Positions 1 to 64,000 of a stretch of DNA of 64,000 nucleotides are shown in pieces. Origin of the DNA: Alphaproteobacteria bacterium (GTDB lineage Bacteria; Pseudomonadota; Alphaproteobacteria; CAAHEQ01; UBA3637); assembly GCA_045660045.1 (NCBI GenBank), contig JAZRDB010000013.1, positions 612-64,611 of the forward strand, given 5' to 3'. Positions within the stretch are counted from its first letter, which is position 1. Every line of letters starts with the position of its first letter. The notes beneath the pieces are model-generated. The model saw only the letters and a program-made list of their open reading frames with translations, was not told where the DNA came from and did no database searches. Made by a program: the position numbers and the translations under genes.

Positions 1-644
1 CACGACATACTCACACACTCTTCACTCGCATCACATTACCCATCATACAAAATCAAGAAGTCATTGGTCTGCTTTCAGACATACTACTCCTTAAATGGAT
101 TTCAAATCAGTTGTTGTCAGTTGATGTGGTGCTAAAATGCTGTCGCATTTCATCACACAGACAACACTGGCGTGCTGTCTGTTGTTCTTTTGTTTTACTT
201 TGTTCTTATTTGTTATGATTTAACTTGTTTTGGATACAAGTTGCCTTTTTACCTATAACAGGTAAAAAGTTTAAGTTGCTTCTTATTTGAATATAACCGA
301 TTGCTCGGTGTGTTCGTGCCGTGCCGATTACGAACTTCATTCCACTTATTCACGGGGCATTTGATACAAACTATAAGAATGATTTTGTATCAAACCGATG
401 TTGTCAAGGCGAGACATTGCATCTTCTTTCTATTCTGGCAGCACCAGAACGTGTCCTATATTTACTCCGCCGACTGGACTTCCAACGGGGACATCCTATT
501 CTTTGCGATACCCGCTCCAACGGACAGGAGTTTCAGCAGAGCAACCATCCACATGATTGGGCACTGGTTCTTTGACAAGGCATCGCCTTGGTTGGTAATG
601 TTTTCAAATGTATTTATGTGAGATTGAGTAAAAAATGTAATCTT

Positions 645-1076
645 TTAATTTTTTGTGCCAGATTTTTTTGTCATCATATCGAACCAATACCATCCCTGCT
701 GTTCTCGTTCTTCCTTATCTTCGGTTGGAAATAATGGCGCAAACCTATCTAATAACTTCTTCAACTTTGGGCGAAGTTCTACCATAATGTTGTCATCAAC
801 ATATCGGTAAGCATCAGCAGCGTTGGCATCTAAATAGTTGGGATTGGCATTTAATGAGAGCAGATACTCCACAATCTTTGTATCACTCGCAAATTGGCAC
901 GCAAGTTGTAAGATGCTGGCAAGGTTCATTGTGATTGGTTGGTTGATATCGTCTATCAAAGCAAGGATGTCATCCACCTGCGCTTTGTCATTCATTGCTA
1001 CACCAATTGTATTGTAGCGAAAGTTAAAGCATAAGTTGTTGGTTTTATCATTGCCTAATATCTTTATCAAATACAT
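645..1076 (-). CDS. Ankyrin-repeat-like protein (143 aa)
   Basis: Translation contains ankyrin-like motifs (…LQLACQFASDTKIVEYLLSLNANPNYLDANAAD…). It sits directly downstream of the serine recombinase. The call rests on motif resemblance only. Confidence 0.4.
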   Translation of the reverse strand: MYLIKILGNDKTNNLCFNFRYNTIGVAMNDKAQVDDILALIDDINQPITMNLASILQLACQFASDTKIVEYLLSLNANPNYLDANAADAYRYVDDNIMVELRPKLKKLLDRFAPLFPTEDKEEREQQGWYWFDMMTKKSGTKN

Positions 1077-1133
1077 TGTTTTTGCCTCTATTGGTATTTA
1101 TCAACAATGATTTACGAGTGGAATGATAACAAG

Positions 1134-1694
1134 TTACACAGCAACTTTTAGGTAGCGGTAGAGTGTTGGTTTACTGATGTGATACTTATTCATCAACTCA
1201 CGCTCGGTCAAGTTTGCTTTCCTATCTGCTTGGATATCGGCAATGATTAGGTCATTCAATTTCTTTGGATGTGCTTTTTTGTATTTTCCTTTACGCTTTG
1301 CTATTTCAATACCTTCACGCTGACGAGACAAAATTAAACTGCGCTCAAATTCGGCAAATGAACCAAAAAGGTTCGTCATCAAGCGTTGGGTCGGGTCATT
1401 GGTAGATGGTTTAAAAGTCATATTTTCTTTTTTGAAATGTATTGTTGCGCCAACGCTTTGTATCGTTTCCACAATTTCCAACAAATCTTTTAAGTTTCTT
1501 CCCAATCTATCCATTGAGTGCACTTCAACGATATCATCCTTGCGCAACGCTTTTAACAGGTTGTTCAATTCTGGGCGGTCTTTGTTTTTACCAGAGATTT
1601 GTTCCATATATACTCGGTCATAGTTAGCGGCATCCACAAGTTGCCTATCGAGTTGTTGGGTTGTTGAAGATGTCCTTGCATATAAAAACTTCAT
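1134..1694 (-). mobile_element. Serine recombinase, resolvase/invertase family (186 aa)
   Basis: N-terminal catalytic domain of the serine-recombinase type (MKFLYARTSSTTQQLDRQL…) and a C-terminal HTH (…KPTLYRYLK). The size is typical of Hin/Gin/Tn3-resolvase proteins. Confidence 0.8.
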
Positions 1695-2030
1695 TATTTT
1701 TCCTTTCAGTTAGTATCAAATCGTCTATATTATATGATACTTTGAAAGCATTGTCAACAAAAAAGTTTCAAAATGCTTGATTTTTCGGGCATTCTGTTTC
1801 TTTTGCTTTTAGTATCATAGAAGCACACTTCTTGATACTTGTAATAAAAGTGTTGCAAAATGCTTGACTTTGCTTAAAGAAATTGACATAGTAAAAAAAG
1901 AGCAACAATGGTATGTCAGTGTTATATTAAAAAAATAGGTAAAAAATAATGCTTACAAATCAGTTTGTTATATCATTATTGGAATTGAGGTAAAACCCCT
2001 TCCGCCATAAATACCTATTCTAAAATCCAT

Positions 2031-2059
2031 TTGATTTTTAACATAAAATCGTGTATAAT
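2031..2059 (+). promoter_or_regulatory. Sigma70-type promoter for uvrA (TTGATT-17-TATAAT)
   Basis: -35 TTGATT at 2031-2036, a 17-nt spacer and -10 TATAAT at 2054-2059. An AAGGAGGG RBS lies at 2071-2078 ahead of the ATG at 2082. Confidence 0.6.
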
Positions 2060-2081
2060 TTTTGCCCAATAAGGAGGGCAA

Positions 2082-4865
2082 ATGGACTATATCAAAATTC
2101 GTGGCGCACGTCAGCACAACCTGAAAAACATCAATGTAGATATTCCCAAGAATCAGTTGGTGGTGATTACAGGCGTATCTGGTTCGGGCAAGTCTAGTTT
2201 GGCCTTTGATACGATTTATGCGGAAGGGCAACGGCGTTATGTTGAAAGTTTGTCCGCCTATGCACGTCAGTTTTTAGATGTGATGGGTAAGCCTGATGTA
2301 GACCTTATCGAGGGGCTTTCGCCTGCCATCTCTATTGAACAAAAAACAACGAGTCATAATCCGCGTTCCACCGTTGGCACTGTGACGGAAATTTATGACT
2401 ATATGCGCCTTTTATGGGCCAGAGCGGGAACACCTTATTCGCCCGTCACGGGATTGCCGATTAAAGCCTTGACGGTCAGCCAAATGACGGATGGTATTTT
2501 AACCGAACCAGAGGGGACAAAATTGATTTTGATGGCGCCGGTGGTGCGTGATCGTAAAGGTGAATACAAAAAGGAAATTACCGCTTGGCAAAAGGCAGGA
2601 TTTACACGATTAAAGGTGGATGGCGAATTTTATGAAATTGAAGAAGCGCCTGAATTAGATAAAAATCAAAAACACACCATTTCCGTTGTAGTGGATCGTG
2701 TGATTGTGAAAAAAGAAGCCGAAGGGCGAATTGCAGGATCCGTTGAAAAATGTCTTTCATTGGCGGATGGTTTGTTGGAAGTGGAAAACATTGCCACCCA
2801 CGAATCGAAAGTTTATTCCAGCAAGTTTGCTTGCCCCGTATCTGGTTTTACGATTGCTGAATTGGAACCCAGATTATTTTCGTTTAACAACCCCGAGGGT
2901 GCTTGCCCCGTTTGTGCGGGCTTGGGTACTAAACAAGGTGTAGATGAAAGTTTGGTGATTCAACATCCAGAACTATCTATCAAACAGGGAGCTATTGCGC
3001 CTTGGACCAGTTCGTCGGGTGACATGTATCAATGGTATGAATATGCATTGCGTCCGCTCATCCGGTCTCTGGATTTGGATATTGAAAAACCATGGTGTAA
3101 ATTGCCCAAAGAAACGCAAGAAGCCGTGTTGCATGGATACCATACAAAAGGGTGTCATTTTGAAGGTGTGATTCCAAATATGGAGCGACGTTATTTGGAA
3201 ACAGAATCCGATTGGGCGCGTGAAGAAATGAGCAAATATATGCTCAAAACCCCTTGCGAAGCATGTGGCGGTACACGCTTAAAACCAGAAGCGTTGGCTG
3301 TTAAAATTGCAGGCAAAAACATTGCCGAAGTGACAGAACTGTCCATTGCAGATTCTTTCGAATGGTTCCAAAAAGTGCCATCCAAATTAGACCATGAAAA
3401 ACAAGAAATTGCTGAACGTATTTTGAAAGAAATTATTGAACGGTTGCGCTTTTTGAATAACGTTGGTTTGGGCTATTTGCCCTTAAATCGTATTAGCGGG
3501 ACATTGTCAGGTGGCGAAGCACAACGCATTCGGTTGGCCAGCCAAATTGGCTCTGGACTCACGGGCGTTTTATATGTATTAGATGAACCATCCATTGGAC
3601 TGCATCAACGCGATAATCATAAGTTATTGGAAACATTGTTCCATTTGCGTGATTTAGGCAACTCGGTGATAGTGGTAGAGCATGATCAAGAAACGATGGA
3701 AGCCGCCGATTATATTTTTGATATTGGGCCAAAGGCGGGTCGGTTGGGCGGTCATTTGGTGGCCGAAGGAACACCAAAAGAGGTTGCGGCCAATCCCAAA
3801 TCTGTCACGGGACAATATCTATCCGGTGCAAAAGAAATTAAAGTGCCATCCAAGCGTCGTGCAGGAAATGGCAAATTTTTAACTATTGAAGGTGCGAAGT
3901 GTCACAACCTGAAAAATGTGACGGTGGATATTCCTCTTGGGACATTTACTTGTGTGACGGGTGTATCTGGTGGTGGTAAATCCAGTTTGATTATTGAAAC
4001 TTTATACAAAGGTTTAAGCAATATCATTGGCAAAACGAAACAACTGGCGGGACCTTATAAAACAATGCGGGGGACAGCGGCGATTGACAAGATTATTGAT
4101 ATTGACCAAAGCCCGATCGGACGAACACCACGTTCCAACCCTGCCACGTATACAGGCATGTTTTCGCCTATTCGCGATTGGTATGCGGCTTTGCCAGAAG
4201 CCAAGGCGCGAGGCTACAAAGCTGGTCGTTTTTCATTCAATGTGGCAGGTGGTCGTTGTGAAGCATGTGAAGGTGATGGCGTGAAGCAAATTTCCATGAA
4301 CTTTTTGCCAGATGTGTATGTTACCTGCGATGTATGCCACGGAACGCGATATAATCGTGAGACATTGGAGATTAAGTATAAAGATAAATCAATAGCAGAC
4401 GTTTTGAATATGACGGTGGATGAAGCATTTGAGTTCTTTGGGCACGTACCATCCATCCGTGATAAATGTGAACTGTTGCGCAAGGTGGGACTCGGCTATA
4501 TCACTTTAGGTCAATCGGCTGTGACATTGTCTGGTGGTGAGGCACAACGCATTAAATTGGCTAAAGAACTTTCGCGCAAATCCACGGGAAAGACCCTATA
4601 TATTTTGGATGAGCCGACAACTGGTTTGCATTTTGCTGACATTCAAAAACTATTGGAAGTGTTGCAAGCCCTTGTGGACGCAGGCAACACCGTTGTCGTT
4701 ATTGAACATAACTTGGACATCATTAAATCGGCGGATTATATCATCGATATGGGACCAGAGGGGGGGCATGCTGGTGGTCGTGTTGTTGCCACAGGTACGC
4801 CCGAACAAGTTGCCAAAATCAAGGAAAGTTATACTGGCCAATACTTAAAAAAGATCTTGAAATAA
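2082..4865 (+). CDS. uvrA: Excinuclease ABC subunit A
   Basis: 927 aa with two ABC ATPase modules ([12 protein letters not shown]… and [11 protein letters not shown]…), zinc-finger Cys clusters and LSGGEAQRI signature motifs. Confidence 0.95.
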
Positions 4866-5657
4866 TTATTCGTTATAGGGCGGAAAATTCCATCCCTTTG
4901 GGGACAAAGTAAATATTTCAAAACCATCTTCCGTCACGCCCAACATATGTTCAAACTGGGCTGACAGTTGTTTGTCTTTTGTGACAACCGTCCAATCATC
5001 ATTTAAAGTCACGGTCTCAAAAGTCCCTACATTGACCATGGGTTCGACGGTAAACACCATGCCAGGAACAATTTTGACTCCGCTGCCTTTGTGGCCAAAA
5101 TTCAAGATGTTTGGTGCACCGTGGAACACTTTGCCGCATCCATGGCCGCAATAATCACGCACAACAGAAAAACCCTCTTTCTCGGCTGTTTTTTCCATGG
5201 CATAACCCAAATCACCTGTGGTCGCTCCTGGTTTCACTGCATTGATACCCGCCATCATCGTATCATAAGCATTCATAACAAGGCGTTTTGCCTTCACCGA
5301 CGGATGCCCCACAAAATACATACGCGAAGTATCACCATAGTATCCATCCAAAATCACCGTCACGTCTATGTTGATAATGTCGCCATTTTGCAGGTGTTTG
5401 TCGGGACTTGGAATCCCATGACAAATTACATGATTCGGGGAAATGCAAGTTGCTTTCGGATAGCCATGATAACCCAAACAAGCGGACACGCCACCTTTAC
5501 TTTTAATGAATTCGTTCATCAAATCGTCCAGATATTCCGTGCTGACGCCGACTTTGACAAAAGGCACGATATAATCCAACGTTTCTGCCGCCAAGCGACC
5601 CGCCGCACGTAGTCCTTTAAAATCCTCAGGAGTATGTATAATAATCTCTTCTCTCAT
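4866..5657 (-). CDS. map: Methionine aminopeptidase type I
   Basis: 263 aa with the MetAP-I fold and metal-binding motifs (…DVTVILDGYYGD…, …HGIGK-like HGCGKVFHGAP…). Confidence 0.9.
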   Translation of the reverse strand: MREEIIIHTPEDFKGLRAAGRLAAETLDYIVPFVKVGVSTEYLDDLMNEFIKSKGGVSACLGYHGYPKATCISPNHVICHGIPSPDKHLQNGDIINIDVTVILDGYYGDTSRMYFVGHPSVKAKRLVMNAYDTMMAGINAVKPGATTGDLGYAMEKTAEKEGFSVVRDYCGHGCGKVFHGAPNILNFGHKGSGVKIVPGMVFTVEPMVNVGTFETVTLNDDWTVVTKDKQLSAQFEHMLGVTEDGFEIFTLSPKGWNFPPYNE

Positions 5658-5699
5658 AGACCTTATTATAACACCTTTTTGAATAAAATGAAAGTGTTT

Positions 5700-6575
5700 T
5701 TACAGGGCGTATTTTGCGGCGCCGTCATGAATCGCCTTAGAAACTTTTTGATACGCTTTTGTTTCAATTTGACGCACGCGCTCACGACTGATATGGAACT
5801 CAACCCCTAAATTCTCCAAAGTTTCTGGATTATCTGTCAAAAAACGTTTTTGCACAATCAAGCGTTCACGATCGGATAATGTCGTCAATGCTTCTTTTAA
5901 CAATTTCTTTTTTAAGGCCATTTCTTGTGATTCACCCAATGTATCTTCAATGGTTTCATCACTGTCGGTTAGCATATCTTGATAATTCGTGGTGGAATCA
6001 TGTGATAAGGTGGCATTTAAAGACGAATCGCCAGACAAACGTTGTTCCATTTCCACAACGTCGCGTTTAGAAACACCCAATTCTTCGGCAATTTGTTCTG
6101 CTTTTTCATCATCCAAAGATGCTTCGCCATAAAGCCCCAAGCGAGATTTAATCTTGTGAAGATTATAAAACAAGCGCTTTTGTGTCGCTACTGTGCCAAT
6201 TTTTACCAAGGACCAAGATTTTAAAATGAATTCGGACACGGCCGCTTTAATCCACCAAATGGCATAGGTTGCCAAACGAAACCCTTTATCTGGATCAAAC
6301 TTTTTGATCGCTTGCATCAAGCCGATATTGGCCTCGGAAATCAAATCGGACAAAGCCAAACCATAGTGCCGAAACGAAATCGCCACTTTGGCGGCCAAGC
6401 GCAAATGTGAAGTTGTCAATTCGTGCGCCGCTTCAATATCGCCTGTTTCACGATAACGTTTGGCCAACATATATTCTTTGTCAGCGTCCAACATCGGAAA
6501 CTTGTTAATTTCAGCTAAATATCTGGGAAGCGAGGCATTTGATGCCAATAAAGATAAAGCGTAAGTGTTCGTCAT
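5700..6575 (-). CDS. rpoH: RNA polymerase sigma-32 heat-shock factor
   Basis: Sigma-70 family regions 2-4 and an RpoH-box-like segment. The start is trimmed to the ATG at 6575 (MTNTYALS…), preceded by an AGGAAAGG RBS; the ORF track extends 19 aa further upstream. Confidence 0.9.
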   Translation of the reverse strand: MTNTYALSLLASNASLPRYLAEINKFPMLDADKEYMLAKRYRETGDIEAAHELTTSHLRLAAKVAISFRHYGLALSDLISEANIGLMQAIKKFDPDKGFRLATYAIWWIKAAVSEFILKSWSLVKIGTVATQKRLFYNLHKIKSRLGLYGEASLDDEKAEQIAEELGVSKRDVVEMEQRLSGDSSLNATLSHDSTTNYQDMLTDSDETIEDTLGESQEMALKKKLLKEALTTLSDRERLIVQKRFLTDNPETLENLGVEFHISRERVRQIETKAYQKVSKAIHDGAAKYAL

Positions 6576-6708
6576 TTTATATCCTTTCCTTGAAGCAATA
6601 TAAAGTTTTGTTCCTCCTCTTTGAGGCCGAAACAAGCCCGTCTTTCGAACTAAGCCCCTTTATTGTATCAAAAGGGATGGGCAAAGTCAAGCATATTTTC
6701 GTATTTTT

Positions 6709-7170
6709 TTAATCCCTATGGTACGGATGACCATCCAAGATGGTTTGGGCGCGGTAAATTTGTTCAGACAACACAACGCGCATTAAAAAATGTGGTAATG
6801 TCATACGACCAAATGAAAGGGTTAAATCTGCCGATTCTTTAACGGATTTGCCGTGTCCGTCGGCACCCCCAATTAAAAAAGCCACAGTATCAGATCCATT
6901 GTTTTGCCAAGTCCTTAATTTATTGGCAAACTCGCGGGAAGAAAGGGTATCACCACGTTCATCCAACACAACGACTTTTGCTTTTTCAGGGATTCCAGAT
7001 AATAATAAATCTGCTTCCGCGTTCTTCAATGCTTCGCCGGAAAGTGCTTTCTTTTCTTCATATTCTTTTATCTCAACGGACCATTTTGTGCGCTTTAAAT
7101 ACTTACTCATCAATTCATATTCGGGAGAGTTCTTTTTTAATTTTCCAATGGCGGCCAAAATGATATGCAT
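6709..7170 (-). CDS. rlmH: 23S rRNA (pseudouridine1915-N3)-methyltransferase RlmH
   Basis: 153 aa SPOUT methyltransferase with the C-terminal …HPYHRD ending typical of RlmH. Confidence 0.85.
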   Translation of the reverse strand: MHIILAAIGKLKKNSPEYELMSKYLKRTKWSVEIKEYEEKKALSGEALKNAEADLLLSGIPEKAKVVVLDERGDTLSSREFANKLRTWQNNGSDTVAFLIGGADGHGKSVKESADLTLSFGRMTLPHFLMRVVLSEQIYRAQTILDGHPYHRD

Positions 7171-7587
7171 CTATTTTTCCTTTTTCACATATTTACCAGG
7201 CAACAGGTCGGCAATTTTGACCAATTCCCATCCTTTTTTATTATCGGCAGGTATGATTACTTTAGCTTTAGGACCATAGTCGGAAATATATTCACGACAT
7301 TTGCCACATGGGCTGATGGGATAGGGTGGAACATCACGCAAGGCAACGATGGTATCGATTTCAAAATCTTTTTCGGCAGTATTTCCCATGCCAATAGCGA
7401 TAATTTCGGCACATGTTGCAATGGATGGTTGATATGTTCCTGCATTGATGGAAGTATAGACTTTGCCAGATTTGGATAAAACGCATGCTGCCACAACTGT
7501 GTGGTGCTCATGAAAATCAGGGTTATACCGTTTTTTGATTAAATCCCCCGCTTTTTTAATCAACTCTTCCGGTTTCATTTTTGTCAT
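7171..7587 (-). CDS. cdd: Cytidine deaminase
   Basis: 138 aa with the zinc-binding signatures CAEIIAI and SPCGKCRE and a C-terminal …LLPGKY, which aligns convincingly with homotetrameric Cdd. Confidence 0.75.
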   Translation of the reverse strand: MTKMKPEELIKKAGDLIKKRYNPDFHEHHTVVAACVLSKSGKVYTSINAGTYQPSIATCAEIIAIGMGNTAEKDFEIDTIVALRDVPPYPISPCGKCREYISDYGPKAKVIIPADNKKGWELVKIADLLPGKYVKKEK

Positions 7588-8225
7588 TCTTCAATGTCTC
7601 CTATTTCAACAATATTTTCAATCATATTGTCCAATGATTCACGGTCTTTTTTGTTGTATTCTACGACTGCTTCCACGGCCTTTTTCTGAACGTGTTTTTT
7701 GATTTTTTCTTTTTTTGTTGTTTGATAAGCAGACAAGTCGGCCTTTATGTTGTCTGGGAATACGCTTTGGACGTATCCTGCAATTTGTTGAACATATTCA
7801 ATACTGCGATTTTTTTCTTTCATTTCGGCAATATATTTGGGTGACAACATCATTGTAGCAGCGAAGATATAAATTAATGCGACAATTAAAAGGGCGCGGG
7901 CTACACCAAAGGCAAGGCCAAAAATGCGGTCCAATCCACTCAATGAACTTTTTCGTAAACGTTTTGTGATGGCGGCGTTGATAATAGTCATAACAACTAA
8001 AACCAATAAAGCCAATAAAACTGATCCAACGATGGCAGCCAATTTCACGTTTTCAAATGTACCTTCACATGCTTTCAAAAGAGGATCATAACTGTAAAGT
8101 GCTGCAAAGCCAGCTAACAACCACGATGAAATACCCAATAATTCACGCACCAAGCCACGATACAAAGCAAATAAAACGGATACAACAATTATACCTAAGA
8201 TAATTAAATCAATTATACCTAACAT
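7584..8225 (-). CDS. cvpA: CvpA family membrane protein
   Basis: 213 aa; the N-terminus MLGIIDLIILGIIVVSVLFALYRG… and the multi-TM layout are typical of CvpA. Confidence 0.8.
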   Translation of the reverse strand: MLGIIDLIILGIIVVSVLFALYRGLVRELLGISSWLLAGFAALYSYDPLLKACEGTFENVKLAAIVGSVLLALLVLVVMTIINAAITKRLRKSSLSGLDRIFGLAFGVARALLIVALIYIFAATMMLSPKYIAEMKEKNRSIEYVQQIAGYVQSVFPDNIKADLSAYQTTKKEKIKKHVQKKAVEAVVEYNKKDRESLDNMIENIVEIGDIEE

Positions 8226-9607
8226 GTTTTCTTTCCTTTCTCAAAAAAGTCTAACACAGTTTTTAAATTGCCAATTTCCGTGGCTTTAAAATCAGATTTT
8301 CTGTTTTTATTTGGAGGAACAAGAGCCTTGGTAAAGCCCAATTTTTTTGCCTCTTTTAAACGCAAATCGCTGGCTGGTACGTTTCGAATTTCACCCGACA
8401 AACCAATCTCACCAAAGAACACCATATCTGATGGCAGCGGATGATCAAACGCATTGGACAAAACGGCCATAATAGCAGCTAAATCCACTGCAGGTTCCGT
8501 CAATTTTAAGCCGCCGGCAACGTTTAAAAAGATATCTTTGGTGGCCAATGAAATGCCGCACCTTGTTTCCAAAACAGCCAACAACATATTCAAGCGATTT
8601 GTGTCCCATCCTACAACCGCGCGACGCGGATTTGTTCCTGTCATCGGGGCGACTAAGGCTTGAATCTCAACCAACAGCGGTCGTGACCCTTCAATGCCGG
8701 CGAACACGCAACTGCCCGACACATGGCCTTGACGATCCGCTAAAAATAGGGCGGAAGGATTTGCAACTTCTTCCAATCCTTTGTCGGTCATTTCAAAAAC
8801 CCCAATTTCATCTGTTGCGCCAAAACGGTTTTTAACAGAGCGCAAAATACGGAAATGATGACCACGATCACCTTCAAAATAAAGAACTGTATCGACCATG
8901 TGTTCCAAAACGCGAGGCCCAGCTAAAGTCCCCTCTTTTGTTACATGGCCAACAAGAAACAAAACAAATCCACGTTTTTTTGCCAAACGAATCAATTCGT
9001 GTCCGCAAGAACGCACTTGTGCCACCGTTCCTGGTGCAGATTCCACCGTGTCAGCATACATGGTTTGAATGGAATCGATGATGACAATATCGGGTGCTTC
9101 AGGCGTATCTAATGTTGCCACTATATCACGAATGTGGGTTTCGCTGGCCAACTCAACGGGATTATCGGAAAGCCCCAATCGCATGGCACGTAATCTGACT
9201 TGATCTACTGACTCTTCACCAGAAATATAACTACATCTCGTTGGCGAACCTTGTTTGTTCACGCCTTTCGTTAAACTTGCAACAGCTTGCAACAGCAATG
9301 TCGATTTACCAATACCGGGATCGCCACCGACTAAAATAACAGATCCAGGAACCAAACCACCGCCGCAAACACGATCCAATTCGCCGATACCCGTTTTTAA
9401 GCGAAATACAATTTCTGGTGCGCCGCGTAAATCGGCAAAATCAATCTTGCGCCCGTTTTGGCCGCCTGTGGCCGTTGGGCTGTCGGACGTTGGGATAGCT
9501 TCTTCTTGAATGGTGTTCCATTCGCCACAAGCATCACATTTGCCTGCCCATCTGGCATAGACAGCACCACAATTTTGGCAAACAAAATGTGTTGTTTTTT
9601 TAGGCAT
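8219..9607 (-). CDS. radA: DNA repair protein RadA
   Basis: 462 aa with an N-terminal C4 zinc finger (CQNCGAVYARWAGKCDACGEW), Walker A GDPGIGKST, a KNRFG motif and a Lon-like C-terminal domain. Confidence 0.95.
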   Translation of the reverse strand: MPKKTTHFVCQNCGAVYARWAGKCDACGEWNTIQEEAIPTSDSPTATGGQNGRKIDFADLRGAPEIVFRLKTGIGELDRVCGGGLVPGSVILVGGDPGIGKSTLLLQAVASLTKGVNKQGSPTRCSYISGEESVDQVRLRAMRLGLSDNPVELASETHIRDIVATLDTPEAPDIVIIDSIQTMYADTVESAPGTVAQVRSCGHELIRLAKKRGFVLFLVGHVTKEGTLAGPRVLEHMVDTVLYFEGDRGHHFRILRSVKNRFGATDEIGVFEMTDKGLEEVANPSALFLADRQGHVSGSCVFAGIEGSRPLLVEIQALVAPMTGTNPRRAVVGWDTNRLNMLLAVLETRCGISLATKDIFLNVAGGLKLTEPAVDLAAIMAVLSNAFDHPLPSDMVFFGEIGLSGEIRNVPASDLRLKEAKKLGFTKALVPPNKNRKSDFKATEIGNLKTVLDFFEKGKKTC

Positions 9608-10341
9608 TATTCCGCCTTAACCTCCATTTGAATAGGACCTTTGGCCGAACCAGCCACAAATTGACGCACATAAGGATTGGTTGTTTTATCCAATTCTGCC
9701 ACTGTACCAACCCAAATAATTTCCCCATCATAAAGCATGGCAATTCTGTCAGCGATTTTACGAGCAGAATTCATATCGTGTGTAATGGTTAAAGCGGTGG
9801 CGCCCAGTTTTTTTACACAATCGACAATTAAATCGTTAATGACATCCGACATAATCGGATCTAGGCCGGTTGTTGGTTCATCAAAGAAAATAATCTCTGG
9901 ATTTGTGGCAATCGCGCGTGCCAACCCCACACGTTTTTTCATGCCGCCGGACAGGTCGGCAGGGTAAGCATCGGCGACCTCTGGTTTTAAACCAACTTGA
10001 GCCAGCTTTTGAATAGCTAATTTTTTGGCAGCTGCGCGATCTGGATGTTTTTTTTGCAGCATAACAAAGGCAACATTTTCCCACACGGTTAAGCTATCAA
10101 ACAAAGCGGCCCCTTGAAATAACATACCAATGTTTTCTGTGGTCATTTTGATTTTGCCTTTATCGGGTGTTGTTAAGCCTAACAAACACTTTAATGTCAC
10201 AGATTTGCCAGTACCAGAGCCACCAATAATGACAATGGATTCGCCTTCATAAATATCTAAATTGACATCTTTCAAAACCTGTTTTTTGCCAAAGGCTTTG
10301 GCGACATGAGATAAGCTGATTTTTACTTGTTTTTCTTTCAT
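9607..10341 (-). CDS. mlaF: ABC transporter ATP-binding protein, MlaF-like
   Basis: 244 aa; Walker A GGSGTGKS, signature LSGGMKKRV and Walker B IIFFDEPT. It is paired with the MlaE-like permease. Confidence 0.8.
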   Translation of the reverse strand: MKEKQVKISLSHVAKAFGKKQVLKDVNLDIYEGESIVIIGGSGTGKSVTLKCLLGLTTPDKGKIKMTTENIGMLFQGAALFDSLTVWENVAFVMLQKKHPDRAAAKKLAIQKLAQVGLKPEVADAYPADLSGGMKKRVGLARAIATNPEIIFFDEPTTGLDPIMSDVINDLIVDCVKKLGATALTITHDMNSARKIADRIAMLYDGEIIWVGTVAELDKTTNPYVRQFVAGSAKGPIQMEVKAE

Positions 10342-10350
10342 GGGCGCCTC

Positions 10351-11139
10351 TTACATTTTAAAGAACAATTCTGTGAGCAAATAGTTGAAGATCAAAATCA
10401 AAATGCTGGAAGATACAACGGCATTTGTTGTGGCTTGCCCCACACCTTGTGCGCCACCTTTTGATTTAAATCCTTGATAACAACCCAATACGGTGATAAT
10501 AAAACCAAACACAGCAGCTTTTGTCATACCAGAAACAATATCCATCGCTTTTAATGTGTTCCACGTATTGACAAGATATGTTGTGGCGTTAAAATCCATT
10601 TTGGTTACACCGACTAAATAACCACCGCACACGCCAATAATATCGCCAATTAAAACCAATAGGGGCATCATTAAGGTGCCCGCCACAACCCTTGGAACGA
10701 TTAAGTATTGAACGGGATTTGTGTGTAAAGTAGCAAGGGCGTCAATTTGTTCTGTCACACGCATAGTTCCGATTTCCGCCGCCATAGCCGCGCCAATACG
10801 CCCGGCCACCATCAAGGCGGCCATTACGGGTGCCAATTCGCGAGTCACAGCAACCAAGACCACCATGGAGACAGCCCCTTCTGCTGAAAATTTGGAAACG
10901 GCTTCATATGTTTGAATGGCGATAACCATACCCGAAAACACTGTTGTTAAGGCAACTACGGGCAGGGAATAAAAGCCGATTTCTATACTCATGCGAATTG
11001 TTTCGCTAATATAGAATGGGGTTTTAAAAATATACATTAATATCTGAGCCGTGAATAAAATTAAATCTCCGCTTGCACGAAAAAAGCTGAGGACGAAACG
11101 ACCAAGCGTATTAACAAATGAAAAAAATTGATTTAACAC
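10351..11139 (-). CDS. mlaE: ABC transporter permease, MlaE-like
   Basis: 262 aa polytopic membrane protein of the MlaE/YrbE family, adjacent to the ATPase. Confidence 0.8.
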   Translation of the reverse strand: MLNQFFSFVNTLGRFVLSFFRASGDLILFTAQILMYIFKTPFYISETIRMSIEIGFYSLPVVALTTVFSGMVIAIQTYEAVSKFSAEGAVSMVVLVAVTRELAPVMAALMVAGRIGAAMAAEIGTMRVTEQIDALATLHTNPVQYLIVPRVVAGTLMMPLLVLIGDIIGVCGGYLVGVTKMDFNATTYLVNTWNTLKAMDIVSGMTKAAVFGFIITVLGCYQGFKSKGGAQGVGQATTNAVVSSSILILIFNYLLTELFFKM

Positions 11140-11208
11140 AAAACACTCCTTAATTCTAAAGTTATTTTAAACACAAAAAAGAATGAAATGCAAGGATAAA
11201 ATCAGTTT

Positions 11209-12831
11209 TTACACAATTGTCGTTGGAACGTCAATTTTTAGGTATTTAGGAATTTGTAAAATGGAAGTTGTTGCCAAAATAACGGGGGCCAAAACCTCGT
11301 CTGGTTTTTCACCATGATTCTTTTCCAAACGTGAGAAATAAAGGCGTAAAGTGGCACCAACAGTTCCTGTTCCGGACAGACGAACAACAACCCGGGCATC
11401 GTTGGATAGATCGATAACAACACCTTGATTGCCTGTGCGTTCTTTTGTGACGGGATCTTCATAGCTGAAAATTTCTGCAGATTTAACGGTTAAACATCCG
11501 AACTGCTGACCGACCAAAGTGGGCACCTGTGCACTTAAAGAATCCATTAAATGGCGTGCTGCTTCGGCATCCACATTTTCATAATCGTGTCGTATGTAAT
11601 AAACGCGTCCGTCTTTTTTCCAAAGGTCTGTTAATAATTCCTGGGGTGTTTTGCTGGTTTGTGCAATAATATTTAGCCATGCTAAAACGGCCCAAATGCC
11701 ATCTTTCTCCATTACATGGTTGGATCCTGCGCCAAAACTTTCTTCCCCACACAAAATGATTTTTTTGCTTTGTAATAAATTGCCAAAGTATTTCCAGCCT
11801 GTGGGGGTAATATAGACAGGCACCTTTTTGCGTTTGGCAACTTTGTCAAGTGCATTGGATGTTGGAGCGGAACGTGCGACTCCAAAAAATTGATTGGCGT
11901 AATGGGGTAAATCAGATAAATGCTCTGCCAAAACAGCTAAACTGTCGGACGGAGAGATAAATAAATGCTTGCCCAAAACCATATAACGATCTCCATCGCC
12001 ATCAGATGCGGCGGCGAAATCGGGTGCATCATCTGCGTTCATCCTGTCAATCAAATGTTTTGCATTGATCGGATTTGGATCGGGATGTAAATGGCCAAAA
12101 TCAGGCAATGGATCAGCATGAACGACAGTGCCCTTCGGTAATCCAAGCAATTCTTCAAAAATATATTTTGCGTAAGGACCAGTAATCGCATTCATTGAAT
12201 CAAATGTAAATGTAAAACCAGAGGCAAAAAGTTTTTTGATGGCTTTAAAATCAAAGATTTCTTGCACCATATTGGCATAATCTGTCACTGGATCAATGAC
12301 CTCAATAATGGTATTGCCAATTTGTTTTTTACCCGTGTTGCCCAATTCAACATCTGGTGCATCAATCCACCAAAAACGATCAATAACTTTTGTTCGTTTT
12401 GTAATTTTGTCTGTTAGTGTAGGTAAAGAGGGGGCTCCGTTGGATGTGTTAAATTTGATGCCAAAGTCACCTTCTTTACCGCCGGGGTTGTGACTGGCAG
12501 TTAAAATAATGCCACCAAACGCTTCGTTTAATGTAATTAAATGCGATAAGGCAGGTGTTGAGAGCCATCCGTTTTTACCCACGATAATGCGGCCAAAACC
12601 ATTGGCAGCAGCAATTTTTAATACGATTTGAATGGCCTTATCATTGAAATAACGCCCATCCCCACCAACGATTAACGTTTTACCTTCAAATCCTTCCACG
12701 GAATCAAAGATGGCTTGCACCACATTGTGCACATAATTTTTTTGCATAAAAACAGAAACCCGCCGTCTTAATCCCGAGGTGCCAAATTTTTGGTCTTGAT
12801 AAGGTTCGGTTTTGACGGCGGTAATATCCAT
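11209..12831 (-). CDS. pgm: Phosphoglucomutase (alpha-D-glucose phosphate-specific)
   Basis: 540 aa with the phosphoserine loop TASHNPGGKEGDFGIKF and metal-binding DGDGDR. Confidence 0.9.
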   Translation of the reverse strand: MDITAVKTEPYQDQKFGTSGLRRRVSVFMQKNYVHNVVQAIFDSVEGFEGKTLIVGGDGRYFNDKAIQIVLKIAAANGFGRIIVGKNGWLSTPALSHLITLNEAFGGIILTASHNPGGKEGDFGIKFNTSNGAPSLPTLTDKITKRTKVIDRFWWIDAPDVELGNTGKKQIGNTIIEVIDPVTDYANMVQEIFDFKAIKKLFASGFTFTFDSMNAITGPYAKYIFEELLGLPKGTVVHADPLPDFGHLHPDPNPINAKHLIDRMNADDAPDFAAASDGDGDRYMVLGKHLFISPSDSLAVLAEHLSDLPHYANQFFGVARSAPTSNALDKVAKRKKVPVYITPTGWKYFGNLLQSKKIILCGEESFGAGSNHVMEKDGIWAVLAWLNIIAQTSKTPQELLTDLWKKDGRVYYIRHDYENVDAEAARHLMDSLSAQVPTLVGQQFGCLTVKSAEIFSYEDPVTKERTGNQGVVIDLSNDARVVVRLSGTGTVGATLRLYFSRLEKNHGEKPDEVLAPVILATTSILQIPKYLKIDVPTTIV

Positions 12832-12848
12832 TTGAAATCCCCTTTGTT

Positions 12849-13661
12849 TTATTCTCCTTTATTTGTAGCAGAAACGGGATCTAAAAGCAAGGGGGTTCCC
12901 CAAATTTTATCCACAAGGATGGCCAATTCTTGACGAGCGGATTTGGAAGAAACTGTATTTGGAATACGAATACTTTCTTCCTTAAAGTCCAACATGGTTA
13001 ATCCTTTTAAGAATAATTCTCGGAAGACAACACGTTCGGAAACAACGCCCACCAAATCAAAGTGAATGCGGCGAGAAAGCGCATTTAATAAAATGGACAT
13101 TGTTTGTGAGTTGCGAGATTTGTTAAATAACATGCGGTTGCGCACCACAAACCAGTTGATGGACGGTTTGCGTTCCAACATACGTTGTTGACGTGTGCTC
13201 CAAACTGTTTGGGCAAAATGGCTGGGGCCTGTGATTTTTAATGTATCACCGTCCACCAAAGCCAAAATATCCAAGTCCACCAAGCTGTCGTTCATCGGTG
13301 TTACCAACACATCAGCCAAAGTCATGGCCTCGATACCTAAGTCAGTATGAGATCCCGGAGTATCAATGACAATTGCATCCACTTCGTTGGCTAATTTGTC
13401 TAAACGACTGCGCAAAGTATAAATTTTTGCCACATCTGGTGTCCAGCACGTATGGTCTGGTAATGGCAAAGAAACGCCTTTTTCCATCACAAAATTTTTA
13501 CGATTTTCAATGTAACGGGTTAAGCTTTGTTGGTTGGGATCCAAGTCAAATGAAGCCACCTTTTTTCCCGCACGGAGCAATGCCACAATTGTATGCATGG
13601 CCAAAGTAGATTTGCCTGTGCCACCTTTTTCATTTGCAAAAACAATAATTTTAGCTGTCAT
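12849..13661 (-). CDS. mipZ: ParA-family ATPase, MipZ-like division-plane positioning protein
   Basis: 270 aa with a deviant Walker A NEKGGTGKST. Its length and N-terminal pattern match alphaproteobacterial MipZ. Confidence 0.65.
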   Translation of the reverse strand: MTAKIIVFANEKGGTGKSTLAMHTIVALLRAGKKVASFDLDPNQQSLTRYIENRKNFVMEKGVSLPLPDHTCWTPDVAKIYTLRSRLDKLANEVDAIVIDTPGSHTDLGIEAMTLADVLVTPMNDSLVDLDILALVDGDTLKITGPSHFAQTVWSTRQQRMLERKPSINWFVVRNRMLFNKSRNSQTMSILLNALSRRIHFDLVGVVSERVVFRELFLKGLTMLDFKEESIRIPNTVSSKSARQELAILVDKIWGTPLLLDPVSATNKGE

Positions 13662-13673
13662 TTTAATTTTCCT

Positions 13674-14216
13674 TTATCTTGTGAAAACATCATGTAAAAT
13701 TGGGCGAGGAAAGGCATTTACAGCCTGCAGGCCAATATCTTTTGGACAATAAGCTGGTGCAGGAGCAATCGCTTGCTTCCAAGTATGCTTTTGTTCCAAG
13801 GGTACAGACAACCTTGTGCATGCCAAGTCCACCATCGGACGGATAGCACGTAAATATCCACCAATATCTCTGCCTTTTTTTAAACTCAATAACCAATCCA
13901 CTACTTCGGCAGCTTGTTGAGAATGGTTTGACCAATCCGGGTGTTTTCTTAAGGCCTGGTTAAAAGTACGGGCCAATTCGTTGCGGTGTCTTAAAACAGC
14001 ACCGGAAGAAATGGATTTTCTGATGCTGGAAAAAGCATTCAACGTGCTGTCAATTGTTAAAATCATCATTTCGGATGAAAAAGATAAATCAGCGCTGTGT
14101 TGCGTTATGTCCTGTTCAAAATGCGCATCTAATTGGCGTTGTTGATAGGGGGATGTAGTTGTCATTTTTAAACTCCTTAAATTTAAACTCAAAAAGTGAG
14201 AAATATTATAGCACAA
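13674..14216 (-). CDS. Hypothetical protein (likely start MTTTSPYQQ… near 14166)
   Basis: ORF with no recognisable motifs. It sits between mipZ and the htpG promoter region. Confidence 0.4.
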   Translation of the reverse strand: MCYNISHFLSLNLRSLKMTTTSPYQQRQLDAHFEQDITQHSADLSFSSEMMILTIDSTLNAFSSIRKSISSGAVLRHRNELARTFNQALRKHPDWSNHSQQAAEVVDWLLSLKKGRDIGGYLRAIRPMVDLACTRLSVPLEQKHTWKQAIAPAPAYCPKDIGLQAVNAFPRPILHDVFTR

Positions 14217-14305
14217 AAAAGGTCTTTTTGCAAGAGAAATTATTCATCCCCTCTTGCGTTTTTTGGGTGGGATGATTATATACATATGCAACAAAGGAGT
14301 TTGAT

Positions 14306-16129
14306 ATGACAAAATCTCAAAAAATTCAATTTAAGGCCGAAGTGGCAAAGGTATTGGACATTGTGATCCACAGCCTTTATTCCAATAAAGAAATCTTTTT
14401 GCGCGAATTGATTTCCAATGCATCGGATGCCTGTGATAAGTTGCGTTATGAACAAATGTTGCATCCAGAATTGGCTCAAAAAGACGGTTTCAAAATTATT
14501 GTTGAGCCAAACAAAAATACAAAAACTTTGACCGTGACGGACAATGGTATCGGTATGAATCATGACGATCTTGTCAATCATTTAGGCACGATTGCGCGGT
14601 CTGGTTCGGGCGAATTTATGAAAGCTCTTTCTGGCGACAAGCAAAAAGACATGGCTTTGATTGGTCAATTTGGTGTAGGTTTTTATGCCAGTTTTATGGT
14701 GGCTGATAAGGTGCAGGTGCGCACGCACAAAGCTGGCGAAGATGTGGGGTATTTATGGGAAAGCGATGGCGCGGGATCTTTCACGATTTCTGAAGATAAA
14801 GACGCCCCGCGTGGCACAAGTGTCATTTTGTATTTGAAAAAGGATGATGAGGAATTTTTGGATCCGTTCCGTTTGCGTCATTTGATTAAACAATACAGCG
14901 ATTTTGTCAGTTTGCCGATTGTTCTTAAAAACGAAAAAAGTGAAGATACGGTAAATGCAGGATCTGCTCTGTGGACTCGCCCAAAATCTGAGATCACCGA
15001 AACACAATACAAAGATTTTTATCAAACAGTGTCACATGCTTTTGACTCTCCTTGGGAAACTTTGCACTTTCATGCGGAAGGTGTGATTGATTACACAGGA
15101 CTCTTATTTATTCCAACCGAAGCGCCTATTAACTTGTTCCAACCAGACAGAAAATCGGGTTTAAATTTATATGTGAACAAGGTCTTTATTTCGGATGATG
15201 TGCCTGACTTGATGCCCTATTGGTTGCGCTTTGTGACGGGTGTGATTGACACCAAGGATTTGCCTTTGAATGTCAGCCGCGAGATGTTGCAACAAACACC
15301 GGTTATGACAAAAATTAAGCAAGGTTTAACCGCAAAAGTGTTGGCCGCTTTAAAGAAACGCGCAGAAAAAGCGGACGATTATAAAACGTTTTGGAAGGCA
15401 TTTGGCATTGTGTTAAAGGAAGGTTTGTATGAACCATCTGCCAACCGTGATGATGTGGCTGGACTTTGCCGTTTTTATTCTACAAACGGCGAAGAATTGA
15501 CTACCTTTGCGGACTATGTATCGCGGATGAAAAAGGGACAAGAAAACATCTATTATCTGACGGGTGCAGATTTGGCAACTTTGCGTCAAAATCCGCAATT
15601 GGAAGGTTTTGTGGCGCGAGGTATTGAAGTGTTGTTGTTGACCGACCCGATTGACGAATTTTGGACCAACACTTTCCCAGATTACAAAGGCAAAAAGTTT
15701 GTGGCTGTGCAACAAGCCGGCACCGAATTAGAAAAGATTGAAAAAGTGAAAAATGATGCAGAAGCGTTACCAAAAGGTAAATTGGACAAACTCATCGAAA
15801 AAATGAAAAAGATTTTGGGCGATGAAGTGAAAGATGTGCAATCCACTGATCGTCTGACAAAAAGTCCAATGTCATTGATTACAGGTGCGGGACAAATGAC
15901 CTTGAATATGGAACGCTTGATGCGCGCCCATGGACAACAAACGGCCTATGCATCCGATCGGATTTTGCAGGTTAATCCTTACCATCCATTGATTCATAAA
16001 ATGGCGGGAATGGACGACCCAACGGATTATGTGTTGGTGTTGTTTGACCAGACATTAGTCATCGAGGGCGAGCCCATTAAAGATCCTGCCCGCTGGACCG
16101 AAAAATTGATCACACTTTTGTTAAAATAA
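14306..16129 (+). CDS. htpG: Molecular chaperone Hsp90
   Basis: 607 aa with the GHKL ATPase N-terminal motifs (…LISNASDACDKLRY…, GIGM…) and the HtpG middle and C-terminal domains. Confidence 0.95.
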   Translation: MTKSQKIQFKAEVAKVLDIVIHSLYSNKEIFLRELISNASDACDKLRYEQMLHPELAQKDGFKIIVEPNKNTKTLTVTDNGIGMNHDDLVNHLGTIARSGSGEFMKALSGDKQKDMALIGQFGVGFYASFMVADKVQVRTHKAGEDVGYLWESDGAGSFTISEDKDAPRGTSVILYLKKDDEEFLDPFRLRHLIKQYSDFVSLPIVLKNEKSEDTVNAGSALWTRPKSEITETQYKDFYQTVSHAFDSPWETLHFHAEGVIDYTGLLFIPTEAPINLFQPDRKSGLNLYVNKVFISDDVPDLMPYWLRFVTGVIDTKDLPLNVSREMLQQTPVMTKIKQGLTAKVLAALKKRAEKADDYKTFWKAFGIVLKEGLYEPSANRDDVAGLCRFYSTNGEELTTFADYVSRMKKGQENIYYLTGADLATLRQNPQLEGFVARGIEVLLLTDPIDEFWTNTFPDYKGKKFVAVQQAGTELEKIEKVKNDAEALPKGKLDKLIEKMKKILGDEVKDVQSTDRLTKSPMSLITGAGQMTLNMERLMRAHGQQTAYASDRILQVNPYHPLIHKMAGMDDPTDYVLVLFDQTLVIEGEPIKDPARWTEKLITLLLK

Positions 16130-16187
16130 TTGTTGCGCTTCGGATCCTAATTTGGTATGCTGAATTTATCAAACAAGGAGGTGTTGC

Positions 16188-17528
16188 GTGCGTGTTCAAT
16201 TGTTGGCAAAATCAGATAAAAAACCACTTGATCTGGCTTCTCATGCAGCGCGCGTTTGTTACACCTTAAATCAAGAATTAATTGAAAAACCCATTGATGT
16301 GAAGGCACGATTGTTTGATTCGGGGCACCACACGACTTTGCAACACACAAATTTCACTTTTTATATTCAAGATGTGCCCGTGACGACCGTTTTGTTTGGA
16401 TTGCATTTAACAAGCCCTTATTATAATTCAGATCAACGGTCGGGGCGCTTTTCCAAAATGTATACGGAACCTGATTTTGAAATGATTCGGGGAATGTTGT
16501 CGCCTTTTTATAAAGCAGAAGACATTGATAAAGCCTTGCCATTTATTGAAACTGGGGCGGAAATTTATCGTGAGTGGTTGCCGAAAATTATCCCGTTGGC
16601 TGAAAAAGCCATTAAGGCCGAGCGACCTTTTGCAAGTGAAAAATATATTGAATTAAATGCTCCGAAACTAGCACAGGAGCAGTTGCGGATGTTTGTTTCT
16701 CAGGTAGTGTCGACGGCGTTGGATACGACATTGAATTTGTCTGCTTTGACGGCTTTGTGGCGCAGTGCTTGGACGCCAGAATTGCGTGCTTTGACGGATG
16801 CTATGCGGGATGCTGTGTTGGCGGAATATCCTGAATTAGAAGGATTTTTCAATCCTGAGGCTCGTCGTGATACGGACTGGTTTTTGCCGATTCAAGAAGG
16901 GACGGCCATTGTAGAGGACAAACCAGACCTGTTTCTAATCCATGCGGATTTAAGCGAAAATGTTTATACCAATGCAGGTAAGGACAGCGTAGATACCTTG
17001 TATTTCACACCGGAGGCCTTGGAAAATGATGTGCATTACGTGCATACGCGGGTGCAAGTTTCCTGTGCGACCTATGGTCAGGATCAACGTCATCGTTCTG
17101 TGCGGCGTTCCATGCCCCGTTTGACGACAAGTTTTTATTTGCCGCCCTTGTTGAAAGAGGCCGGAATGATGCCTGTTGCCATGAAATTTATGCAAGAATG
17201 GTTGGATTTAAAAGATCAAGTGCCGGCCGGTTTGATGCAGGCAATTACGCCTTATGGTGCAATGGTAAGCTATGATAAATTAGCCGATTTGAATGCCCTT
17301 GTTCATGAACAAGGCAAGCGGTCTTGTTGGTGTGCGCAAGAAGAAATTTATCACTTGTCTGTGGCTTTGCGCGAGGTATTGGAACAAATGCCTGAGGCCA
17401 AGACGTTGACTTCTGTATTAGCGCCACCATGTTTTGTTTGTGGAAAATGCCAAGAGGGAGCGCGTTATTGCGGCCGCGATATTAAGGGAACACCAAAGGA
17501 AAATTATTTTCCAAAGAGAAAGGTATAA
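16188..17528 (+). CDS. thyX: Flavin-dependent thymidylate synthase ThyX, long form with Cys-rich C-terminus
   Basis: 446 aa. ThyX-like segments HHTTLQHTNFTF and RHRSVRRS fit the RHRX7S motif. GTG start behind an AAGGAGG RBS. The C-terminal ~150 aa extension ends CFVCGKCQEGARYCGRD. Confidence 0.6.
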   Translation: MRVQLLAKSDKKPLDLASHAARVCYTLNQELIEKPIDVKARLFDSGHHTTLQHTNFTFYIQDVPVTTVLFGLHLTSPYYNSDQRSGRFSKMYTEPDFEMIRGMLSPFYKAEDIDKALPFIETGAEIYREWLPKIIPLAEKAIKAERPFASEKYIELNAPKLAQEQLRMFVSQVVSTALDTTLNLSALTALWRSAWTPELRALTDAMRDAVLAEYPELEGFFNPEARRDTDWFLPIQEGTAIVEDKPDLFLIHADLSENVYTNAGKDSVDTLYFTPEALENDVHYVHTRVQVSCATYGQDQRHRSVRRSMPRLTTSFYLPPLLKEAGMMPVAMKFMQEWLDLKDQVPAGLMQAITPYGAMVSYDKLADLNALVHEQGKRSCWCAQEEIYHLSVALREVLEQMPEAKTLTSVLAPPCFVCGKCQEGARYCGRDIKGTPKENYFPKRKV

Positions 17529-17530
17529 CC

Positions 17531-17559
17531 CTTGACTTTTGGGTAAAAATCAGGTATAA
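17531..17559 (+). promoter_or_regulatory. Consensus sigma70 promoter for tRNA-Ser (TTGACT-17-TATAAT)
   Basis: TTGACT at 17531-17536, a 17-nt spacer and TATAAT at 17554-17559, about 20 nt upstream of the tRNA 5' end. Confidence 0.7.
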
Positions 17560-17580
17560 TAACTCCGCTTTTCCAGATGT

Positions 17581-17671
17581 GGATGGGTGGCCGAGTGGTT
17601 GAAGGCGCGCGCCTGGAAAGTGCGTTTAGGTCTAAAGCCTAACGGAGGTTCGAATCCTCTCCCATCCGCCA
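17581..17671 (+). tRNA. tRNA-Ser (anticodon GGA)
   Basis: Acceptor stem GGATGGG/CCCATCC, a D-arm with the GCCGAGTGGTTGAAGGC typical of type II tRNAs, anticodon loop CTGGAAA, a long variable arm, T-arm GGTTCGAATCC and an encoded CCA. Confidence 0.9.
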
Positions 17672-17760
17672 TTTTTATTAGGGGTTGCACCTCTTTTGCA
17701 AGTTTTGGAACTGTAAGACTGCCCCAATTGGTTTATACCTTAATTTAGAGATAAGAAAAC

Positions 17761-18801
17761 ATGTTAAATACCGCATACAGATACATTGAAAATGAAAATA
17801 TTTTTCAGCTGCGCGGGTCTGTGTTGGCGAAAGCAACTTTTCAAAAAATGCTCCGGATGATTATTAAGACAAAACCTGGACGTGAATTAATTTGTCGCGT
17901 TGGAGAGGAATGTGAAAAGCGGGGGGTACCTGTTATTTTAGCGATGATGCATCGTGAAAAAAACAACTTAGGATATTGTGATCCAAGATTGATTATCAAA
18001 ATTGCGAATCCAAATCAAAAAGATTTGTCAAAAGCAAAAATCGAGCAAGCGACCTTTCAACAAACAATGACTTTGGCCCATGAATTAGGTCATGTGTTGC
18101 AGTTTTTAAAGAAAGAAGATCGTATCAATGCTTCATTGCCATTAAAAGAACGTTTTTATGCACAAGTTTGGATGGAAGCGGAAGCTGATTTATGGTTGCG
18201 AGATGTGGAAACAGAATTATCCAAAATTTATACTGGACTTTCAAAAAACATGAACTTATTGAAAACACGTTTCAAAAGCCGGAGCGATTTTGTGCGTTCT
18301 TTTTTTGTGAAGGGACGTAATTACGATTGGATGGGAAGTGGTGTAGAAGTTATCATATCCGAATTGATGAATGCACAACAGGTTATATTGCCGAATATGG
18401 CCAGTCATTTATACTTTCCAAAGTTAATGAATCAAAGATTTGAACGGATGCGTTTGCCGCTAAAATACAACGAAATGCCATTTGATAAATGTTTTTGGGT
18501 TGAAAAATTGCCAGAAGGCGTGAGTATGATTCGAACTGAAACAAAATATGCATTGGTGGCACCCAATGGATCATTGTTGTCCATTTGTGATCAAGAAACA
18601 AGTCCGGTAACGATAAAAAGTTTTGGAGAGCCACATCTTAAGCATTTATTTCGGGCGGGAAAAATAATGCCCATTTCCTCACGACGAACAACTAATCTTG
18701 AAGAATGTGATTATTTAACCGAAGAACCATTTAAATTGACGACACGTCAACTTAGTGCACTTGCGCGGCCGTTAGATCGTTTTGGCGGACGAGCGCCATA
18801 G
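17761..18801 (+). CDS. HExxH zinc-metallopeptidase-like protein (ImmA/IrrE-like motif)
   Basis: 346 aa containing MTLAHELGHVLQFL, an HEXXH motif in an ImmA/IrrE-like context. It lies immediately after the tRNA-Ser. Confidence 0.4.
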   Translation: MLNTAYRYIENENIFQLRGSVLAKATFQKMLRMIIKTKPGRELICRVGEECEKRGVPVILAMMHREKNNLGYCDPRLIIKIANPNQKDLSKAKIEQATFQQTMTLAHELGHVLQFLKKEDRINASLPLKERFYAQVWMEAEADLWLRDVETELSKIYTGLSKNMNLLKTRFKSRSDFVRSFFVKGRNYDWMGSGVEVIISELMNAQQVILPNMASHLYFPKLMNQRFERMRLPLKYNEMPFDKCFWVEKLPEGVSMIRTETKYALVAPNGSLLSICDQETSPVTIKSFGEPHLKHLFRAGKIMPISSRRTTNLEECDYLTEEPFKLTTRQLSALARPLDRFGGRAP

Positions 18802-18967
18802 CCATTTCACGAGATCCAGTTTGAGCCATACGTTCACCTTCCGGGCTGTAAATTGCCCAAACGAGCTCATTGTTTTGTGCTTCTTTTTTTATGTAGACGC
18901 GATCATCTTCGCCAACTTCCTCGGCGCAGAAAGTATCTTGAGTGGCAACAACAATCCGATCACTCAT
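18752..18967 (-). CDS. Small conserved protein, DUF1150-like (Hsp20-associated)
   Basis: 71 aa. It occupies the position of the small ORF usually found next to hsp20 in alphaproteobacteria. Assigned by context only. Confidence 0.35.
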   Translation of the reverse strand: MSDRIVVATQDTFCAEEVGEDDRVYIKKEAQNNELVWAIYSPEGERMAQTGSREMAMALVRQNDLTAAQVH

Positions 18968-18971
18968 TTGA

Positions 18972-19409
18972 TTATCCTTTCTTGTTTAAATGAACCGCTT
19001 TTGATTTCTTTTGAATCTCAATCCTTTTTATATTAGGACTTTTTTGTGGTTTTTGCAAGGTAATAATTAAAAGACCATTTTCCAAGACGGCACCTTTGAT
19101 TTGCATGCCATCGGCCAATACGAAAGATTTAATAAAAGATCTGGCTGCAATGCCTTGATGCAAATAATGGCGATTCGGATCATGTTCTTGACGACCACGA
19201 ACAATCAATTGATTATCTTCTTGTACAATATCTAAATCATCATCAGTATATCCAGCGACAGCCATTGTGATTTCAAAAGTAGTCGTATCCAATTGCTCGA
19301 CGTTGTAAGGCGGAAATGAATCGGCCCCCTTGGCGACTCGGAGTAACATTTGTTCCAATTCGTCAAACCCAACCAAAAAAGGATTGTTAAAGGGTGTTAA
19401 ATTAGGCAT
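18972..19409 (-). CDS. Small heat-shock protein, Hsp20/IbpA family
   Basis: 145 aa alpha-crystallin domain (…FEITMAVAGYTDDDLDIVQEDNQLIVRG…GLLIITL…). Confidence 0.85.
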   Translation of the reverse strand: MPNLTPFNNPFLVGFDELEQMLLRVAKGADSFPPYNVEQLDTTTFEITMAVAGYTDDDLDIVQEDNQLIVRGRQEHDPNRHYLHQGIAARSFIKSFVLADGMQIKGAVLENGLLIITLQKPQKSPNIKRIEIQKKSKAVHLNKKG

Positions 19410-20790
19410 TTTCTCCCGCTTTCAATTTTGTTGTGACTTCAGCAATTTGAGTGGCCAATTTTTTGTCTTGTTGGATTAAGCCTTCAATTGTGCGAACAGC
19501 ATGAATGACCGTTGTATGATCACGCTTGAAACACAAAGCAATATCTGGCAAAGAAAGAGGTGTCAATGTTTTTGTTAAGTACATAGCAATTTGACGAGGC
19601 CTGGCAAAAGCACGATCTCTGCGGGTGGATTGTAAATCATCCAATGAAATATTGTAATAATTTGCTACCATGCGTTGAATCTCGGGTGCTTTGACTGGGC
19701 GTTCATAGGTATGCAAAATGTCTTTCAGCACTTCTTGTGTGGTATTCATATTGATGGGATTACCAATCAATTCAGCATGTGCGATAACGCGCTTTAAGGC
19801 GCCTTCTAGTTCGCGTACGTTTGTGGTAATGCTTTTTGCCAAAAAGGCCAATACATCATCAGGGACAACAGCACCCATCTCTTTGTTCTTATCCTGCAAA
19901 ATGCCGAGGCGCAAATTTTCATCGGCAGGGGTAATATCTACAACTAAACCTTGTGAAATGCGCGTGCGCAACATATCATCGATGCTATGTAATTGAGCTG
20001 GCATAGCGTTGGCAGATAAAATAATCATTTTCTTTTCTGCAACCAATGCGTTAAAGGTATAGAAAAATTCTTTTTGTGTTTGGGTTTTGCCCAGAATGAA
20101 TTGAATGTCGTCTATCAATAAAACATCGGCAGAGCGAACCAAAGAACGGAAATTATCCATATTGTTTGTGTTGACATCATGTATAAAGCGTTGAAAAAAT
20201 TGTTCAGAGGATAAATATAGAACATTCTTTTCGGGGTGACGTTCTTTTATACGCCAAGCGATGGCATGCAACAGGTGCGTTTTGCCCAATCCAGAACCTG
20301 CATGAATATATAAAGGATTGAAGGAAATCGAATCGTCTTCGGCAATTTTTTTGGCGGCCGCATAGGCAAATTGATTTGATTTGCCCACGATAAAAGTATC
20401 AAAAGTATGGGCAGGATCCAAATAACAGGACATTTCTTCAACCGATTCGTTTTTCTCGGATGCTGTGTAGGACGCTTGTTGTGTTGGTTGAATAAGTTCA
20501 GTTTTAGGTAAAGAGGATTCCTGTACTTTTAAATCAGATTTCAATTTTAAATTGACAGTATTAATATTCGTATTTTTTGATTTCCACAAAGATTGAATTT
20601 TGTCTAAATAATTTTGTTCAATTAATTCATGGATGCAAGGGCTGGTAACTGTCAAATTCACTTGATCATTTTCAATACTGCTTGGAATTACTTTGCTGAG
20701 CCAACGCATAACAAACCGATCACGGAGGGTCTGTTCTAACTGTGTACAGATCTCGGCCCATTGTAGCTGCAATGTATTTGAGTTATCCAT
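19402..20790 (-). CDS. dnaA: Chromosomal replication initiator DnaA
   Basis: 462 aa with an AAA+ domain (Walker A GSGLGKTHLL, box VII) and a C-terminal DNA-binding domain (…TLPDIALCFKRDHTTVIHA…). Confidence 0.95.
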   Translation of the reverse strand: MDNSNTLQLQWAEICTQLEQTLRDRFVMRWLSKVIPSSIENDQVNLTVTSPCIHELIEQNYLDKIQSLWKSKNTNINTVNLKLKSDLKVQESSLPKTELIQPTQQASYTASEKNESVEEMSCYLDPAHTFDTFIVGKSNQFAYAAAKKIAEDDSISFNPLYIHAGSGLGKTHLLHAIAWRIKERHPEKNVLYLSSEQFFQRFIHDVNTNNMDNFRSLVRSADVLLIDDIQFILGKTQTQKEFFYTFNALVAEKKMIILSANAMPAQLHSIDDMLRTRISQGLVVDITPADENLRLGILQDKNKEMGAVVPDDVLAFLAKSITTNVRELEGALKRVIAHAELIGNPINMNTTQEVLKDILHTYERPVKAPEIQRMVANYYNISLDDLQSTRRDRAFARPRQIAMYLTKTLTPLSLPDIALCFKRDHTTVIHAVRTIEGLIQQDKKLATQIAEVTTKLKAGENA

Positions 20791-20825
20791 CTTTTTTCAC
20801 CCCTTCATAAGATTTTGTGATTTTC

Positions 20826-20834
20826 TTATCCACA
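20826..20834. promoter_or_regulatory. Consensus DnaA box TTATCCACA in the dnaA upstream region
   Basis: An exact 9-mer lies 36 bp upstream of the dnaA start codon and is followed by an AT-rich tract (20850-20900). Confidence 0.6.
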
Positions 20835-20914
20835 AGCATACGGGTATTTTTTTAAAAAACAACAGAAAATTTTAATAATTTGTTAAATATTTTGCTTGAC
20901 ACTAAATATAGGTT

Positions 20915-21415
20915 TTAGCACCCCAAGATGTTGTGGCTAGATAGACCTAAGAAGCCATGGGTAAGGGCTATCGCAAGGGCGTCAGCAGCATCGGGTGGCA
21001 TTCCTTCGGGGACTGTCTTTAATAAAGTACGTACCATCATATCTACTTGATTCTTTTCGGCGTGTCCTACACCCGTGATTGTTTTTTTGATTTGATTTGG
21101 CGTGTATTCGCCAACTTCTAGTCCAAACAAGGCAGGTGTCATTAAAACGACGCCACGTGCTTGTCCTAACTTTAAAGTTGAAGAAGGATTTTTATTAACA
21201 AAGGTTTCTTCCACCGCGGCGGTGTCTGGTTTCCATTGTTCTATCAAGGCTTTTAACGATTCGTGTAGTTCAGTTAACCGATTCGCAAGCGGCAATTTTT
21301 CATCGGGATTGATGACGCCAGCTGCCACAAAAACAAAATGGGCGCCCTGTTTATCAACAAGACCCCATCCCGTGTGTCGTAATCCCGGATCCAACCCCAA
21401 AATCCGCATGGACAT
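20915..21415 (-). CDS. ruvC: Holliday junction resolvase RuvC
   Basis: 166 aa RNase H-like fold (MSMRILGLDPGLRHTGWGLV…). Confidence 0.9.
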   Translation of the reverse strand: MSMRILGLDPGLRHTGWGLVDKQGAHFVFVAAGVINPDEKLPLANRLTELHESLKALIEQWKPDTAAVEETFVNKNPSSTLKLGQARGVVLMTPALFGLEVGEYTPNQIKKTITGVGHAEKNQVDMMVRTLLKTVPEGMPPDAADALAIALTHGFLGLSSHNILGC

Positions 21416-21427
21416 TCTCCCCTTTTA

Positions 21428-22168
21428 TTAAAGCTGAGCCAAAATATCCTCGGCAATATCAGCGTTCGTGATCACGCGTTGCACGTCATCATCTTCATTC
21501 AAATCTTCCACAAAGCTCATCAATTTTTGAGCGGTTTCCAAATCGGTAATTGGTGTTTCCACTGTTGGTTTCCAATCGATTCGAGCCACATTTGGTGTGC
21601 CCAATTTGCTTTCAAGAGCATCCCGCACAGCACCCAAATCTTCTGGTTTACAGGTGATTTCGTGAGCTGTTTCTGTTGTTTGAACGTCGTCTGCACCCGC
21701 ATTCAAAGCTTCTTCAAACATGGCATCTGCAGTAGCAACAGCCAAAGGAAATTCCAAATAACCAATTTTTTCAAAGTTAAATAAAACTGTATCGCCAAAG
21801 GATCCGCCGCGTTTTGTGAATAAAGCCCGTAAGTTTGGTGCTGTTCTGGCGCGGTTGTCGGTTAACGCTTCCACAATAATAGCCACATGTCCGGGGCCGT
21901 ATCCTTCATAGCGTACCTCTTCATAGTTGCTTGTGTCGGCGCTTTGGCTACCTTTTGCAATAGCGCGTTCAATGTTGTCTTTTGGCATATTTTCACTGCG
22001 TGCATTTTGGATGGCCAAACGCAAACGAGGGTTGCTGTTTGGATCGGCACCACCCGTTTTAACGGCAACTGTAATTTCACGAGCGCATTTGGAAAAAACG
22101 CGCGCACGGGCTTTATCTTGAGCGCCTTTGCGGTTCATAATGTTTTTGAATTGTGAATGTCCTGACAT
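21428..22168 (-). CDS. yebC: YebC/PmpR family DNA-binding transcriptional regulator
   Basis: 246 aa beginning MSGHSQFKNIMNRKGAQDKARARVFSK…, the canonical YebC N-terminus. Confidence 0.9.
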   Translation of the reverse strand: MSGHSQFKNIMNRKGAQDKARARVFSKCAREITVAVKTGGADPNSNPRLRLAIQNARSENMPKDNIERAIAKGSQSADTSNYEEVRYEGYGPGHVAIIVEALTDNRARTAPNLRALFTKRGGSFGDTVLFNFEKIGYLEFPLAVATADAMFEEALNAGADDVQTTETAHEITCKPEDLGAVRDALESKLGTPNVARIDWKPTVETPITDLETAQKLMSFVEDLNEDDDVQRVITNADIAEDILAQL

Positions 22169-22200
22169 GTTTTTCCTTTCGTTTGAATAAGGTCATTATA

Positions 22201-23013
22201 TCATATTTTTATTGTATTTTCAAGGGTATCACCCAAAATGATGGGACGAATCGATTTTGCCTTAAAAGTTTTATTATCAATTTCTACGATAATGGCAGAC
22301 AATGTAGATGTTTCTTTGGCCGGTTCGAATCGCATCCGTTCTGTACCCAGACCAAAATGTGAAAAGGCGGTTTCTTTCGTCATACCAAGAACGGAAGTAT
22401 AATCTCCACACATCCCAACATCGGTCATATAAGCCGTTCCATTTGGCAAAAGATGCGCATCCATTGTGGGAATATGTGTGTGTGTTCCAACAACCAAAGC
22501 AGCTTTGCCATCCAAAAAATAACCCATGGCCACTTTTTCGGCAGTTGTTTCCGCATGATAATCCAAAATCAAAACATCATATTCTTTTTGATGTTCGTCA
22601 ATAAAAGATTGAATTGTTTGAAATGGATCGGCCAATTCCAGTTTGCAGTTCATGAATGCTTTGCCCAAAATTTGAACCACGCAAACGCGAATATTGTTAA
22701 TGGTAAAAATGTGGAAACCTTTGCCGGCGGTATCTTGGGGATAGTTTAAAGGGCGCACCAAAATATTGTCATTTTGCCAAATTTGTGTGATATCCATTTT
22801 GTCAAAAGTATGATTGCCCATTGTCATAACATCAACGCCAACACGTAATAATTCTTGATATGTTTTGGGCGTTAATCCCAAACCGTGAGCTGCGTTTTCA
22901 GCATTTAATATGACGGCATCTAAATGATATTTTTCTTTTAATTTTGGCACATATGTTTTGACGGCTTTTCGGCCTGACTCCCCCGAAATATCGCCACAAA
23001 ACAAAATTTTCAT
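22201..23013 (-). CDS. YmdB-like metallophosphoesterase (TIGR00282 family)
   Basis: 270 aa with calcineurin-like phosphoesterase motifs (…DAVILNAENAAHG…, …MGNH…). Confidence 0.75.
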   Translation of the reverse strand: MKILFCGDISGESGRKAVKTYVPKLKEKYHLDAVILNAENAAHGLGLTPKTYQELLRVGVDVMTMGNHTFDKMDITQIWQNDNILVRPLNYPQDTAGKGFHIFTINNIRVCVVQILGKAFMNCKLELADPFQTIQSFIDEHQKEYDVLILDYHAETTAEKVAMGYFLDGKAALVVGTHTHIPTMDAHLLPNGTAYMTDVGMCGDYTSVLGMTKETAFSHFGLGTERMRFEPAKETSTLSAIIVEIDNKTFKAKSIRPIILGDTLENTIKI

Positions 23014-23318
23014 TGTTCCAAACTTTCTGCTAATACGCCAACTTTAAGTGCTAAATTTTGAATGCTTTGTGCAATTTGATCTGTTGTTTGTTCTAACATT
23101 TGAGCGTTCGTTGCACGTTCTAAATTATGCTTTTCCTCGGCCAACAGAAGGCAAATCATGGCCAATAACTGTCCTTCCTTCATATAGCCAATGGATTTAG
23201 TTAAAGCTTCTGCTTTTTTATCCAATTGTTCGGCCAATTCACGCATATGCGCTTCTTGTCCATCGTTGCAAGAGAACTTATAAAAATTTCCGCCAATTTT
23301 CAACGATACAACGGCCAT
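23010..23318 (-). CDS. zapA: Cell division protein ZapA
   Basis: 102 aa starting MAVVSLKIGGNFYKFSCNDGQE…, the ZapA pattern, with a coiled-coil C-terminus. Confidence 0.7.
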   Translation of the reverse strand: MAVVSLKIGGNFYKFSCNDGQEAHMRELAEQLDKKAEALTKSIGYMKEGQLLAMICLLLAEEKHNLERATNAQMLEQTTDQIAQSIQNLALKVGVLAESLEQ

Positions 23319-23320
23319 TT

Positions 23321-23512
23321 TTACGCCTCCTCTTTTTGTTGATAGCGGGTCAGAGCTTTATCAATACGATCGTGTGTTTGTCGAATCACGTTTTTTAAAG
23401 TGGCGATTTCTTCGGCTGTGCGGCTGTTGTTCTTTTTGGTCGCATGCACTACCGATTCCAAACGCAAAACGGATTGTTCCAAGTTGGTAATGGCTTGTTT
23501 AATCTGTTCCAT
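23321..23512 (-). CDS. Small coiled-coil protein (ZapB/DUF4164-like)
   Basis: 63 aa helical protein immediately upstream of zapA, a conserved pairing in alphaproteobacteria. Confidence 0.45.
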   Translation of the reverse strand: MEQIKQAITNLEQSVLRLESVVHATKKNNSRTAEEIATLKNVIRQTHDRIDKALTRYQQKEEA

Positions 23513-23594
23513 TAATAGCTCTCCTTTATTCTTTGATTAGCATACCAGATTTTAATGTGTACGTCCAGAAAAAAACTGTGTTTTTAAAAAAATC

Positions 23595-23623
23595 TTGTTT
23601 ATTTTTTGAAAAATCTTTACAAT
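23595..23623 (+). promoter_or_regulatory. Candidate sigma70 promoter for ybaB-recR (TTGTTT-17-TACAAT)
   Basis: -35 at 23595-23600 and -10 at 23618-23623, about 27 nt upstream of the ybaB ATG. Confidence 0.4.
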
Positions 23624-23649
23624 ATGAACATAAACAGAAAGGAATAAAA

Positions 23650-23973
23650 ATGAAAAATATTGGTGAATTGATGGCAAAAGCTCAAAAAGTGCAATCTCAG
23701 ATGACGATTTTGCAATCAAAAATGGAACAACAAGAATTTTCTGGCGAAGCGGCTAATGGCGCTGTGAAAATTGTCATGACAGGAAAGGGTGTTCCAGTTT
23801 CTGTTAAATTGGATAAGTCCGTTGTGACGCCTGATGATGTAGAAACATTGGAAGATTTGATGGTGGTCGCGTTGCAAAATGTGCGCGATAATATCGATGG
23901 CTATATGATGTCTGAGATGGAAAAAATGCAAGCTTCTTTGGGTTTGCCACCAGGATTTAAATTGCCGTTCTAA
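23650..23973 (+). CDS. ybaB: Nucleoid-associated protein YbaB/EbfC
   Basis: 107 aa from the internal ATG at 23650 (MKNIGELMAKAQKVQSQM…GLPPGFKLPF), the canonical YbaB sequence. The ORF track starts earlier at 23533. Confidence 0.9.
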   Translation: MKNIGELMAKAQKVQSQMTILQSKMEQQEFSGEAANGAVKIVMTGKGVPVSVKLDKSVVTPDDVETLEDLMVVALQNVRDNIDGYMMSEMEKMQASLGLPPGFKLPF

Positions 23974-24566
23974 TGTCTGCACCACAAATTGAACACTTAA
24001 TTCAATTGTTATCGCGGTTGCCGGGGTTCGGCCCTCGGTCAGCTAGACGGGGTGTCTTGTTTTTGATGGATAAAAAAGAGAGTCATCTTTTGCCGCTGAT
24101 TCAGGCCATGCAAGAGGTGGCAGATCATGTGAAAGTATGTCCGATTTGCGGCAATATGGATACCGAAACCCCCTGCAGTATTTGCACCAATTCCAAGCGA
24201 GATGGAGGTCAAATTTGCGTGGTGGAAGATGTCGCCGATTTGTGGGCGCTGGAAAGAGCTGGCTTATTCAAGGGGCATTACCATGTGTTGGGAGGTGTGT
24301 TATCCGCATTGGATGGTGTTGGGCCAGACGAGTTAAAGATTGAAGGCTTGATGTCGCGGGTGCAATCGGGAAATGTTCAGGAAGTGATTTTGGCTTTGCC
24401 TACGACAGTGGATGGGCAAACAACGGTTCATTATTTGGCCGAACGATTGGCAAAGTATCCTGTTAAAGTGACAACGCTTTCCCGTGGGGTACCGTTGGGC
24501 GGCGAGTTGGATTACCTAGACGACGGGACAATTCAAATGGCCTTTAAATCGCGCCGAGATGTGTAA
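23973..24566 (+). CDS. recR: Recombination protein RecR
   Basis: 197 aa with a C4 zinc finger (CPICGNMDTETPCSIC) and a Toprim domain. The start overlaps the ybaB stop. Confidence 0.95.
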   Translation: MSAPQIEHLIQLLSRLPGFGPRSARRGVLFLMDKKESHLLPLIQAMQEVADHVKVCPICGNMDTETPCSICTNSKRDGGQICVVEDVADLWALERAGLFKGHYHVLGGVLSALDGVGPDELKIEGLMSRVQSGNVQEVILALPTTVDGQTTVHYLAERLAKYPVKVTTLSRGVPLGGELDYLDDGTIQMAFKSRRDV

Positions 24567-24608
24567 AGTTATCTTGCTTTTTGGCATAAAATCCGCTATA
24601 ATCAGCCT

Positions 24609-26396
24609 ATGACAGATTTATCGCATATTCGTAATTTTTCTATTGTGGCACATATTGATCATGGTAAATCCACTTTGGCGGATCGTCTGATTCAAAAATG
24701 TGGAGCTGTCTCTGATCGTGAAATGAAAGCTCAGATTTTGGACAATATGGATATTGAACGTGAGCGAGGGATTACCATCAAAGCACAAACCGTGCGCTTG
24801 AAATACGGCGATTATATTTTGAATTTAATTGACACACCAGGGCATGTGGATTTTGGTTATGAGGTCAGTCGTTCTTTGCATGCTTGTGAAGGGTCATTAT
24901 TAGTGGTGGATGCCACTCAAGGTGTGGAGGCACAAACTCTGGCCAATGTGTATAAAGCATTGGACGCGAATCATGAAATTGTGCCTGTGATTAACAAAAT
25001 TGATTTACCAGCTGCCGATCCAGACAGAGTCAAAAAACAAATTGAGGATGTGATTGGATTGGATACAACGGGGGCGCCCCTTATTTCTGCCAAAACGGGC
25101 ATTGGCATCGATGAAGTTTTGGACGCAATTGTGAAGCGGTTGCCGGCACCGATAGGGGATGTAAATGCACCATTAAAAGCCATGTTGGTGGATTCGTGGT
25201 TTGATCCATATTTAGGCATTGTGGTGATGGTGCGTGTGGTGGATGGCGCCTTAAGGAAAAATGATCAGATTCAATTTATGTCTACGGGCGCTTGTTATAA
25301 GGTGGAACGACTTGGTTATTTCACGCCTAAAATGCAAGATTCGGACAGTATCACTGCTGGTGAATTGGGCTTTGTGATTTGCGGTGTGAAAACAATTGGC
25401 GAAACAAAAGTTGGTGATACGATTACACACGAAAAAAATCCGTGCAAGGAAGCTTTACCAGGATTTAAGCCAAGCCAAAGTGTGGTGTTCTGTTCTATGT
25501 TCCCTGTGGATATGAGCGATTACGAGGCGTTAAAAGAGGCGATTGGTAAATTGCAATTAAATGATGCTAGTTTCCAATTTACGCCTGATAAATCTATGGC
25601 ATTGGGCCAAGGTTTCCGTTGTGGTTTCTTGGGGCTATTACACATGGAAATTATTCAAGAGCGTTTATCCCGTGAGTTTAATTTGGATTTAATTACAACC
25701 GCGCCATCTGTGGCGTATAAGGTCTATAAGACAAATGGGGAAATGTTGGTGATGCATAATCCCGCCGATATGCCAGATGTGACGACCATTTCCAAGATTG
25801 AAGAGCCATGGGTAAAAGCGACGATTTTAACGCCAGATGAATATTTGGGCAGTATTTTACAGCTTTGCACAGAACGTCGTGGCGAGCAATTGGATTTGAC
25901 CTATGTTGGCAATCGTGCGATGGCGGTATATCGCCTGCCTTTAAATGAAATTGTGTTTGATTTTTATGATCGCCTAAAATCCATTTCGCGTGGGTATGCC
26001 AGCTTTGATTACGAGGTGGATGATTATCGTGCCTCTGATTTGGTGCGTGTGAATATTTTGGTGCATGGAGAGCAAGTGGATGCGTTGGCTTTCCTTGTTC
26101 ACAGATCACAGGCGGAACGCCGTGGGCGGCAAATCTGCGCGCGACTGAAAGACCTGATTCCTCGTCATCAATTCAAGATTCCAATTCAGGCCAGTATTGG
26201 TGGTAAAATTATTGCCCGTGAAGATATTTCCGCTTACCGAAAAGATGTGACGGCCAAATGTTATGGTGGTGATATTACGCGTAAGCGCAAACTGCTTGAA
26301 AAACAAAAAGAGGGCAAAAAGCGCATGCGTCAATTTGGAGAAGTAGAGATTCCACAAAATGCCTTTATTGAAGCCCTTAAAATTGGGGAAGAATAA
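24609..26396 (+). CDS. lepA: Elongation factor 4 (LepA)
   Basis: 595 aa translational GTPase ([27 protein letters not shown]) with the LepA-specific C-terminal domain. Confidence 0.95.
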
Positions 26397-26869
26397 TGCA
26401 TTTATTTTATAACTATGCGCCAAAGGAAGCAGACGTGTTAAATACAGGCCTTTTGTCGCCGGTTAGGGCGCCGCGTTTGGCTCTGGCACATTATTTTGGG
26501 CGTGCACAAACGAACACAAAAAAAGGGGTCTTGGCATATTTAGAAACAGTTTTTCCTGGACGTAGCTGTGCAATTTCTTTCTTGACCAGCCCCATGACCG
26601 AAAAATGCTGCTTTTATAATGACTTTAAAAAGGATCGTGTTCTATACAGCATTGATTTTGATAAGTTGCAAAAAGCCGGTTTAATTAAAGCCATTTATCG
26701 TGTTGTGGGAAAACCCTGTACAAAGATTACAGCTGATCAAATTTTGTGGGATGAAAAATTACCGTGGGAAAAAGTTGGCAAAGGATTGATCTTTAGTAAA
26801 ATTCCCCATTATATGGTGGTGTTAAAAGATGGTTTCGTGCCACCCGAATTTGTTATACAATGCCGTTAA
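26396..26869 (+). CDS. Hypothetical protein
   Basis: 157 aa ORF whose start overlaps the lepA stop. No recognisable motifs. Confidence 0.35.
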   Translation: MHLFYNYAPKEADVLNTGLLSPVRAPRLALAHYFGRAQTNTKKGVLAYLETVFPGRSCAISFLTSPMTEKCCFYNDFKKDRVLYSIDFDKLQKAGLIKAIYRVVGKPCTKITADQILWDEKLPWEKVGKGLIFSKIPHYMVVLKDGFVPPEFVIQCR

Positions 26870-26872
26870 TAT

Positions 26873-27712
26873 TTAAAATTGATGTTTAACGATATTGACC
26901 ATATTAGACATGATCATGGCGACGGTCATAGGACCAACGCCCCCTGGAACTGGGGTTAACCACCCCGCACGCCCCATCACAGAGGCGGCATCCACGTCGC
27001 CCGCAATTCGATTGTCAGCCGTTCGAGAAATGCCAACGTCGACAACAATGGCGCCTTCCTTAACAAAGTCGCGTTTGATTAATCCTGGGACGCCTGTTGC
27101 AGAAACCAAAATATCTGCATGGGCACATAACTCCATCAAATTTTGTGTTTTACTGTGTGCTTGAGATACGGTGCAGTTTTCGTTTAAGAGGAGTTGTGCC
27201 ATGGGACGACCCACAAGTCGAGAGCGCCCCACCACCACTGCGTTAAGCCCAGTTAAGTCGGTACGTGCTTGCTGGATTAAACGTAAACACCCTAATGGTG
27301 TGCAGGGTAAAATTGTGGGGTGACCGGTCATTAATCCGCCCTGATTTTTACTGGTCAATCCGTCGACATCTTTGGAGGGGCTAATTGCCTCAATGACAGC
27401 ATTTGTGTCAATGTGTTTTGGGAGAGGCAGTTGCACAAGAATTCCATCAACAGACGGCGTATCATTTAATTGTTGGATAAAATGTATGAGTTCATCTGTG
27501 GTGGCGTGTTCCGATATTTTGTGAACTACGGTTTGAATGCCAATTGCCTCGGCAACTTTTGTTTTCATGTTGACATAAATTGTACTGGCAGGATTTTCCC
27601 CTACATATATAACATTTAAGCATGGAATGTGCGACAAATGACGCACTTCTTCTTTTAAGTTTTGGTGTATTTGGTTTGCTAATAAACGTCCATCTAATCT
27701 TATTGTATCCAT
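26873..27712 (-). CDS. folD: Bifunctional methylenetetrahydrofolate dehydrogenase/cyclohydrolase
   Basis: 279 aa with FolD motifs (…VGENPASTIYV…, GRSRLVGRPMA…, PVPGGVGPMTVAM). Confidence 0.9.
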   Translation of the reverse strand: MDTIRLDGRLLANQIHQNLKEEVRHLSHIPCLNVIYVGENPASTIYVNMKTKVAEAIGIQTVVHKISEHATTDELIHFIQQLNDTPSVDGILVQLPLPKHIDTNAVIEAISPSKDVDGLTSKNQGGLMTGHPTILPCTPLGCLRLIQQARTDLTGLNAVVVGRSRLVGRPMAQLLLNENCTVSQAHSKTQNLMELCAHADILVSATGVPGLIKRDFVKEGAIVVDVGISRTADNRIAGDVDAASVMGRAGWLTPVPGGVGPMTVAMIMSNMVNIVKHQF

Positions 27713-27714
27713 AG

Positions 27715-28605
27715 TTATTCCTTCTTTTCAATAATGGAGCGGCGCATAGCTTCGGCCAATAAACGGCGAGAAAGTACGTCTAATTGCTCCATTTCCATTT
27801 GTGTTTTTAACTGTTCTTTAGATGGCATAACCTGTTGAGATCGCACGTTACACTTCATCATTACAAGAACGCCATTTGGGGAACGTAATGGTCCCACTGT
27901 TTCTCCTACTGCAATATCTTTTAAAAGTTCGCGCAATTCAGGTGGCATTTGGCCTGGATCTGTCCAACCGCGCTGAGCGGATTCTGGATAGGGGCCAATT
28001 TTGATATGTTCCAAAAAAGCATCGCAATCTTTTGATTCCAGGGTGGTAGACACGTCTACATCTTCGGAGAACACACCTTGAGCCATTTCCCAGAGGGTAA
28101 GGTTGTCGCCTTCTATTCCTTGTTTCTTGAGTTCATTTTTCATTGCTTGATAGCGTTTGTTGACAGCCAAATTTGAGATGTTGATGTTTTGGCCCTTACT
28201 GTGCAAATATTGCAACCACAAAAGATCGGATTCTAGCTGTGCGTGTAAAGCTTTTTCTGAAACATTATTTTTCTTTAATACATTAGATAATGAGCCTGCG
28301 GGTAAATCATTTTGTTGTTCCAAATGCGCCTTTGCACGATTGATTTCTTGTTCGGATATTTTTAAGCCGGCAGCGGTGGCTGTTTGTTTCTTAACTGCAG
28401 ATTCAATAATAGCTTCCAATGCCTCTTTGTTTAGCTTGGCATTGGACATAGTCCCATATTTGGTGGGTTGTTGAAATTTAAGCAACTGTGCCCAATGATG
28501 CACATCTAAATCAGAAATAGGATTATCATTCACTGTTGCTTTTAATTCCATGCATAAAGCAGGCAGTGTATGCAACATCAATATAATCAAAAACAGGTAT
28601 CTCAC
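27715..28605 (-). CDS. surA: SurA-like periplasmic chaperone / peptidyl-prolyl isomerase
   Basis: 296 aa with a signal peptide and a SurA N-terminal-like domain. It sits directly downstream of lptD, the conserved lptD-surA order. Confidence 0.55.
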   Translation of the reverse strand: MRYLFLIILMLHTLPALCMELKATVNDNPISDLDVHHWAQLLKFQQPTKYGTMSNAKLNKEALEAIIESAVKKQTATAAGLKISEQEINRAKAHLEQQNDLPAGSLSNVLKKNNVSEKALHAQLESDLLWLQYLHSKGQNINISNLAVNKRYQAMKNELKKQGIEGDNLTLWEMAQGVFSEDVDVSTTLESKDCDAFLEHIKIGPYPESAQRGWTDPGQMPPELRELLKDIAVGETVGPLRSPNGVLVMMKCNVRSQQVMPSKEQLKTQMEMEQLDVLSRRLLAEAMRRSIIEKKE

Positions 28606-31600
28606 TGGCCAATCCCTCCTAATGTTTTCAAAAAGATTTTAAACATAAATGACGTACTACCTTTATAGTTTCTATCTCTGGCGTATGATTTATCCAGGTC
28701 AAAAATCAATGCAGTGCATTCATTATCATAGCGCAATTGAATTCCATATTCAATAGGTCCGCCTTCCTTTTTCAAATTATATCGATAATTTCCCGAAATT
28801 TGCCAGTTTTTTGAAAGCTTAGAATTGGCCCAAAAACGAATTTCATTTTCTTCACGATAATGTTTATTGTCCAATTCATAGGATCCTTGGTACAAATAAT
28901 TGAGGCCGACTCTGAATGGATTTGCGCCAACAGATACGCCAATATCATTGCGACGCTTGGCAAGATTTTCGCGATTTAAACGGAAACGATAAGTAAAAGA
29001 CAAATATTGATAATTCATATGAATGCGACCGATATAATCGGATAAGTGATTGCTATATCCCATGACGTCACTCATTTCTTCTGTATCATGGAAACGATAT
29101 GTTTGTCCCAACAACAAGGACAAAGAACGATTTTGTGCAGAGTTATGATAAGCCGTCCATTGAAAACCATAGTTCAGGCGAGAGCCCGTTTCTACACGAT
29201 CATAGCCCGCAAATCGGTTTTCTGAAAAAAGATTGGTATCATCAAAGTCAAAAATCGTACTGTCAATATTGGGAATATCTGTTGAGTTTTTTGTATTTGG
29301 TGACAATACCAGCATGATAATGGGTTCTAAAATTTGTGTGGTCGACTCTGTTTGCATGGCTAATGGATAACTTACTTTTGTGCTGGCCACAGAATAAAAA
29401 CGTCCCTTATTATAGGTGTCTTCATTGTGTTTGGAGATAAGGGTGCGCTTGCCCGTATTTAACGCATATCCATCCAAACGGACGCTGGCATTTGTATCGG
29501 TGACAAGACCAAACGGTGTAATATAGGGTAACGAAAGCCCCTGGGTTAAAGAAATACGATCGGACTTAAAATTTTCACGGGTATTATATATGGCGCCATT
29601 TACCTTTGTGAAGGCAAAAAGAGGTGTATCGGCAATAGGAGCCGTATTATATGCCATGTCTAAAGTAGGAATGACGACAGGGATCGATTTGGAACTGATA
29701 CCATTGACCAAACTTTGAAAATGCCATGCTTTGGCACGTGTGTAAAAACGTGTGCCAAAATATTCACCTGTTAAATGAGACTGCAAAAAGGACTCTGAAT
29801 CGTTGATGCCTTCGATACCATAACGGCGGAAATAGGTGTCACTGAGTGTTCGAAAATATTGTCCCGTTAAACGGATTTTATTTGTGATATCGTATTCGAA
29901 ATTTGTTTTGATGTGCCCCTCATTTTTGCTTTTATCATCTTGTGTGCCGCTGAGTTGTAACTTGACGGCGCCGCGAGTAAAACGAGCATTATAATCAATC
30001 ATGCCTAAAGGAACATGCCTAGATGACCAAATAGGTGCCAGTAAAAGATTTTGATTGTCCGCTAAATTGATAAAGAAAGGAGTTTCAATCGAAAAACCCA
30101 TTTCGCGGCTATGTTGAAAGCTTGGATATAATAATCCAGTTTTGCGTTTGATGGTTAAATCTGGTATTTGAAAATAGGGAAAATAAAGAATGGGAACATC
30201 TTGAATATCAAAAAACATGTGAGTAAAAGATATTGTATGATCTGAAAAATCTTGCGTTACCTTTTTTGCGTCTATTTTCCATAAAGGTGCCTCATCTTCG
30301 CACATGTTGCACGGGGTGTAAGAAGCATTTTGAAGGACGATTAAATGGCCGTTTTTTGTGGTAACCATGTGATTTGCGCCCAAATAGGTGCCGTCCGTGA
30401 ACTGTCCCGTTAATGTATTGGCTTTAGCTTCGGATCTACGAGGATATAAAACCATGTTTTGAACTGTTGATCTGGTGCCATCTGGCAATTTTAGTTTAAC
30501 GGTTTGGGGAATTGTGACTTCATCTTTTCCCTTGTTGTATAAAATGCGGTCGGTCTTCATCTGAATATTGTTTTGTGTTAATGTCACATCACCGGATGCT
30601 GTTAAAATCCCCGTTTTGATGTTATAATTCATATTATCAGCTTCAAACTGAATGGGTTGGTTTTTTGTTGCATCCACTTCTTTAAGATCGAGCTTGGGCA
30701 TGGCGTGTGTTGGCATGGTAAAACTTAATGAAATTAATATCGCCAGATGAATCCATCCTATCCGTTTTTCTTTGAATAAAACAAGGTAAAGCACAACCAA
30801 GGGAATAAACAAATTGGCAGCCATAAGACCTAGTCCCCACAAATTGCGCACGGCGATGTTTTCAAATGCAAGAGAAAAGGATTGAATTAATAGCGCCGCT
30901 ATGATGACGGCATTAATTTGTTTTGATTGTCCACGTCGGTTATAAAATCCACGTAAGGTACCAAAGGCAGCCAACCACAAGAAAACTAAATTATACAGGG
31001 GCTGAGTTAGACGTTTAAAGGCTTCTACTTTATATTTTCTGTAGATTAAACCATTGACTTCTTTGGGAGTGGTAGATAATAATTGTTTGAGTGATATTTC
31101 GTCTGGGTTAGGTTTTCGAGGTGATGTTCCTTGTTTGTCGATAAAAGGTATGGTATATTTATCAAATTTAAGCACAGAAAATTGGTGTGAGTTGGGTTGA
31201 AATTCTTGTCGTGTTCCTTTGTTGAAGGTTAAACTAATACCGTCTGGAGTTTGAAGCATTGTGCCTTCTTCTGCAATTAGGACAGATCGTTTGTCTTGTT
31301 TGAGTTCATAAACCAAAATATCTTTTACTTTACCTAATTCTTCTCGTTCTTTAATATACAGGGTTACACCATTTTTTAAAGAATTAAACTGTCCCTCTTG
31401 TACTAATAAATGCGACAAATTATTTCGAATTTTCCATCTCATTTCTCTGAGATGTGAATAAGATGTGGGGATAATCCATAGTGTTAAGAGGTAACCAAAG
31501 AAAACTAAAAATATTCCTAACATCAATAAAGGACGGGCCAATTGTTTGCTGCTCATCCCGACAGCCTTCAAGACAATCAATTCTTTATCTGATTGCATAC

Positions 31601-31835
31601 GAATAAAAACAAATAGTGAGACGCCAAACAAGGCAAGTGGGGATAAAATTTGTAAAAAATTAGGTAAAACCAACAGGGTCATTTCAAGGAAGATACCAAC
31701 CGATGCGCCCTTTGTAATGATCCAGTCAATCATTCGAAGGGATTGTGTAAGCCAAATCAAGATAATGAGGCTGATAAGAATTGCCATAAACCCAAGCAAT
31801 GTTTGGCGAAAAATATATTTCTCAATTATTTTCAT
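28602..31835 (-). CDS. lptD: In-frame fusion ORF: LptG-like permease (N-terminal ~370 aa) + LptD/OstA outer-membrane LPS assembly protein (C-terminal ~707 aa)
   Basis: 1077 aa continuous ORF. The N-terminus matches the YjgP/YjgQ (LptF/G) permease family. From about nt 30725 downwards the protein carries an LptD-like signal-peptide segment (…LAILISLSFTMPTHA|MPKLDLKEV…) followed by OstA N-terminal and β-barrel regions. No stop codon separates the two parts. Confidence 0.75.
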   Translation of the reverse strand: MKIIEKYIFRQTLLGFMAILISLIILIWLTQSLRMIDWIITKGASVGIFLEMTLLVLPNFLQILSPLALFGVSLFVFIRMQSDKELIVLKAVGMSSKQLARPLLMLGIFLVFFGYLLTLWIIPTSYSHLREMRWKIRNNLSHLLVQEGQFNSLKNGVTLYIKEREELGKVKDILVYELKQDKRSVLIAEEGTMLQTPDGISLTFNKGTRQEFQPNSHQFSVLKFDKYTIPFIDKQGTSPRKPNPDEISLKQLLSTTPKEVNGLIYRKYKVEAFKRLTQPLYNLVFLWLAAFGTLRGFYNRRGQSKQINAVIIAALLIQSFSLAFENIAVRNLWGLGLMAANLFIPLVVLYLVLFKEKRIGWIHLAILISLSFTMPTHAMPKLDLKEVDATKNQPIQFEADNMNYNIKTGILTASGDVTLTQNNIQMKTDRILYNKGKDEVTIPQTVKLKLPDGTRSTVQNMVLYPRRSEAKANTLTGQFTDGTYLGANHMVTTKNGHLIVLQNASYTPCNMCEDEAPLWKIDAKKVTQDFSDHTISFTHMFFDIQDVPILYFPYFQIPDLTIKRKTGLLYPSFQHSREMGFSIETPFFINLADNQNLLLAPIWSSRHVPLGMIDYNARFTRGAVKLQLSGTQDDKSKNEGHIKTNFEYDITNKIRLTGQYFRTLSDTYFRRYGIEGINDSESFLQSHLTGEYFGTRFYTRAKAWHFQSLVNGISSKSIPVVIPTLDMAYNTAPIADTPLFAFTKVNGAIYNTRENFKSDRISLTQGLSLPYITPFGLVTDTNASVRLDGYALNTGKRTLISKHNEDTYNKGRFYSVASTKVSYPLAMQTESTTQILEPIIMLVLSPNTKNSTDIPNIDSTIFDFDDTNLFSENRFAGYDRVETGSRLNYGFQWTAYHNSAQNRSLSLLLGQTYRFHDTEEMSDVMGYSNHLSDYIGRIHMNYQYLSFTYRFRLNRENLAKRRNDIGVSVGANPFRVGLNYLYQGSYELDNKHYREENEIRFWANSKLSKNWQISGNYRYNLKKEGGPIEYGIQLRYDNECTALIFDLDKSYARDRNYKGSTSFMFKIFLKTLGGIGQ

Positions 31836-32732
31836 TTATTTTTCCTTTCGAGTATTATACGCCAAAGGATGAGATTTTTCAATGACCTTTTTTAATCTGT
31901 TGGGCAAAATGTGTGTATAAATTTCTGTGGTGGCGATGTCGGCATGTCCAAGAAGCTTTTGAACAGAGCGCAAATCTGCATCATGAGCAATCATGTGAGA
32001 GGCAAAAGAATGACGGAAAACGTGCGGTGAAACTTTTGCTGGATCTAATCCGATATTTAGTGCTAATTTTTTTAACTCCTTGAAAAATGTGCCACGCGTT
32101 AAATGTCCAGATTTTGATTTTGCGGGAAATAACCATTTGTTTTTGTCGGCACGCGGGCAAGTTTTTTCACGTTCTTGCAACCATTTTTCGATGGATTCAC
32201 AAGCCATGTCATTTAAAGGAACAATGCGTTCTTTGTTTCCTTTGCCCGTGACAAAAATATGTTTTTTTTCGCGCACAACTGCATCCATGGGAAGACCGAC
32301 CAATTCGCTGACCCGCATGCCAGAGGCGTATAAAACCTCCAACAAAGTGTGCAAGCGTATAGTATCTGCATTTTGAATTAGAGAAAAAATGTCATCTTCG
32401 CTTAGATACTTGGGGAGAGATTTTTGTGCTTTTGGGGCGTCCAAATAATCGGTTGGATTTTGTTTAATGATGTTTTCTGAATAAAGAAAACGATAAAATT
32501 CACGCATGCTAGACAAGCGGCGACTTTGTGTTTTGAGCGAATAACTATGGTTTGTTAAAAATGCTAAATAATTGCGCAGGTCTTGATTCGTTACGTGGAT
32601 TAAGTCGGTGTTCAGCGTTTTTAGAAAGTTTTCCAGCGCCTGTAAATCACGTTGATAAGCGGCCACCGTGTTGGATGATGCCCCACGTTCTGCAATTTGC
32701 ATTTCTAAAAAAGCATCAATGGCCGAAGACAT
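31836..32732 (-). CDS. xerD: Tyrosine site-specific recombinase XerD/XerC family
   Basis: 298 aa with the C-terminal catalytic motifs HVFRHSFASHM and LLGHADIATTEIYTH. The XerD versus XerC assignment is tentative. Confidence 0.6.
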   Translation of the reverse strand: MSSAIDAFLEMQIAERGASSNTVAAYQRDLQALENFLKTLNTDLIHVTNQDLRNYLAFLTNHSYSLKTQSRRLSSMREFYRFLYSENIIKQNPTDYLDAPKAQKSLPKYLSEDDIFSLIQNADTIRLHTLLEVLYASGMRVSELVGLPMDAVVREKKHIFVTGKGNKERIVPLNDMACESIEKWLQEREKTCPRADKNKWLFPAKSKSGHLTRGTFFKELKKLALNIGLDPAKVSPHVFRHSFASHMIAHDADLRSVQKLLGHADIATTEIYTHILPNRLKKVIEKSHPLAYNTRKEK

Positions 32733-32935
32733 GAAAGTTTCTTATTCCTTTGTGTAAGTAATGGTCACTTGTTGCGATGTGGTTTTGGGCGCGCAATCGC
32801 ACAGAGCAAAAAATAAGACAACCCCGATAATCGCAATCACAACAATTTTTGTAATTAAATGTCTGCGTTTTTCATAATACTTCATTTTCTTTCCTTTCCC
32901 TAGACAAATGATGAAATTTATGGTATAAGTGTAGC

Positions 32936-33502
32936 ATGAGTCAAAAATTATTACAACCAAAAATCTTATTGCTTGTGGGAATGATGGGCGTTGGAAAAAC
33001 AAGTTTAGGACGTTTGCTGGCTCGCAAGCTGCATTTGCCGTTTGTGGATTCCGATAAAGAAATTGAACGGATGACAGGTTTTTCTATCTCCGATTTGTTT
33101 GCGCGTTATGGTGAAGCAGAATTTCGGGCTGGCGAGGAAAAGGTAATGGAGCGATTGTTGAATGGGGCCCCTTGTGTACTGTCGTCGGGGGGTGGTGCTT
33201 TTTTGTCAGCCAAAACGCGTCAAATTTCTAAAGAAAAAGCAGTTTCTATTTGGATTAAAGCTGGTGCAGATGTGATTTCTGGTCGCACGGAAGGCAGAAC
33301 GCATCGGCCATTGGTGCCGTCTATGGATAATCAGCAAGTGATTGAACGTTTGGTAAAAGAATGTTATCCGCTTTATGCAGAGGCCGATTTAACAATTGAA
33401 TCATTTAATGAGCATCCATCAAAAACAGTTGTGCGCTTGTTGAAAGAATTGGAAGCGCATCAAATTATTTCGCCCTATATTCCTTTTAAGGAGAGAAAAT
33501 AA
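32936..33502 (+). CDS. aroK: Shikimate kinase
   Basis: 188 aa with Walker A GMMGVGKTSLGRLLA and a shikimate-binding region. Confidence 0.9.
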   Translation: MSQKLLQPKILLLVGMMGVGKTSLGRLLARKLHLPFVDSDKEIERMTGFSISDLFARYGEAEFRAGEEKVMERLLNGAPCVLSSGGGAFLSAKTRQISKEKAVSIWIKAGADVISGRTEGRTHRPLVPSMDNQQVIERLVKECYPLYAEADLTIESFNEHPSKTVVRLLKELEAHQIISPYIPFKERK

Positions 33503-34758
33503 TGGCGTGGTTTATTTTGATTTTTTTATTGCTTGGTTCTTTTTTCTTTTCTGGAACAGAAACAGCTGTGACAGCCGTATCTCGACCGTTGCTGCATGAA
33601 CAGGCAAAGCGCGGTAATAAATGGGCGGCAAAATTATTGGAATTGAAAAAAGATCCGGCACAAGTTTTAAGTACGCTTTTGTTTGGAAATAATGTTGTTA
33701 ATATCGCTTTTACAGCCATTTCAACGGGGCTTTTGGTAGAAATATTTGGCCCAAATTATGGGGTTCTTATTTCTACTTTTGTGGTCAGTGTAATTGTGTT
33801 AATTTTTGCTGAAATTTTACCCAAGACCTATGCGGTCAATAATACATTGCCGATGGCATTGCAATCGACGCCCGTTTTGGCTGGCTTGGTATGGTTATTG
33901 CGTCCTGTTGTCAATGGACTTAACTGGTTAAGTGAAAAGACAATGCGTTTGTTACCAAAAGCGAATCCACTAGATGATCCGGATGAACAATTAAAAGCAG
34001 AGATCCGTGGTGCCCTGGCAATGCAAGGTAACAATGTGTTATCACAAGAAAAAGGTATGCTAAAAAGTGTGTTGGATTTGGATGAAGTGAGCGTGGGTGA
34101 TATTAAAATGCACCGATCCAAAGTGGTGTCATTGAATTTGAATACGCCGATTGAAGAAGTGATTCGTTTTGTGACGCAAACGCCATACAGCCGCATTCCG
34201 GTGTATCAAGGGCGACGCGATAATATCGTGGGTATTTTACATACAAAATCAGTGATGAAAATGATGCCTGTTTTTTATGGACACAAACACAAATTGAATT
34301 TGATGGATTATTGCACGAAGCCGTGGTATGTGTTAAACACCACTTCATTGTTGGATCAGTTGGTTGCATTCAAGAAAAAGCGCGAACATTTTGCTATTAT
34401 TGTGGATGAATATGGCGATTGGGAAGGAATCTTAACGTTGGAAGATTTGCTAGAAGAAATTGTGGGTGATATTTCCGACGAAACCGATAAATTGGAAGAA
34501 TCTATTTTTCAATGGGATCGTACACAATCTGGGGGATATTTGTTGGATGGCACAACAACAATTCGGGATATCAATCGGCACTTTCATTGGGAATTGTCGG
34601 ATGAAAATGCGGCCACATTGGCGGGCTATGTGATGTATTATTTGGAACGGATTCCAAGCAAAGGACAAGTTTTTGAAATCAATGATTGGACCTTTGTGAT
34701 CCACGAAAAGAAACGGAATCAATTGACGAAAATTGAAGTGATTCCGCCACCCCTATAA
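33502..34758 (+). CDS. tlyC: HlyC/CorC family transporter (TlyC-like; DUF21 + CBS pair + CorC C-terminal domain)
   Basis: 418 aa with the N-terminal DUF21 membrane domain, tandem CBS domains and a CorC_HlyC C-terminal domain. Confidence 0.8.
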   Translation: MAWFILIFLLLGSFFFSGTETAVTAVSRPLLHEQAKRGNKWAAKLLELKKDPAQVLSTLLFGNNVVNIAFTAISTGLLVEIFGPNYGVLISTFVVSVIVLIFAEILPKTYAVNNTLPMALQSTPVLAGLVWLLRPVVNGLNWLSEKTMRLLPKANPLDDPDEQLKAEIRGALAMQGNNVLSQEKGMLKSVLDLDEVSVGDIKMHRSKVVSLNLNTPIEEVIRFVTQTPYSRIPVYQGRRDNIVGILHTKSVMKMMPVFYGHKHKLNLMDYCTKPWYVLNTTSLLDQLVAFKKKREHFAIIVDEYGDWEGILTLEDLLEEIVGDISDETDKLEESIFQWDRTQSGGYLLDGTTTIRDINRHFHWELSDENAATLAGYVMYYLERIPSKGQVFEINDWTFVIHEKKRNQLTKIEVIPPPL

Positions 34759-35115
34759 TCGCCAAGCGTCTTTGATGTGATGGGGTAAAAAGCTGTTTTG
34801 AAATAAGATAGCGTCAAACCGAATTTGATAATTTTGATATCTCGGATTTTTACGAACGAATGCTTCGGCGGCGCGGGCGATTCGCGTTTTGCTTTTGGTC
34901 GTAATTGCTTCGGCCGAAGTGATAAGATTTTGTCGTTTTTTGACTTCTACAAAAATCAGTATTTTCTTTTTTGAAACAATAAGGTCTATTTCGCTTGCTC
35001 CTGTACCGCGCCCAGTCACATAGTTCATTTTAATGGGGCGATATCCTTTTAACAGCAACATTAAAAGGGCAACTTTTTCGGCAAAATGACCAGATCTGTA
35101 ATTACTTTTTTTCAT
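34753..35115 (-). CDS. yraN: YraN family endonuclease (UPF0102)
   Basis: Start trimmed to the ATG at 35115 (MKKSNYRSGHFAEKVALLMLLLKGYR…), about 120 aa with the PD-(D/E)xK core EIDLIVS…VEVK. The ORF track extends it into rsmI. Confidence 0.75.
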   Translation of the reverse strand: MKKSNYRSGHFAEKVALLMLLLKGYRPIKMNYVTGRGTGASEIDLIVSKKKILIFVEVKKRQNLITSAEAITTKSKTRIARAAEAFVRKNPRYQNYQIRFDAILFQNSFLPHHIKDAWRL

Positions 35116-35929
35116 AATCGATAATAATTTGATAAATTTCTTTTTTGTTGATCCCCGTTTTTGTTGCCAACATCTCTGCGGCTTGTTTAACGGGATATTT
35201 GGGGCGTACGGTTTTAATGAGTTTTGGCAAATCCAAAGTATCAGATTGCTGAGGCGTGTCTGGTGCACCGTCAATGACTAAAACCAACTCACCCTTTGGT
35301 TCGCCATTTAAAGTATAGTAAGCGATTAAGTTTGCAACAGTATCTTTTTTGGTTTCTTCAAATTTTTTGGTGATTTCACGCACAACTGCCATCTCACGGT
35401 TGCCATAAACATCTAAAATATCATTTAAGGCTTTTGATAACCGATTCGGTGATTCGTAAAAAATTAAAGTAGATTTCAAATTTTGAACAGCTCTTAAATG
35501 CTCTTTACGTGCGCCAGATTTTGTGGGCAAAAAGCCGCCAAAATAAAAGCTGGCACTGGAAAGCCCTGACAGTTGTAAAGCCGATAAAACAGCGTTGGCT
35601 CCGGGCACGGTAGAAACTTTGATGTTTTCTTTTAAACAATCTCGCACTAATTTATATCCAGGATCCGAAACAAGAGGTGTGCCAGCATCAGACACCAATG
35701 CGATCGTCAGGCCTTGACGCAGTTTTTGCAGTAATTTAGGGCGGGCTTCGTCGGCGTTATGATCATGATAGGCGGTGGTAGATTTGACATGAATTCCAAG
35801 CAGATTAAATAAATTTCTGCTTGTGCGTGTATCCTCACATGCAACAAGATCGGCACTCTGCAAAACTTCTTTTGCTCGCGGACTGATATCACCTAAATTG
35901 CCAATGGGGGTGGACACTAAATAAAGCAT
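35102..35929 (-). CDS. rsmI: 16S rRNA (cytidine1402-2'-O)-methyltransferase RsmI
   Basis: 275 aa with the tetrapyrrole-methylase fold and the MLYLVSTPIGNLGDIS N-terminus typical of RsmI. Confidence 0.9.
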   Translation of the reverse strand: MLYLVSTPIGNLGDISPRAKEVLQSADLVACEDTRTSRNLFNLLGIHVKSTTAYHDHNADEARPKLLQKLRQGLTIALVSDAGTPLVSDPGYKLVRDCLKENIKVSTVPGANAVLSALQLSGLSSASFYFGGFLPTKSGARKEHLRAVQNLKSTLIFYESPNRLSKALNDILDVYGNREMAVVREITKKFEETKKDTVANLIAYYTLNGEPKGELVLVIDGAPDTPQQSDTLDLPKLIKTVRPKYPVKQAAEMLATKTGINKKEIYQIIIDYEKK

Positions 35930-35993
35930 AAAAAATCTCCTTGAAAATTCTATAGATTCAGTATATCATAAAACAGAGGGAAAAGGAAAGAGT

Positions 35994-37232
35994 ATGTTCA
36001 AAAAAGTTTTTATACTGTTAAGTTTGTGTTTGTTAGCGGGTTGTGCTACAGAGCGTCGGCCTATTTTTTGGAAAGGTGAAACTTCTCCTTCGGAAACGAT
36101 GACATCTAAAGCCCCGACGGTGGCTGTGTTGTTGCCATTGTCTGGTGAGTCTGCAAATGTGGGGGAACATCTTAAAAATGCAGCCATGATGGCCTCTTTT
36201 GAACACCAACGGACCCCATTAAAGGTTTTATTCTTTGATACCGAGAGTACTGGAAATGGTGCAGTTCAAGCGTATCATTGGGCGTTGGCGCAAAAACCGG
36301 ATATTGTGTTGGGGCCTGTTTTTTCAAAGGAAGTGAGTGCAATTAAGAAAGATGGTATTTCCAAACCATTATTATCATTTTCTTCAGACACAAGCATCAT
36401 TGACTCCAAGGCGGCTACAATGGCTGTGACGATTCCGGAACAGGTGCGTCAAATTGTGCGCCATGCTTGCTCGGCTGGACAACGGCGTTTGGCTGTTTTA
36501 AGCCCAGAAAGCAAGACAGGAGAAATTGCAATGAATACATTGGCCGAGGCTGTGACAACATGTCCGGGGATGACGTTGAAAAAAGTGTCTGTATATCCTG
36601 GTGATACGATGAATTTTACGGATGCTGTACAAAGAATTGCTCCCCGTATGATCAGTGGCAAAAAGAAAAACTTAAGCGAAGAGGATAAAGCTGAATTAGC
36701 AAAACCAGCTTCTGTGCGTGCAGGTGTTGATGCCGTGATTTTGTTTGAAGAAGGAATTAAATTGCGGCAATTGTTAAGCTTGCTCGCCTTTTATGATATT
36801 GGGCCAAAGGACATTCCTGTATATGGTTTGACCGTTGTCAAACAAGTGAACGATAATAATGCAAACTTTGTGTATTTTGCCGATTTGGATGAAACAAATT
36901 ATTATAATTTCTCGCGTCAGTATAAAGAAAACTTTGGCAAAGGACCTATTCGTATTGCTTCACAAATGTATGATGCAATGGGCTTTGTGTTGACGGAAAC
37001 CGAGGCGGGTCGCCCCATCACATTGGATGATTTAAGAACACGGGACAGCTATTGGGGTGTTGATGGATTGGTGCGTTTAAACGAGGATGGAACGAATCGT
37101 CGTGCTTTACAATTAAAACAAAAACGAGGCAGCCGCTTTACGTTGATTGAGCCGGCCGAATCGTTTTTTGACCGTCCGGTGTCCAATGGTTGGAATGTCT
37201 TTAATCAGCCAACAACAGAATCAATTGATTAA
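35994..37232 (+). CDS. Lipoprotein, LpoA/LppC-like (periplasmic-binding-protein type I fold)
   Basis: 412 aa with a lipobox LLAGC. It is divergent from rsmI, the conserved yraL/yraM (rsmI/lpoA) arrangement. Confidence 0.5.
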   Translation: MFKKVFILLSLCLLAGCATERRPIFWKGETSPSETMTSKAPTVAVLLPLSGESANVGEHLKNAAMMASFEHQRTPLKVLFFDTESTGNGAVQAYHWALAQKPDIVLGPVFSKEVSAIKKDGISKPLLSFSSDTSIIDSKAATMAVTIPEQVRQIVRHACSAGQRRLAVLSPESKTGEIAMNTLAEAVTTCPGMTLKKVSVYPGDTMNFTDAVQRIAPRMISGKKKNLSEEDKAELAKPASVRAGVDAVILFEEGIKLRQLLSLLAFYDIGPKDIPVYGLTVVKQVNDNNANFVYFADLDETNYYNFSRQYKENFGKGPIRIASQMYDAMGFVLTETEAGRPITLDDLRTRDSYWGVDGLVRLNEDGTNRRALQLKQKRGSRFTLIEPAESFFDRPVSNGWNVFNQPTTESID

Positions 37233-38286
37233 GCATTAAGGTGCCGTCTTGTGTCGGAGCGATTTTATCGTTTTTGATTTGAATCCATCCTTTTTGTGCG
37301 GCTTTTTGTATTTTTTGAGGATTCAGATTTTGACGGGGAAAACCATGTTGTCGCAGACGTAACCCCATTAATAATTTTTCTAGGTTGCGCTCTTTGACGG
37401 ACAATGTTTCTGTGCGAGGATTTGTCTTGATCCATAAGGGTACAGAACGTGGATTTTCCGTTGCGACAAGACCTAGCCGTCCATGGGCCGCGGGCCCAAT
37501 GCCGATATAATCGCTGCCCAACCAATAAGTCATGTTATGGCGACATTCGAAGCCTTTTTTTGCATAGTTAGAAACTTCATAGGCGGGGCGTTTATATTGA
37601 TTCATTATTTCATCTGTCAATTTGTATAACCTACGCGCTTGAATATCGGAAGCTGCTTTTTGACCCTTGCGCTTAAAAACAGTATTTTCTTCAATGGTTA
37701 GTTGATACAAAGAATAATGAGGCAAATCAAATCGTAGGGCCTGTATGAGTTCTTTTTCCCAAACTTTTAAAGATTGGTGCGGTCGCGCATAAATCAGATC
37801 TATATTAATATTATTGAAAATACTTTTTGCCTCTTCAATGCAATCAATGGCACGTTTGACAGAATGTGTGCGGCCCAAAAATTTTAAATCTTTTTCATTT
37901 AAACTTTGAACGCCGATGGACAGACGATTAATGCCTAAATCTTTAAATCCTTTTAATTTGTTTTTATCAACGGTATCTGGATTTACCTCTATAGAAACTT
38001 CTATATCAGGTGCAAGGGAATAATGTTGCCGAATAGCATTCATCAATTTTTCAAAAAATGATAGACTCATTAAACTGGGAGTGCCACCGCCGAAAAACAA
38101 ACTTGTTAAGGGACGATTGTCTGGGAAAAAGTCTATGTCGCGCATGTATGTTTTTAGTAATAATTCTTCATCTGGATGGGGGCATACAGAGCTAGCAAAG
38201 TCACAATAAGGACACTTGTGAATGCAGTAGGGCCAATGGACATATAGGCCGAATAAGTTTGATTCTGTTGTTTTTGTGCTGGCCAC
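37201..38286 (-). CDS. hemW: Radical SAM heme chaperone HemW (HemN-like, oxygen-independent coproporphyrinogen-III oxidase family)
   Basis: CxxxCxxC motif (CIHKCPYCDF). The start is proposed at the GTG at 38286, behind an AAGGA RBS. The longer ORF in the track (to 38436) would overlap the hpf promoter and start. Confidence 0.75.
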   Translation of the reverse strand: MASTKTTESNLFGLYVHWPYCIHKCPYCDFASSVCPHPDEELLLKTYMRDIDFFPDNRPLTSLFFGGGTPSLMSLSFFEKLMNAIRQHYSLAPDIEVSIEVNPDTVDKNKLKGFKDLGINRLSIGVQSLNEKDLKFLGRTHSVKRAIDCIEEAKSIFNNINIDLIYARPHQSLKVWEKELIQALRFDLPHYSLYQLTIEENTVFKRKGQKAASDIQARRLYKLTDEIMNQYKRPAYEVSNYAKKGFECRHNMTYWLGSDYIGIGPAAHGRLGLVATENPRSVPLWIKTNPRTETLSVKERNLEKLLMGLRLRQHGFPRQNLNPQKIQKAAQKGWIQIKNDKIAPTQDGTLMLNQLILLLAD

Positions 38287-38315
38287 TTGACATTCCTTCA
38301 AAAAAAAAGTATGGT
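38287..38315 (+). promoter_or_regulatory. Candidate sigma70 promoter for hpf-ptsN (TTGACA-17-TATGGT)
   Basis: Perfect -35 TTGACA at 38287-38292, a 17-nt spacer and -10 TATGGT at 38310-38315, about 35 nt upstream of the hpf ATG. Confidence 0.5.
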
Positions 38316-38349
38316 ATCTGCATAAGGATTTTAACTGAAAGGAAATGAA

Positions 38350-38898
38350 ATGCAAGTAATTATTAATGGACATCAGATTGATTTGGGTGACAGCTGGCGG
38401 ACATATACAACAGAAAAGTTGACCGACATCGCTCAAAAGTATTTTCCAAACGCCCTGGACGCTACAGTTAAGGTATCCCGCAGCGGTGATTTGTTAAAGT
38501 CCGAAGTGACGGTTCATCCTGTGCAAGGTGCTGTCATTTCTGCAGAAGGTAAAGCTGGGGATGCTTATGCTTCCATTGATGAGGCTTTGGGCAAGATGAA
38601 TCGCCAATTGAATAAATACAAAAATAAATTGGTGGGACATAAATACAGCTCCGTTGAAATGGTGGATATGTCAGTTATTGATGCGGAAGAAGATAAAGAA
38701 GAAGCCGGTGAGGCTCCTGTGATTATTGCTGAAATGCAAACAGAATTGCCAATTTGTACAGTGGCAACAGCCGTGATGCGCATGGATTTATCGGGTCAAA
38801 ATGCATTGTTGTTCCGCAACACTGCTCATGGTGGTTTAAATATGGTGTATCGTCGTGCGGATGGAAACATTGGTTGGGTTGATCCTAAAAACAAATAA
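38350..38898 (+). CDS. hpf: Ribosome hibernation promoting factor (long form)
   Basis: 182 aa; the N-terminal S30AE/YfiA domain begins MQVIINGHQIDLGDSWRTY…, followed by a C-terminal dimerisation domain. Confidence 0.85.
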   Translation: MQVIINGHQIDLGDSWRTYTTEKLTDIAQKYFPNALDATVKVSRSGDLLKSEVTVHPVQGAVISAEGKAGDAYASIDEALGKMNRQLNKYKNKLVGHKYSSVEMVDMSVIDAEEDKEEAGEAPVIIAEMQTELPICTVATAVMRMDLSGQNALLFRNTAHGGLNMVYRRADGNIGWVDPKNK

Positions 38899-38908
38899 GG
38901 AGCCGTAA

Positions 38909-39364
38909 ATGAAAATTACTGATATTTTGGCGCCAGACGCCGTTTTGCATGACGTTAAAGCCAAAAGCAAAAAACAATTGTTGGATGCCTTGGCCACATT
39001 GGCGGCAAAAAAAACAGGGTTGGATGAAGTGGCCGTTTTGGACGCATTGATTGAACGTGAACGTTTAGGTACAACGGGCATCGGATTTGGTGTCGCGTTG
39101 CCACACACACGATTGCCAAAACTGAAAAAAATCTTTTGTGGTTTTGCCACATCTGAACCAGTTGATTTTGATGCTGTTGATAATAAGCCAGTAGATTTGG
39201 CTTTTGTTTTGTTGGTTCCCGAAGAAGCGGGGGCTGACCATTTGAAAGCGTTAGCCCGTATTTCACGTCTGCTCAGAAATGAAGATACGGTGAATGCTTT
39301 AAGAAAAGCGGGATCTGCCAAAGAACTTTATCAATTGGTTATTGAAAACGACACGGATGAATAA
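38909..39364 (+). CDS. ptsN: PTS IIA-like nitrogen regulatory protein PtsN
   Basis: 151 aa EIIA(Fru/Ntr) fold with the conserved GVALPHTRL histidine region, directly after hpf. Confidence 0.8.
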
Positions 39365-39794
39365 AAAAATTACCTTATATACAGATGGCGCATGCTCTGG
39401 AAACCCCGGACCTGGGGGCTGGGCGTGCGTTTTAGTTTATAAGGAAACAGAAAAAGAATTATGTGGTGGCGATCCAGAAACCACAAACAATCGTATGGAA
39501 ATGACGGCCGTTATTGAAGGCTTAAAGGCTTTAAAAGAACCTTGTGCAGTGGATCTTTATACCGATAGCAAATATGTGCTTGAAGGGGCGACAAAATGGT
39601 TGGCTGGATGGCAAGAAAAAGGTTGGAAAAAAGCCGATAAAAAGCCGGTTTTAAATGTGGATCTGTGGCAAATTCTTTCAGCTTTGTTGCCGCAACACGA
39701 AATTACATGGCATTGGGTTAAAGGTCACGCGGGAGATCCATATAATGAGCGCGTAGATGCATTGGCTGTTGAACAAAGAGATTCCTATAAATAA
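39342..39794 (+). CDS. rnhA: Ribonuclease HI
   Basis: 150 aa beginning [22 protein letters not shown]… with …TNNRMEM…, the RNase H catalytic motifs. Confidence 0.9.
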
Positions 39795-41083
39795 CAAAGT
39801 GTATATATTATTAAGGCCAACCATGGCAAACGTGTGACCCACCAAATCTTAGGGGCTTTTGGGCTGTCCAATAATTTAAATATTTTTTCTTGAAAAAGCA
39901 ATTGAATTGCAAAAGCAAGCAAGGTTAAAATTACAAAACTAAAACAGGGGGCGAGTTTAAGTAAAATATTGCTGCTTGTACTCAGAAAAGTAAGATAGGG
40001 TCGTGGTGTGATTGCAAGGAATAAGAATGTCAATAACGGAGAAGCTGGGATAAAAAGAACGCCCAAAATCATCAAAATGATTGTCCATGTTCTGCTCATT
40101 GGTTGAATTAAAAATGGCCACAATTTGTTGATTTGAGATAAGTCGTTTTGATATACATAAAATAAAGCACCACACAATACAATTATGCCTAAAACAGTTG
40201 TAAGAATAAGCATTTGTTTTGTTTGTGCGCGAAATTTTTGGCGAGAGGACAGGGGAACCCTGGCCCAGTAAATGGGTGCGCCTGAAAGCAGGAAAAACAA
40301 AAGGCAGGCTTGCAGAATTTGTAGCGTAGAAAGTGGCACGTCGGGAATAGGCATGTCTTGCGGGATCACCTTTGGTTCAATTACATAATAATGATAATAG
40401 GTTCGAACAATAAAACGATTTGCATTTTGTGTTTGAGGCAAAACGAATGTAGCTCGTTTATTTTCAATTTGTATATCCAAATCCAAGGGTTCTTTATTTG
40501 GACCATATACAATCAATGTGCGCGGAGGCCGTTCAAAATCCAAGACGACTTTGGTGTTGTCGCGGTCGTCCAGTTGTGCATAAGCGGCGACATTGTTGGA
40601 ATACATCGGAACTGGCGTGTTAGAGAGGGCTAACGTGATGGGAGAACACTCGGGTGTTAAAAGTGCCAAGGCCGTGCCCAAGGTGGTGGACAGATGAATC
40701 GGAGCTGTGACGCATTGGTCATCCTTGCATGCGTGCCAAGATCCTTCAACATCAAAGGTGATGGGTTTTATGGGCCTGTAAGTTAAAACCGCGCTGATTG
40801 GGTAAAGTGGAGCCTGAGGATAAGGTTGTTTGAAAGGTGTGAATAAAGCGGTTGGAAGTGGTTCGGATGTTGTGATTTTCAGGTCGGGCACGCCCAGTTG
40901 CCATTCCTCCTTGGGTAAAGCGCGAATGCCCAGATATAAAGGCCCATTGACACGCAAATCAGTCGTGCATGAGATCAATTCTACATCGCCAAAAGGTGTT
41001 TGTTGAACGGATGGTATGGTTTCTTGAGCTGTTGCGCTGACACCGAATAAAAGTAAAACAAAAATAAAAAGTTTTTTGATCAT
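39785..41083 (-). CDS. Hypothetical exported/integral membrane protein
   Basis: 432 aa with a signal peptide, a ~230-aa periplasmic region and then multiple TM helices. No assignable family. Confidence 0.4.
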
Positions 41084-41107
41084 ATGGACATGATAGCAAA
41101 AAAAAAC

Positions 41108-41136
41108 TTGCTTGTCTTTAAAAAAATTTATATAAT
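41108..41136 (+). promoter_or_regulatory. Sigma70-type promoter for infC (TTGCTT-17-TATAAT)
   Basis: -35 at 41108-41113, a 17-nt spacer and a consensus -10 at 41131-41136. Confidence 0.5.
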
Positions 41137-41170
41137 AGACCTGTGATTAACCACTTTGGAGGATTATACC

Positions 41171-41722
41171 ATTACTCAAACTTTTGAACGAGGTGACGCG
41201 CGGACGCCCAATACAAACAAAGATGAACCGCGTATAAACGAACGTATTAATGCAGCACAAATCAGATTAATCGATGAAAATGGCATGAATGTAGGCATCG
41301 TGACAAATCGCGAGGCAATGCGTCGTGCCGACGAAGCAGGCTTGGACTTGGTGGAAATTTCATCCACACCGGCCGGATCTGTGTGCAAAATTATGGATGC
41401 GGGCAAATATAAATACGAATTGCAAAAGCGTCGGGCGGAAGCCAAGAAAAAGCAAAAGGTGCAAGAAACCAAGGAAATCAAATTCACGCCAAACATTGGT
41501 GATAATGATTACCAAGTGAAAATGCGTAACGCCAAGAAATTTTTGAGTGAGGGCAACAAAGTGAAATTCACATTGCGTTTTAGAGGGCGTGAAATGTCCT
41601 ATCAAGATTTGGGTGAAGCCGTTTTGAAACGGGCGGCCGAAGATGTGGCCGATATTGCCAAAATTGAGCAAAGTCCAAAATTGGAAGGACGTAATATGGG
41701 CATGTTGGTTGCCCCGAAATAA
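41171..41722 (+). CDS. infC: Translation initiation factor IF-3 (probable AUU start codon)
   Basis: Strong similarity to IF-3 across the N- and C-domains. An in-frame ATT at 41171 lies 8 nt downstream of a GGAGGA SD, matching the conserved autoregulatory AUU start. The ORF track begins at a TTG at 41156. Confidence 0.9.
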
Positions 41723-41738
41723 AAGATTTAAATCGTCA

Positions 41739-41773
41739 AAACGCCGTCGGAAATTTCCTGCGGCGTTTTTTTA
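41739..41773 (+). terminator. Rho-independent terminator after infC
   Basis: Hairpin AACGCCGTCGG…CCTGCGGCGTT followed by TTTTTTT. Confidence 0.6.
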
Positions 41774-41867
41774 TTTGAAAAAATGATATTTTTTTAAAAA
41801 AAGTAGTTGCTTTCATTAAAAAAAGTATGTAGAGTGAAGAAAAGGGATTTTTAAAAGGGAGGATTGT

Positions 41868-44800
41868 ATGCGAAAATTTGTGCGGGTTCTAGTTTTGGTA
41901 GCCACATTAATTGGGATAGCTTGTTTCTCTTCTTTTTCGCAGGCTGCTGATACACCAAAATATGCCTGGGGTGATGTAACGATTAATGGACGAACGATGT
42001 ATATTGTGGATGGAAAGCCTTATTGGGCAGCTAAAGATGGTGGTTTTTATTATGATACACCCAATGATTTTTGGCCATCAGGTTTTGTTTCTGGCATGAC
42101 AAAGGATACGTCATGGAGTTCGGCAAATTTAGGCTCTGGAGCATTGAAAACAACAGGTAAGTTAGGACGAGAGTATCCTGCCACGGCTAAAAAAGGGGTT
42201 ATTTATGATGCGGATGGAAGAACGCCAATAGGAACCTTGGTTGGAGGAAAGGTCAAATTTTGGACATATGGAACGGAAATGGTTCCAAATTCATTCCAAC
42301 CCACTTCAAATCCAACACCGATTCTGGCTCCAGCCCCAACTATTGCTTCTGGTGGTTCGGCGGCAAAAATAGCGGGCGGTTCTAGTGCTAGTACAGCTGG
42401 GCAAGGAAAGCCCATAAGCATTGCAACGGGTTCGAGCACCACAAATGGTGGTAGCAGCGCCCCGAAAACAAGCGCTGGATCAGCTTCATCTGGATCGGCA
42501 AAAGGAAGTACGCCAGCGAGTGGTGCGGCGGCTCCTGCAACACAAGGGGCATCAACCCCTGTTACTCAAGGGGCGACGGTGCCTGCAGCACAGAGAACGA
42601 GTGGTCCAACTCAAGGAGGATCTAGTCAAGTTGCTCAAGGACAAACCGGTTCAGATGCGCCTCAAGGACTTATTAAGGGCCATGATGGACTATATTATTC
42701 GGAAATTTCTTCTGTAAATGATACGAAAGGACGCGCGGCCGCTTCGTTGGAAAATCGGATGATTTTAGGGACAGGTATGACAAAAAGCGAAGCTATTCGA
42801 CACGCGGGAGCAGATGCTGTTGGTTCTGCAGATAATGTTTTTAATAAAGCTGTTAATTCCTTAAAGAGTGATTTTGAGTTTTATGATGCAACCTCGGGCG
42901 ACGTTTTTACTTATGTCCCATCTGAACAAACATGGATGGTTTCACAAACAGAATATGGTGGCGGTATCGATCAGTATGTGCGTAATTCTGGATTGAGTGA
43001 TGATCAACAGAAACTGCTTGTAAGTTTTCCTGCAACAAAATCAACAGCAGAGATTGGTAAGGAGTATAGTAATGCAACAGCGCAACGCGCTCAAGCGATA
43101 GAAGCAATGTGGCAGGAGCGTTTGGGGAGAGTCGACAAAAAGGCAGCAGTGATGCCCGAGGCGGCAACTGATGCCCCAAAAGCTGAGACAACGACGGATG
43201 CTTTCGTTGCTGCGAGAAGTCAAGATACAGCTCCAACCAATACAGCGGCTGCAGCACCAAGTAGCACGGATACATCTGTTTCTACTGAAAAAACACAAGT
43301 TAAGGAGGCGACAGGTGATACTAGACCTACAGGAGACAGAGATGTGATGAGTAGTGGGGTTATTCCCACAAATAAAACTCAATCTGAACCTGTGGGAGGC
43401 ACTGGAAATAGAACGCCATTGGAAACAGAAAAGCCTGTTCCTGGTGCAGAAGAAACGACACCAGCTGGGTCAGCAAATCAAGATACAGATTCGTTGGGGG
43501 CCCCAGCAGGTGGTGATACTGGTGGTAAGCGAGCCCGGAAAACAGAGAGTTCTGAAAAAAAGCAACCTAAAGAGAAAGGGAACGAGTCTTCTGCTGAAGG
43601 CGATAAACGTGGGGGCGGAAGTGCTGAACAAGGAAAAGGAGAGGGGGGACCTAATCAAGAAGGGTCTGAATCTGAAAAAACTGATGGAGGATCTGGTTCT
43701 GGCGATAGTGAGGCACAGCAACCCGACAAACAAAACAGTCCATCTAAAGAGAAAGGGAACGAGTCTTCTGCTGAAGGCGATAAACGTGGGGCCGGAAGTG
43801 CTGAACAAGGAAAAGGAGAGGGGGGACCTAATCAAGAAGGGTCTGAATCTAGAGAAGCTGGAGAAGAAGCAACAGGTGGTGGACGAGGTGCTGCGGCTCA
43901 GGCGACAGGTGCCAAAGTTCCTACGCAATATCTGAGCGAACAAATCAATTCTGATAACATACGGATGTTGGGTTTTGACAATGTGTTTGGTGAAAAGTCG
44001 ATATGGAAGATGGATGGGGATAAGCAACCCAAATTTGATTCAAAGACTGGCACGATTGAATTTACGAATAATACGCAAAGGCAAAGATTGTCGGATGTTC
44101 ATGGGGTAACCGTCAATGAAGATGGTAAGGTTGTGTCAAATGGGGATGCATGGGGTGATGCAACGGTTAACGCGATGAAGAGTTTGAGTAGATGGAGTAG
44201 TGATTTGACGAATTTAAAAAATACTAGTCAAGAAGTACGGACTGCTCAAAGTAAAGTGAATAAGTTGGAACAGGCAGTTGATAAAGCTAAAAGTAAGATC
44301 AAGTATCCTGGCGAAGATGGAGGTGACTCCCGGAGCAAGCTTATTGAAGCCCAAAAAAAGCTAGATGCTGCTGAGGAAGAGTTGAATAAAGCGCAAGAGA
44401 AGCAAGGGGAAGCTAAGGCAAAAACGGAACAGACGATTAATGCTGTAAGAGATGTTGAAAAGGCGGCCAAAGATCGAGCGAACCAAGCTGTTAGCAAAGC
44501 AGCCGAAGGGGATACCTCGCCTGATACCTCTGCTGATGGATCCACCTCTCAAACAGGCGCGTCTACCCCGATGCCTGAGCAGAAGAAAGATTTTGAAACG
44601 TTTCAGGCAAACTTTACTAAAGCGATAGAAGACGGCGATTATGATGCTGCGGATCAATATATCAACGAAGCACAAAAAAATGGCCTTATAAATGACTCCG
44701 AAGCAAACGAAATGAAAAATGCCACAACTCAGGCCAAAAATGCGCAAGGTTTAGCGGGCAAGATGGCTGATGAGGCAGCAGCGAATGAGGCTGATCCAGC

Positions 44801-45599
44801 GAGCAAAGTTGGATCGGTGGATTTGACGGACCCGATACGTTTGGTGCTGGCGATTTTAATACCAACGCTAGCGGAGGATCATTTGACGTTGCGTGGTGAT
44901 ATTAACATTAAAGCTGGCGAAATTGGCGAGGCTGTTGGTGCTGTTGACAGTACGGCATTAGGCACGGACCAAGGTGAAGATGCTAGCCGTGCGACGACGG
45001 TTGTTGCCGGGGCTCAAATGGTGGCACAATTGTTGCAAGCAGTGACGGTGGACTTGAGTCTGCTGAGCGAGGAAGTGAAGTTCGACGAAGAAAAAGATGA
45101 AGAGAAAGAAGAAACGCCGACCTACACAAACGTTGGGACGACAGATTTAACAACGAAGAAGACACAACAAGAAAGTTATCGGGATGAAATAAATGATGAT
45201 TCTTCGGATGAAGATGATGAGGATGCAGAAGCGAAGAAGAAAGCGGAGGAAGAAGAAGCAAAGCGCAAGGCCGAAGAGGAAGAGAAGAAGCAAATCGATG
45301 AAGCGACGAAGAAAACAATTGAAACTCGTCGGGCCGAGTTGATGAAGCAATATGTGAATGGAGCCATTCAAATTGCAGAAGGAATGAATGCGATTTCCAG
45401 CGACTTTGCCTCTCGTGCGGAGGTGCTTTCGGATTTTAGTGAGGGAATCCAAACAGAATCAGCAGGTTTTGGTTTGGCACAAGATGTGGGTAGATATGTG
45501 TTATTTGAGACGTTAAGAGGGTTGGCATTGTCATCCGTTCAAATGGGTGTTCAGGCTTCTCGTCTCTTATTTGAACAGGAGGTTAGCGATGCTGAATAA
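41868..45599 (+). CDS. Large secreted repeat protein (1243 aa); first gene of the T4SS-associated block
   Basis: Signal peptide (MRKFVRVLVLVATLIGIACFSSFSQA) and long Ser/Thr/Gly/Ala low-complexity tracts. It has near-identical 59-aa tandem repeats, coiled-coil segments and a poly-acidic/lysine block (DDSSDEDDEDAEAKKKAEEEEAKRKAEEEEKK). GGGAGG RBS. Confidence 0.6.
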   Translation: MRKFVRVLVLVATLIGIACFSSFSQAADTPKYAWGDVTINGRTMYIVDGKPYWAAKDGGFYYDTPNDFWPSGFVSGMTKDTSWSSANLGSGALKTTGKLGREYPATAKKGVIYDADGRTPIGTLVGGKVKFWTYGTEMVPNSFQPTSNPTPILAPAPTIASGGSAAKIAGGSSASTAGQGKPISIATGSSTTNGGSSAPKTSAGSASSGSAKGSTPASGAAAPATQGASTPVTQGATVPAAQRTSGPTQGGSSQVAQGQTGSDAPQGLIKGHDGLYYSEISSVNDTKGRAAASLENRMILGTGMTKSEAIRHAGADAVGSADNVFNKAVNSLKSDFEFYDATSGDVFTYVPSEQTWMVSQTEYGGGIDQYVRNSGLSDDQQKLLVSFPATKSTAEIGKEYSNATAQRAQAIEAMWQERLGRVDKKAAVMPEAATDAPKAETTTDAFVAARSQDTAPTNTAAAAPSSTDTSVSTEKTQVKEATGDTRPTGDRDVMSSGVIPTNKTQSEPVGGTGNRTPLETEKPVPGAEETTPAGSANQDTDSLGAPAGGDTGGKRARKTESSEKKQPKEKGNESSAEGDKRGGGSAEQGKGEGGPNQEGSESEKTDGGSGSGDSEAQQPDKQNSPSKEKGNESSAEGDKRGAGSAEQGKGEGGPNQEGSESREAGEEATGGGRGAAAQATGAKVPTQYLSEQINSDNIRMLGFDNVFGEKSIWKMDGDKQPKFDSKTGTIEFTNNTQRQRLSDVHGVTVNEDGKVVSNGDAWGDATVNAMKSLSRWSSDLTNLKNTSQEVRTAQSKVNKLEQAVDKAKSKIKYPGEDGGDSRSKLIEAQKKLDAAEEELNKAQEKQGEAKAKTEQTINAVRDVEKAAKDRANQAVSKAAEGDTSPDTSADGSTSQTGASTPMPEQKKDFETFQANFTKAIEDGDYDAADQYINEAQKNGLINDSEANEMKNATTQAKNAQGLAGKMADEAAANEADPASKVGSVDLTDPIRLVLAILIPTLAEDHLTLRGDINIKAGEIGEAVGAVDSTALGTDQGEDASRATTVVAGAQMVAQLLQAVTVDLSLLSEEVKFDEEKDEEKEETPTYTNVGTTDLTTKKTQQESYRDEINDDSSDEDDEDAEAKKKAEEEEAKRKAEEEEKKQIDEATKKTIETRRAELMKQYVNGAIQIAEGMNAISSDFASRAEVLSDFSEGIQTESAGFGLAQDVGRYVLFETLRGLALSSVQMGVQASRLLFEQEVSDAE
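43567..43850 (+). repeat. Tandem direct repeat inside the 1243-aa ORF (two ~107-bp copies, 177-bp period, 1 mismatch)
   Basis: Copy 1 at 43567-43673 and copy 2 at 43744-43850 are identical except gggggcgg/ggggccgg. The 177-bp period is in frame and encodes KEKGNESSAEGDKRG(G/A)GSAEQGKGEGGPNQEGSES. Confidence 0.9.
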
Positions 45600-46668
45600 A
45601 ACACTAACAGTGCTATGTGCAGGAGCTTTATTGAGCACCACGATGTTGATGCCGGTGTCATCCGCTTGGGCGGAAGGAACGTGGCAAAAGGGCGGTTTGG
45701 CAACCAACCAGGTATCCGGAGGAACAGCAAAGGCACAGAAAACTATTACGGATGTCTTGGCATATTGGGGATTACTCTCAAACAGCATCTTATTTGCGAC
45801 ATCTTGGATACCAATACACTTTTTACCTGGTATTGTGTGTACTTGGGCTACTATTATTCCCGCATGTAGAGCATACCTTGCGGGTGGTTCTACTCAGCAT
45901 GGCTTGAATATTGATGTTGCAGGTGCGGCATTGGATGGGGTGTTGTTGTATGATGCAATGCATAAAAAGGCTGTATGGAGTGAAGATATTCCTAATTTGG
46001 AGGCCCAGATTCGTCAGATTGGAAGCGCCGCTGATTTAGAGCAAGAATGTGAAGATGATGAAGAGGGGAGCTGTAATGCAACAAATGCAACATTAGATAA
46101 GACAGAAGTGTACATTAAAACTCTAAAGAACGTAGGATTGGAAGCAATTGAAGATGTGGCCGGGTCGATATTGAAGACGCCGACAGAGTTGATTAGTGCT
46201 GGCCCTTACATTCAAGAAGGTTTTGGTTCTGAGGTTGAAGGTATTGATGTGAGTAAAAGTGTCGGTAAAAAGACATCAAGTGGTACCATCTTGTGGAGCG
46301 ATTATTTGCCCGATGAAAACGACAATACAACGAATAATGGTACACGCACTACGACTGCGGTTAAAAAGGAACGAACAGAAACAGAATTAAACGATATTAA
46401 GGATCGCAAGTTGGCGCATTTACAATTGACAGGCACGGCTGGAGTAGCGCGTGCGGATATGGGTGCGACAGTGGCAAGATCCGAGAAAGCAGCGTTTGAT
46501 CGATTAAGTTCATATGTGGGGTCGGGTGATGGATTGATTGCCAATATTAAGGTTTTAACTGGTTTAGATTTAACCTTGAGTCAACGATTGAATACGCTGA
46601 ATATGTTACAAGGTCAACAAGTGGCAAACGATGCGGCAAGCGCGCTACAGTTTGTGGAAACCAAATAG
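45589..46668 (+). CDS. Secreted protein 1 of 5 (359 aa), T4SS-associated candidate
   Basis: Start at the ATG at 45589 behind a perfect AGGAGG RBS. Signal peptide MLNKTLTVLCAGALLSTTMLMPVSSAWA. Contains a hydrophobic segment and an acidic/Cys segment. The start overlaps the upstream stop. Confidence 0.5.
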   Translation: MLNKTLTVLCAGALLSTTMLMPVSSAWAEGTWQKGGLATNQVSGGTAKAQKTITDVLAYWGLLSNSILFATSWIPIHFLPGIVCTWATIIPACRAYLAGGSTQHGLNIDVAGAALDGVLLYDAMHKKAVWSEDIPNLEAQIRQIGSAADLEQECEDDEEGSCNATNATLDKTEVYIKTLKNVGLEAIEDVAGSILKTPTELISAGPYIQEGFGSEVEGIDVSKSVGKKTSSGTILWSDYLPDENDNTTNNGTRTTTAVKKERTETELNDIKDRKLAHLQLTGTAGVARADMGATVARSEKAAFDRLSSYVGSGDGLIANIKVLTGLDLTLSQRLNTLNMLQGQQVANDAASALQFVETK

Positions 46669-46677
46669 GGGGCAGGG

Positions 46678-47589
46678 ATGAGATTGAAAAAAGTTTTAAT
46701 TATATGTTTTGTTTTTTGTTTAATCTGGCAACCTTCTGTTGGATTTTCAGCGTTTATGTGGAAACCAAATTTTTATCAAAGTCTTATGGAAACGATTGTT
46801 GGATTTTTGGCACGTGAATGGAATCGGCACACAGAAACCATTCACTATGATGTGACTAATGGTTTGGAAAAAATTAAGTCCAATATTGGGATGTATCGTG
46901 ATAAAGGTGATTGTGGTATTTCTGCAACGGGGAATTCGGGATGTGACTTGACAACGCCCGAACAAGGGGCTGAAGAGGATGCAGCTATGGATGCTGAAGC
47001 GGCAGTGATTCCAGATAGTACGATTGCGATTATTACTGAAAGTGAGGATGACGGGACAATTACGCTGGATGGCAAAAGCGATAAGGAGGAAAGCAAAAAC
47101 GAAAAAGATGATACAATTGGCAGCTATGTGGTTGGTAAAAAGGGAGATAAATTTGATCAGGTGCGTGCAAACGTGACCGAGTATATCTTTATTTCTACTA
47201 AAGAAAATGCTGAGGATGTGGATGCCGATTGTCGATGCAACAAGGGAACGGGAACGGTTTGTGAAGCGTCCGAATGTGCTCAACAACGTCAAAATGATGC
47301 TTTGTATCAGGCTTCTTTGGGCGCGTCCAGTACGGCGGATTTCAATTTACAACAAATGGATAAGCGTTACCAAAACGTCACAAAGGCCGTTTCCGAAATC
47401 AATGAAGTGAGTACAATTGCGGATTTTGTGGGTAAGATGGGGCGGTTGTCTGTTTACGCATCGGATGCGGTGGCAAATATGATGACTTTGCAAACACATG
47501 ATTTACGGGCGCAATCTTACCGTAATTTGGTGTTTGGTGGAATTAATCCGGTTGATTTGTCCAAATTAGGCAAAGGAGATAAAAAATGA
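46678..47589 (+). CDS. Secreted protein 2 of 5 (303 aa)
   Basis: Signal peptide MRLKKVLIICFVFCLIWQPSVGFSAF and an acidic middle region, with a helical C-terminal region reminiscent of VirB5/TrbJ-type proteins. Confidence 0.5.
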   Translation: MRLKKVLIICFVFCLIWQPSVGFSAFMWKPNFYQSLMETIVGFLAREWNRHTETIHYDVTNGLEKIKSNIGMYRDKGDCGISATGNSGCDLTTPEQGAEEDAAMDAEAAVIPDSTIAIITESEDDGTITLDGKSDKEESKNEKDDTIGSYVVGKKGDKFDQVRANVTEYIFISTKENAEDVDADCRCNKGTGTVCEASECAQQRQNDALYQASLGASSTADFNLQQMDKRYQNVTKAVSEINEVSTIADFVGKMGRLSVYASDAVANMMTLQTHDLRAQSYRNLVFGGINPVDLSKLGKGDKK

Positions 47590-48365
47590 GAAGATTTTTT
47601 GGGGTGATGGCTGTAATTGTTTGTTTGCTGTGTGGTAGGAGCGTGAGAGCCGTTGAAGAGATGGCGAATATGTGGACGCCCATCCCTATAGTGGATCCAG
47701 TTATGATTGGTGATTCAATCCGAGGACTTACTGCTAGTATTTTGGCATTAACAAAAGCAGGACCTGAGCCAGAATTGGGGGCTGTTTTGAATGTTCAACA
47801 ACAAGAAGTTGGTGCTTTGGAAGATGGAGATGAGTCTTACCGTGTGGATGAGGGAACAGGATCTTCGGATGGATCTGGTGATTTGGCAATTTCTGCTTAT
47901 GAGTATATGAAAGAGAAGGTATTTACAGATTCCAAAAAGACGCCTTATGCACCATTAAACCGAAAATTGTCGAATGGAGCCGATATGAAGAAGGTGGTCA
48001 AGGAAATGTTCTTTATAGAAAATGAAGCAGATAATACGGAAGCAAAACAGGCCGAAATTGTGAAAAACAGGACGGAATATTTAACGACCGTTGGTAAAGA
48101 ATATACAAGATTGGCTTATGAAATGCACAAAAAAATTGCTGATGATATGTCAGCGGTTAGTGCAGATATCAACGGAAATGGTTCTATTGGTGCAGTTGCA
48201 GGTATGGATCAAACATGGAAGGCTGTCAATAAGGCGTTGATTGCAGATATCGGAATGCAAATTCAATTGATGGAGTTGGATGCGGCGAAATTTTTATCTG
48301 TTCAACCGATCATGATTATGTCGGAGAATCGTCCAGAAACGAGTAATCAAGGATCCAATGATTAG
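47586..48365 (+). CDS. Secreted protein 3 of 5 (259 aa)
   Basis: Signal peptide MRRFFGVMAVIVCLLCGRSVRA. The start overlaps the upstream stop (ATGA). Confidence 0.5.
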   Translation: MRRFFGVMAVIVCLLCGRSVRAVEEMANMWTPIPIVDPVMIGDSIRGLTASILALTKAGPEPELGAVLNVQQQEVGALEDGDESYRVDEGTGSSDGSGDLAISAYEYMKEKVFTDSKKTPYAPLNRKLSNGADMKKVVKEMFFIENEADNTEAKQAEIVKNRTEYLTTVGKEYTRLAYEMHKKIADDMSAVSADINGNGSIGAVAGMDQTWKAVNKALIADIGMQIQLMELDAAKFLSVQPIMIMSENRPETSNQGSND

Positions 48366-48375
48366 GAGGTATGTG

Positions 48376-49512
48376 ATGAAAAAGTTATTATTAGGTTCGT
48401 GTATCCTTTCTTGCTTGTTGTTAGTGGAAATAGGTGGATATGCAACAGCTGCAGACAGTGTTGCGTCGGACAGCAAAACAACGGGCGCATCGACAAGCCG
48501 TGCAACACAATACACCGATGCAAACAGTGGTTATGTGAAAAATTCTTCAGAGGGGATGAATAAAACAAAAAATAATCCGAAAAGCGAAGAAGGTGCGGAT
48601 CCTGTGTCAAAAACGGCAAAAGATGCTGATTATTCGCCAGATGCAGGGAATAAAGCCGCTCAAGTTGATATGGGAATTTCAATTGCTTCTGCGGCGTTAG
48701 GTGTTGTAGAAGCTATTATAGGTGCAAGCTTAGACCAGATGATAAGAGAATGGGTTACGACTGAAGTGTTAAGCATTGCAGTGAGCCCTGAAGTTCCTCT
48801 TCATAACGAATCAATAGCTTTTGGTTGGGGACTTCAATTTAACCCAATTGCAACCGCCGTTACCCTTGGGCATGCGGCTGTAAATAAATTTATGCGAGAT
48901 GCGACAAATATTACAGCTTCGTTCACTGGGGCTGAAGGTTTTGTGACAGATAAATGGGTGGGGCCTCATCCAAGGAATACAACAACGGCCATTATGGGGG
49001 ATATTAGTGTTACATCCGAGAAATTTGATGCGTTGACATTTGATCCAAAAGAATACGAAGGTTTGAAAGATGCTGATAAAGCTTCTGCGCGCCAGTTGAT
49101 GGATTATCGGTCTGAGCAGTTAATTCAGGATCAACGTTCATTGTCAAATGTGGCTACTGCGCAATGGGGTATTTTGTATCGTGCACAACAACGTTCTATC
49201 AAAGGATTGGCCGGTGCATTGGAATTGAAGTCTCAATTGACAGCACTGGGTGAGATCGAAAAAAAGATTTCGGCTGATTATAAAAATAAACCAAGCGCTT
49301 TGAATACGGTGGCTTCACGTCGTGCTTTATATGATGCCTTATTGTTATTAAAAATGAATGTAATGGCTGCGCGTACAAAATTGCGTTCGGAAACTTTGGA
49401 ATTGGATTTCAAGCCGATGACAAGGGAGCCTGAAATTATGGAGGACGATGAAGATCCAACCCCTCAGAATGTACCGGCTGGTCCACCTTTGTCACCAAAG
49501 GAAACTCAGTAG
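48376..49512 (+). CDS. Secreted protein 4 of 5 (378 aa)
   Basis: ATG at 48376 behind an AGGAGG RBS. Signal peptide MKKLLLGSCILSCLLLVEIGGYATA. Confidence 0.5.
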   Translation: MKKLLLGSCILSCLLLVEIGGYATAADSVASDSKTTGASTSRATQYTDANSGYVKNSSEGMNKTKNNPKSEEGADPVSKTAKDADYSPDAGNKAAQVDMGISIASAALGVVEAIIGASLDQMIREWVTTEVLSIAVSPEVPLHNESIAFGWGLQFNPIATAVTLGHAAVNKFMRDATNITASFTGAEGFVTDKWVGPHPRNTTTAIMGDISVTSEKFDALTFDPKEYEGLKDADKASARQLMDYRSEQLIQDQRSLSNVATAQWGILYRAQQRSIKGLAGALELKSQLTALGEIEKKISADYKNKPSALNTVASRRALYDALLLLKMNVMAARTKLRSETLELDFKPMTREPEIMEDDEDPTPQNVPAGPPLSPKETQ

Positions 49513-49527
49513 TAAGGGAGAAAGCTC

Positions 49528-50691
49528 ATGAAAAGAATATTGTTTTTTGGCGTGTGTTTTGTTGCTTTGTTTAGTACAACAGCTGAAGCGTTGCGCTTTG
49601 GTACGACGCCAGTTGTGCCGATTGAAATGAATACCTTAACGAAGTTTTTGCCGTCACATAATGAGGCTTTGGATAAAGCCTTAGAAGTACATAATTTGAT
49701 GACGGAATTGCCGTCTATACAAACTATGGCCGAGCAGCAAGAAAAGATGAAAAAAGAATCTCGTAAGATGAAGAAATATTTCGAGAACTTATTGAAATGC
49801 AATGAAAAGCGTTTTGGTCGTTTTAAAAATTCAAAAGAGATTTTGAAAAAGGTACGGGCCGCATATCAAGAACGCACGAAAGATTTAAAAGATGACGAGG
49901 GATATTATGCAGAAGACAGTATTGTACCTCGTTCTTTGGCTGAACGTGGCTATCTATGGGATAAAAAAAGGGACATTGAACAAGAAATCATGACGGATGC
50001 TTTGACCAATGGCCGTAAGTGGGGCGGTGAGTTGGTTAACAGAAAAAAACAAGATGTGCCAGAAGATATGAGAATGAAGATGACTGGTACTGGCTTAGAA
50101 GAGCTGATGCTAGCAGAAGATAGTACAAAAAATGCAGATGTTGCAGAAATGGATATGGATAAGACCTTGAAGCAAATGCAAGAATCCTTTATGAAGCGGT
50201 TGGCTGGTGTTGGATTGACTTTTCCGGAATTTAATCCGGCCCAAACGACGGATATCAGCAAAGTTCGCAAAGAATTGAAAGAGTTAAAAGATCAATATAT
50301 TGTTGAGGCAAAAGAATATATTGTTAAGTTGGATGAACAAGATGCAGCGCACCCACGAGCGGTAGCAAAACGCGCGGCAAGAACACGTAATAAGGCGCGA
50401 GTTTTAACGAATGTGAAGGAACAATTCCCAGAGGCATTTGCCGAGATGGAACAATTTGATCAACAAACACCGCAGCAACAGCAACTGGCTGTTATTAATG
50501 CGTTGGAGAAAGATGCAAATGGAACAGTTTATTTGACCGAAACAAATGCATTAGAGGTTGATCAACGTATCAGCGAGGCAAAAGCAAATAAAGCGATGTT
50601 GAAAACTTTTACCGATATGGCGGATGATATGTTGGAAGAAATGCGTTCAAAAAGGCCAGAGCAAGAATTTGATTTCAGTGTTTGCTCATAA
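49528..50691 (+). CDS. Secreted protein 5 of 5 (387 aa, Lys/Glu-rich coiled coil)
   Basis: Signal peptide MKRILFFGVCFVALFSTTAEA. Highly charged helical protein. Confidence 0.5.
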   Translation: MKRILFFGVCFVALFSTTAEALRFGTTPVVPIEMNTLTKFLPSHNEALDKALEVHNLMTELPSIQTMAEQQEKMKKESRKMKKYFENLLKCNEKRFGRFKNSKEILKKVRAAYQERTKDLKDDEGYYAEDSIVPRSLAERGYLWDKKRDIEQEIMTDALTNGRKWGGELVNRKKQDVPEDMRMKMTGTGLEELMLAEDSTKNADVAEMDMDKTLKQMQESFMKRLAGVGLTFPEFNPAQTTDISKVRKELKELKDQYIVEAKEYIVKLDEQDAAHPRAVAKRAARTRNKARVLTNVKEQFPEAFAEMEQFDQQTPQQQQLAVINALEKDANGTVYLTETNALEVDQRISEAKANKAMLKTFTDMADDMLEEMRSKRPEQEFDFSVCS

Positions 50692-50702
50692 GGAGAATTT
50701 GA

Positions 50703-51332
50703 ATGGCCAATTCAGGAAGAACACCTTGGCAATTGACACGCCTGCTGATGATTCTTTGTTGGCTATTGTGGATTATAACATTTTTTATAACGGTCACTTT
50801 GTTTCAGGCTGTTCTGCAGATTCACGTTGTATCGCAAGTTCTTCAAAACGTGGAAAAAAGCTTTATGTGGTTTAGCCAAGATTTAGTTCGAGCCACGCCG
50901 TTGAATGTTGTTGATCGGGGGCGTTTGGATGAAATGTTGGTACGGTATTATTTGGAAATGAGGTATTCTGTGATTCCTGATCGAGCCGAAATGGAACATC
51001 GTTGGGGTGAGAATGGTATTGTGGCATATTTGTCCAGCCCTGCTGAATATAAGAATTTTAAACCAAATTCAAGTTTTTTTGACAAGGTTGATAATATGCA
51101 ACCGAGTGTGGTGGATATTTTGAAAGTGGATCGCAAAGGTACCTATTTTACTGTTGACTTCGACGTCTATACTTTCGATGGATCCACAAATTGGAGAAAA
51201 GAACCACGGCGCGTTGTGGTACAATATACCTATGCATCGGGGCGTAAGTTGTTGGGGAAATCAATATCAAATCCATTTGGTTTTATTGTAACGCGGGTGG
51301 ATGAATCTGACAGAAAATCGGTGACGCAGTAA
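50703..51332 (+). CDS. virB8: Type IV secretion system protein VirB8 (copy a)
   Basis: 209 aa with a short cytoplasmic N-terminus, one TM helix (LLMILCWLLWIITFFITVTLF) and a periplasmic NTF2-like domain with VRYYLEMRYS and …VVVQYTY… motifs. Confidence 0.7.
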   Translation: MANSGRTPWQLTRLLMILCWLLWIITFFITVTLFQAVLQIHVVSQVLQNVEKSFMWFSQDLVRATPLNVVDRGRLDEMLVRYYLEMRYSVIPDRAEMEHRWGENGIVAYLSSPAEYKNFKPNSSFFDKVDNMQPSVVDILKVDRKGTYFTVDFDVYTFDGSTNWRKEPRRVVVQYTYASGRKLLGKSISNPFGFIVTRVDESDRKSVTQ

Positions 51333-51401
51333 TTTTTTAATTGATAAAATTATTTAAAGTGTTAAAATGAAAATTATGAAGGGATAACAGAAAGGGTGAA
51401 A

Positions 51402-51578
51402 ATGCAAAAAATAGTTTATACATGTTTGGCTGTAGCAGCCATTGTTTTGGGGGCTTGTGGAACGATTTATGAAAAAGCACCGGTTGGAATTGGCACGGAA
51501 TATTCCGAGTTGAAAAAATCCCCTTGTGCATGTTTGGAGTTAAAGAAAGCACCAGAAGTGCCAGAATGGTTCTCGTAA
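51402..51578 (+). CDS. virB7: VirB7-like small lipoprotein
   Basis: 58 aa with lipobox IVLGAC. Its size and its position between two virB8 genes and upstream of virB9 match rvh-type loci. Confidence 0.5.
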   Translation: MQKIVYTCLAVAAIVLGACGTIYEKAPVGIGTEYSELKKSPCACLELKKAPEVPEWFS

Positions 51579-51594
51579 ATTAAAGTGAGGATGT

Positions 51595-52302
51595 ATGGCG
51601 GATCAAGAACAAACGTCTTCTCATCCACGCAATGCGCGTGAGGTTTTGCAAGAAGAGCGCTATCTTTGGATGGCGCGTGCGTTTGTTGTGATGATGGTTT
51701 TGGCCATTATTTGTGATGTGATTTTGTTGATCGCTTTGGCAAATGTGACGCCTGTGTTACGTATTCAGCCATTTTATTTGGAAATTCAAAACAAAGACCA
51801 ACAAATTGTTTCGGTAAAACGTCCCTCGCTTGAAACATTGAATTCGGATACCTTAAAAGAATCTTTGGTTCGTCAGTATATCTTGTCGCGTTTTGGTGTG
51901 GGGTCTGATCTGACGGAACTGGAGGAAAGATGGGGACCCAAAGGGCCTGTGTTTTGGATGAGTGATCAATCTGTGTATGATGAATTTGTTCAAAAACAAT
52001 CTGTTCCTGCTCAAAATAAAGCTCGTAAAGATAATTTTATTCGTGATGTGCGTGTGTTAAGTGTGAACAAAACGCATGATGGTGGGCCGATGGGATCGGA
52101 TATGTGGCAGGCTGAATTGGAATTTCAAGATACCGACAGAACAACCACCAAACCGATTATTTCTAATTGTGTGGCAAATATGGCCACTGCTTTTCGTCCA
52201 ACAAAACCCGGTTTGACATGGTCAGATCGTCTTAAAAATCCACTTGGTTTTGTTATGTTGGATTTTGGTATTAAGTGTACCCAACAAAAAACGAAAAAAT
52301 AA
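51595..52302 (+). CDS. virB8: Type IV secretion system protein VirB8 (copy b)
   Basis: 235 aa with a TM helix (FVVMMVLAIICDVILLIALANV) and an NTF2-like domain (…LVRQYILSRFGVG…WQAELEFQD…). Confidence 0.7.
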   Translation: MADQEQTSSHPRNAREVLQEERYLWMARAFVVMMVLAIICDVILLIALANVTPVLRIQPFYLEIQNKDQQIVSVKRPSLETLNSDTLKESLVRQYILSRFGVGSDLTELEERWGPKGPVFWMSDQSVYDEFVQKQSVPAQNKARKDNFIRDVRVLSVNKTHDGGPMGSDMWQAELEFQDTDRTTTKPIISNCVANMATAFRPTKPGLTWSDRLKNPLGFVMLDFGIKCTQQKTKK

Positions 52303-52377
52303 TATTTTTTTACTGGACTTTCTTTTTGTTTTTAGATAAGCTGAAATAAAGCGGTGTCTAGACATAAGGAGGAACCG

Positions 52378-54054
52378 GTGAAAAAAAAGATATTTTTTAG
52401 GGGAGTTTTGCTTGTTTTAACAGGGGTTTTAGGGGCCTTTGCTTTGCCAGCTGTTGCTCAAATGAATTTACCAACAGATCCTCAAGCTCAACAAGTAGCA
52501 GATGCTATTGCTGGCGCTTCGGGGGAATATGATGAGGTGAATTTGGATTACATCCACCCACTTGGTATGCAACAAAAAGCATGGAATAATCCTTTGGCAC
52601 ATATGGGATCTGGACAAAGTAAACCAGGTTATTCGAAATATAATTGGACACCAGACACTGTGTTGCCTGTGCGTTTGCGTGAAGGAATGATGACTTTGAT
52701 CAATTTGCCAACATGGGAGTTGATTGAAAAAGTTCATATTGGCGCGCCGGAATCATTTAATGGGGAAGTTGTTTCTCCAAACTCAATGCTTTTATATGCT
52801 GATCCTTCGTATTTGGGCGTGGATGGAAATATGATTATTTTTGGTCGATCCGGCAATCGTTATGTGTTCTATTTGCGTAGTGAGACATTTAACACAGATA
52901 AGATTACACAATCTGTTGTGGATGTGTTGGTTGGACCACGTTGGACACCCGTTGCGGATGGGGGACAAATGGTTAATGGCAGTGGCGCTTCTTCTATGGC
53001 TTCAATGCCTTTAATGGCAGCTGGTTCACCGATTTCGCGCGGTGTCAGTGGAGGAAGTTCTGCAATGGCAGTTAATTTGGCAGACGAATGGAAAAATAGC
53101 GTGCCAATGGATCCAGAAGCATTGAAGTTTGATTTGGATATGTTTTTACCAAATCCAGATGATGTAGATATTGCCCCAGACAATGTGTGGCGTGATAATA
53201 TCTTCACATACATTGATTTGGGACCAAAGGCATTAACAATGGTACAACGACCAGTTGTGAGTTTGATTGTTCAAGATACAGAGGTGCCCGTCGGATTTAG
53301 AACACGTGGTCCGAACAGCCGTTTGATTGTTGTAGAAGCTATTGGTGATTTGGTCTTGCGAAATGGCCAAAAAGTGATTTGTATTAAATTGCGTCGTGAT
53401 CCCGCGGCTGGTTTGGAATATACCGATTATTCCGGCTTTAATGAAAAACCATATGCTTATAACCAGCAATTACCTGTTCGGGGTCAAGATTTGCCGAACC
53501 CAGAAGTAACGTTGTATGGTGGTACTGTGTTACATGGTCAAAATCCATATGCTCCAGCGCAAAATGGTGGCACAATGAACTTGGCTTATGCCACAGAAAC
53601 AGGTGGTATGAATCCGTATGCGGGTGCAATTAACCCATATTGTGATGATACAACGGGGGCTAATCGTTGTGGTGGTACAGCCGCATGGCAACCAATTCAC
53701 GCCATTCCAAGTAATGTGCGTAATTCGTCTGCAGCCCATGCAAATATTGATGCAATTCAAGCAAATCGAAATGTGATTATGCCAATTGCCGCAAAAGAAA
53801 ATATTGCATTGGAGTTTGGTACAGCTGCCGAAATCGCGGATTTGGAGAAATTGTGGGAACAGATTTATTCCAACAATGCTGATTTATTGGCTGGATATGA
53901 TCCATATTATTCCGCAGATACATCAGCAACGGGTGATATGGTTGATTTGTTCCGTTTGCGTGTTGGGACTGTCAAAGATGCCGAAACGGGTGATGCGTTA
54001 TGTCGGAAATTGGGGCGTCGCGGTTATTCATGTTCGGTGGTCAGAATTAAATAG
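52378..54054 (+). CDS. virB9: Type IV secretion system protein VirB9 with a Gly/Ser-rich insertion and a C-terminal SPOR-like peptidoglycan-binding domain
   Basis: GTG start at 52378 behind an AAGGAGG RBS gives the signal peptide (V)KKKIFFRGVLLVLTGVLGAFALPAVAQ; the ORF track starts at 52354. It has a VirB9/CagX N-terminal domain (…TLINLPTWELIEKVHIG…RYVFYLRS…) and C-terminal domain (…FTYIDLGPKALTMVQRPVVSLIVQD…ICIKLRR). A ~200-aa extension follows, ending in a SPOR-like motif (DLFRLRVGTVKDAETGDALCRKLGRRGYSCSVVRI). Confidence 0.75.
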   Translation: MKKKIFFRGVLLVLTGVLGAFALPAVAQMNLPTDPQAQQVADAIAGASGEYDEVNLDYIHPLGMQQKAWNNPLAHMGSGQSKPGYSKYNWTPDTVLPVRLREGMMTLINLPTWELIEKVHIGAPESFNGEVVSPNSMLLYADPSYLGVDGNMIIFGRSGNRYVFYLRSETFNTDKITQSVVDVLVGPRWTPVADGGQMVNGSGASSMASMPLMAAGSPISRGVSGGSSAMAVNLADEWKNSVPMDPEALKFDLDMFLPNPDDVDIAPDNVWRDNIFTYIDLGPKALTMVQRPVVSLIVQDTEVPVGFRTRGPNSRLIVVEAIGDLVLRNGQKVICIKLRRDPAAGLEYTDYSGFNEKPYAYNQQLPVRGQDLPNPEVTLYGGTVLHGQNPYAPAQNGGTMNLAYATETGGMNPYAGAINPYCDDTTGANRCGGTAAWQPIHAIPSNVRNSSAAHANIDAIQANRNVIMPIAAKENIALEFGTAAEIADLEKLWEQIYSNNADLLAGYDPYYSADTSATGDMVDLFRLRVGTVKDAETGDALCRKLGRRGYSCSVVRIK

Positions 54055-54062
54055 GGTGTAGT

Positions 54063-57000
54063 ATGGCTGGTAGTCACGAGAGTTTATCAGAGCAATCAAG
54101 ACGTAGAACCTCATGGATTTTATCTGTGTTGGGGTTGATTGTGTTAATTCTCTTTGTGGCGGTTTTGTGCTCGATGCGCAAAAAAAGCACTCAGGTTGTG
54201 CAACGCGAGGATCGTCCAAGTTTTGTTGTTCAATCAACATTCGGAGATGACTCAGATTTCAGTGGAACATTACCTGAATTTGGTGTGCGTAATGCCCAAT
54301 TAGTGGTTACGCCTGATAATGTTGATTTGTCACAGGTTGTTTTGGGATCTCAAGCAGAAGCTGCCTTGGTATTGCGCGCTGAAAATGGTCCTTTAGTCTT
54401 TTTGCAAAAATATCTTGCAGAAGCGCCAGAAGGTGGCTTTATGTTGACTGGTCCTTGTATGGAAAAAACACAATTAGAAGAGGGCGAGGAATGTTTATTG
54501 AAAGTAACTTGGGCACCTATTACAGTTCAAACTATTCAAAACACATTGACAATTGTATGGCGAGAAGATAATGCTCGTGTGTTTCAAGATGAAAGAACGC
54601 AGATTCAATTGAAAGCCAGCTCGACAGATTCCAAGGAATGTGTGTGCTGCGAAATTGAAAAAGACAAAGATCCAAAGGTGCCACGTAAGGTAGTTGGCAT
54701 TGATGGTCAAGAGCGTGAATTAAAAGATGGCGAAAAAGTTGTTGGCGAAGTTATTTTGGATGAAGAGGGAAATGTTGTCGCGATTGTTGAGCCAGAACGT
54801 GTTGCTTTGGGCTTGAACAACGAATATTTGGGCCGTGTGACGGATCGTCGGACGGTTGAAGATAAAAATGGCGAAGTGCTAGGACGGTTATTGGGAGATG
54901 ACACGCTGGTTGATTCTGAATTTAACGTCCTGGGTGCCGCTGTCCCATTGGTTTCTGTGTTGGATGCTCAAGGCGTTGTTATTGGGAAGATGGTGGCCGA
55001 TGATGATGGAGCTCGTGTTGTGGATGCGGAAGGAAATGTTATTGGTACACCTCGTGTAGATAAATCGGTGGTGGATAAAGCTGGTTTCCAAATTGGTATG
55101 TTACGTGATTGGGGCGCAGCGTTGGATTTATCGGGTAATTACATGGGTGTGATTTTACCAACAGCCGCGGTTATTGGTACAGATAAAAAGATTATGGGCT
55201 ACATCCAACAAAACGGTTTTGTCACAAATGATGCAGGCGCTTTGGTGGGCGGAGTGGTCCCCAAAGGTGCGGGTGTTGGAACTGGATGTCGTTCATATGG
55301 AACAGTTGCATTAACGGGCCAAGTCAAAGATACATATGGTCAAGTGATTGGTCGTGTGTTATTGGATGGGGCTGTTGTTGATACGAATTTCAACGAAATC
55401 GGTTCTGTTGTGAATCAAGGTTTGATTGTCAACATGAAGGGAGATGTTGTTGGTTTTGTCAATTCTGAAGGGAAAGGGGTTGATGGTAAAGGTAATTTGA
55501 TGGGCTGTGTTTCGCCAAATGGCATGGTGGCTGCTGGGAAAAAGGTTGTTGGTGGTGTGATGCAAAAAGGATATGTAACAGGTGAAACTTGTGGTGTTCT
55601 TGGTTCTGTTTATCCAAATGCTCAGGTGATGTCTGCCGAGCTACGTGAGATTGGTAAGGTGCGTGCTGATGGGTATGTCATTAATGGTAATAACAAAAGA
55701 ATAGGAGTTGTTGTGCCGCATGGAACAGTTTTGGCTGAAGGATGTCGTTTGGTTGGCGTGATTTCTGTCACTGGACAAGTATTGAATCAACAAAATATGT
55801 CTGTTGGGTGTATTAATATGGAGAAGAAAGCGATTGATACCGAGGGACGAGAAGTCGGCAAAATTACGCCAACAGGCCCTGTTTTGGCAGCAGATGGTTC
55901 TTTGGTTGGTCGTGCACGGTATGATGGTCGCATTGTTGATAAAACAGGCAAGATTATTGATTGCGTGAGTCCAGAAGGTACAGGAGTTGGAACCAAACGG
56001 GGCGTTGTTTTGGATGAAAATGGTTTGCCAACAGGATGGACTGCTTTGGCTGGGAAGTGTTATAATGATCGCAACGAAGAAGTAGGGACAATCGCTTTTA
56101 ACGGATGGGTTTCGGATAAAGAAGGTAAAATGATCGGTTTTATGCCTGCAGATGGTGTTGTATTTGGATTGGATGGTGTGGTCTTAGGAAGCTATAATCA
56201 ATTGATGGGAACTGCAACCGATACAAAAGGTGATCCGCTGGGACGTGTGATGCCGGATGGAACTGTGTTAGATTCAGATGGGCATAAGATTTTGGGATCT
56301 TTAATTCCTGAAAGTGCAACGTTTCTTAGTTTGGATGGCTCTGTTTTAGGAACGTTAAATTATGAAGGTCGATTATTAAATGAAACAGGACAATCTGCAG
56401 GGCGTGTTTTATCTGATGGTGCCGTGTATAATGCCGAAAACGTTTTAATTGGTGGCGTGATTAGATCTGGGATTGTTTTGGCGGCTAATGGATCAGAGGT
56501 TGGATTTGCCAATGTCAAAGGGGATGTTTTGTCAAAAGGAACACGTATTGCCAATTTATTGCCCAATGGATTGGCTGTGACGCCGGATAATCGAGTGTTA
56601 GGTCGTTTGTGGGATAATATGACTGTTGCCGTGTCGGCTGGTGGTGTGATTGGCCCAGTTGTGCTGCGCGCGACTTCTGGCGATAACTCGACATATCAGG
56701 CTGCCGTGTATGATAGAAATGGTAGTTATGTTGGAGCGATGTCTGGCTATGGTGTTTTGTTGAACAGTGATGGGCGCTTGGGCGGCATTGCTTTCCCTGT
56801 CACAATGGTTGTTAATATGGACCATGAATTAATTGGTTGGGTTGGCTTTAGAGGGATGGTGATAAATGCAGAAGGACAAGTCATTGGTCAATTAAGTCAA
56901 AATGGTTTAGTGATGAACTCGACAGGAGCGATTGTTGGAACAGTATTATCTAAAGGAACGGTTGTTGATGGGCGTGGTGGTTTTGTGGGGCGTGTAGCTG

Positions 57001-60000
57001 CTAATGGTGGTATCTATAATGGGTCTGGCGCAACAGGATTGTTTGTCGGTCCGCAAACCTATATCTTTAATGAAGATATGTCCATCAATGCTCGTGTGTT
57101 GAAAGATGGTTTGGCGATTGATTCCTCTGGTCAAGTGTTGGGTTGGACTGGTTTTACTGGGCAAATAATGAATTCAGAACGGGCATTAGGGGCGGTTGCC
57201 TTGGATAATCGTGTGACAAGTACCGAAGGTGAACTGGTGGCAAGCTATGTTCCATTGGGTGCGCCATCTATGCATGACGACGAAAAAATGTGCGCGGTTG
57301 TTGCAGAAAATGGGACGGCGGTTTCGGCAAGCGGACGTGCTATCGGAACAGTTATGGCTCCTGATTATGTGGTGCAAAACAATATTATTGTGGGACGCAT
57401 TCATCCAAGCTCGTTGTTTGTTCGTAATTTGACAAATTCAAGTTTAATGGGAATTGCAGATTTAGATGGTATGGTATATCGTGCCAATACGGCTCGACAA
57501 TCTGGTACGATGGAAATGAACGATTTGGTTGTTGATTCAACGAAAAAAGTTGTTGCAGGTTTGGTTGGTACAGGTTTTGCAACATCCAACAACTTAAAGT
57601 CTTTGGGACGTGAAAATTATACTGGTTCTGTATGGTTAGCTGGCAAAGTGATAGGATCAGCGTCGGCAATTAATGTGGTTGAACAAGGTGATTCAATAAC
57701 AGGTGGCATTTTTGAACCCGCGGTTATTGTGGATCGTAATGGACTTGAAATCGGTCGTTCGGATGCGTTGGCGGCTGTAACAGATAAGACGGGCAAAAAG
57801 ATTGCTTCTCGGATGGCATTTTATTCCGCTTTAACTCCAGAAACTTTGTGGGCTGGTGGTCCTATTCGAACGGGTGCCGTGATTGATGACTATGCGCGCA
57901 AAGTTGGGACGGTTGCAGGAGATGGTTTAATTATGGCCGGAAGCTCATTAAAAGGACGCATCTTGTCGGATGGTAGTGCTGCGGCAGTTGCCAATAAATC
58001 TGTGTATAATCCCATGCCTTATACGGGGCATTTAGTGACCCAAGGTTTGCCGATGGGATATAATAAGGCAGTTTTGGGTCGGACCACTATTCAAGGAGAT
58101 TTATTGGATGCCTCGGATAAGGTTATTTTCCAAGAACTGGACGATGCTTCCATCTTGGGCAAAGCAAGGCCGTTGGAAGGTATGGTATTGCCATTCAGAC
58201 CGGCCGTTTCTCAAAATAATACATTATTGGGTGTGTTGGACGGAAGTGGAAAAGTTGTTGATCACGCAGGCAATGAGATTGGGCCAGTTGTGAGCAATGG
58301 TGCGGTCAAGGGCGATCATGAGTTGAAAATTTTAGGATCCTTAATTCCAGAAACATTGGTGGTAAATGAATGTAAGGTGATTGGTCAAACGTCTTATAAT
58401 GGTGAAGTCATTAATGGTCAAGGTAATACAATTGGTCGTATGCAGGCGGATCAGTGGGCTGAAGATCCTCAGGGCAAACGTTTGGGCCGCTCTGTGCGCC
58501 ATGGCCCAGTGATGAGTCCAACTCATCCAGCGATTTATTTGGGTCGCACAATGCCAGATTCAACTGTTGTTGATACAGATGGTGCAATGTTGGGATGTGC
58601 ACAAAATGATAAGATTGTGAAAGATGCCAATGGTAATATGTTGGGCGCTGTGATTGACCGTGGTCCCGTGTTTAACAAAGCAGGCGATATGTATGGTCGT
58701 GTGGACGCCATGGGACGTGTGATTGGCGTGGATAATGAAGTGTTGGGATACATTATCGGAGATGGAACGGATCGTGCTTTTGATTTCAATGGAAATGAAA
58801 TCGGTCGGATGGTTTCTAAAACAGATGAAATTTTATTTGATGAAAATGGTAAATTTATCGGTACGTTTGATTTAGAGGGATATCGTAAAGATGCAGACGG
58901 TAACATTTTGTTCCGCGTGGGTAAAGATGGTACACTTTATGATAAGTGGGGTAATCCAATCGGCAAATTGGGCGATGGCATGGATTACATATACTTGTAT
59001 GATATGCAAGATAAAATTGTGGGTCGCTTGAATGGGTGTGATTTGCAAAAATTGCCAGGTAATGAAAAAATGGGTTCTATTTTGGCGAATGGTGATATTC
59101 GTGATCCAAATAATGAATTAATTTTAACAACCAGTGCGGATGGTAAGGTGTATAACCCAGATGGGACACAATACGGTCGCTTTGCCGGTGTTGGATTGGA
59201 TTTGCGCCGTTGTGGTTTGTCTTCTAGTAATGTTGGAGCTGGTCGCAAAATTACATGGGGAACAAAACAATACAACATTGATGATGGTGGTATGATTACA
59301 GACAATACGGGAAGAGTGGTTGGTAGTTGGGATGCCGTGAATAATCGTCCTTATATTTGGGATACCGCAGGGGAACAAAATGAACTACGAGAACCACCTC
59401 CTGCACCAAAAGTTCCAAAGATTCCATCTGAAGTTCGTGCTACATTTGACGATTTGCAAAAGAAGCGTCGTGCCCAGATGAAGGAAAAAATAGGTGGTCA
59501 ACCTGCAATCATTCCTGGCCCTGAAATTTTGGCTCGTGCCAAAGGCCACAAGGATAAAGATTGGTCCTCGGTTGGAACCAATAAGAGTAATATTTCTACA
59601 TGGCCAGTGGATATGTCCCGAGTGTTGTTAGCTGATAAAGCAGTACCGGCTGTTTTGGTGCGTTCAATAGATTCTCGTTATCCAACAGTGCCTGTGACAG
59701 CTATTGTAGAGCGTCATATTTATGCGGAAGCCGGTCGTAATATCTTGATCCCAGCTGGTAGCCGTTTGATTGGCCAAGCAACATCTAAAACTGGTATCTT
59801 TGGTTCTGATCAGGCCGCTAAGATTGACATATCTTGGAAACGATTGATTAGACCAGATGGTGCTGCGTTTAAGTTTGAAGCCGTGTCTGGTGATGCACAA
59901 GGGCGTGGTGGCGTGGCTGCCTATTTGGATTTGCAGTTGATGAAAAAGTTTATGTTGCCGTTCGTGTCTACAATTGGGCAATGGCCAATCTTGAAGGCAA

Positions 60001-60470
60001 CTGAATTGAATGAGAAAGACAGCGTAGCTTCTACAACACAAAACTCTTCTGGTGGAACAACGTCTCAAACGGCGGCATCGCAAACGCGGACCGCATTTAT
60101 TGACAATTTCAAAGAAATGTGGGAGAAGTTGATGGAAATGGCAGAGGAAGTGCCGAATATTGTATATGTGCCATCTGGCACGCGTTTGACGGCTTTTGCT
60201 AGCGAAGATTTATGGCTACGTTCTGTGGAAGACGATGAAGAGGCTATGAAAAAAGAGTTTGGTTTCTCGCCTAGCGCATTATTACCGAATAATGGTTCTT
60301 GGGTCAATGGACGTAAAGATAAAAATGATGGGGGGGGCTCTAAAAATAAAAAAGAAGATTCCGTTCCTTCGCCACCCCAAGAGGAGCCTATCTATGTCCC
60401 AGACGATATTGATGACAGGGTGAGAAAGCCGGTGAATCAGCAGCCCGAACAACCACCTGCATATTTCTAA
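54063..60470 (+). CDS. virB10: Giant type IV secretion system protein VirB10 (2135 aa) with a ~1700-aa internal repeat domain
   Basis: N-terminal TM helix (WILSVLGLIVLILFVAVLCS). About 95 degenerate 17-18-aa repeats of the form G-x-x-[IVL]-G-x-[VI]-x-x-[DN]-G-x-V-[VIL]-[DN]. A proline stretch (PPPAPKVPKIP) follows. The C-terminal VirB10/TrbI domain includes VPAVLVRSIDS…, ILIPAGSRLIGQ… and ISWKRLIRPDG…. The acidic tail ends …PPAYF. Confidence 0.8.
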   Translation: MAGSHESLSEQSRRRTSWILSVLGLIVLILFVAVLCSMRKKSTQVVQREDRPSFVVQSTFGDDSDFSGTLPEFGVRNAQLVVTPDNVDLSQVVLGSQAEAALVLRAENGPLVFLQKYLAEAPEGGFMLTGPCMEKTQLEEGEECLLKVTWAPITVQTIQNTLTIVWREDNARVFQDERTQIQLKASSTDSKECVCCEIEKDKDPKVPRKVVGIDGQERELKDGEKVVGEVILDEEGNVVAIVEPERVALGLNNEYLGRVTDRRTVEDKNGEVLGRLLGDDTLVDSEFNVLGAAVPLVSVLDAQGVVIGKMVADDDGARVVDAEGNVIGTPRVDKSVVDKAGFQIGMLRDWGAALDLSGNYMGVILPTAAVIGTDKKIMGYIQQNGFVTNDAGALVGGVVPKGAGVGTGCRSYGTVALTGQVKDTYGQVIGRVLLDGAVVDTNFNEIGSVVNQGLIVNMKGDVVGFVNSEGKGVDGKGNLMGCVSPNGMVAAGKKVVGGVMQKGYVTGETCGVLGSVYPNAQVMSAELREIGKVRADGYVINGNNKRIGVVVPHGTVLAEGCRLVGVISVTGQVLNQQNMSVGCINMEKKAIDTEGREVGKITPTGPVLAADGSLVGRARYDGRIVDKTGKIIDCVSPEGTGVGTKRGVVLDENGLPTGWTALAGKCYNDRNEEVGTIAFNGWVSDKEGKMIGFMPADGVVFGLDGVVLGSYNQLMGTATDTKGDPLGRVMPDGTVLDSDGHKILGSLIPESATFLSLDGSVLGTLNYEGRLLNETGQSAGRVLSDGAVYNAENVLIGGVIRSGIVLAANGSEVGFANVKGDVLSKGTRIANLLPNGLAVTPDNRVLGRLWDNMTVAVSAGGVIGPVVLRATSGDNSTYQAAVYDRNGSYVGAMSGYGVLLNSDGRLGGIAFPVTMVVNMDHELIGWVGFRGMVINAEGQVIGQLSQNGLVMNSTGAIVGTVLSKGTVVDGRGGFVGRVAANGGIYNGSGATGLFVGPQTYIFNEDMSINARVLKDGLAIDSSGQVLGWTGFTGQIMNSERALGAVALDNRVTSTEGELVASYVPLGAPSMHDDEKMCAVVAENGTAVSASGRAIGTVMAPDYVVQNNIIVGRIHPSSLFVRNLTNSSLMGIADLDGMVYRANTARQSGTMEMNDLVVDSTKKVVAGLVGTGFATSNNLKSLGRENYTGSVWLAGKVIGSASAINVVEQGDSITGGIFEPAVIVDRNGLEIGRSDALAAVTDKTGKKIASRMAFYSALTPETLWAGGPIRTGAVIDDYARKVGTVAGDGLIMAGSSLKGRILSDGSAAAVANKSVYNPMPYTGHLVTQGLPMGYNKAVLGRTTIQGDLLDASDKVIFQELDDASILGKARPLEGMVLPFRPAVSQNNTLLGVLDGSGKVVDHAGNEIGPVVSNGAVKGDHELKILGSLIPETLVVNECKVIGQTSYNGEVINGQGNTIGRMQADQWAEDPQGKRLGRSVRHGPVMSPTHPAIYLGRTMPDSTVVDTDGAMLGCAQNDKIVKDANGNMLGAVIDRGPVFNKAGDMYGRVDAMGRVIGVDNEVLGYIIGDGTDRAFDFNGNEIGRMVSKTDEILFDENGKFIGTFDLEGYRKDADGNILFRVGKDGTLYDKWGNPIGKLGDGMDYIYLYDMQDKIVGRLNGCDLQKLPGNEKMGSILANGDIRDPNNELILTTSADGKVYNPDGTQYGRFAGVGLDLRRCGLSSSNVGAGRKITWGTKQYNIDDGGMITDNTGRVVGSWDAVNNRPYIWDTAGEQNELREPPPAPKVPKIPSEVRATFDDLQKKRRAQMKEKIGGQPAIIPGPEILARAKGHKDKDWSSVGTNKSNISTWPVDMSRVLLADKAVPAVLVRSIDSRYPTVPVTAIVERHIYAEAGRNILIPAGSRLIGQATSKTGIFGSDQAAKIDISWKRLIRPDGAAFKFEAVSGDAQGRGGVAAYLDLQLMKKFMLPFVSTIGQWPILKATELNEKDSVASTTQNSSGGTTSQTAASQTRTAFIDNFKEMWEKLMEMAEEVPNIVYVPSGTRLTAFASEDLWLRSVEDDEEAMKKEFGFSPSALLPNNGSWVNGRKDKNDGGGSKNKKEDSVPSPPQEEPIYVPDDIDDRVRKPVNQQPEQPPAYF

Positions 60471-60479
60471 GGAGCTAGC

Positions 60480-64000: not shown

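Follow-up and report, generated by a model that had tools for sequence, protein, structure and literature searches.

How can one uninterrupted reading frame encode both a permease of the inner membrane and the LptD barrel of the outer membrane, and does it yield one protein or two? The frame in question lies on the minus strand of a 64,000-nucleotide stretch of alphaproteobacterial DNA, which is referred to here as the window. The initial annotation had described a single 1077-aa ORF comprising a permease and LptD, leaving its strand unstated, and had offered three explanations, namely a genuine fusion with an internal cleavage site, a lost stop codon combined with initiation of LptD at an unseen internal codon, or a sequencing error. 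The description was borne out by the ORF list and by Pfam analysis. The frame opens with ATG and runs for 1077 codons plus a stop with 0 internal stops, and the protein matches LptF_LptG at aa 6–352 (223.7 bits), LptD_N at aa 398–484 and LptD at aa 650–1011 (159.4 bits). The junction as originally quoted (…HLAILISLSFTMPTHA|MPKLDLKE…) is present and encoded by window positions 30773–30702. AF2 modelled the fused protein as two confident modules with a low-confidence junction between them, which fits a signal peptide and not a structural element. The features of the locus are compiled in Table 1.

Table 1. Features of the lptF::lptD locus; coordinates are those of the window.
Feature	Coordinates	Strand	Basis
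xerD-type tyrosine recombinase gene	31836..32732	minus	Phage_integrase and SAM-like domains
Fused lptF::lptD ORF, complete	28602..31835	minus	ORF list; domains; >120 full-length homologues of 1062–1096 aa
LptF module, aa 1–354, six TM helices and periplasmic beta-jellyroll	30774..31835	minus	TIGR04407, PF03739, PDB, AF2
n-region, aa 355–358 (KEKR), cytoplasmic side after TM6	30762..30773	minus	sequence
Codon ATA (Ile359), aligning with the lptD start Met of unfused relatives	30759..30761	minus	sequence, alignment
h-region, aa 359–372 (IGWIHLAILISLSF), would cross the inner membrane N-in/C-out	30720..30761	minus	hydropathy
c-region, aa 373–378 (TMPTHA), predicted SPase I cut after Ala378 (THA/MP)	30702..30719	minus	alignment columns
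Predicted mature LptD, aa 379–1077	28605..30701	minus	PF03968, PF04453, PDB, AF2
surA-like periplasmic chaperone gene	27715..28605	minus	SurA_N domains

The permease module, which had been labelled LptG, was found to be its paralogue LptF. It scored 234.7 bits with the LptF model TIGR04407, narrowly above the cut-off of 230 and over profile positions 1–345 of 347, and only 94.3 bits with the LptG model TIGR04408, the cut-off of which is 240 bits. PF03739 (LptF_LptG) was covered from position 1 to 351 of 353, and comparison with PDB chains gave E~5e-21 for LptF and E~4e-7 for LptG. Two further family members, P0121 (231.4 bits) and P0122 (233.3 bits), likewise exceeded the TIGR04407 cut-off; as a control, the second gene of locus L036 reached 275.6 bits with the LptG model.

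Since the permease is LptF, the lptG-lptD-surA adjacency that had been invoked as context does not apply to this locus, which is without lptG and has the order xerD–ORF–surA. The xerD stop codon abuts the lptF ATG, and this upstream position is conserved in the fused loci inspected, where an ORF of ~300–330 aa ends at the start of the fused gene; the gene calls at L078 and L079 carry the xerD Pfam families. On the other side, the GTG start of surA overlaps the stop of the fused ORF by 4 nt, and its position is conserved as well, including in L078 and L079. In the canonical transporter, LptF functions as a heterodimer with LptG, together with two LptB subunits. Neither the window nor the fused loci together with their flanks out to 10 kb contained an LptG paralogue; lptG may reside elsewhere in the genome and needs to be looked for in the fused clade.

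The predicted mature LptD is composed of a short N-terminal tail, the LptD_N beta-jellyroll (aa ~396–530) and a C-terminal beta-barrel (aa ~534–1070). PF03968, describing the N-terminal OstA/LptA-like jellyroll, matched with 25.2 bits against a cut-off of 20.4, the PF04453 match extended over profile positions 14–384 of 384, and PDB LptD chains were retrieved with E-values of 4e-21 to 1e-11. For aa 396–1069, AF2 predicted an all-beta fold with a pLDDT mostly of 75–94. The cut-off of the LptD equivalog model NF002997 was missed (140.9 bits vs 683), as it was, likewise by far, by P0121 and P0122, which are distant LptD orthologues in the family. We take this model to have been built from enterobacterial LptD and do not read the shortfall as evidence against LptD identity.

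The fusion had been considered topologically odd, a view that does not hold once the topology of LptF is taken into account. LptB2FG structures have established that LptF crosses the membrane in six TM helices and that its C-terminus lies in the cytoplasm. This helix count was reproduced by AF2, which predicted helices at aa 2–42, 46–82, 96–137, 262–294, 304–330 and 334–353, all ahead of the junction, and strands at aa 157–232 corresponding to the jellyroll between TM3 and TM4; the LptF HMMs are matched over practically their whole length and the residues following TM6 are basic. With the chain end on the cytoplasmic side, the next hydrophobic segment would cross the membrane N-in/C-out in the manner of a signal peptide, so that the topology is compatible with the fusion.

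A rule- and alignment-based motif analysis of 121 family members revealed this segment to have the build of a signal peptide. The net charge of the n-region is positive in 121/121 members and at least +2 in 119 of them; the best 11-residue Kyte-Doolittle mean of the h-region is at least 1.84 in all, with a median of 2.63; and the uncharged h- and c-region stretch comprises 15–23 residues in 108/121. The P-1 column holds Ala in 111/121 (92%, against a background of 5.4%) and Ser in 6, and the P-3 column holds A68, V19, S18, T10 and P6, amounting to A/V/S/T in 115/121 (95%). P-2 is bulky and variable, P-4/P-5 are rich in S/P/T/A and P+1 is Pro in 0/121. The remaining linker is without sequence conservation across the family. 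In the window protein, the cut is predicted to fall between A378 (30704–30702) and M379 (30701–30699); AF2 gave a pLDDT <50 at aa 360–392 and only a 9-residue helix (361–369) at the junction, a packed TM7 not being modelled.

Judged by these motifs, it is only its position that sets the junction apart from a Sec signal peptide. It begins at residue 355, after the whole LptF module, with no conserved start codon, and is therefore signal-peptide-like in form, and presumably in function, while not being a classical N-terminal signal peptide. As a conserved signal-peptidase site joins LptF and LptD, the precursor is most likely cut in two. The Ala-x-Ala motif is unlikely to be an undecayed relic, given the 38–91% divergence and the otherwise unconserved linker.

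Full-length homologues with both domains were found in >120 protein clusters (1062–1096 aa, 46–91% identity), drawn from independent ENA, NCBI, Logan and JGI assemblies, and the same single ORF in the xerD–ORF–surA context was present in ~35 species-level gut/rumen alphaproteobacterial MAGs at 38–70% identity. This recurrence argues that the ORF is due neither to chance nor to error. A comparison of the junction in related genomes, suggested by the initial annotation, revealed the frame to be uninterrupted throughout the family, with linker indels always keeping the frame. The related MAG L004/P0023 carries a frameshift elsewhere in the fused gene. Current annotations name the fused genes either 'LptF' or 'LptD', and no published description of an LptF–LptD fusion was found.

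In an NJ tree, the fused clade is monophyletic in 100/100 bootstraps, and two unfused loci, L035 and L038, are its sister in 96/100. When three distant fusions (see below) were included, the core remained at 100/100 and the sister grouping of L035/L038 fell to 37/100. Both of these unfused loci have an ATGA in which the lptF TGA and the lptD ATG overlap, and lptD starts with MIR…; their LptD signal peptides (MIRTVWFLLLLFFAGTARA|AD..PVDFSAD and MIRLILTIALLLCSETALA|ID..PVDFSAD, respectively) align with the fused junction. One frameshift at such a stop/start overlap would join the two frames. At the column of Ile359, Met is retained by a few close members (P0002, P0020, P0022), and the others have I, L or A.

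An artefact confined to this genome, in which the lptF stop was lost through faulty sequencing or assembly or through a recent pseudogenising mutation, has virtually no chance of being the explanation. One indel at the ATGA overlap would produce such a fusion, and L004/P0023 does carry a frameshift at another place in the gene; yet the recurrence across clusters and species-level genomes, the retention of frame through linker indels and the monophyly of the clade refute an error at this site. It is very improbable that, after loss of the stop, most LptD is still produced on its own by initiation at an internal codon, possibly a non-canonical one, with the read-through product being minor or irrelevant, even though the ATA of the window stands at the ancestral start position and table 11 permits ATA as a rare initiator. 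The search for an internal non-ATG start with a ribosome-binding site, likewise suggested at the outset, was run on 32 loci as a scan of a 15-codon n-region window for in-frame ATG, GTG or TTG with an SD-like motif. It was found that a canonical start with SD occurs at the junction in 4/32 loci, compared with 3.6 expected from the within-gene background, and that the extended start-codon set gives 10/32 vs 6.7, which is no enrichment; of the genuine lptF starts, for their part, 25/32 have an SD duplex at least as strong as -4.8 kcal/mol. No in-frame ATG, GTG or TTG was present in the n-region window in 11/32 loci, and no Met is conserved in the n-region and junction columns of the family alignment. 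The window DNA has no in-frame NTG from aa 349 to the hydrophobic core, and no SD-like motif was scored there. Moreover, ribosomes translating lptF would read through and produce the fusion anyway. Plausible internal starts, with NTG and an SD-like motif in the n-region, were seen in L011, L018, L020 and L028, and L019 has a TTG with an SD of -10.1 kcal/mol just upstream of the scored window, so that some members may also make LptD separately.

A different outcome would be a single uncleaved chain, in which the junction helix serves as a stable seventh TM anchor and LptF in the inner membrane stays tethered to the LptD barrel in the outer membrane, linking the two ends of the LPS bridge. This is compatible with the uninterrupted, conserved frame and with the hydrophobic segment reaching bilayer-spanning length in some members (h- and c-region of up to 23 residues), and cleavage is itself something we infer; nevertheless, we regard it as quite improbable. 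An anchor needs no Ala at P-1, small residue at P-3, S/P/T-rich P-4/P-5 or Pro-free P+1, and these features of a signal-peptidase site are the sole conserved ones in an otherwise freely drifting linker. The homologous segment is an ordinary N-terminal signal peptide in the unfused sister taxa. Further, in 116/121 members the first jellyroll strand follows the site after only 14–18 residues, which, considering the width of the periplasm as generally known, would leave little reach for an outer-membrane barrel. There is an outside chance that the junction is un- or partly cleaved, giving one polypeptide in both membranes with the LPS extractor hard-wired to the translocon, and/or that LptG has been lost and LptF acts as a homodimer. 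If the latter applied, the retained seventh helix could contribute to the working of the transporter, for instance by taking the place of the LptC anchor helix.

The ORF is a genuine, evolutionarily retained gene fusion, and we consider it likely that its product is a precursor which signal peptidase I divides into a seven-helix LptF and mature LptD; the family-wide frame and the canonical SPase I motif support the internal cleavage site that had been put forward as one option. Translation would begin at the lptF ATG (31835), and once the six LptF helices had entered the inner membrane, the end of the chain would lie in the cytoplasm. What used to be the LptD signal peptide, aa 355–378 (KEKR, 14-residue hydrophobic core, TMPTHA), would then insert N-in/C-out as a seventh helix and start the Sec-dependent export of the ~700-residue LptD moiety. 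Upon cleavage after Ala378, LptF would retain the signal peptide as its C-terminal seventh TM helix, and mature LptD would be freed into the periplasm, where SurA, encoded directly downstream, and BAM would handle its passage to the outer membrane. The fusion probably arose once, in the ancestor of the gut/rumen alphaproteobacterial clade, from ATGA-overlapping lptF-lptD via a frameshift, and would have been tolerated as the topology was compatible. A possible benefit is the obligatory 1:1 co-synthesis of LptF and LptD at one site.

To our knowledge, Lpt components have been described as separate polypeptides that need to meet across two membranes, and what determines their stoichiometry and co-localisation is, as far as we know, not settled. 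One frame for LptF and LptD would enforce 1:1 synthesis at one insertion site, making this lineage a ready-made system for asking if coupled biogenesis aids assembly of the bridge. For annotation, the assignment of fused genes to either 'LptF' or 'LptD' means that pipelines counting Lpt components score one as missing.

The LptF–LptD precursor would be a rare bacterial polyprotein processed at an internal signal peptide. A precedent is FbcH of Bradyrhizobium japonicum (Thöny-Meyer et al., ~1989–1991), a cytochrome b/cytochrome c1 precursor that is reportedly processed at such a peptide. In both cases, one ORF encodes two subunits of the same complex, and a polytopic inner-membrane module ending in the cytoplasm precedes an internal signal sequence, which carries a signal-peptidase site, and an exported subunit, one precursor thus giving, or here predicted to give, two mature proteins. 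The protein families are different, neither FbcH product leaves the inner membrane whereas the second product here would be a BAM-assembled outer-membrane beta-barrel, and cleavage of FbcH was reportedly shown experimentally, while that of LptF–LptD is predicted from its motif. We know of no other such polyprotein with a BAM-dependent outer-membrane protein as its second product.

LptF::LptD fusions were also found outside the core clade, each as one protein cluster representative, namely P0126 (1103 aa), P0144 (1175 aa) and P0154 (truncated). They share 27–30% identity with the window protein and have signal-peptide-like junctions, such as …KPAKVKKLVGVLSCFLCFIFCFEAGA|KP… and …KWRIVAIVAAVTLALAAGKSAKA|AQ…PLDFSAD. 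In the NJ tree they are placed among unfused lineages, grouping with the core in 13/100, 0/100 and 0/100 bootstraps, respectively, and are probably independent fusions.

The closest relatives in the tree, L035 ('Alphaproteobacteria bacterium UBA2903') and L038 (HGM16788), share the order xerD-lptF-lptD-surA with no lptG between and an LptD signal peptide homologous to the junction. They differ in having two ORFs in different frames with the 4-nt overlap, at 31–33% identity to the window protein; their LptD, with its own ATG, is presumably translationally coupled to lptF. Canonical Lpt systems are encoded by separate genes, as in the E. coli lptF-lptG operon and lptD-surA, or in the alphaproteobacterial order lptF-lptG-lptD-surA, which was seen in L036, L037, L039, L048, L049, L059 and others. 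Common to these and the fusion are an LptF with six TM helices and a jellyroll, an LptD with N-terminal jellyroll and barrel, a Sec signal peptide with an Ala-x-Ala site on LptD, and surA downstream. In the fusion, by contrast, lptG is missing from the locus, lptF runs into lptD without stop or start, the LptD signal peptide lies inside the protein, behind a polytopic domain of 354 residues, and would remain on a cleaved LptF as an additional C-terminal TM helix. We conclude that the fused locus is a new form of the known Lpt system.

In the ORF list of the window, the permease and LptD were found within a single uninterrupted ORF, and the Pfam analysis placed an LptF_LptG domain, an LptD_N domain and the LptD barrel domain along the encoded protein (see table below). 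ORF list, Pfam domains and in-frame junction sequence thus confirm the single-ORF architecture and the junction quoted in the initial annotation, of which two points were amended: the gene lies on the minus strand, and its permease, taken for LptG, is LptF. The NCBIfam LptF equivalog model gave 234.7 bits for the N-terminal module (cut-off 230), covering positions 1-345 of 347, versus 94.3 bits for the LptG model with its cut-off of 240 bits. The PDB matches of this module agree, with E values of ~5e-21 for solved LptF chains and ~4e-7 for LptG chains. In L036, a control locus with the classical gene order, gene 1 scored as LptF (242 bits) and gene 2 as LptG (276 bits), and the gene immediately upstream of lptD scored best as LptF in all relatives where lptF and lptD are adjacent. 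We conclude from model scores, PDB chain matches and control loci that the N-terminal module is not LptG.

Coordinates of the fused gene, its modules and further features in the window and related loci
Feature	Position	Strand	Remark
lptF::lptD ORF	window 31835 (ATG) to 28602 (stop)	minus	1077 codons
LptF_LptG	aa 6-352 of 1077		Pfam
LptD_N	aa 398-484 of 1077		Pfam
LptD barrel domain	aa 650-1011 of 1077		Pfam
Junction	window 30779-30699	minus	…L353 F354 / K355 E K R358 / I359 G W I H L A I L I S L S F372 / T M P T H A378 / M379 P K L D…
Weak tblastn matches	window 10234-10527 and 13547-13615		sit in mlaE and mipZ
SurA-like gene	window 27715-28605	minus	296 aa
47-aa ORF	window ~32742-32885	minus	also in L001, L002, L003, L022, L028
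47-aa ORF	L078 8947-9090
47-aa ORF	L079 2477-2620
dnaA	window 19402-20790	minus
157-aa ORF	window 26396-26869	plus	no Pfam match at E ≤ 0.001
180-aa ORF	window 13674-14216	minus	no Pfam match at E ≤ 0.001
Frameshift in LptD barrel region	L004 ~12637-12643		P0023, 880 aa

When the window and 77 loci were searched by tblastn, using the LptF domain and eight bona fide LptG proteins as queries, the LptF module alone was recovered, revealing no lptG paralogue in the window or within ±10 kb of lptF::lptD in L001-L034, L044, L054 and L061; two weak matches in the window were rejected as lptG, as they lie in other genes. Unfused sister lineages, among them cultured Haematospirillum (L040, L041), likewise have lptF next to lptD without lptG. 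By default, fused-clade members are expected to carry lptG elsewhere in the genome; a consistent absence of LptG from high-completeness fused-clade MAGs, if true, would support an LptF homodimer.

Among 5.8 billion protein clusters searched for homologues, at least 120 with lengths of 1062-1096 aa matched at 98-100% query coverage and 46-91% identity; their sequences stem from independent assemblies (ENA, NCBI, Logan and JGI). Both PF03739 and PF04453 were present in all of these full-length clusters, and the database names of the fusion proteins were 'LptF' or 'LptD'. One extra cluster match was a truncated protein of 880 aa. In the goat-abomasum MAG locus L004, a frameshift breaks the fused ORF, reflecting either misassembly or a pseudogene. 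Scanning one genome per species revealed ~35 genomes with one stop-free ORF of 1076-1100 codons, all labelled uncultured Alphaproteobacteria, with a GC content of 0.32-0.48 and 38-70% identity to the query; the sources in their isolate names are gut compartments of yak, goat, sheep, roe deer and water buffalo, rabbit, and Hadza human gut. In each fused locus, an ORF of ~300-330 aa ends at the start of the fused gene, whose end is overlapped by a surA-sized ORF; on two additional contigs, independent gene calls gave the order CNNM, aroK, 47-aa ORF, xerD, lptF::lptD, surA, folD. Contig CAZXTR010000002.1 (L030), with this clade's LptD and a surA-sized ORF, was found in a MAG labelled 'uncultured Lactobacillales bacterium', probably owing to binning contamination. 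Since the fused family is represented in the exhaustive 50%-identity library by fragments and three full-length sequences (50, 41 and 38% identity), it is one moderately deep clade rather than a widespread architecture. Taxonomically, the clade may belong to one of the uncultured orders of gut alphaproteobacteria. Full-text literature searches gave no description of an LptF-LptD fusion.

Among the related loci, three classes were distinguished: the classical order lptF-lptG-lptD of ~4.4 kb (L036, L037, L039, L048, L049, L059, L066, L068, L072, L075 and others), separate, directly adjacent lptF and lptD ORFs lacking an intervening lptG (L035, L038, Haematospirillum L040/L041, L042, L043, L045, L047, L055), and fused lptF::lptD. 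In a neighbour-joining (NJ) tree on concatenated LptF+LptD, all fused loci fell into one clade (100/100 bootstraps), to which L035 and L038 were sister (96/100). When three distant fusions were added, the core clade kept 100/100, whereas the clade of fused loci plus L035/L038 received only 37/100; the sister relationship is therefore less secure than the monophyly of the fused clade. L035 and L038 share an ATGA in which the stop of lptF overlaps the start of lptD, and their LptD N-termini, MIRTVWFLLLLFFAGTARA followed by AD…PVDFSAD and MIRLILTIALLLCSETALA followed by ID…PVDFSAD, respectively, align with the fused junction in the basic LptF tail, the position of the old start Met, the hydrophobic core, Ala-x-Ala and the FEAD motif. 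For the fusion to arise, a frameshift by one base at this overlap suffices. The column of the old start Met still holds Met in a few close members (P0002, P0020, P0022) and mostly Ile, Leu or Ala otherwise; in the window, the position reads ATA. Because unfused sister lineages also have no lptG at the locus, its departure from there predates the fusion.

The distant fusions (P0126, P0144, P0154), found by exhaustive search, are LptF::LptD proteins of 27-30% identity with signal-peptide-like junctions, each a single representative examined as protein sequence. Their placement among unfused lineages in the NJ tree, outside the core clade, suggests that the fusion arose more than once, although repeated fusion and repeated fission are almost equally parsimonious.

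Across 121 family members, the linker sequence was found to be essentially unconserved, its length varying through in-frame indels. The n-region is net positive in 121/121 (at least +2 in 119; median +4), and the best 11-residue hydropathy window reaches 1.84 or more in every member. Counting from the predicted signal peptidase I cut between A378 and M379, P-1 is Ala in 111/121 and Ser in 6, at an Ala background of 5.4%, and P-3 is Ala (68), Val (19), Ser (18), Thr (10) or Pro (6). Bulky residues of varying identity (Q, Y, F, M, H, W) occupy P-2, Ser, Pro, Thr and Ala are frequent at P-4 and P-5, and Pro at P+1 occurs in 0/121. An uncharged stretch of 15-23 residues separates the last charged residue from P-1 in 108/121, and the FEAD-type motif opening the LptD jellyroll follows 14-18 residues past the site in 116/121. 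A small-residue P-1/P-3 motif after basic and hydrophobic regions is what characterises signal peptidase I substrates, and the junction matches the N-terminal signal peptides of unfused LptD proteins (MKKIFAFLSMIFVGGAFA followed by TE in L042, MKKALAFLSMLFAATVHA followed by LP in L043 and MNRWIIFFTLAMIPFAPHA followed by EQ in L055). As a mere anchor or passive linker needs no such positions at 38-91% overall divergence, the alignment argues for a signal peptide kept by selection. Programmed frameshifting at the junction was rejected: no in-frame X_XXY_YYZ slippery heptamer was seen by eye in the window, and the linker sequence is unconserved.

In solved LptB2FG structures, examples of which occur among the PDB matches of the window protein, LptF comprises six TM helices, and its N- and C-termini lie in the cytoplasm. 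An AF2 model built on a 41-sequence alignment reproduced a beta-jellyroll (157-232) between two sets of three helices, the second of which ends at 353, and gave a confident all-beta LptD from 396 (mean pLDDT 78); with pLDDT < 50 for 360-392, the model is uninformative on the packing of TM7. The KEKR cluster after TM6 obeys the positive-inside rule. Because the chain is cytoplasmic after TM6, the next hydrophobic segment must cross the membrane N-in/C-out like a signal peptide; in this orientation, Ala-x-Ala faces the periplasm, the side at which signal peptidase I is active. The fusion, initially regarded as topologically odd, is thus not so.

In the mechanism we propose, translation of the precursor would begin at the lptF ATG, with co-translational insertion of the LptF helices. 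The junction would insert as a seventh helix and start Sec-dependent translocation of LptD, whereupon signal peptidase I would cut after Ala378, leaving LptF with the former signal peptide as C-terminal TM7, and mature LptD (699 residues) would pass to SurA and then to BAM. The initial annotation had considered such an internal cleavage site; the conserved motif strengthens this option, with the cut itself being a prediction.

An uncleaved fusion tethering both membranes would fit poorly with the conserved cleavage motif and with the short distance from the site to the jellyroll, and we consider it very unlikely. Less likely still is a functional internal start for LptD, another option raised at the outset. 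A 15-codon window over the n-region of 32 fused genes was compared with random windows of the same genes, and an in-frame ATG/GTG/TTG with an SD duplex of ≤ -4.4 kcal/mol was found in 4 genes versus 3.6 expected; allowing also CTG, ATT, ATC and ATA gave 10 versus 6.7 expected. Eleven of the 32 genes have no canonical start codon in the 15-codon window, while true lptF starts show an SD duplex of -4.8 or stronger in 25/32, and the fused gene of the window has no in-frame NTG between residue 349 and the hydrophobic core. An internal start codon with RBS is thus not enriched over the within-gene background. Potential secondary starts were seen in L011, L018, L020, L028 and, just upstream of the scored window, L019; occasional dual expression could occur in these few loci and is not a family property. 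A sequencing error, also proposed initially, or a pseudogene is ruled out by the comparative data, the same uninterrupted ORF recurring in the at least 120 clusters and ~35 genomes and forming its own clade in the tree; the probability of an artefact is negligible.

The surA gene overlaps the fused ORF stop by 4 nt. In the window, the SurA-like gene is unusually short, its matches to SurA_N being weak and its single PPIase match marginal; as the corresponding ORF has ~400 aa in most other fused loci, the chaperone seems to have been shortened in this sub-lineage. Between aroK and xerD, in the orientation of xerD-lptF::lptD, sits a conserved 47-aa ORF, MKYYEKRRHLITKIVVIAIIGVVLFFALCDCAPKTTSQQVTITYTKE. 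The encoded peptide combines a basic N-terminus with a single hydrophobic helix and a conserved [C/Y]-D-[C/F]-x-P motif, and no Pfam family matched it significantly (best E 0.016, short of the cut-off); it may be a small membrane peptide of the single-pass type or else a small lipoprotein. The 157-aa ORF directly follows lepA, its start overlapping the lepA stop. At window 19-23 kb, no other Lpt genes were found, the region encoding Hsp20, DnaA, RuvC, YebC, YmdB and ZapA instead. Its dnaA is ~8 kb from the fused gene, and radA, mlaF, mlaE, pgm, mipZ and htpG lie farther along (surroundings 8219-23318); from dnaA and these neighbours, the window may be near the chromosomal replication origin.

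The components of the lptF::lptD fusion and its likely processing chemistry are all known already. The fusion is of moderate interest for envelope biogenesis and would be of more if it were uncleaved or if LptG were absent. The nearest precedent known to us is the Bradyrhizobium japonicum FbcH cytochrome b/c1 precursor; all steps proposed for the lptF::lptD precursor beyond its translation are inferred.

Follow-up and report, generated by a model that had tools for sequence, protein, structure and literature searches.

For type IV secretion systems (T4SSs) of the Rickettsiales type, neither a tip protein nor a contact protein is known, and it is an open question by what means target cells are recognised. 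In the published account of the Rickettsiales-vir-homolog (rvh) systems, virB5 alone is missing (PMC2653234), and the contact role of a VirB5-type protein is thus open in them. Islet C of the Rickettsia rvh cluster carries virB8a, virB7, virB8b, virB9, virB10, and virB11, the first VirB8 being degenerate (PMC2653234). In the Bartonella Trw system, diversified exposed T4SS copies (trwL, trwJ) set host-specific adhesion (PMC2883598, PMC3406051), and in Helicobacter pylori in-frame repeat recombination alters the exposed part of CagY (PMC3585145, PMC5954226). We describe here a gene from an uncultured ruminant-gut alphaproteobacterium that offers a testable candidate for a contact protein; it lies in a window of 64,000 nucleotides, the whole stretch of DNA that was analysed.

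The gene encodes a 1243-aa secreted protein and stands first in a T4SS operon. The 12-gene block comprises this gene, five signal-peptide ORFs (A to E), VirB8a, a VirB7-like lipoprotein, VirB8b, VirB9, a giant VirB10, and VirB11, arranged as follows:
41738-41776, + strand: probable intrinsic terminator (hairpin and U-run) after the infC stop (41722), from RNA folding and sequence
41868-45599, + strand: gene of the 1243-aa secreted protein, opening the T4SS block, from the ORF list
45589-46668, + strand: gene A, 359 aa from the ATG at 45589, with a signal peptide; its start overlaps the preceding stop by 11 nt
46678-50691, + strand: genes B to E (46678-47589, 47586-48365, 48358-49512, and 49528-50691), with signal peptides, tightly packed or overlapping
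50703-51332, + strand: VirB8a, a degenerate VirB8 paralogue (Pfam VirB8 at E 0.008, below the cut-off)
51402-51578, + strand: 58-aa lipoprotein with the lipobox LGAC, VirB7-like by position
51595-61463, + strand: VirB8b (51595-52302), VirB9/CagX with SPOR (52354-54054), VirB10 (54063-60470), and VirB11 (60480-61463), from Pfam

The hairpin after infC (-20.6 kcal/mol, z -4.55, none of 200 shuffles as stable), which the consensus scan missed because of its long loop, probably separates infC from the T4SS operon. The promoter and terminator counts of that scan were not above those of shuffled sequence, with no excess of terminators inside the block. VirB8a and VirB8b are 26% identical (E 1e-8). 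VirB10 is made up of 2135 aa with nine Bflower_2 repeats and TrbI, and is conserved, with 86-87% DNA identity to the closest syntenic relative (L001). Compared by gene order alone, the block has the same succession as Rickettsia islet C from virB8a to virB11, with the 58-aa lipoprotein likewise placed between the two virB8 genes. It differs in that virB11 is followed at the locus by dut and not by virD4, that virB9a is not recognised upstream of virB8a, that VirB10 is five times longer, and that six extra secreted-protein genes, including the one described here, precede the islet. Genes B to E have no match among known families, and no VirB9 similarity was found for gene E, which lies before virB8a. 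Comparisons by hhalign led us to reject both the idea that the first gene or genes A to E are divergent VirB1/2/3/5/6/7/9 proteins (probability at most 0.9%) and the idea that the first gene and A to E are paralogues with a common C-terminal domain (probability at most 16%).

The same 12-gene block is headed by a member of the family at every locus recovered. Orthologues occupy this position in L001/L008, L005, L006, L007, L011, L017, L019, L023, and L025, and the order from the first gene through A to E, VirB8a, the 58-aa lipoprotein, VirB8b, and VirB9 to the giant VirB10 was followed in L001, L005, L006, L007, L017, L019, and L025. The distant L023 has the same block order with RNase E as upstream neighbour, infC standing there at most loci, and the family HMM of gene A matches the gene directly after the family member in L022 and L023. 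The copy in L009 has a different upstream context, and its contig ends inside the gene. A 728-aa gene upstream of the L022 member, considered as a further copy, was rejected as it resembles a prepilin-type protein. The sequence-only reading, which had placed the gene at the head of the T4SS block on the same strand as the signal-peptide ORFs and VirB8 to VirB11, is thus borne out across related genomes. Its suggested likeness to proteins of intracellular bacteria is unsupported, the relatives being metagenome-assembled genomes of uncultured Alphaproteobacteria from goat abomasum, yak rumen, and similar ruminant-gut samples. We also considered that the gene might encode a protein of the surface or envelope that has nothing to do with the T4SS and happens to lie upstream of it, in line with the absence of any similarity found, in sequence or fold, to known T4SS proteins. 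This is very unlikely and already weakened by synteny: the gene keeps its place at the T4SS block even where RNase E replaces infC as upstream neighbour, its stop overlaps the start of gene A, and gene A is also next in L022. The link of the gene to the T4SS is well supported.

The ORF is uninterrupted between its ATG and its stop codon. Syntenic orthologues of full length (717-1403 aa), present at no fewer than six other loci, indicate that it is neither a pseudogene nor a fragment. The gene and its product are composed of the following segments:
41857-41862, + strand: Shine-Dalgarno sequence GGGAGG, 5 nt upstream of the ATG, read from the sequence
41868-41945, + strand: signal peptide, aa 1-26, the sole hydrophobic segment of the protein
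41889-44852, + strand: replaceable passenger-coding cassette of 2.96 kb, from blastn, BLASTP, and composition
41946-42302, + strand: aa 27-145, aromatic-rich orphan segment (YAWGDVTINGRTMYIVDGKPYW...), from composition
42303-42662, + strand: aa 146-265, mucin-like linker 1, rich in S/T/G/A/P, from composition
42663-43142, + strand: aa 266-425, second orphan segment, globular-looking, from composition, with no Pfam match
43143-43925, + strand: aa 426-686, low-complexity linker 2 (T/S/A/P, then G/E/K/S), from composition
43926-44816, + strand: aa 687-983, semi-conserved stalk, from BLASTP against the family set
44817-45596, + strand: aa 984-1243, the conserved, family-defining helical module at the C-terminus, from alignments, profile search, and AF2
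45075-45296, + strand: aa 1070-1143, acidic and E/K-rich variable linker within the C-terminal module, from alignment

The first 26 residues (MRKFVRVLVLVATLIGIACFSSFSQA, followed by AD) show the n-h-c arrangement typical of Sec signal peptides, an assignment made by this rule and not with SignalP. The aromatic-rich segment contains 6-9 F/W/Y per 50 aa; it has no Pfam match at E<=10 and no counterpart in any family member. Its kinship with the VirB10 beta-flower repeats was rejected, BLAST giving E>1 only and Pfam no support. S/T/G/A/P/E/K-rich low complexity is found in the two linkers. The stalk is shared with P0029 (59%), L009 (53%), P0034/35 (38%), P0032 (35%), and L006 (28%) and is missing from the closest relative L001; within it, aa 776-870 form a K/E/A/Q-rich, K/E-rich helical stretch for which, from its composition, a coiled coil is plausible. 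The variable linker of the C-terminal module reads DDSSDEDDED-AEAKKKAEEEEAKRKAEEEEKK, holds the DDSSDEDDEDAEAKKKAEEEEAKRKAEEEEKK block at aa 1110-1141, and differs in length and sequence among members. The signal peptide, the aromatic-rich N-terminal domain, the S/T/G/A/P stretches, the KE-rich stretch, and the DDSSDEDDEDAEAKKKAEEEEAKRKAEEEEKK block had all been pointed out in the sequence-only reading and are found at these positions.

A profile search of 1.84 billion representative proteins yielded a family of 67 clusters (at 50% identity), in which the present protein scores E 1.2e-92. The exhaustive search was needed, as in word-indexed homologue searches low-complexity words dominate and only the protein itself or fragments were returned. 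Members of 291-1827 aa share a Sec-type signal peptide, with a core resembling M-x-NFLKVLLLGT conserved throughout, and a helical module of ~230-260 aa that is always C-terminal, with no more than 53 aa following it. Between the two lies a non-conserved passenger of about 60 to 1550 aa; the 319-aa member P0025 has little beyond signal peptide and module. Four motifs mark the module: DPIR..L.P....INIKAGEIGEAVGAVD.TAL, A..MV..LLQA.TVDL.LLSEE, RR.EL..QY.NA.IQIAEGMNAIS..F..RA, and GRYVLFETLRGLALSS.QMGVQA.RLL. The present protein carries the QIAEGMNAIS...RA and ETLRGLALSS.QMGVQA.RLL motifs at its extreme C-terminus. The module is predicted to be a helical bundle: AF2 on an alignment of 61 sequences gave helices with pLDDT 80-94, a run with 7 sequences only having been too poor for use (pLDDT 52). 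In the variable linker, AF2 predicted the E/K part as a helix and the preceding part as disordered. The family is unnamed and small, and since no Pfam, NCBIfam, or PHROG model matched, it appears to be described here for the first time; the literature likewise yielded no description of the family or of the T4SS of its rumen lineages.

Pfam, NCBIfam, and PHROGs gave nothing meaningful for the protein, for four segments of it, which were compared with Pfam up to E<=10, and for 57 family members, and the 57 members show no enzymatic, toxin, or consistent Pfam domain. Tail profiles searched against PDB sequences returned chance matches only (E>=0.03). Foldseek against PDB and BFVD gave no structural match at E<=0.001; the hits were generic helical bundles at E>0.9, including weak matches to HopQ that we do not trust. 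In one set of 97 such hits, none of which reached E<=0.001, TraC, CagL, and TrwJ are not among the best 50. No similarity could be detected between the tail and VirB5 or the other VirB proteins of pTiC58; against pTiC58 VirB5, the tail profile reached a probability of 0.1-0.3% in hhalign.

Among described proteins, the minor pilins VirB5/TraC/TrwJ/CagL, which act as T4SS tip adhesins, likewise have a Sec signal peptide, an all-helical conserved part, a gene in a T4SS operon, and, as has been proposed, a part in contacting the target cell. The present protein has the signal peptide and the operon position without a match to the family profile or any sequence similarity; at 3-8 times their length, it also bears a large N-terminal passenger that can be exchanged. 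Type V autotransporter adhesins also combine a signal peptide, a variable, repeat- and linker-rich passenger, and a conserved C-terminal unit, which in their case is a beta-barrel, whereas the tail described here is predicted all-helical, has no match to autotransporter Pfam models, and is linked to a T4SS operon. Neither a beta-barrel nor a lipid anchor that could carry a periplasmic protein across the outer membrane is present. The Xanthomonas T4SS effectors with a C-terminal XVIPCD share the variable N-terminal part, the conserved C-terminal domain, and the T4SS linkage. Those effectors are not known to have a Sec signal and possess recognisable toxin domains, immunity genes, and VirD4 binding. 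The present protein does have a Sec signal, and neither a toxin domain, an immunity gene, nor VirD4-binding features were seen; Pfam gave no match, which bears on XVIPCD only if that release includes its model. Because of the Sec signal and the lack of any enzymatic or toxin domain in 57 members, a surface or adhesin role is favoured over that of a classical cytoplasmic effector.

Comparison between relatives reveals that the passenger is exchanged wholesale while the signal peptide and the tail stay fixed. The flanks of the gene are 85-87% identical in DNA to the closest syntenic relative (L001/L008, blastn); the similarity runs at the 5' end to nt 41888, breaks exactly between 41888 and 44853, and leaves 2.96 kb unrelated. 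The tail is 84% identical to that of L001 at the amino acid level, whereas the passenger has no DNA or protein similarity (blastn, BLASTP), and the cassette has a GC content of 46-48% against 41-42% in the flanks. Family pairs with 75-96% tail identity have 0% of the passenger in common. The term mosaic, used for the protein in the sequence-only reading, is therefore apt: conservation is confined to the signal peptide and the final ~260 aa, and the remainder is exchanged among close relatives. L017 and L018 are 99-100% identical except for an internal cassette of ~600 nt with sharp boundaries, and unrelated passengers stand beside 96-100% identical tails among relatives. In L025, the gene appears duplicated in tandem, the two copies having unrelated heads and a perfect common 3' half of 1482 nt, though the exact identity could be an assembly effect of the short-read scaffold. 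A diversity-generating retroelement was rejected as the source of variation, since the variable segments are replaced with gaps, are only ~50% identical, and are not adenine-mutated.

Such a pattern is as expected for a surface protein recognising target cells, and the passengers, made up of S/T/G/A/P/N/Q to a median of 56%, are adhesin-like rather than enzyme-like; against this, a disordered region can diverge rapidly without positive selection. The protein might instead be a structural subunit, specific to the lineage, of an enlarged T4SS complex in the outer membrane or periplasm, comparable to the non-VirB parts of the Cag machine, its variable region a tolerated, fast-drifting spacer without a recognition role. 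The system is enlarged in other respects, through the 2135-aa VirB10, the SPOR in VirB9, and the five further unknown secreted proteins, and the tail is strongly conserved, predicted to form a helical bundle, and encoded at a fixed operon position. Drift, however, leaves unexplained the sharp cassette boundaries in nearly identical alleles, the unrelated passengers beside matching tails, and the tandem copies with different heads. The 319-aa member indicates that the passenger is dispensable for a core role, and the 500-1500 aa kept in most members argue for a function, so that we regard a spacer-bearing subunit as unlikely.

The reading we prefer, to which we give about an even chance, is that of a variable adhesin or target-recognition protein docked to the T4SS and displayed on the surface, that is, a Sec-exported accessory component of an rvh-like T4SS built of three units. 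The family-conserved signal peptide would carry the protein across the inner membrane; the C-terminal helical module would dock to the T4SS apparatus or to the five co-transcribed secreted proteins; and the long passenger would extend from the cell and make contact with, or adhere to, the target cell; its parts are mucin-like linkers, orphan segments of globular appearance, helical stalks, and tandem repeats. Both conserved ends may double as recombination anchors, which would allow passengers to be replaced whole, in part, or in length, and the gene seems to have been duplicated in tandem in at least one genome.

Of the surface or substrate component proposed in the sequence-only reading, the second alternative would be a Sec-dependent T4SS substrate that first enters the periplasm and is afterwards discharged through the channel, with the tail as recognition signal and the passenger as cargo. 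Pertussis toxin, released from the periplasm by Ptl, is the model for such a route, and to our knowledge Ptl likewise has no coupling protein. The Sec signal peptide, the C-terminal place of the conserved element, where T4SS signals usually lie, the first position in the operon, and dut in place of virD4 after virB11 are in keeping with it, although virD4 may sit elsewhere in the genome. A folded helical module of ~250 aa nevertheless far exceeds known T4SS signals, the 57 members lack toxin-like as well as enzymatic domains, and the dominance of linkers, repeats, and helical stalks in the passengers is more typical of fibrillar surface proteins; cargo release is thus a rather improbable account.

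Taking the docked adhesin a step further, the unnamed family could conceivably supply the contact element missing from rvh-like T4SSs, a helical docking module with interchangeable passenger cassettes, a proposal that we put forward tentatively. If true, it would be a new way to couple a secretion machine to a target cell, in which tandem copies and conserved ends amount to a built-in recombination system and the T4SS could be directed anew at other host or prey cells of the rumen. The cassette boundaries, repeat-number variants, and tandem copies are a natural example of modular surface variation, and metagenome read mapping could use them to track strain-level host or prey specificity.

Tandem copies with different heads, found in one relative, recall Bartonella Trw, where the variants, small pilin paralogues belonging to known families, have diverged through point changes, whereas here a new family undergoes whole-cassette replacement. 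Repeat copy-number variants are shared with CagY, and a giant VirB10 is also present in the system studied here; CagY, however, is the VirB10 orthologue itself, whereas in this system VirB10 is conserved and the variable protein is encoded by a separate new gene. The sole difference between L011 and P0030 is three copies of a 14-aa repeat. In the present gene, Tandem Repeats Finder reported nothing, as the repeat amounts to fewer than two copies, and another repeat search found within linker 2 a 129-nt direct repeat (43555-43683 and 43732-43860) that is 92% identical.

The data show that the gene at 41868-45599 (+) encodes a three-part protein, in which both ends are fixed and the middle is interchangeable, and that an rvh-like T4SS operon begins with this gene. 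As the sequence-only reading had claimed, the ORF is intact on the + strand: it runs unbroken over 1243 codons, and the ribosome-binding site GGGAGG precedes its ATG by 5 nt. The sole strongly hydrophobic stretch of the protein, aa 1-27, terminates with SQA↓AD in the manner of a Sec signal peptide. It is followed by the passenger, the variable middle part, and by a C-terminal tail (aa 984-1243). Composition in 50-aa windows agrees with the aromatic N-terminus, linkers, K/E stretch and acidic-E/K block described in the same reading.

Compositional segments of the target protein
aa 27-145: aromatic-rich segment
aa 146-265 and 426-686: linkers rich in S/T/G/A/P
aa 776-870: stretch rich in K/E/A
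aa 1110-1141: acidic, then E/K-rich block

The region of the gene encoding the second linker carries a 129-nt direct repeat, the copies of which are 92% identical and lie 177 nt apart. The GC content of the gene is 46-48%, against 41-42% in its flanks. A 25-nt stretch occurs twice in the window, at 41962-41986 and 44146-44170 (+), with 88% identity; both copies encode AWGD(V/A)T(I/V)N, one in the N-terminal segment and the other in the semi-conserved stalk. Several relatives carry short D/N-G-x-aromatic-aromatic motifs after the signal peptide, reminiscent of cell-wall/glycan-binding hairpin repeats, a resemblance without profile support.

Genes of the T4SS block and its upstream neighbour
41156-41722, upstream of the target gene: infC (IF3_N and IF3_C)
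41868-45599 (+): target gene
45589-50691 (+), downstream of the target gene: A-E, five signal-peptide ORFs without family match
(+), downstream of A-E: VirB8a, a degenerate VirB8 paralogue
(+), between VirB8a and VirB8b: 58-aa lipoprotein with an LGAC lipobox
(+), after the lipoprotein: VirB8b, a clear VirB8
52354-54054 (+): VirB9/CagX, 566 aa, with a weak C-terminal SPOR-domain match
54063-60470 (+): VirB10, 2135 aa, nine Bflower_2 repeats, then a TrbI domain
(+), after VirB10: VirB11

All genes downstream of the target through VirB11 are on the same strand (+) and are tightly packed or overlap, the ATG of gene A (45589) falling within the final codons of the target gene. A hairpin with a U-run lies immediately 3' of the infC stop (-20.6 kcal/mol, z -4.55). 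Terminators predicted by a consensus scan are not in excess within the block. On this sequence evidence, the target gene is the predicted head of the T4SS transcription unit. The window block shares the order virB8a, virB7, virB8b, virB9, virB10, virB11 with islet C of the rvh system in Rickettsia, a system that has been described as lacking virB5 only (PMC2653234). In the block virD4 is absent, the gene after VirB11 being dut, and chromosomal housekeeping genes (uvrA, radA, pgm, htpG, thyX, dnaA, lepA) make up the remainder of the window. The local absence of virD4 speaks for the target being a Sec-dependent secreted substrate, a reading that we consider unlikely.

Several genes of the block have features of their own. 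VirB10 is about five times the usual size, with its nine beta-flower (Bflower_2, 5-fold) repeats N-terminal to TrbI; it is conserved, with 86-87% DNA identity to L001, and similarly large in relatives (2136, 2048 and 2169 aa). For a VirB9, the weak SPOR (peptidoglycan-binding) match (E 1e-3, 19.9 bits, cut-off 21) is out of the ordinary. Each of A-E is kept across all loci, and none matched known families or the pTiC58 VirB proteins. A weak similarity (hhalign 41%) links the N-terminal regions of A and D, where there is also an additional hydrophobic stretch; this part of the two proteins could be pilin-like.

The window derives from an alphaproteobacterial MAG. Syntenic loci were gathered through the DNA around a near-identical VirB8 and through a conserved-tail scan of genome and metagenome collections; they come from a goat abomasum MAG, a yak rumen MAG, a third MAG and several JGI metagenomes for which no source is given. 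Besides the window's own genome, JAFPYS01, JAZUQR01 and JAGCYU01 are MAGs with the locus. Every locus so gathered has, in this order, infC, a large protein, A-E, VirB8a, the lipoprotein, VirB8b, VirB9 and VirB10. The distant member P0063 (profile E 9e-21), the neighbours of which are recognised by the A-E HMMs, has the same 12-gene order behind RNase E rather than infC; the target gene is therefore linked to the T4SS block and not to infC. That it is a neighbour unrelated to the T4SS is very improbable. A 432-aa multi-pass membrane protein without Pfam match, encoded between rnhA and infC (39785-41083, -), occupies the same location in relatives (420-429 aa). In the distant relative L022, the gene preceding the family member (1262-3448, +) encodes a 728-aa Cys-rich protein unmatched by Pfam, the N-terminus of which resembles a prepilin-type signal (G↓SIMLEVV...).

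Word-indexed homologue searches were unsuccessful because of the low-complexity parts of the target, and the family was found by an exhaustive search with a tail profile against 1.84 billion representatives. This returned 68 proteins at E<=0.001, 67 of them at E<=1e-10, with lengths from 291 to 1827 aa. In every member the C-terminal module ends at most 53 residues from the C-terminus, and the 319-aa P0025 extends barely beyond signal peptide and module. The signal peptide is itself unusually conserved, reading M-x-NFLKVLLLGT in most members. AlphaFold2 with a 61-sequence alignment predicts the tail to be a helical bundle, the last four helices at pLDDT 80-94. Pfam and NCBIfam gave no family common to the 57 members tested, the tail profile matched no PDB sequence, and Foldseek of the predicted tail found nothing in PDB or BFVD at E<=0.001. 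With hhalign, no relation of the tail to pTiC58 VirB1, 2, 3, 5, 6, 7, 8 or 9 or to A-E was detected.

Comparison with L001/L008, the closest syntenic relative, delimits the passenger sharply. DNA identity is 85% across 6.9 kb upstream and 77-87% across >13 kb downstream, and similarity is absent between precise borders at nt 41888 and 44853. At the protein level, L001 aligns in the tail, with 84% identity, and otherwise in the signal peptide alone. Residues 687-983, absent from L001, have 28-59% identity to more distant members, and residues 27-686 were matched by nothing found. Across the family there are pairs with tail identities of 75-96% that have none of the passenger in common. The DNA of L017 matches that of L018 at 99-100% outside an internal segment of about 600 nt, which is gapped and 50-60% identical. 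The sole difference between L011 and P0030 is the presence of three additional copies of a 14-aa repeat. In L025 (ENA ERZ28573572 scaffold_1011, 10001-14837), infC and gene A are separated by two family genes in tandem, which encode proteins of 756 and 858 aa. The 5' halves of the two genes bear no relation to each other; the 3' halves are covered by a direct repeat of 1482 nt (10789-12270, 13355-14836), perfect in this short-read scaffold, that runs on into the opening 10 nt of the next gene. A run of N divides gene E of L025 into parts of 171 and 233 aa. In L009 (JGI Ga0310690_10029889, 1-6379; the contig terminates within the tail), the 5' leader and tail have 90-95% DNA identity to L001, from the same metagenome, with a different passenger; upstream are a chromate transporter, a macro-domain gene and an unknown gene, not infC. 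L009 could represent a second locus, a rearranged strain or a break in the assembly. In these comparisons passengers have been swapped between relatives and have not merely diverged. That the protein is a structural subunit of an enlarged machine, its spacer drifting, seems unlikely.

The most likely role, to which we give an even chance, is that of a putative T4SS-docked, surface-displayed contact/adhesion protein. This reading is based on the Sec signal, on passengers that are fibrillar, repeat-rich and enzyme-free, on population-level cassette exchange, which is typical of exposed recognition proteins, and on the precedents for variable exposed T4SS parts in Bartonella Trw (PMC2883598, PMC3406051) and H. 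pylori CagY (PMC3585145, PMC5954226). In its proposed function, the target is comparable to VirB5-type tip adhesins and to the variable Trw subunits of Bartonella; by sequence, it does not match VirB5. Its layout is similar to that of autotransporters, but without a beta-barrel; unlike XVIPCD effectors, it possesses a Sec signal and lacks a toxin domain. For these reasons the target is filed under no known family; it represents a new family that would belong among the variable exposed T4SS accessory proteins.

A second, smaller break in DNA similarity to L001/L008 interrupts the otherwise conserved block at 48404-48860 (+), in the N-terminal third of gene D (48358-49512), so the N-terminal part of this secreted protein varies between relatives too. 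Elsewhere in the window, a single 1077-aa ORF (28602-31835, -) combines the domain of an LptF/LptG permease (aa 6-352) with that of LptD (aa 650-1011). It is apparently a fusion that joins LPS transport components of the inner and the outer membrane, or else a pair of genes read through as one.

Follow-up and report, generated by a model that had tools for sequence, protein, structure and literature searches.

A pair of near-identical direct repeats in the 64-kb stretch of DNA analysed here (the window) was identified within a long secreted-protein gene, hereafter the host gene. Most probably it arose when 107 nt were recently duplicated in frame, or homogenised by gene conversion, inside an allele-specific disordered linker; the protein to which this linker belongs is secreted and hypervariable. 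Taken by itself the repeat is ordinary, a routine in-frame duplication, and we take it for a trace of the duplication and recombination that diversify this part of the host gene rather than for a dedicated switch. Genomic context shows that this gene heads a conserved chromosomal T4SS operon in an uncultured ruminant-gut alphaproteobacterium, and family alignments place its product in a new family of hypervariable T4SS-linked proteins with a conserved, helical C-terminal domain.

Structure of the repeat pair

The repeat comprises two copies separated by unique sequence, as follows:

43567..43673, + strand: repeat copy 1, 107 nt, coding for aa 567-602, PKEKGNESSAEGDKRGGGSAEQGKGEGGPNQEGSES
43674..43743, + strand: unique spacer between the copies, 70 nt, aa 603-625, EKTDGGSGSGDSEAQQPDKQNSP
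43744..43850, + strand: repeat copy 2, 107 nt, coding for aa 626-661

The two copies are identical at 106 of 107 bases (0.9% divergence), the sole mismatch being a G at position 43615 of copy 1 that corresponds to a C at 43792 of copy 2 and changes a GGC glycine codon to a GCC alanine codon. Both copies are translated in the same frame, and their peptides are alike save for this one Gly-to-Ala substitution. The distance from start to start is 177 nt, or 59 codons. With near-identical copies in one ORF (41868-45599) and a period divisible by three, the pair constitutes an intragenic in-frame direct repeat, and since the spacing is a multiple of three, recombination between the copies would excise exactly 59 codons and keep the frame. 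In a blastn self-comparison of the window, the pair was the only off-diagonal match at E ≤ 1e-5 (E = 5.8e-48), and a core 33-mer was present exactly twice, both times in frame, where none was expected (100 shuffles).

A sequence-only reading of this locus had reported the coordinates, the 107-bp length, the single-base difference and the 177-nt period, all of which sequence comparison found to be exact. Likewise upheld were its placement of the repeat within one long ORF bearing an N-terminal signal peptide, and its statement that gain or loss of a unit is frame-neutral (177 = 59 x 3). The recent duplication or homogenisation that it proposed agrees with the 0.9% divergence, which fits either a recent duplication or a conversion tract. 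The same reading described a repeated module of 59 residues; the repeated part is 36 aa long, however, and the remaining 23 aa are unique spacer. Nor is the unit a folded module, as its 36 residues are rich in Gly, Glu, Ser and Lys and lie where hydrophobic residues make up only 1-5% of the sequence. A contrast had also been drawn with degenerate repeats elsewhere in the locus, but the window contains no other DNA-level repeats, degenerate or not.

Matching between the copies is confined to 107 of the 177 positions of the period, with sharp core edges and identity at background on either side, whereas a head-to-tail tandem duplication would be identical over all 177; the pair was also not reported by Tandem Repeats Finder. 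The resulting layout is A-B-A-C, in which a 36-aa peptide is followed by a unique 23-aa spacer and then by the 36-aa peptide again. This arrangement is unlike what a simple tandem duplication leaves, and counts against the explanation preferred here. No second copy of the spacer (43674-43743) was found within the window, nor was a source sequence for it. As alternative interpretations of the repeat, an RNA element and a mobile element were rejected: there was no Rfam match, inverted repeats were absent, and just two copies are present, both in frame.

Host protein, family and operon context

The host gene encodes a three-part protein, consisting of a conserved signal peptide, an N-terminal cassette region that is exchanged between strains, and a conserved helical C-terminal domain of ~260 aa. 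Its features are:

41868..45599, + strand: host gene, a single ORF of 1243 aa and first gene of the T4SS operon
41868..41945, + strand: signal peptide, aa 1-26, MRKFVRVLVLVATLIGIACFSSFSQA
43203..43925, + strand: allele-specific low-complexity stretch holding the repeat, aa 446-686, 5% hydrophobic residues
43926..44819, + strand: module common to a subset of alleles only, aa 687-984, '…NIRMLGFDNVFGEKSIWK…' and a coiled-coil-like part
44820..45596, + strand: family-defining conserved C-terminal domain, aa 985-1243

Two overlapping ORFs, 43354-43935 (+) and 43470-44027 (-), were set aside as by-products of the purine-rich composition of the coding strand, since in one and the same frame the long ORF joins the conserved signal peptide to the conserved C-terminus. 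Many family members keep the N-terminal motif M-R/H-x-F/L-x-K-V-L-L-L-G-T. The stretch of aa 446-686 (~240 aa) is predicted to be disordered from its position relative to the charge-hydropathy boundary, and the repeat within it ends 25 aa ahead of the junction with the following module (aa 687-984), the left edge of which is a recombination junction in other alleles. The C-terminal domain comprises two conserved blocks with an acidic linker between them, and is predicted to be helical (a helical hairpin, pLDDT about 80).

The host protein itself gave no match in Pfam, NCBIfam or PDB. Word-index homology searches missed known orthologues because low-complexity words swamped them, whereas an exhaustive HMM search succeeded, yielding a family of 67 representatives among 1.84 billion proteins; 58 representatives were recovered at E ≤ 1e-10. 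Conservation is limited to the last ~260 aa of the host protein. In family alignments the conserved domain spans ~180-260 aa and carries the invariant motifs EG-x-N/S-x-x-S..F..R and D..R..L.E..R..AL, and the region N-terminal to it ranges from about 100 to 1650 aa across the family. Among the matches listed, the domain ends at or near the C-terminus in all save P0062, a 5594-aa plectin-repeat protein that represents a spurious match.

An identity as a VirB5/TrbJ minor pilin was rejected, as Pfam and NCBIfam gave no match and the family profiles found none in PDB; Foldseek searches, which used models of modest confidence (pLDDT 56-62), returned no VirB5, TrbJ, CagL or other match at E ≤ 0.001. 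For the C-terminal domain, too, these searches recognised neither a homologue nor a similar fold. Paralogy between the C-terminal domain and the five ORFs downstream was also not supported (best hhalign E = 0.023 over 40 columns).

The host gene is followed on the same strand by these features:

45589..50691, + strand: five consecutive signal-peptide ORFs with no family match, syntenic in every relative examined
50703..61463, + strand: T4SS core genes as a block, in the same orientation as the host gene
50703-51332, + strand: VirB8-like gene
51396-51578, + strand: lipoprotein gene in the VirB7 position
51595-52302, + strand: VirB8 gene
52354-54054, + strand: VirB9/CagX gene
54063-60470, + strand: VirB10/TrbI gene, 2135 aa, with beta-flower repeats
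60480-61463, + strand: VirB11 gene

The first of the five ORFs and the end of the host gene, stop included, share 11 nt. This operon context is kept in at least seven relatives, including the most distant family member, in which the chromosomal neighbourhood is different. A host gene positioned 5' of virB7-8-9-10, with a giant beta-flower VirB10, was found in the window and at loci L001, L003, L008, L012, L015-17 and L030, as well as in the distant members L028/L029; one short contig, L027, is uninformative in this respect. Literature searches on the T4SS of this clade, or on beta-flower VirB10 proteins, found nothing.

Cassette exchange and copy number among alleles

The main mode of variation in the host gene, which the earlier reading missed, is replacement of whole unrelated N-terminal cassettes. 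For example, the flanks of L008 and L009 are 96.7% identical at the nucleotide level, and their proteins are common over the last 241 aa only. Similarly, P0029 and P0030 are unrelated ahead of the module junction and 100% identical from there on. The window allele shares aa 687-984 with L009 and not with its closest relative, L012, and the lengths and sequences of linkers vary freely from allele to allele. The alleles are mosaic, and cassette replacement is observed between strains. A conspecific allele turned up in none of the collections searched. Searching with the whole host protein returned only the host protein itself, and exact-protein look-ups for conspecifics (host protein, IF-3, HPF and EIIA) were all negative. 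A core 24-mer had 0 matches in JGI metagenomes, and no nucleotide similarity to positions 41888-44850 of the window was detected in nine metagenome loci and three genome loci.

Gain and loss of repeats is a secondary mode of variation, seen in other alleles. Internal repeats of their own were identified in 12 of 57 family representatives. Among the loci, L008 carries repeats of 228 nt and 219 nt, L001 has 51-nt units, and L021 has tandem repeats of 42 nt, 24 nt and 75 nt. Over 7.6 kb, the orthologous contigs L021 and L030 differ by no more than one SNP and a 126-nt indel, the latter corresponding to four versus one copies of a 42-nt in-frame unit. This copy-number difference may be an assembler effect. 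The assemblies behind L021 and L030 (JGI 3300033463 and ENA ERZ27257207) also yielded L012 and L013, contigs of another locus that are 100% identical, so both assemblies may stem from the same or closely related samples. Among other alleles, near-clonal contigs from different samples (L003/4/5/6 and L012/13/14; 99.98-100% identical) show no length change.

Origin and significance of the repeat

Under the preferred explanation, a 107-nt segment would have been duplicated, or converted, recently within the disordered linker, lengthening the Gly/Glu/Ser/Lys-rich spacer by 59 residues just 5' of the module junction. Slippage and recombination are established for closely spaced direct repeats of ~100 bp, which are intrinsically unstable in bacteria. 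Through replication slippage or homologous recombination the two copies may misalign, such that 177 nt would be lost or further units gained in frame, altering the length of the linker and not destroying the protein. The C-terminal domain ties the host protein to the chromosomal T4SS operon, in the order VirB7-VirB8-VirB9-giant beta-flower VirB10-VirB11.

A recent duplication that is fixed, neutrally lengthening a disordered linker with no role and no ongoing dynamics, is a serious alternative, although we lean against it. The disordered composition, the freedom with which linkers differ among alleles and the clonal contigs lacking variation are all consistent with such a history, whereas the intrinsic instability of the close repeats argues for continued dynamics, as do repeated independent duplications and the one copy-number difference across the family. 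Rather doubtful is an old 177-nt tandem duplication whose units diverged and in which a 107-nt tract was recently homogenised by gene conversion, a form of concerted evolution. A tract of identity that ends as abruptly as this one is what gene conversion typically leaves, and the weak similarity of the spacer to the 70 nt 3' of copy 2 exceeds that of most shuffles (4 of 500 reached the observed score), but this similarity may merely mirror a common purine-rich composition. Furthermore, the upstream flank shows no similarity (score reached by 53 of 500 shuffles), and a search for older degenerate copies of the unit nearby found none, its peptide resembling the neighbourhood in composition only (136 of 300 shuffles reached the score). 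An assembly artefact, in which the second copy, or the count of two, originates from short-read metagenome assembly and the G/C difference is a strain SNP, is very improbable. The contig is of metagenome type, the host protein is represented at NCBI by one member only, from a contig of 91.8 kb, the relatives are MAGs, and the discrepancy between L021 and L030 shows that repeats in the host gene can differ between assemblies. Nonetheless, the frame is intact through to the conserved C-terminal domain, and because the unique spacer abuts the core at either end, reads covering both A-B and B-A are required, which implies at least two copies in some genome; an underestimated copy number is possible, and fewer than two copies unlikely.

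We consider it unlikely that the pair is an active length-variation hotspot, at which frequent recombination or slippage would leave populations polymorphic for one, two, three or more units, with a phenotypic effect on antigenicity or, as for cagY, on T4SS function. The in-frame geometry, the established T4SS operon context, the recurrence of internal repeats across the family and the four versus one copies of an in-frame 42-nt unit in otherwise identical contigs all favour such activity, as does the precedent of Helicobacter pylori cagY, in which direct DNA repeats recombine to give in-frame variants of a T4SS component (PMC2194252; PMC3585145). Here, however, two copies parted by unique sequence form no array, the repeated peptide is disordered and of low complexity with no evident binding or structural role, identical alleles recur in several samples without length change, and the host gene is not a homologue of VirB10/CagY. 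CagY is itself a VirB10 homologue with an extraordinary number of repeats (PMC2194252; PMC3585145). The likeness between the two lies in a gene for a large repeat-bearing protein within a T4SS locus, and in a variable part presumed to face the host. They differ in that VirB10/TrbI is here encoded by a gene of its own (54063-60470), a TrbI domain is absent from the host protein, and one repeat pair takes the place of a large repeat network.

Other hypervariable surface proteins share individual features with the host protein. Streptococcal alpha C/Rib and M proteins and staphylococcal SD-repeat proteins are likewise signal-peptide proteins with near-identical direct repeats of a period divisible by three, but carry head-to-tail multi-copy arrays with documented copy-number polymorphism, whereas the present repeat consists of two non-contiguous copies (A-B-A-C) in a Gram-negative T4SS operon protein. 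Anaplasma Msp2/P44 and Neisseria PilE possess conserved ends and a hypervariable centre diversified by recombination. A conserved export signal and C-terminal part, wholesale regional replacement, and mosaics incongruent with genome phylogeny are common to these proteins and the host protein; however, a search of the 64-kb window for silent donor cassettes found none, replacement is seen between strains and not within a clone, and the sequences are not homologous. VirB5/TrbJ-type minor pilins and the duplicated Trw surface subunits of Bartonella are secreted, mostly helical, fast-evolving and outside the membrane core, as is the host protein within its T4SS operon, but the latter is 5-8 times larger, is located at the operon head, and matches none of VirB5, TraC and CagL in sequence or fold. 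A more far-reaching joint reading, which we regard as quite unlikely, would have the host gene encode the T4SS subunit that is exposed and varies antigenically, as an adhesin, tip or shield. The T4SS would be of a distinct, undescribed chromosomal type in uncultured ruminant-gut Alphaproteobacteria, with six secreted proteins of no known family besides its giant beta-flower VirB10. Strains would exchange the N-terminal part of the subunit as cassettes, and in-frame gain or loss of repeats would fine-tune it, the 177-nt unit thereby acting as a CagY-like rheostat of the interaction between T4SS and target.

As a footprint of duplication and recombination, the repeat flags a family-less signal-peptide protein whose gene heads a conserved T4SS operon; the gut Alphaproteobacteria concerned are known from metagenomes only. 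Any length polymorphism at the repeat, scored by PCR or read mapping, would provide a cheap strain-tracking assay for rumen and gut samples. The N-terminal two-thirds of the host protein are wholly replaced even where strain flanks are 96.7% identical, a pattern that marks a molecule strongly driven to diversify where it meets a host or competitors. We infer that the N-terminal part is surface-exposed and that its variable part may be under host or competitor pressure. In that case no protein would be a stronger candidate than the host protein for determining the specificity of this secretion system, and repeats like the one at 43567-43850 would be its source of variation in the short term.

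Geometry and setting of the repeat

The host gene contains both copies of the repeat and encodes a protein with a typical signal peptide and a composition rich in Gly, Ala, Ser, Thr, Lys and Glu.

Repeat and host gene
41868-45599 (+), host gene, 1243 aa, single open reading frame (ORF) holding the repeat
43567-43673 (+), repeat copy 1, 107 nt
43744-43850 (+), repeat copy 2, 107 nt

Sequence matching and blastn confirmed the sequence-only reading in its observation of two 107-nt copies, one base apart, at a spacing of 177 nt. The one mismatch, G at 43615 against C at 43792, makes a non-synonymous Gly-to-Ala change, and the pair was recovered at E = 5.8e-48 by blastn of the window against itself, which found no further repeats in the 64 kb at E <= 1e-5. 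A 33-mer of the core occurred exactly twice, and in none of 100 shuffles. The match profile at offset 177 drops to background directly beyond the core edges; the structure is therefore A-B-A-C, in which the 107-nt core (A), a unique 70-nt spacer (B) and the core again are followed by unrelated sequence (C). Tandem Repeats Finder did not report the pair, no older degenerate copies of the unit were found nearby, and searches of the repeat region for Rfam families and inverted repeats found neither. Overlapping ORFs in other frames were rejected as genes, being shadows of the purine-rich strand.

The earlier interpretation was partly supported. A repeated 59-aa module had been proposed, but only 107 of 177 positions match, and what recurs past a 23-residue spacer is 36 residues (P/SKEKGNESSAEGDKRG[G/A]GSAEQGKGEGGPNQEGSES), not full 177-nt units. 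The proposal of ‘recent duplication or ongoing homogenisation’ fared better, holding under either of two histories that remain. A plain tandem duplication at this period would leave 177 matching positions, against the 107 seen, leaving a recent duplication with a non-contiguous insertion, or an older 177-nt duplication in which conversion has lately homogenised the core. Similarity between the spacer and the 70 nt that follow copy 2 is slightly above that of shuffled sequence (4 of 500 shuffles reach the score), with no such excess for the upstream flank (53 of 500), and no source for the spacer was found elsewhere in the window. The unique spacer abuts a core copy at either end, an arrangement that needs A-B and B-A reads, and at least two copies are therefore probably present in some genome; short-read assembly could have set the copy number too low, or placed a strain SNP in one copy.

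At the protein level, the repeat lies at the C-terminal end of a stretch (aa 446-686) with 5% hydrophobic residues (1% over aa 540-670) that falls on the disordered side of the charge-hydropathy boundary. The duplication therefore lies within a flexible linker and is not that of a folded module. Taken by itself, the repeat is of an ordinary kind, a recent duplication that stays in frame within disordered linker sequence.

The host gene and its secretion operon

The host gene has infC as its upstream neighbour and is followed, in the same orientation, by five signal-peptide ORFs and genes for a VirB8-like protein, a VirB7-position lipoprotein, VirB8, VirB9/CagX, VirB10/TrbI and VirB11; it is therefore the first gene of a chromosomal type IV secretion system (T4SS) operon.

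Selected downstream features
45589-50691 (+), five consecutive signal-peptide ORFs of about 359, 303, 259, 384 and 387 aa
51396-51578 (+), VirB7-position lipoprotein ORF, 60 aa, lipobox LGAC
54063-60470 (+), VirB10/TrbI homologue, 2135 aa

Neither the host ORF nor the five ORFs gave a Pfam or NCBIfam match. The first of the five starts 11 nt ahead of the host gene's stop; all five keep their synteny in every relative, the distant contig L028 included, and evolve faster (33-88% amino acid identity versus 71-92% for VirB9). The 60-aa lipobox ORF sits between two VirB8-like genes and is 65-97% conserved in relatives. Ahead of its TrbI domain, the VirB10 homologue carries nine 5-fold beta-flower stretches (PF21785) and PF21784, and its distant-lineage counterpart has 2191 aa (L028 20053-end; L029 15450-end); no literature on beta-flower VirB10 was found. 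A VirB5-type minor pilin was considered for the host protein and not supported (no family, PDB sequence or fold match).

Several further features of the locus were observed. A promoter-like block upstream of the host gene (41790-41860, alignment A3), AAAAAGTWGTTGC-N7-AAAAAAAGYATGTA followed by a conserved AGGGAG ribosome-binding site, is conserved in 6/6 loci compared and was not flagged by a simple sigma-70 scan. Upstream of infC, a divergent 432-aa ORF (39785-41083, -) lacks a Pfam match and is fast-evolving (33-79% amino acid identity versus 86-98% for IF-3). The window also includes dnaA (19402-20790, -), about 21 kb from the T4SS operon, and a 446-aa ThyX homologue (16188-17528, +) whose Thy1 model match is restricted to residues 9-215.

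A mosaic protein family

The window IF-3 falls in a 90% cluster in which the named members come from ruminant-gut ‘Alphaproteobacteria bacterium’ MAGs. Contigs bearing those proteins are syntenic with the window, and the synteny extends to three species-representative MAGs, of which two came from goat abomasum. Orthologs of the host protein (1136, 1179, 1214, 1243, 1363 and 1827 aa) can be aligned only at their two ends, in the signal peptide and the final ~260 aa. An exhaustive HMM search of 1.84 billion representatives found 67 proteins, 58 with E <= 1e-10; among the matches listed, a 5594-aa plectin-repeat protein was spurious, and the remainder carry the domain at or close to the C-terminus, behind about 100 to 1650 residues of unrelated sequence. 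At 393 aa, the most distant member retains the operon architecture, including the 2191-aa beta-flower VirB10, although its chromosomal surroundings differ. The part of the protein linked to the T4SS is therefore the C-terminal domain, to which the N-terminal region is a variable addition. The domain is predicted to be helical, with a long helical hairpin (pLDDT about 80; overall 56-62), and PDB searches by sequence and by fold gave no match for it. One contig, L026 (1-4535), starts with a C-terminus that matches the window protein at 94% identity, together with the first 31 aa of the next ORF, past which all operon similarity is lost; it may be chimeric or represent a different arrangement.

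The nearest relative of the window, L012, is 85% identical in nucleotides over 10.7 kb of upstream flank, and shows no nucleotide similarity to the host gene from codon 7 to codon ~995. Loci L008 and L009, whose upstream flanks match at species level (96.7% identity), encode proteins of 1827 and 1214 aa that have only their final 241 aa in common. The modules form a mosaic at odds with relatedness in the flanks: aa 687-1243 of the window protein have a counterpart in L009 (59% identical, with flanks at about 76%), and in L012 only aa 980-1243 do; L012 in turn has aa 399-1179 in common with L008. The family proteins P0029 and P0030 are 100% identical from a ‘NILGFDNVFGE’ module to the end and unrelated ahead of it, marking a sharp recombination breakpoint. 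Their junction corresponds to window aa 686/687 (nt 43925/43926), 25 residues past repeat copy 2, which divides the allele-specific from the shared part of the window protein; aa 27-686 have no detectable similarity to any family member. Across these comparisons, cassette replacement by recombination is thus the main way in which the gene varies. Self-comparison by blastn found no silent donor copies in the window. Separately, L008 carries a ~170-nt insertion (about 10570-10740) between infC and the host-gene orthologue, containing two direct copies of a ~65-nt unit (…CATCCTGAG…GGATCTTGT.TTGTGTGGTAAGATTCTTCAC.TACGTTCAGAATGAC) that is absent from conspecific L009 and looks like a small mobile repeat.

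Length variation and comparison with known systems

Evidence on whether the repeat is a hotspot of in-frame length variation, as had been proposed, is indirect throughout and mixed. No second sequence of the window allele was found in the protein collection, exact-match contig index, JGI metagenomes or GTDB representatives. In favour of such variation, in-frame internal duplications recur independently in other alleles, including repeats of 228 nt (93%) and 219 nt (95%) in L008, 51-nt units in L001, and 42-, 24- and 75-nt tandem repeats in L021; internal repeats (>=80% identity over >=20 aa) occur in 12/57 family representatives. Furthermore, L021 (JGI) and L030 (ENA) are identical over 7.6 kb bar one SNP and a 126-nt in-frame indel in the host-gene orthologue, corresponding to four versus one copies of a 42-nt unit, AEDEDLEKRIEKM[K/R] (L021 3509-3676; L030 7771-7812). 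However, their source assemblies (JGI 3300033463 and ENA ERZ27257207) also share the L012/L013 contig at 100% over 13.8 kb which raises the possibility that both come from the same or related samples and that the difference lies in how the assemblers treated a tandem repeat rather than in real copy-number variation. For two further alleles, near-clonal contigs drawn from several samples were also unchanged in length, and the repeat is not an array and bears no sign of a programmed switch. At 107 nt each and a spacing of 177 nt, the copies are well suited to RecA-independent slippage and to homologous recombination, and deletions or expansions of 177 nt would be expected as rare events, given the general instability of bacterial repeats.

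The nearest functional analogy to the host gene is cagY of H. pylori, a T4SS gene with many direct repeats whose rearrangements are invariably in frame and alter the protein (PMC2194252, PMC3585145). A cagY-type assignment fails because the host protein is not the VirB10 homologue, has one repeat pair, and has no known functional variation. It also resembles classical in-frame repeat-bearing surface proteins, but without arrays, and antigens with conserved ends and a variable centre, but without donor cassettes. More notable than the repeat is its context, a previously undescribed, hypervariable and cassette-shuffled family of secreted proteins whose conserved C-terminal domain links them to a distinctive T4SS operon of uncultured gut Alphaproteobacteria.

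Follow-up and report, generated by a model that had tools for sequence, protein, structure and literature searches.

VirB5 folds into a bundle of three helices that bears a small globular appendage, likewise helical. The Trw system of Bartonella has tandemly amplified copies of trwJ/VirB5, trwI, trwH and trwL/VirB2, and the Cag system of H. pylori has a giant VirB10 (CagY) together with exported subunits that are specific to that system. In the rvh T4SS, two VirB8 genes flank a small gene for the VirB7 lipoprotein, and VirB9-VirB10-VirB11 come next (PMC2653234); its reported hallmarks are "no VirB5 analog", duplicated VirB4 and VirB9, and multicopy VirB6 (PMC11077975).

Here we describe a chromosomal T4SS of uncultured gut and rumen Alphaproteobacteria. 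The locus lies in a stretch of 64,000 nucleotides (GCA_045660045.1, JAZRDB010000013.1:612-64611), referred to below as the window, and all genes discussed are on its + strand. The core block begins with virB8a (50703..51332), a divergent VirB8 paralogue with an N-terminal TM anchor, which matches VirB8b (BLASTP 2e-8) and is found by the Pfam VirB8 model with 16.5 bits (E 0.0081, covering 23-198), short of the cut-off of 23.2. It is followed by the gene of a VirB7-like lipoprotein (51396..51578) of 58-60 aa with a lipobox, L-[GA]-A-C, and an invariant SELKKSPCACL motif, by virB8b (51595..52302; PF04335, 1.4e-13), by virB9 (52354..54054; PF03524 CagX, 1.2e-14, and a weak C-terminal SPOR match, 1e-3), by a giant virB10 (54063..60470) and by the gene of the VirB11 ATPase (60480..61463; PF00437, 8.1e-23), the last T4SS gene of the block. 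VirB10 has 2135 aa, with beta-flower repeats (PF21785, 3.3e-59) before the TrbI domain (PF03743, 6.8e-26). The duplication of VirB8 around VirB7 and the succession VirB9-B10-B11 are shared with rvh. In contrast to rvh, the two virB8 copies share one strand, VirB10 has four times the size, and virB8a is preceded by an array of six genes for exported proteins. No virB2, virB4, virB6 or second virB9 was found within the 64-kb window.

Gene Organization and Predicted Export

The array, ORFs p0 to p5, lies directly upstream of virB8a-virB7-virB8b-virB9-virB10-virB11. An earlier note on this DNA had described five tightly packed ORFs with good RBSs upstream of virB8. These are all present, but the members number six, as p0 (41868..45599; 1243 aa, with a signal-peptide-like N-terminus), the first array gene, had been overlooked upstream. 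It overlaps p1 (45589..46668; 359 aa) by 11 nt. Then follow p2 (46678..47589; 303 aa, Cys-rich), p3 (47586..48365; 259 aa), which overlaps p2 by 4 nt, p4 (48376..49512; 378 aa) and p5 (49528..50691; 387 aa), which adjoins virB8a. The spacing of the array ORFs ranges from -11 to +15 nt, and a GGAG/AGGAGG-type RBS lies 6-10 nt 5' of each p1-p5 start. Independent gene calls on the closest relative, a JGI contig, have the same starts for p1-p5 (358, 305, 262, 355 and 387 aa), and the p4 start at 48376 has support from its AGGAGG RBS and from the gene call in this relative (L009). In agreement with the earlier same-operon claim, the array genes and virB8-B11 form one co-oriented, tightly packed block; judged by spacing alone, they are probably co-transcribed. 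Promoter and terminator scans were uninformative on co-transcription.

The proteins p1-p5 are all predicted to be exported. Their N-termini have 1-3 K/R, a hydrophobic stretch (KD19 1.5-2.2) and a small-x-small site, in line with the Sec signal peptide that had been claimed for each of the five. A simple signal-peptide heuristic was positive in 10/13 to 23/26 orthologues per family, and the controls behaved: SurA, the positive control, scored in 6/6 and the cytoplasmic proteins FolD, XerD and a DEAD-box protein in 0/13 combined.

All six proteins are outside every curated family, with no match in Pfam, NCBIfam or PDB sequences, the last also searched with profiles, and the homology to unrelated periplasmic housekeeping proteins that the earlier note had considered was not found there. 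The N-terminal and middle region of p0 is long, of low complexity and bears repeats; a C-terminal domain of ~100 aa (p0C) follows. There is an additional hydrophobic segment at residues 66-93 in p1, whose C-terminal helical domain is conserved (…LDLxLAQRLNxxNMLQGQ…). The mature N-terminus of p3 includes …IPIVDPVMIGDSIRGL…. In p4, a hydrophobic segment is present at residues 97-120, and the C-terminal helix pair is strongly conserved (…YRAQQR…ASRR…AARxRxRAETLELDF). Charged residues make up 34% of p5. The proteins had been expected to be largely α-helical; p3 is all-helical in its AlphaFold model (pLDDT 74) and p5 is helical in a single-sequence model, but the latter is unreliable (pLDDT 49) and the confidence is usable for p3 only.

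Occurrence in Related Genomes and Divergence

The array is genuine and is linked to the T4SS, with whose core it strictly co-occurs. The earlier note had proposed a search of related genomes for the same array next to virB8, and it is there in every related genome examined. About 20 related contigs of rumen and gut metagenomes carry it with the gene order unchanged, it is present in 8/8 GTDB loci found via VirB8b, and the housekeeping gene on its upstream side varies between infC, folD and alaS. Distant p3 relatives (E 1e-14 to 1e-21) hold the third-last place of an array that precedes VirB8a-B7-B8b-B9-giant B10, at loci where the upstream neighbour is folD, not infC. Since the array stays with the T4SS while this neighbour switches from infC to folD, it travels with the T4SS. 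A metagenome scan anchored on the VirB7-like lipoprotein revealed further arrays and a third architecture. Some VirB7-containing loci (L054-L057) are without the array, which is therefore not universal housekeeping. The p3 family comprises 81 clusters among 1.84 billion representatives, all 81 unannotated, and the p3-related clusters whose context was checked (5/5) are in such arrays. The VirB10 that follows the arrays with intact downstream context is a giant of 2100-2430 aa, again with beta-flower repeats. No homologues were found beyond this lineage.

The number and size of array members vary between clades, and the order and orthology of p2-p5 are kept across deep clades. At all clade-1 loci p0 is syntenic, and p4 is orthologous between clades 1 and 2 (hhalign 92.6, 97.6%). 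The most conserved member of the array is p5, always immediately upstream of virB8a; it can be recognised in both clade 1 and clade 2 (E 1e-29 to 1e-40), and in the third clade it is an internal module of giants of 1.3-2.0k aa at the same position. Compared with the closest relative, p5 has 88% identity and a dN/dS of 0.06, and p0 has 36% identity and a dN/dS of 0.34. The proteins p1-p5 are under purifying selection (dN/dS 0.06-0.15; 0.09 for p1). Their dN (amino-acid divergence) is 2-30 times as high as in VirB8a/B7/B8b/B9, which would be expected of exposed components, and the core is outpaced 4-30 times by p1-p4.

Relationships among the Array Proteins

For several of the five originally described proteins, similar C-terminal helical regions had suggested paralogy. 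The all-vs-all alignment proposed for them gave no pairwise BLASTP matches among p1-p5. In hhalign, 171 reversed-sequence decoys had a maximum score of 23.7. The p0 C-terminus scored 48-54 (89-94% probability) with the sister-clade family "a" and 34-36 with p3; p1 scored 41.6 (74%) with family "a" and 26-28 with the p0 C-terminus. The clade-2 p2 family scored 40 with p3, and the merged p2 family 45 (82%; 78% by the hosted hhalign tool). Families a and b, and likewise b and c, were linked at 33. By these profile comparisons, the p0 C-terminus, p1, p2 and p3 form one paralogous superfamily, and the earlier suggestion holds for p1, p2 and p3, to which the p0 C-terminus is added (hhalign 26-48 against the decoy maximum), but not for p4 and p5. 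In hhalign, p4 did not exceed the decoys with p0-p3, p5 or VirB5, and the p4 example of shared helices in the earlier note falls outside the shared domain. What had looked like a link between p3 and p4 was an artefact of low complexity. Profile-profile comparison found no relationship of p5 to other array members.

Comparison with VirB5, Trw and Cag Proteins

A place among the VirB5/TrbJ-type proteins had been considered for the array. VirB5/TrwJ/TraC proteins (PF07996; TraC, 1R8I; TrwJ in the R388 stalk, PDB 7O3V) share Sec export with the array proteins, and at 220-240 aa they are close in size to p3 and p2. Both kinds of gene lie inside a T4SS operon upstream of virB8. A hydrophobic-x-V-x-D motif is common to the mature N-termini, where IPIVDP (p3), GIVVQDP, FVVTDV and QIVLDPG (sister-clade) resemble GIPVFD, QFVVSDP and GIIVSNP of VirB5. 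The p3 model consists of one long helix, three short ones and another two long ones, in the VirB5-like order of a long N-terminal helix, a short-helix cluster and two long C-terminal helices. In Foldseek, CagL ranked top for this model at a non-significant level (E about 1.4, TM 0.3-0.4), and the structural similarity was no higher than to generic helical bundles. Structure prediction, another check that had been proposed, gave a VirB5-like helix order for p3 and no significant match, and the p5 model is of low confidence.

Likeness to VirB5 by profile is weak and is seen for p2 and for a sister-clade paralogue. At E<=1, PF07996 (gathering score 24.7 bits) has no match among p0-p5. Two of 66 array proteins from 13 genomes match at E<=0.1, the better being a sister-clade protein (L011:7213-7899) with a sub-threshold but nearly full-length match of 20.3 bits (E 7.7e-4), and PF07996 is the sole Pfam family matched by more than one of the 66. 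It matches 0/55 third-clade proteins. A caveat is that bona fide Ti-plasmid VirB5 proteins are also without a match to this model. No VirB5/TrbJ model of NCBIfam was among the matches at E<=0.1 for the 66 proteins. Against a 61-sequence TrwJ/TraC profile, p2 families gave hhalign scores of 33.1 and 33.1, with decoys at or below 28.5. The merged p2 family reached 37.4 (53%, E 1.4e-4), so that p2 probabilities span 28-53%. This result is only moderately significant after correction for ~40 comparisons, and profile scores are inflated by proteins that are helical and heptad-patterned. The alignment places the "fD" motif of the N-terminus and the C-terminal helix in register. The positive control, Ti-type against W/N-type VirB5, scored 46.9 with a probability of only 87%. 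The families of p0C, p1, p3, p4 and p5 and families a, b and c were at or below decoys against the TrwJ/TraC profile, and no array family matched the Ti-type VirB5 profile. By sequence profile, p2 is the best VirB5-like candidate. The VirB5/TrbJ-type idea is made plausible by the p2 score, the L011 match and the p3 helix order, but no curated VirB5/TrbJ model matches, and the link between the array and VirB5 is suggestive, not proven. Also unlike VirB5 are the four paralogous copies, the N-terminal or internal extensions, which reach up to 1000 aa in p0, and the array's lack of adjacent virB6, virB2 and virB4.

Bartonella Trw is alike in having several diverged VirB5-type copies in one T4SS locus, and the quick divergence of both fits variant surface structures. 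However, the Trw copies are recent, recognisable and amplified with virB6 and virB7, whereas the array paralogues are ancient (pairwise BLAST is silent), form their own conserved orthologue series and show no vir co-amplification. H. pylori Cag has adjacent genes for exported helical proteins (CagL/CagI/CagH), one of them a VirB5 analogue; both systems have a giant repeat-containing VirB10, and the VirB9 described here matches the Pfam family "CagX". The array differs in having no sequence similarity to Cag proteins, and the VirB10 repeats here are beta-flower domains. Within the window RGD occurs only in p0, where it is not conserved, and a common extreme C-terminal motif of the CagL/CagI/CagH kind was not seen in the p1-p5 family alignments.

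Discussion

The main question then is what the array proteins do for the T4SS beside which they are found. We consider p0-p5 to be, with fair probability, lineage-specific Sec-exported, mainly α-helical accessory proteins of an rvh-like T4SS, of which p0C and p1-p3 are most likely very distant VirB5/TrwJ/TraC relatives. Their VirB5 homology, localisation and role are what we infer. The array would be co-transcribed with the core genes and its products would reach the periplasm via Sec. The VirB5-like members may then join together on the platform of the inner membrane, form the stalk or tip of the secretion conduit and end surface-exposed, contacting the target cell, and several fast-evolving paralogues could provide alternative or heteromeric tips. 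In this scheme p4 and p5 would be further dedicated exported components, p5 being the conserved one beside virB8a. Because virB2, virB6 and virB4 are absent from the window, a stalk or pilus model is without an anchor there. A bolder proposal, which we put forward tentatively and consider doubtful, is that p0-p5 and the giant beta-flower VirB10 make an undescribed extracellular or periplasmic appendage, with a heteromeric stalk or tip of four ancient VirB5-derived paralogues plus p4 and p5, which are without counterpart in characterised T4SS; this would be a Cag-like elaboration of an rvh-type machine that arose independently.

The giant VirB10 that follows the arrays could also mean that p0-p5 enlarge the core complex of the outer membrane or periplasm as extra structural subunits, a scaffold for VirB10 comparable to Cag3, CagM and CagT on CagX/CagY. 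The near-core conservation of p5 and its constant position against virB8a fit such a role, as does the lack of a VirB5 signal in p4 and p5. We regard it as unlikely, since no search revealed sequence or fold similarity to Cag3, CagM or CagT, the rates of p1-p4 relative to the core are atypical of buried scaffold subunits, and the VirB5-like signals sit in p2 and p3. Rapid divergence, most evident in p0 with its low-complexity repeats, would instead suit Sec-exported substrates (toxin-like effectors or adhesins) that the T4SS releases from the periplasm in two steps, as Ptl does pertussis toxin, or co-regulated surface adhesins; the signal peptides, the clade-to-clade changes in membership and the restriction to one lineage are compatible with this. 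Yet effector repertoires do not usually keep their order and orthology across deep clades as p2-p5 do, no domain of an enzymatic or eukaryote-like kind was detected, and the paralogy and weak VirB5 link point to machinery. Sec signal peptides together with strict co-inheritance with the machinery likewise make the effectors or chaperones suggested in the earlier note less likely, and we think the substrate reading quite improbable.

There is no functional domain that directly ties the array to secretion, and p0-p5 might be housekeeping proteins of the periplasm, unrelated to the T4SS, whose genes just happen to be located upstream of those of the T4SS. This is very hard to reconcile with an array that remains beside virB8a through every change of upstream neighbour, with the unannotated state of all related clusters and the arrays at each context checked, and with VirB7 loci that are devoid of it.

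We return to the reading of p0-p5 as accessory proteins, some of them probably VirB5-like. If its members are indeed VirB5-like, the array supplies VirB5 analogues to a kind of T4SS thought to be VirB5-less, and a hallmark of rvh would be broken. The lineages that carry such arrays include ones in human gut metagenomes.

Gene block and its surroundings

Twelve genes, all in the same orientation on the + strand, occupy positions 41868-61463 between infC upstream and a dut-like ORF downstream, in a neighborhood of chromosomal housekeeping genes that include dnaA, uvrA, htpG, and lepA. The first six encode the exported array proteins p0 (41868-45599, 1243 aa), p1 (45589-46668, 359 aa), p2 (46678-47589, 303 aa), p3 (47586-48365, 259 aa), p4 (48376-49512, 378 aa), and p5 (49528-50691, 387 aa). 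These are followed by virB8a, encoding a divergent VirB8 (50703-51332), a VirB7-like lipoprotein of 58-60 aa (51396-51578), a second VirB8 copy, VirB8b (51595-52302; PF04335, 1.4e-13), VirB9 (52354-54054, 566 aa; CagX, 1.2e-14), VirB10 (54063-60470, 2135 aa; TrbI, 6.8e-26, and beta-flower repeats, PF21785, 3.3e-59), and VirB11 (60480-61463). The coordinates, lengths, and start codons of p1-p5 in the earlier note are correct and were reproduced by independent gene calls in the nearest relative. Its array size of five has to be changed, since p0 had been overlooked, an ORF that overlaps p1 and begins with a signal peptide of the same kind. Intergenic spacing from p0 to virB8a ranges from -11 to +15 nt with a GGAG-type RBS at each start, and promoter and terminator scans of the block gave background levels.

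On the 3' side of virB11 (61288-62506) virD4 is absent; the region has a dUTPase-like ORF that, in its longest reading, overlaps the last part of virB11, together with an SH3-domain ORF. Genes elsewhere, outside the window, must code for the coupling protein and for VirB2, B3, B4, and B6. VirB10 is about four times the usual size and is 2136-2430 aa long in relatives; the stretch from its N-terminal anchor to the TrbI domain contains at least four beta-flower repeats. The long C-terminal extension of VirB9 has a weak match to SPOR, a peptidoglycan-binding domain (E 1e-3, below cut-off). The VirB7-like lipoprotein is conserved to an extraordinary degree; its segment SELKKSPCACL, CxC pair included, is invariant in 13 genomes across clades 1 and 2 (described below).

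The dnaA gene (19402-20790, - strand) precedes the array by about 20 kb. Over the first ~24 kb the GC skew is low or mixed, after which it remains positive until ~62 kb; a T4SS block on the leading strand near the chromosomal replication origin would fit both. A 1077-aa ORF at 28602-31835 (- strand) matches LptF/LptG permease at residues 6-352 (4.6e-66) and LptD at residues 650-1011 (2.2e-46). The same fusion was found by independent gene calls in the related loci L011-L015 (1075-1088 aa). Joining of inner- and outer-membrane LPS-transport components in one ORF is unusual.

Conservation of the array in relatives

A VirB8b scan with one genome per species gave eight loci, all from 'Alphaproteobacteria bacterium' MAGs of goat abomasum, rumen, and similar samples. 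The order p0-p5 upstream of virB8a is kept at all eight by tblastn, so that the array next to virB8 pointed out by the earlier note recurs in relatives, and clean family alignments were obtained. A p3-family search of 5.8 billion clusters gave 80 matches, all unannotated and free of Pfam domains, and an exhaustive search of 1.84 billion representatives with the p3 profile returned only 81 proteins. In the matches examined for context, close and distant, there was always a run of 6-8 unannotated genes and, after it, VirB8a-VirB7-VirB8b-VirB9-giant VirB10. The upstream neighbor of the array is folD in a more distant clade rather than infC; because the position of the array is constant while this neighbor changes, the array travels with the T4SS.

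Scanning metagenomes with the VirB7 alignment as the anchor added 80 further loci. Three architectures were distinguished: p0-p1-p2-p3-p4-p5 in the loci built like the window (clade 1), [x]-a-b-c-p2-p3-p4-p5 in a sister clade with families a, b, and c (clade 2), and C9-C8-C7-giant (1.3-2.0k aa)-virB8a in a third clade that includes human-gut contigs. The third-clade giants are exported, have a p5-like module inside, and are encoded directly upstream of virB8a. They occur on contigs L072-L082, L086, L087, L094, and L062-L071, several of which are from human gut. Proteins of ~448, ~232, and ~404 aa precede the giant, and the mature N-termini of the ~448- and ~232-aa proteins resemble those of VirB5/TrbJ (examples are LIIDAPTL and IFDIMAKVQ). 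The VirB7-containing contigs L054-L057 have housekeeping genes in place of the array. Literature searches found neither these gut Alphaproteobacteria nor their T4SS described.

Export signals and rates of evolution

The N-termini of p0-p5 have 1-3 basic residues, a hydrophobic core of 12-20 residues, and a small-x-small site. A simple heuristic, used in place of a dedicated predictor, scored 10/13 to 23/26 orthologues per family as positive, with SurA positive in 6/6 and FolD, XerD, and a DEAD-box protein together in 0/13. By this heuristic the signal peptides proposed earlier for p1-p5 are present and conserved. One further hydrophobic segment each occurs in p1 (residues 66-93) and p4 (residues 97-120).

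Between the window and the closest relative's locus (L009), VirB8a, VirB7, VirB8b, and VirB9 have 93-98% amino-acid identity and dN/dS of 0.015-0.054. Identity is 88% for p5, 83% for p2, 78% for p1, 77% for p3, and 65% for p4, with dN/dS of 0.06-0.15; p0 has only 36% identity and dN/dS of 0.34, where VirB8b is 98% identical. The array genes are real and under constraint, and they change much more rapidly than the core of the machine. The dS values of the array genes are 1.0-1.9 versus 0.45-0.68 for the adjacent core genes, a difference that could reflect saturation, alignment effects, or recombination/allelic exchange confined to the array.

Relationships among the array proteins

Pairwise BLASTP among p0-p5 gave no significant pair. 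Family alignments without signal peptides were compared all-against-all by hhalign with reversed alignments as decoys, the maximum score over 171 decoy pairs being 23.7. Links above the decoys were p0C (the C-terminal domain of p0) with family a (48, 89%), p1 with a (42, 74%), clade-2 p2 with p3 (40, 68%), p3 with C7 (36), p0C with p3 (34), a with b (33), b with c (33), p0C with p2 (28), and p0C with p1 (26). In every case the aligned region is the C-terminal ~100 residues, in register; the common pattern T-x-E-x3-I-x2-R-[RQ]… leads into a helix and a loop, and an amphipathic helix closes the domain. When the p2 subfamilies were merged, p2-p3 rose to 45 (82%; 78% by a second hhalign implementation). 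The paralogy is visible at the profile level only. The paralogy suggested earlier therefore holds for p0C, p1, p2, and p3 but not for p4, which is orthologous across clades (92.6) and linked to no other family, or for p5, which is linked to the giants only.

A p3-p4 (clade 2) score of 108 was rejected, as only low-occupancy, low-complexity tails were aligned. A single-linkage cluster of p3 with clade-2 p4 hangs on one clade-2 p4-like protein and was also set aside, probably being due to such tails again.

Searches of p0-p5 against Pfam and NCBIfam gave no match (NCBIfam scans returned noise only), nor did PDB searches, whether by single sequence or by family profile, for p1, p2, p3, p4, p5, a, and b. 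The single-sequence AlphaFold model of p5 is poor (pLDDT 49). In p0, two tandem repeats of ~59 aa (KEKGNESSAEGDKRG.GSAEQGKGEGGPNQEGSES…) are encoded at 43569-43920 in a Ser/Gly/Glu/Lys-rich low-complexity region, and its RGD motif is not conserved.

Possible relationship to VirB5

Among 66 array proteins, PF07996 is the only Pfam family with matches in two or more; the match in the clade-2 family b protein L011:7213-7899 is nearly full length, with E 7.7e-4, below the gathering score. Reference sequences of VirB5, the minor pilin or pilus-tip protein of T4SSs, were TrwJ (R388), TraC (R46), and three proteins of the Ti type; the expanded sets comprised 61 TrwJ/TraC-type and 52 Ti-type sequences. 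The TrwJ/TraC profile scored 33.1 with each p2 subfamily and 37.4 (53%, E 1.4e-4) with the merged family, 77 decoys reaching at most 28.5; helical periodicity can inflate such profile scores. The alignment places the N-terminal '…fD…' of p2 opposite 'IPVFD' and its C-terminal 'marker + helix' opposite 'In.t.D.KAI.eLQARI..Eqa.iqNE..KLQ'. Among the array families compared, only p2 exceeds the decoys. A sole match of the initial 5-sequence VirB5 profile, to the N-terminus of third-clade C7, was superseded by the deeper profiles.

The positive control, Ti-type against TrwJ/TraC-type VirB5, reached only 46.9 (87%), and the Ti-type proteins (Agrobacterium, Rhizobium, Mesorhizobium; P0166-P0217) have no precomputed PF07996 match, some having PF13605; among the VirB5 proteins compared, PF07996 is carried by the TrwJ/TraC type only. 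VirB5 is therefore an intrinsically hard family to detect, and failing the PF07996 model is weak evidence against VirB5 identity. Many array proteins have mature N-termini (IPIVDP, GIVVQDP, FVVTDV, QIVLDPG, IFDIMA) that resemble those of true VirB5s (GIPVFD, QFVVSDP, GIIVSNP). In the AlphaFold model of p3 (77-sequence alignment, pLDDT 74), a long helix at the N-terminus is followed by three short ones and then by two of 40 residues each. The VirB5/TrbJ-type assignment considered in the earlier note has in its favor the p2 score, the sub-threshold PF07996 match of L011:7213-7899, the mature N-termini, and the helix order of p3, but the other families are at decoy level and the NCBIfam VirB5/TrbJ models match no array protein. 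On balance we lean slightly toward homology of the p0C/p1/p2/p3 superfamily with VirB5.

Discussion

It is very probable that p0-p5 are dedicated exported accessory proteins of the T4SS. Judged from gene spacing, they would be co-expressed with its core and then exported by Sec. VirB5-like paralogues may form part of the stalk or tip and so come to lie at the surface; exposure as alternative or heteromeric tips would account for both their fast evolution and their multiplicity. The p5 protein, and perhaps p4, may be a conserved periplasmic partner beside VirB8a.

The proteins might instead be extra core-complex subunits of a Cag-like kind, associated with the giant VirB10, which we consider unlikely. 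That they are Sec-dependent two-step substrates or adhesins seems a shade more doubtful. The synteny pattern speaks against a set of unrelated periplasmic proteins, and because of it this reading is essentially excluded.

Rickettsiales vir homolog (rvh) systems, of Rickettsiales and related bacteria, are defined partly by 'no VirB5 analog' (PMC11077975; PMC2653234), and their mode of target-cell contact is therefore unclear. The VirB8-VirB7-VirB8 signature is common to rvh and the system in the window; unlike rvh, the latter has an exported array, a four-fold larger VirB10, and both virB8 copies on the same strand. If the homology to VirB5 is true, a sister type of the rvh machine has retained VirB5-like proteins and increased their number, beside two conserved partners of unknown family, and these proteins would be specific candidates for the stalk, tip, or adhesin role that is missing. 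The system is found in uncultured Alphaproteobacteria of ruminant and human gut metagenomes. None of the six protein families is annotated in public databases, and defining them would therefore improve the annotation of these genomes.
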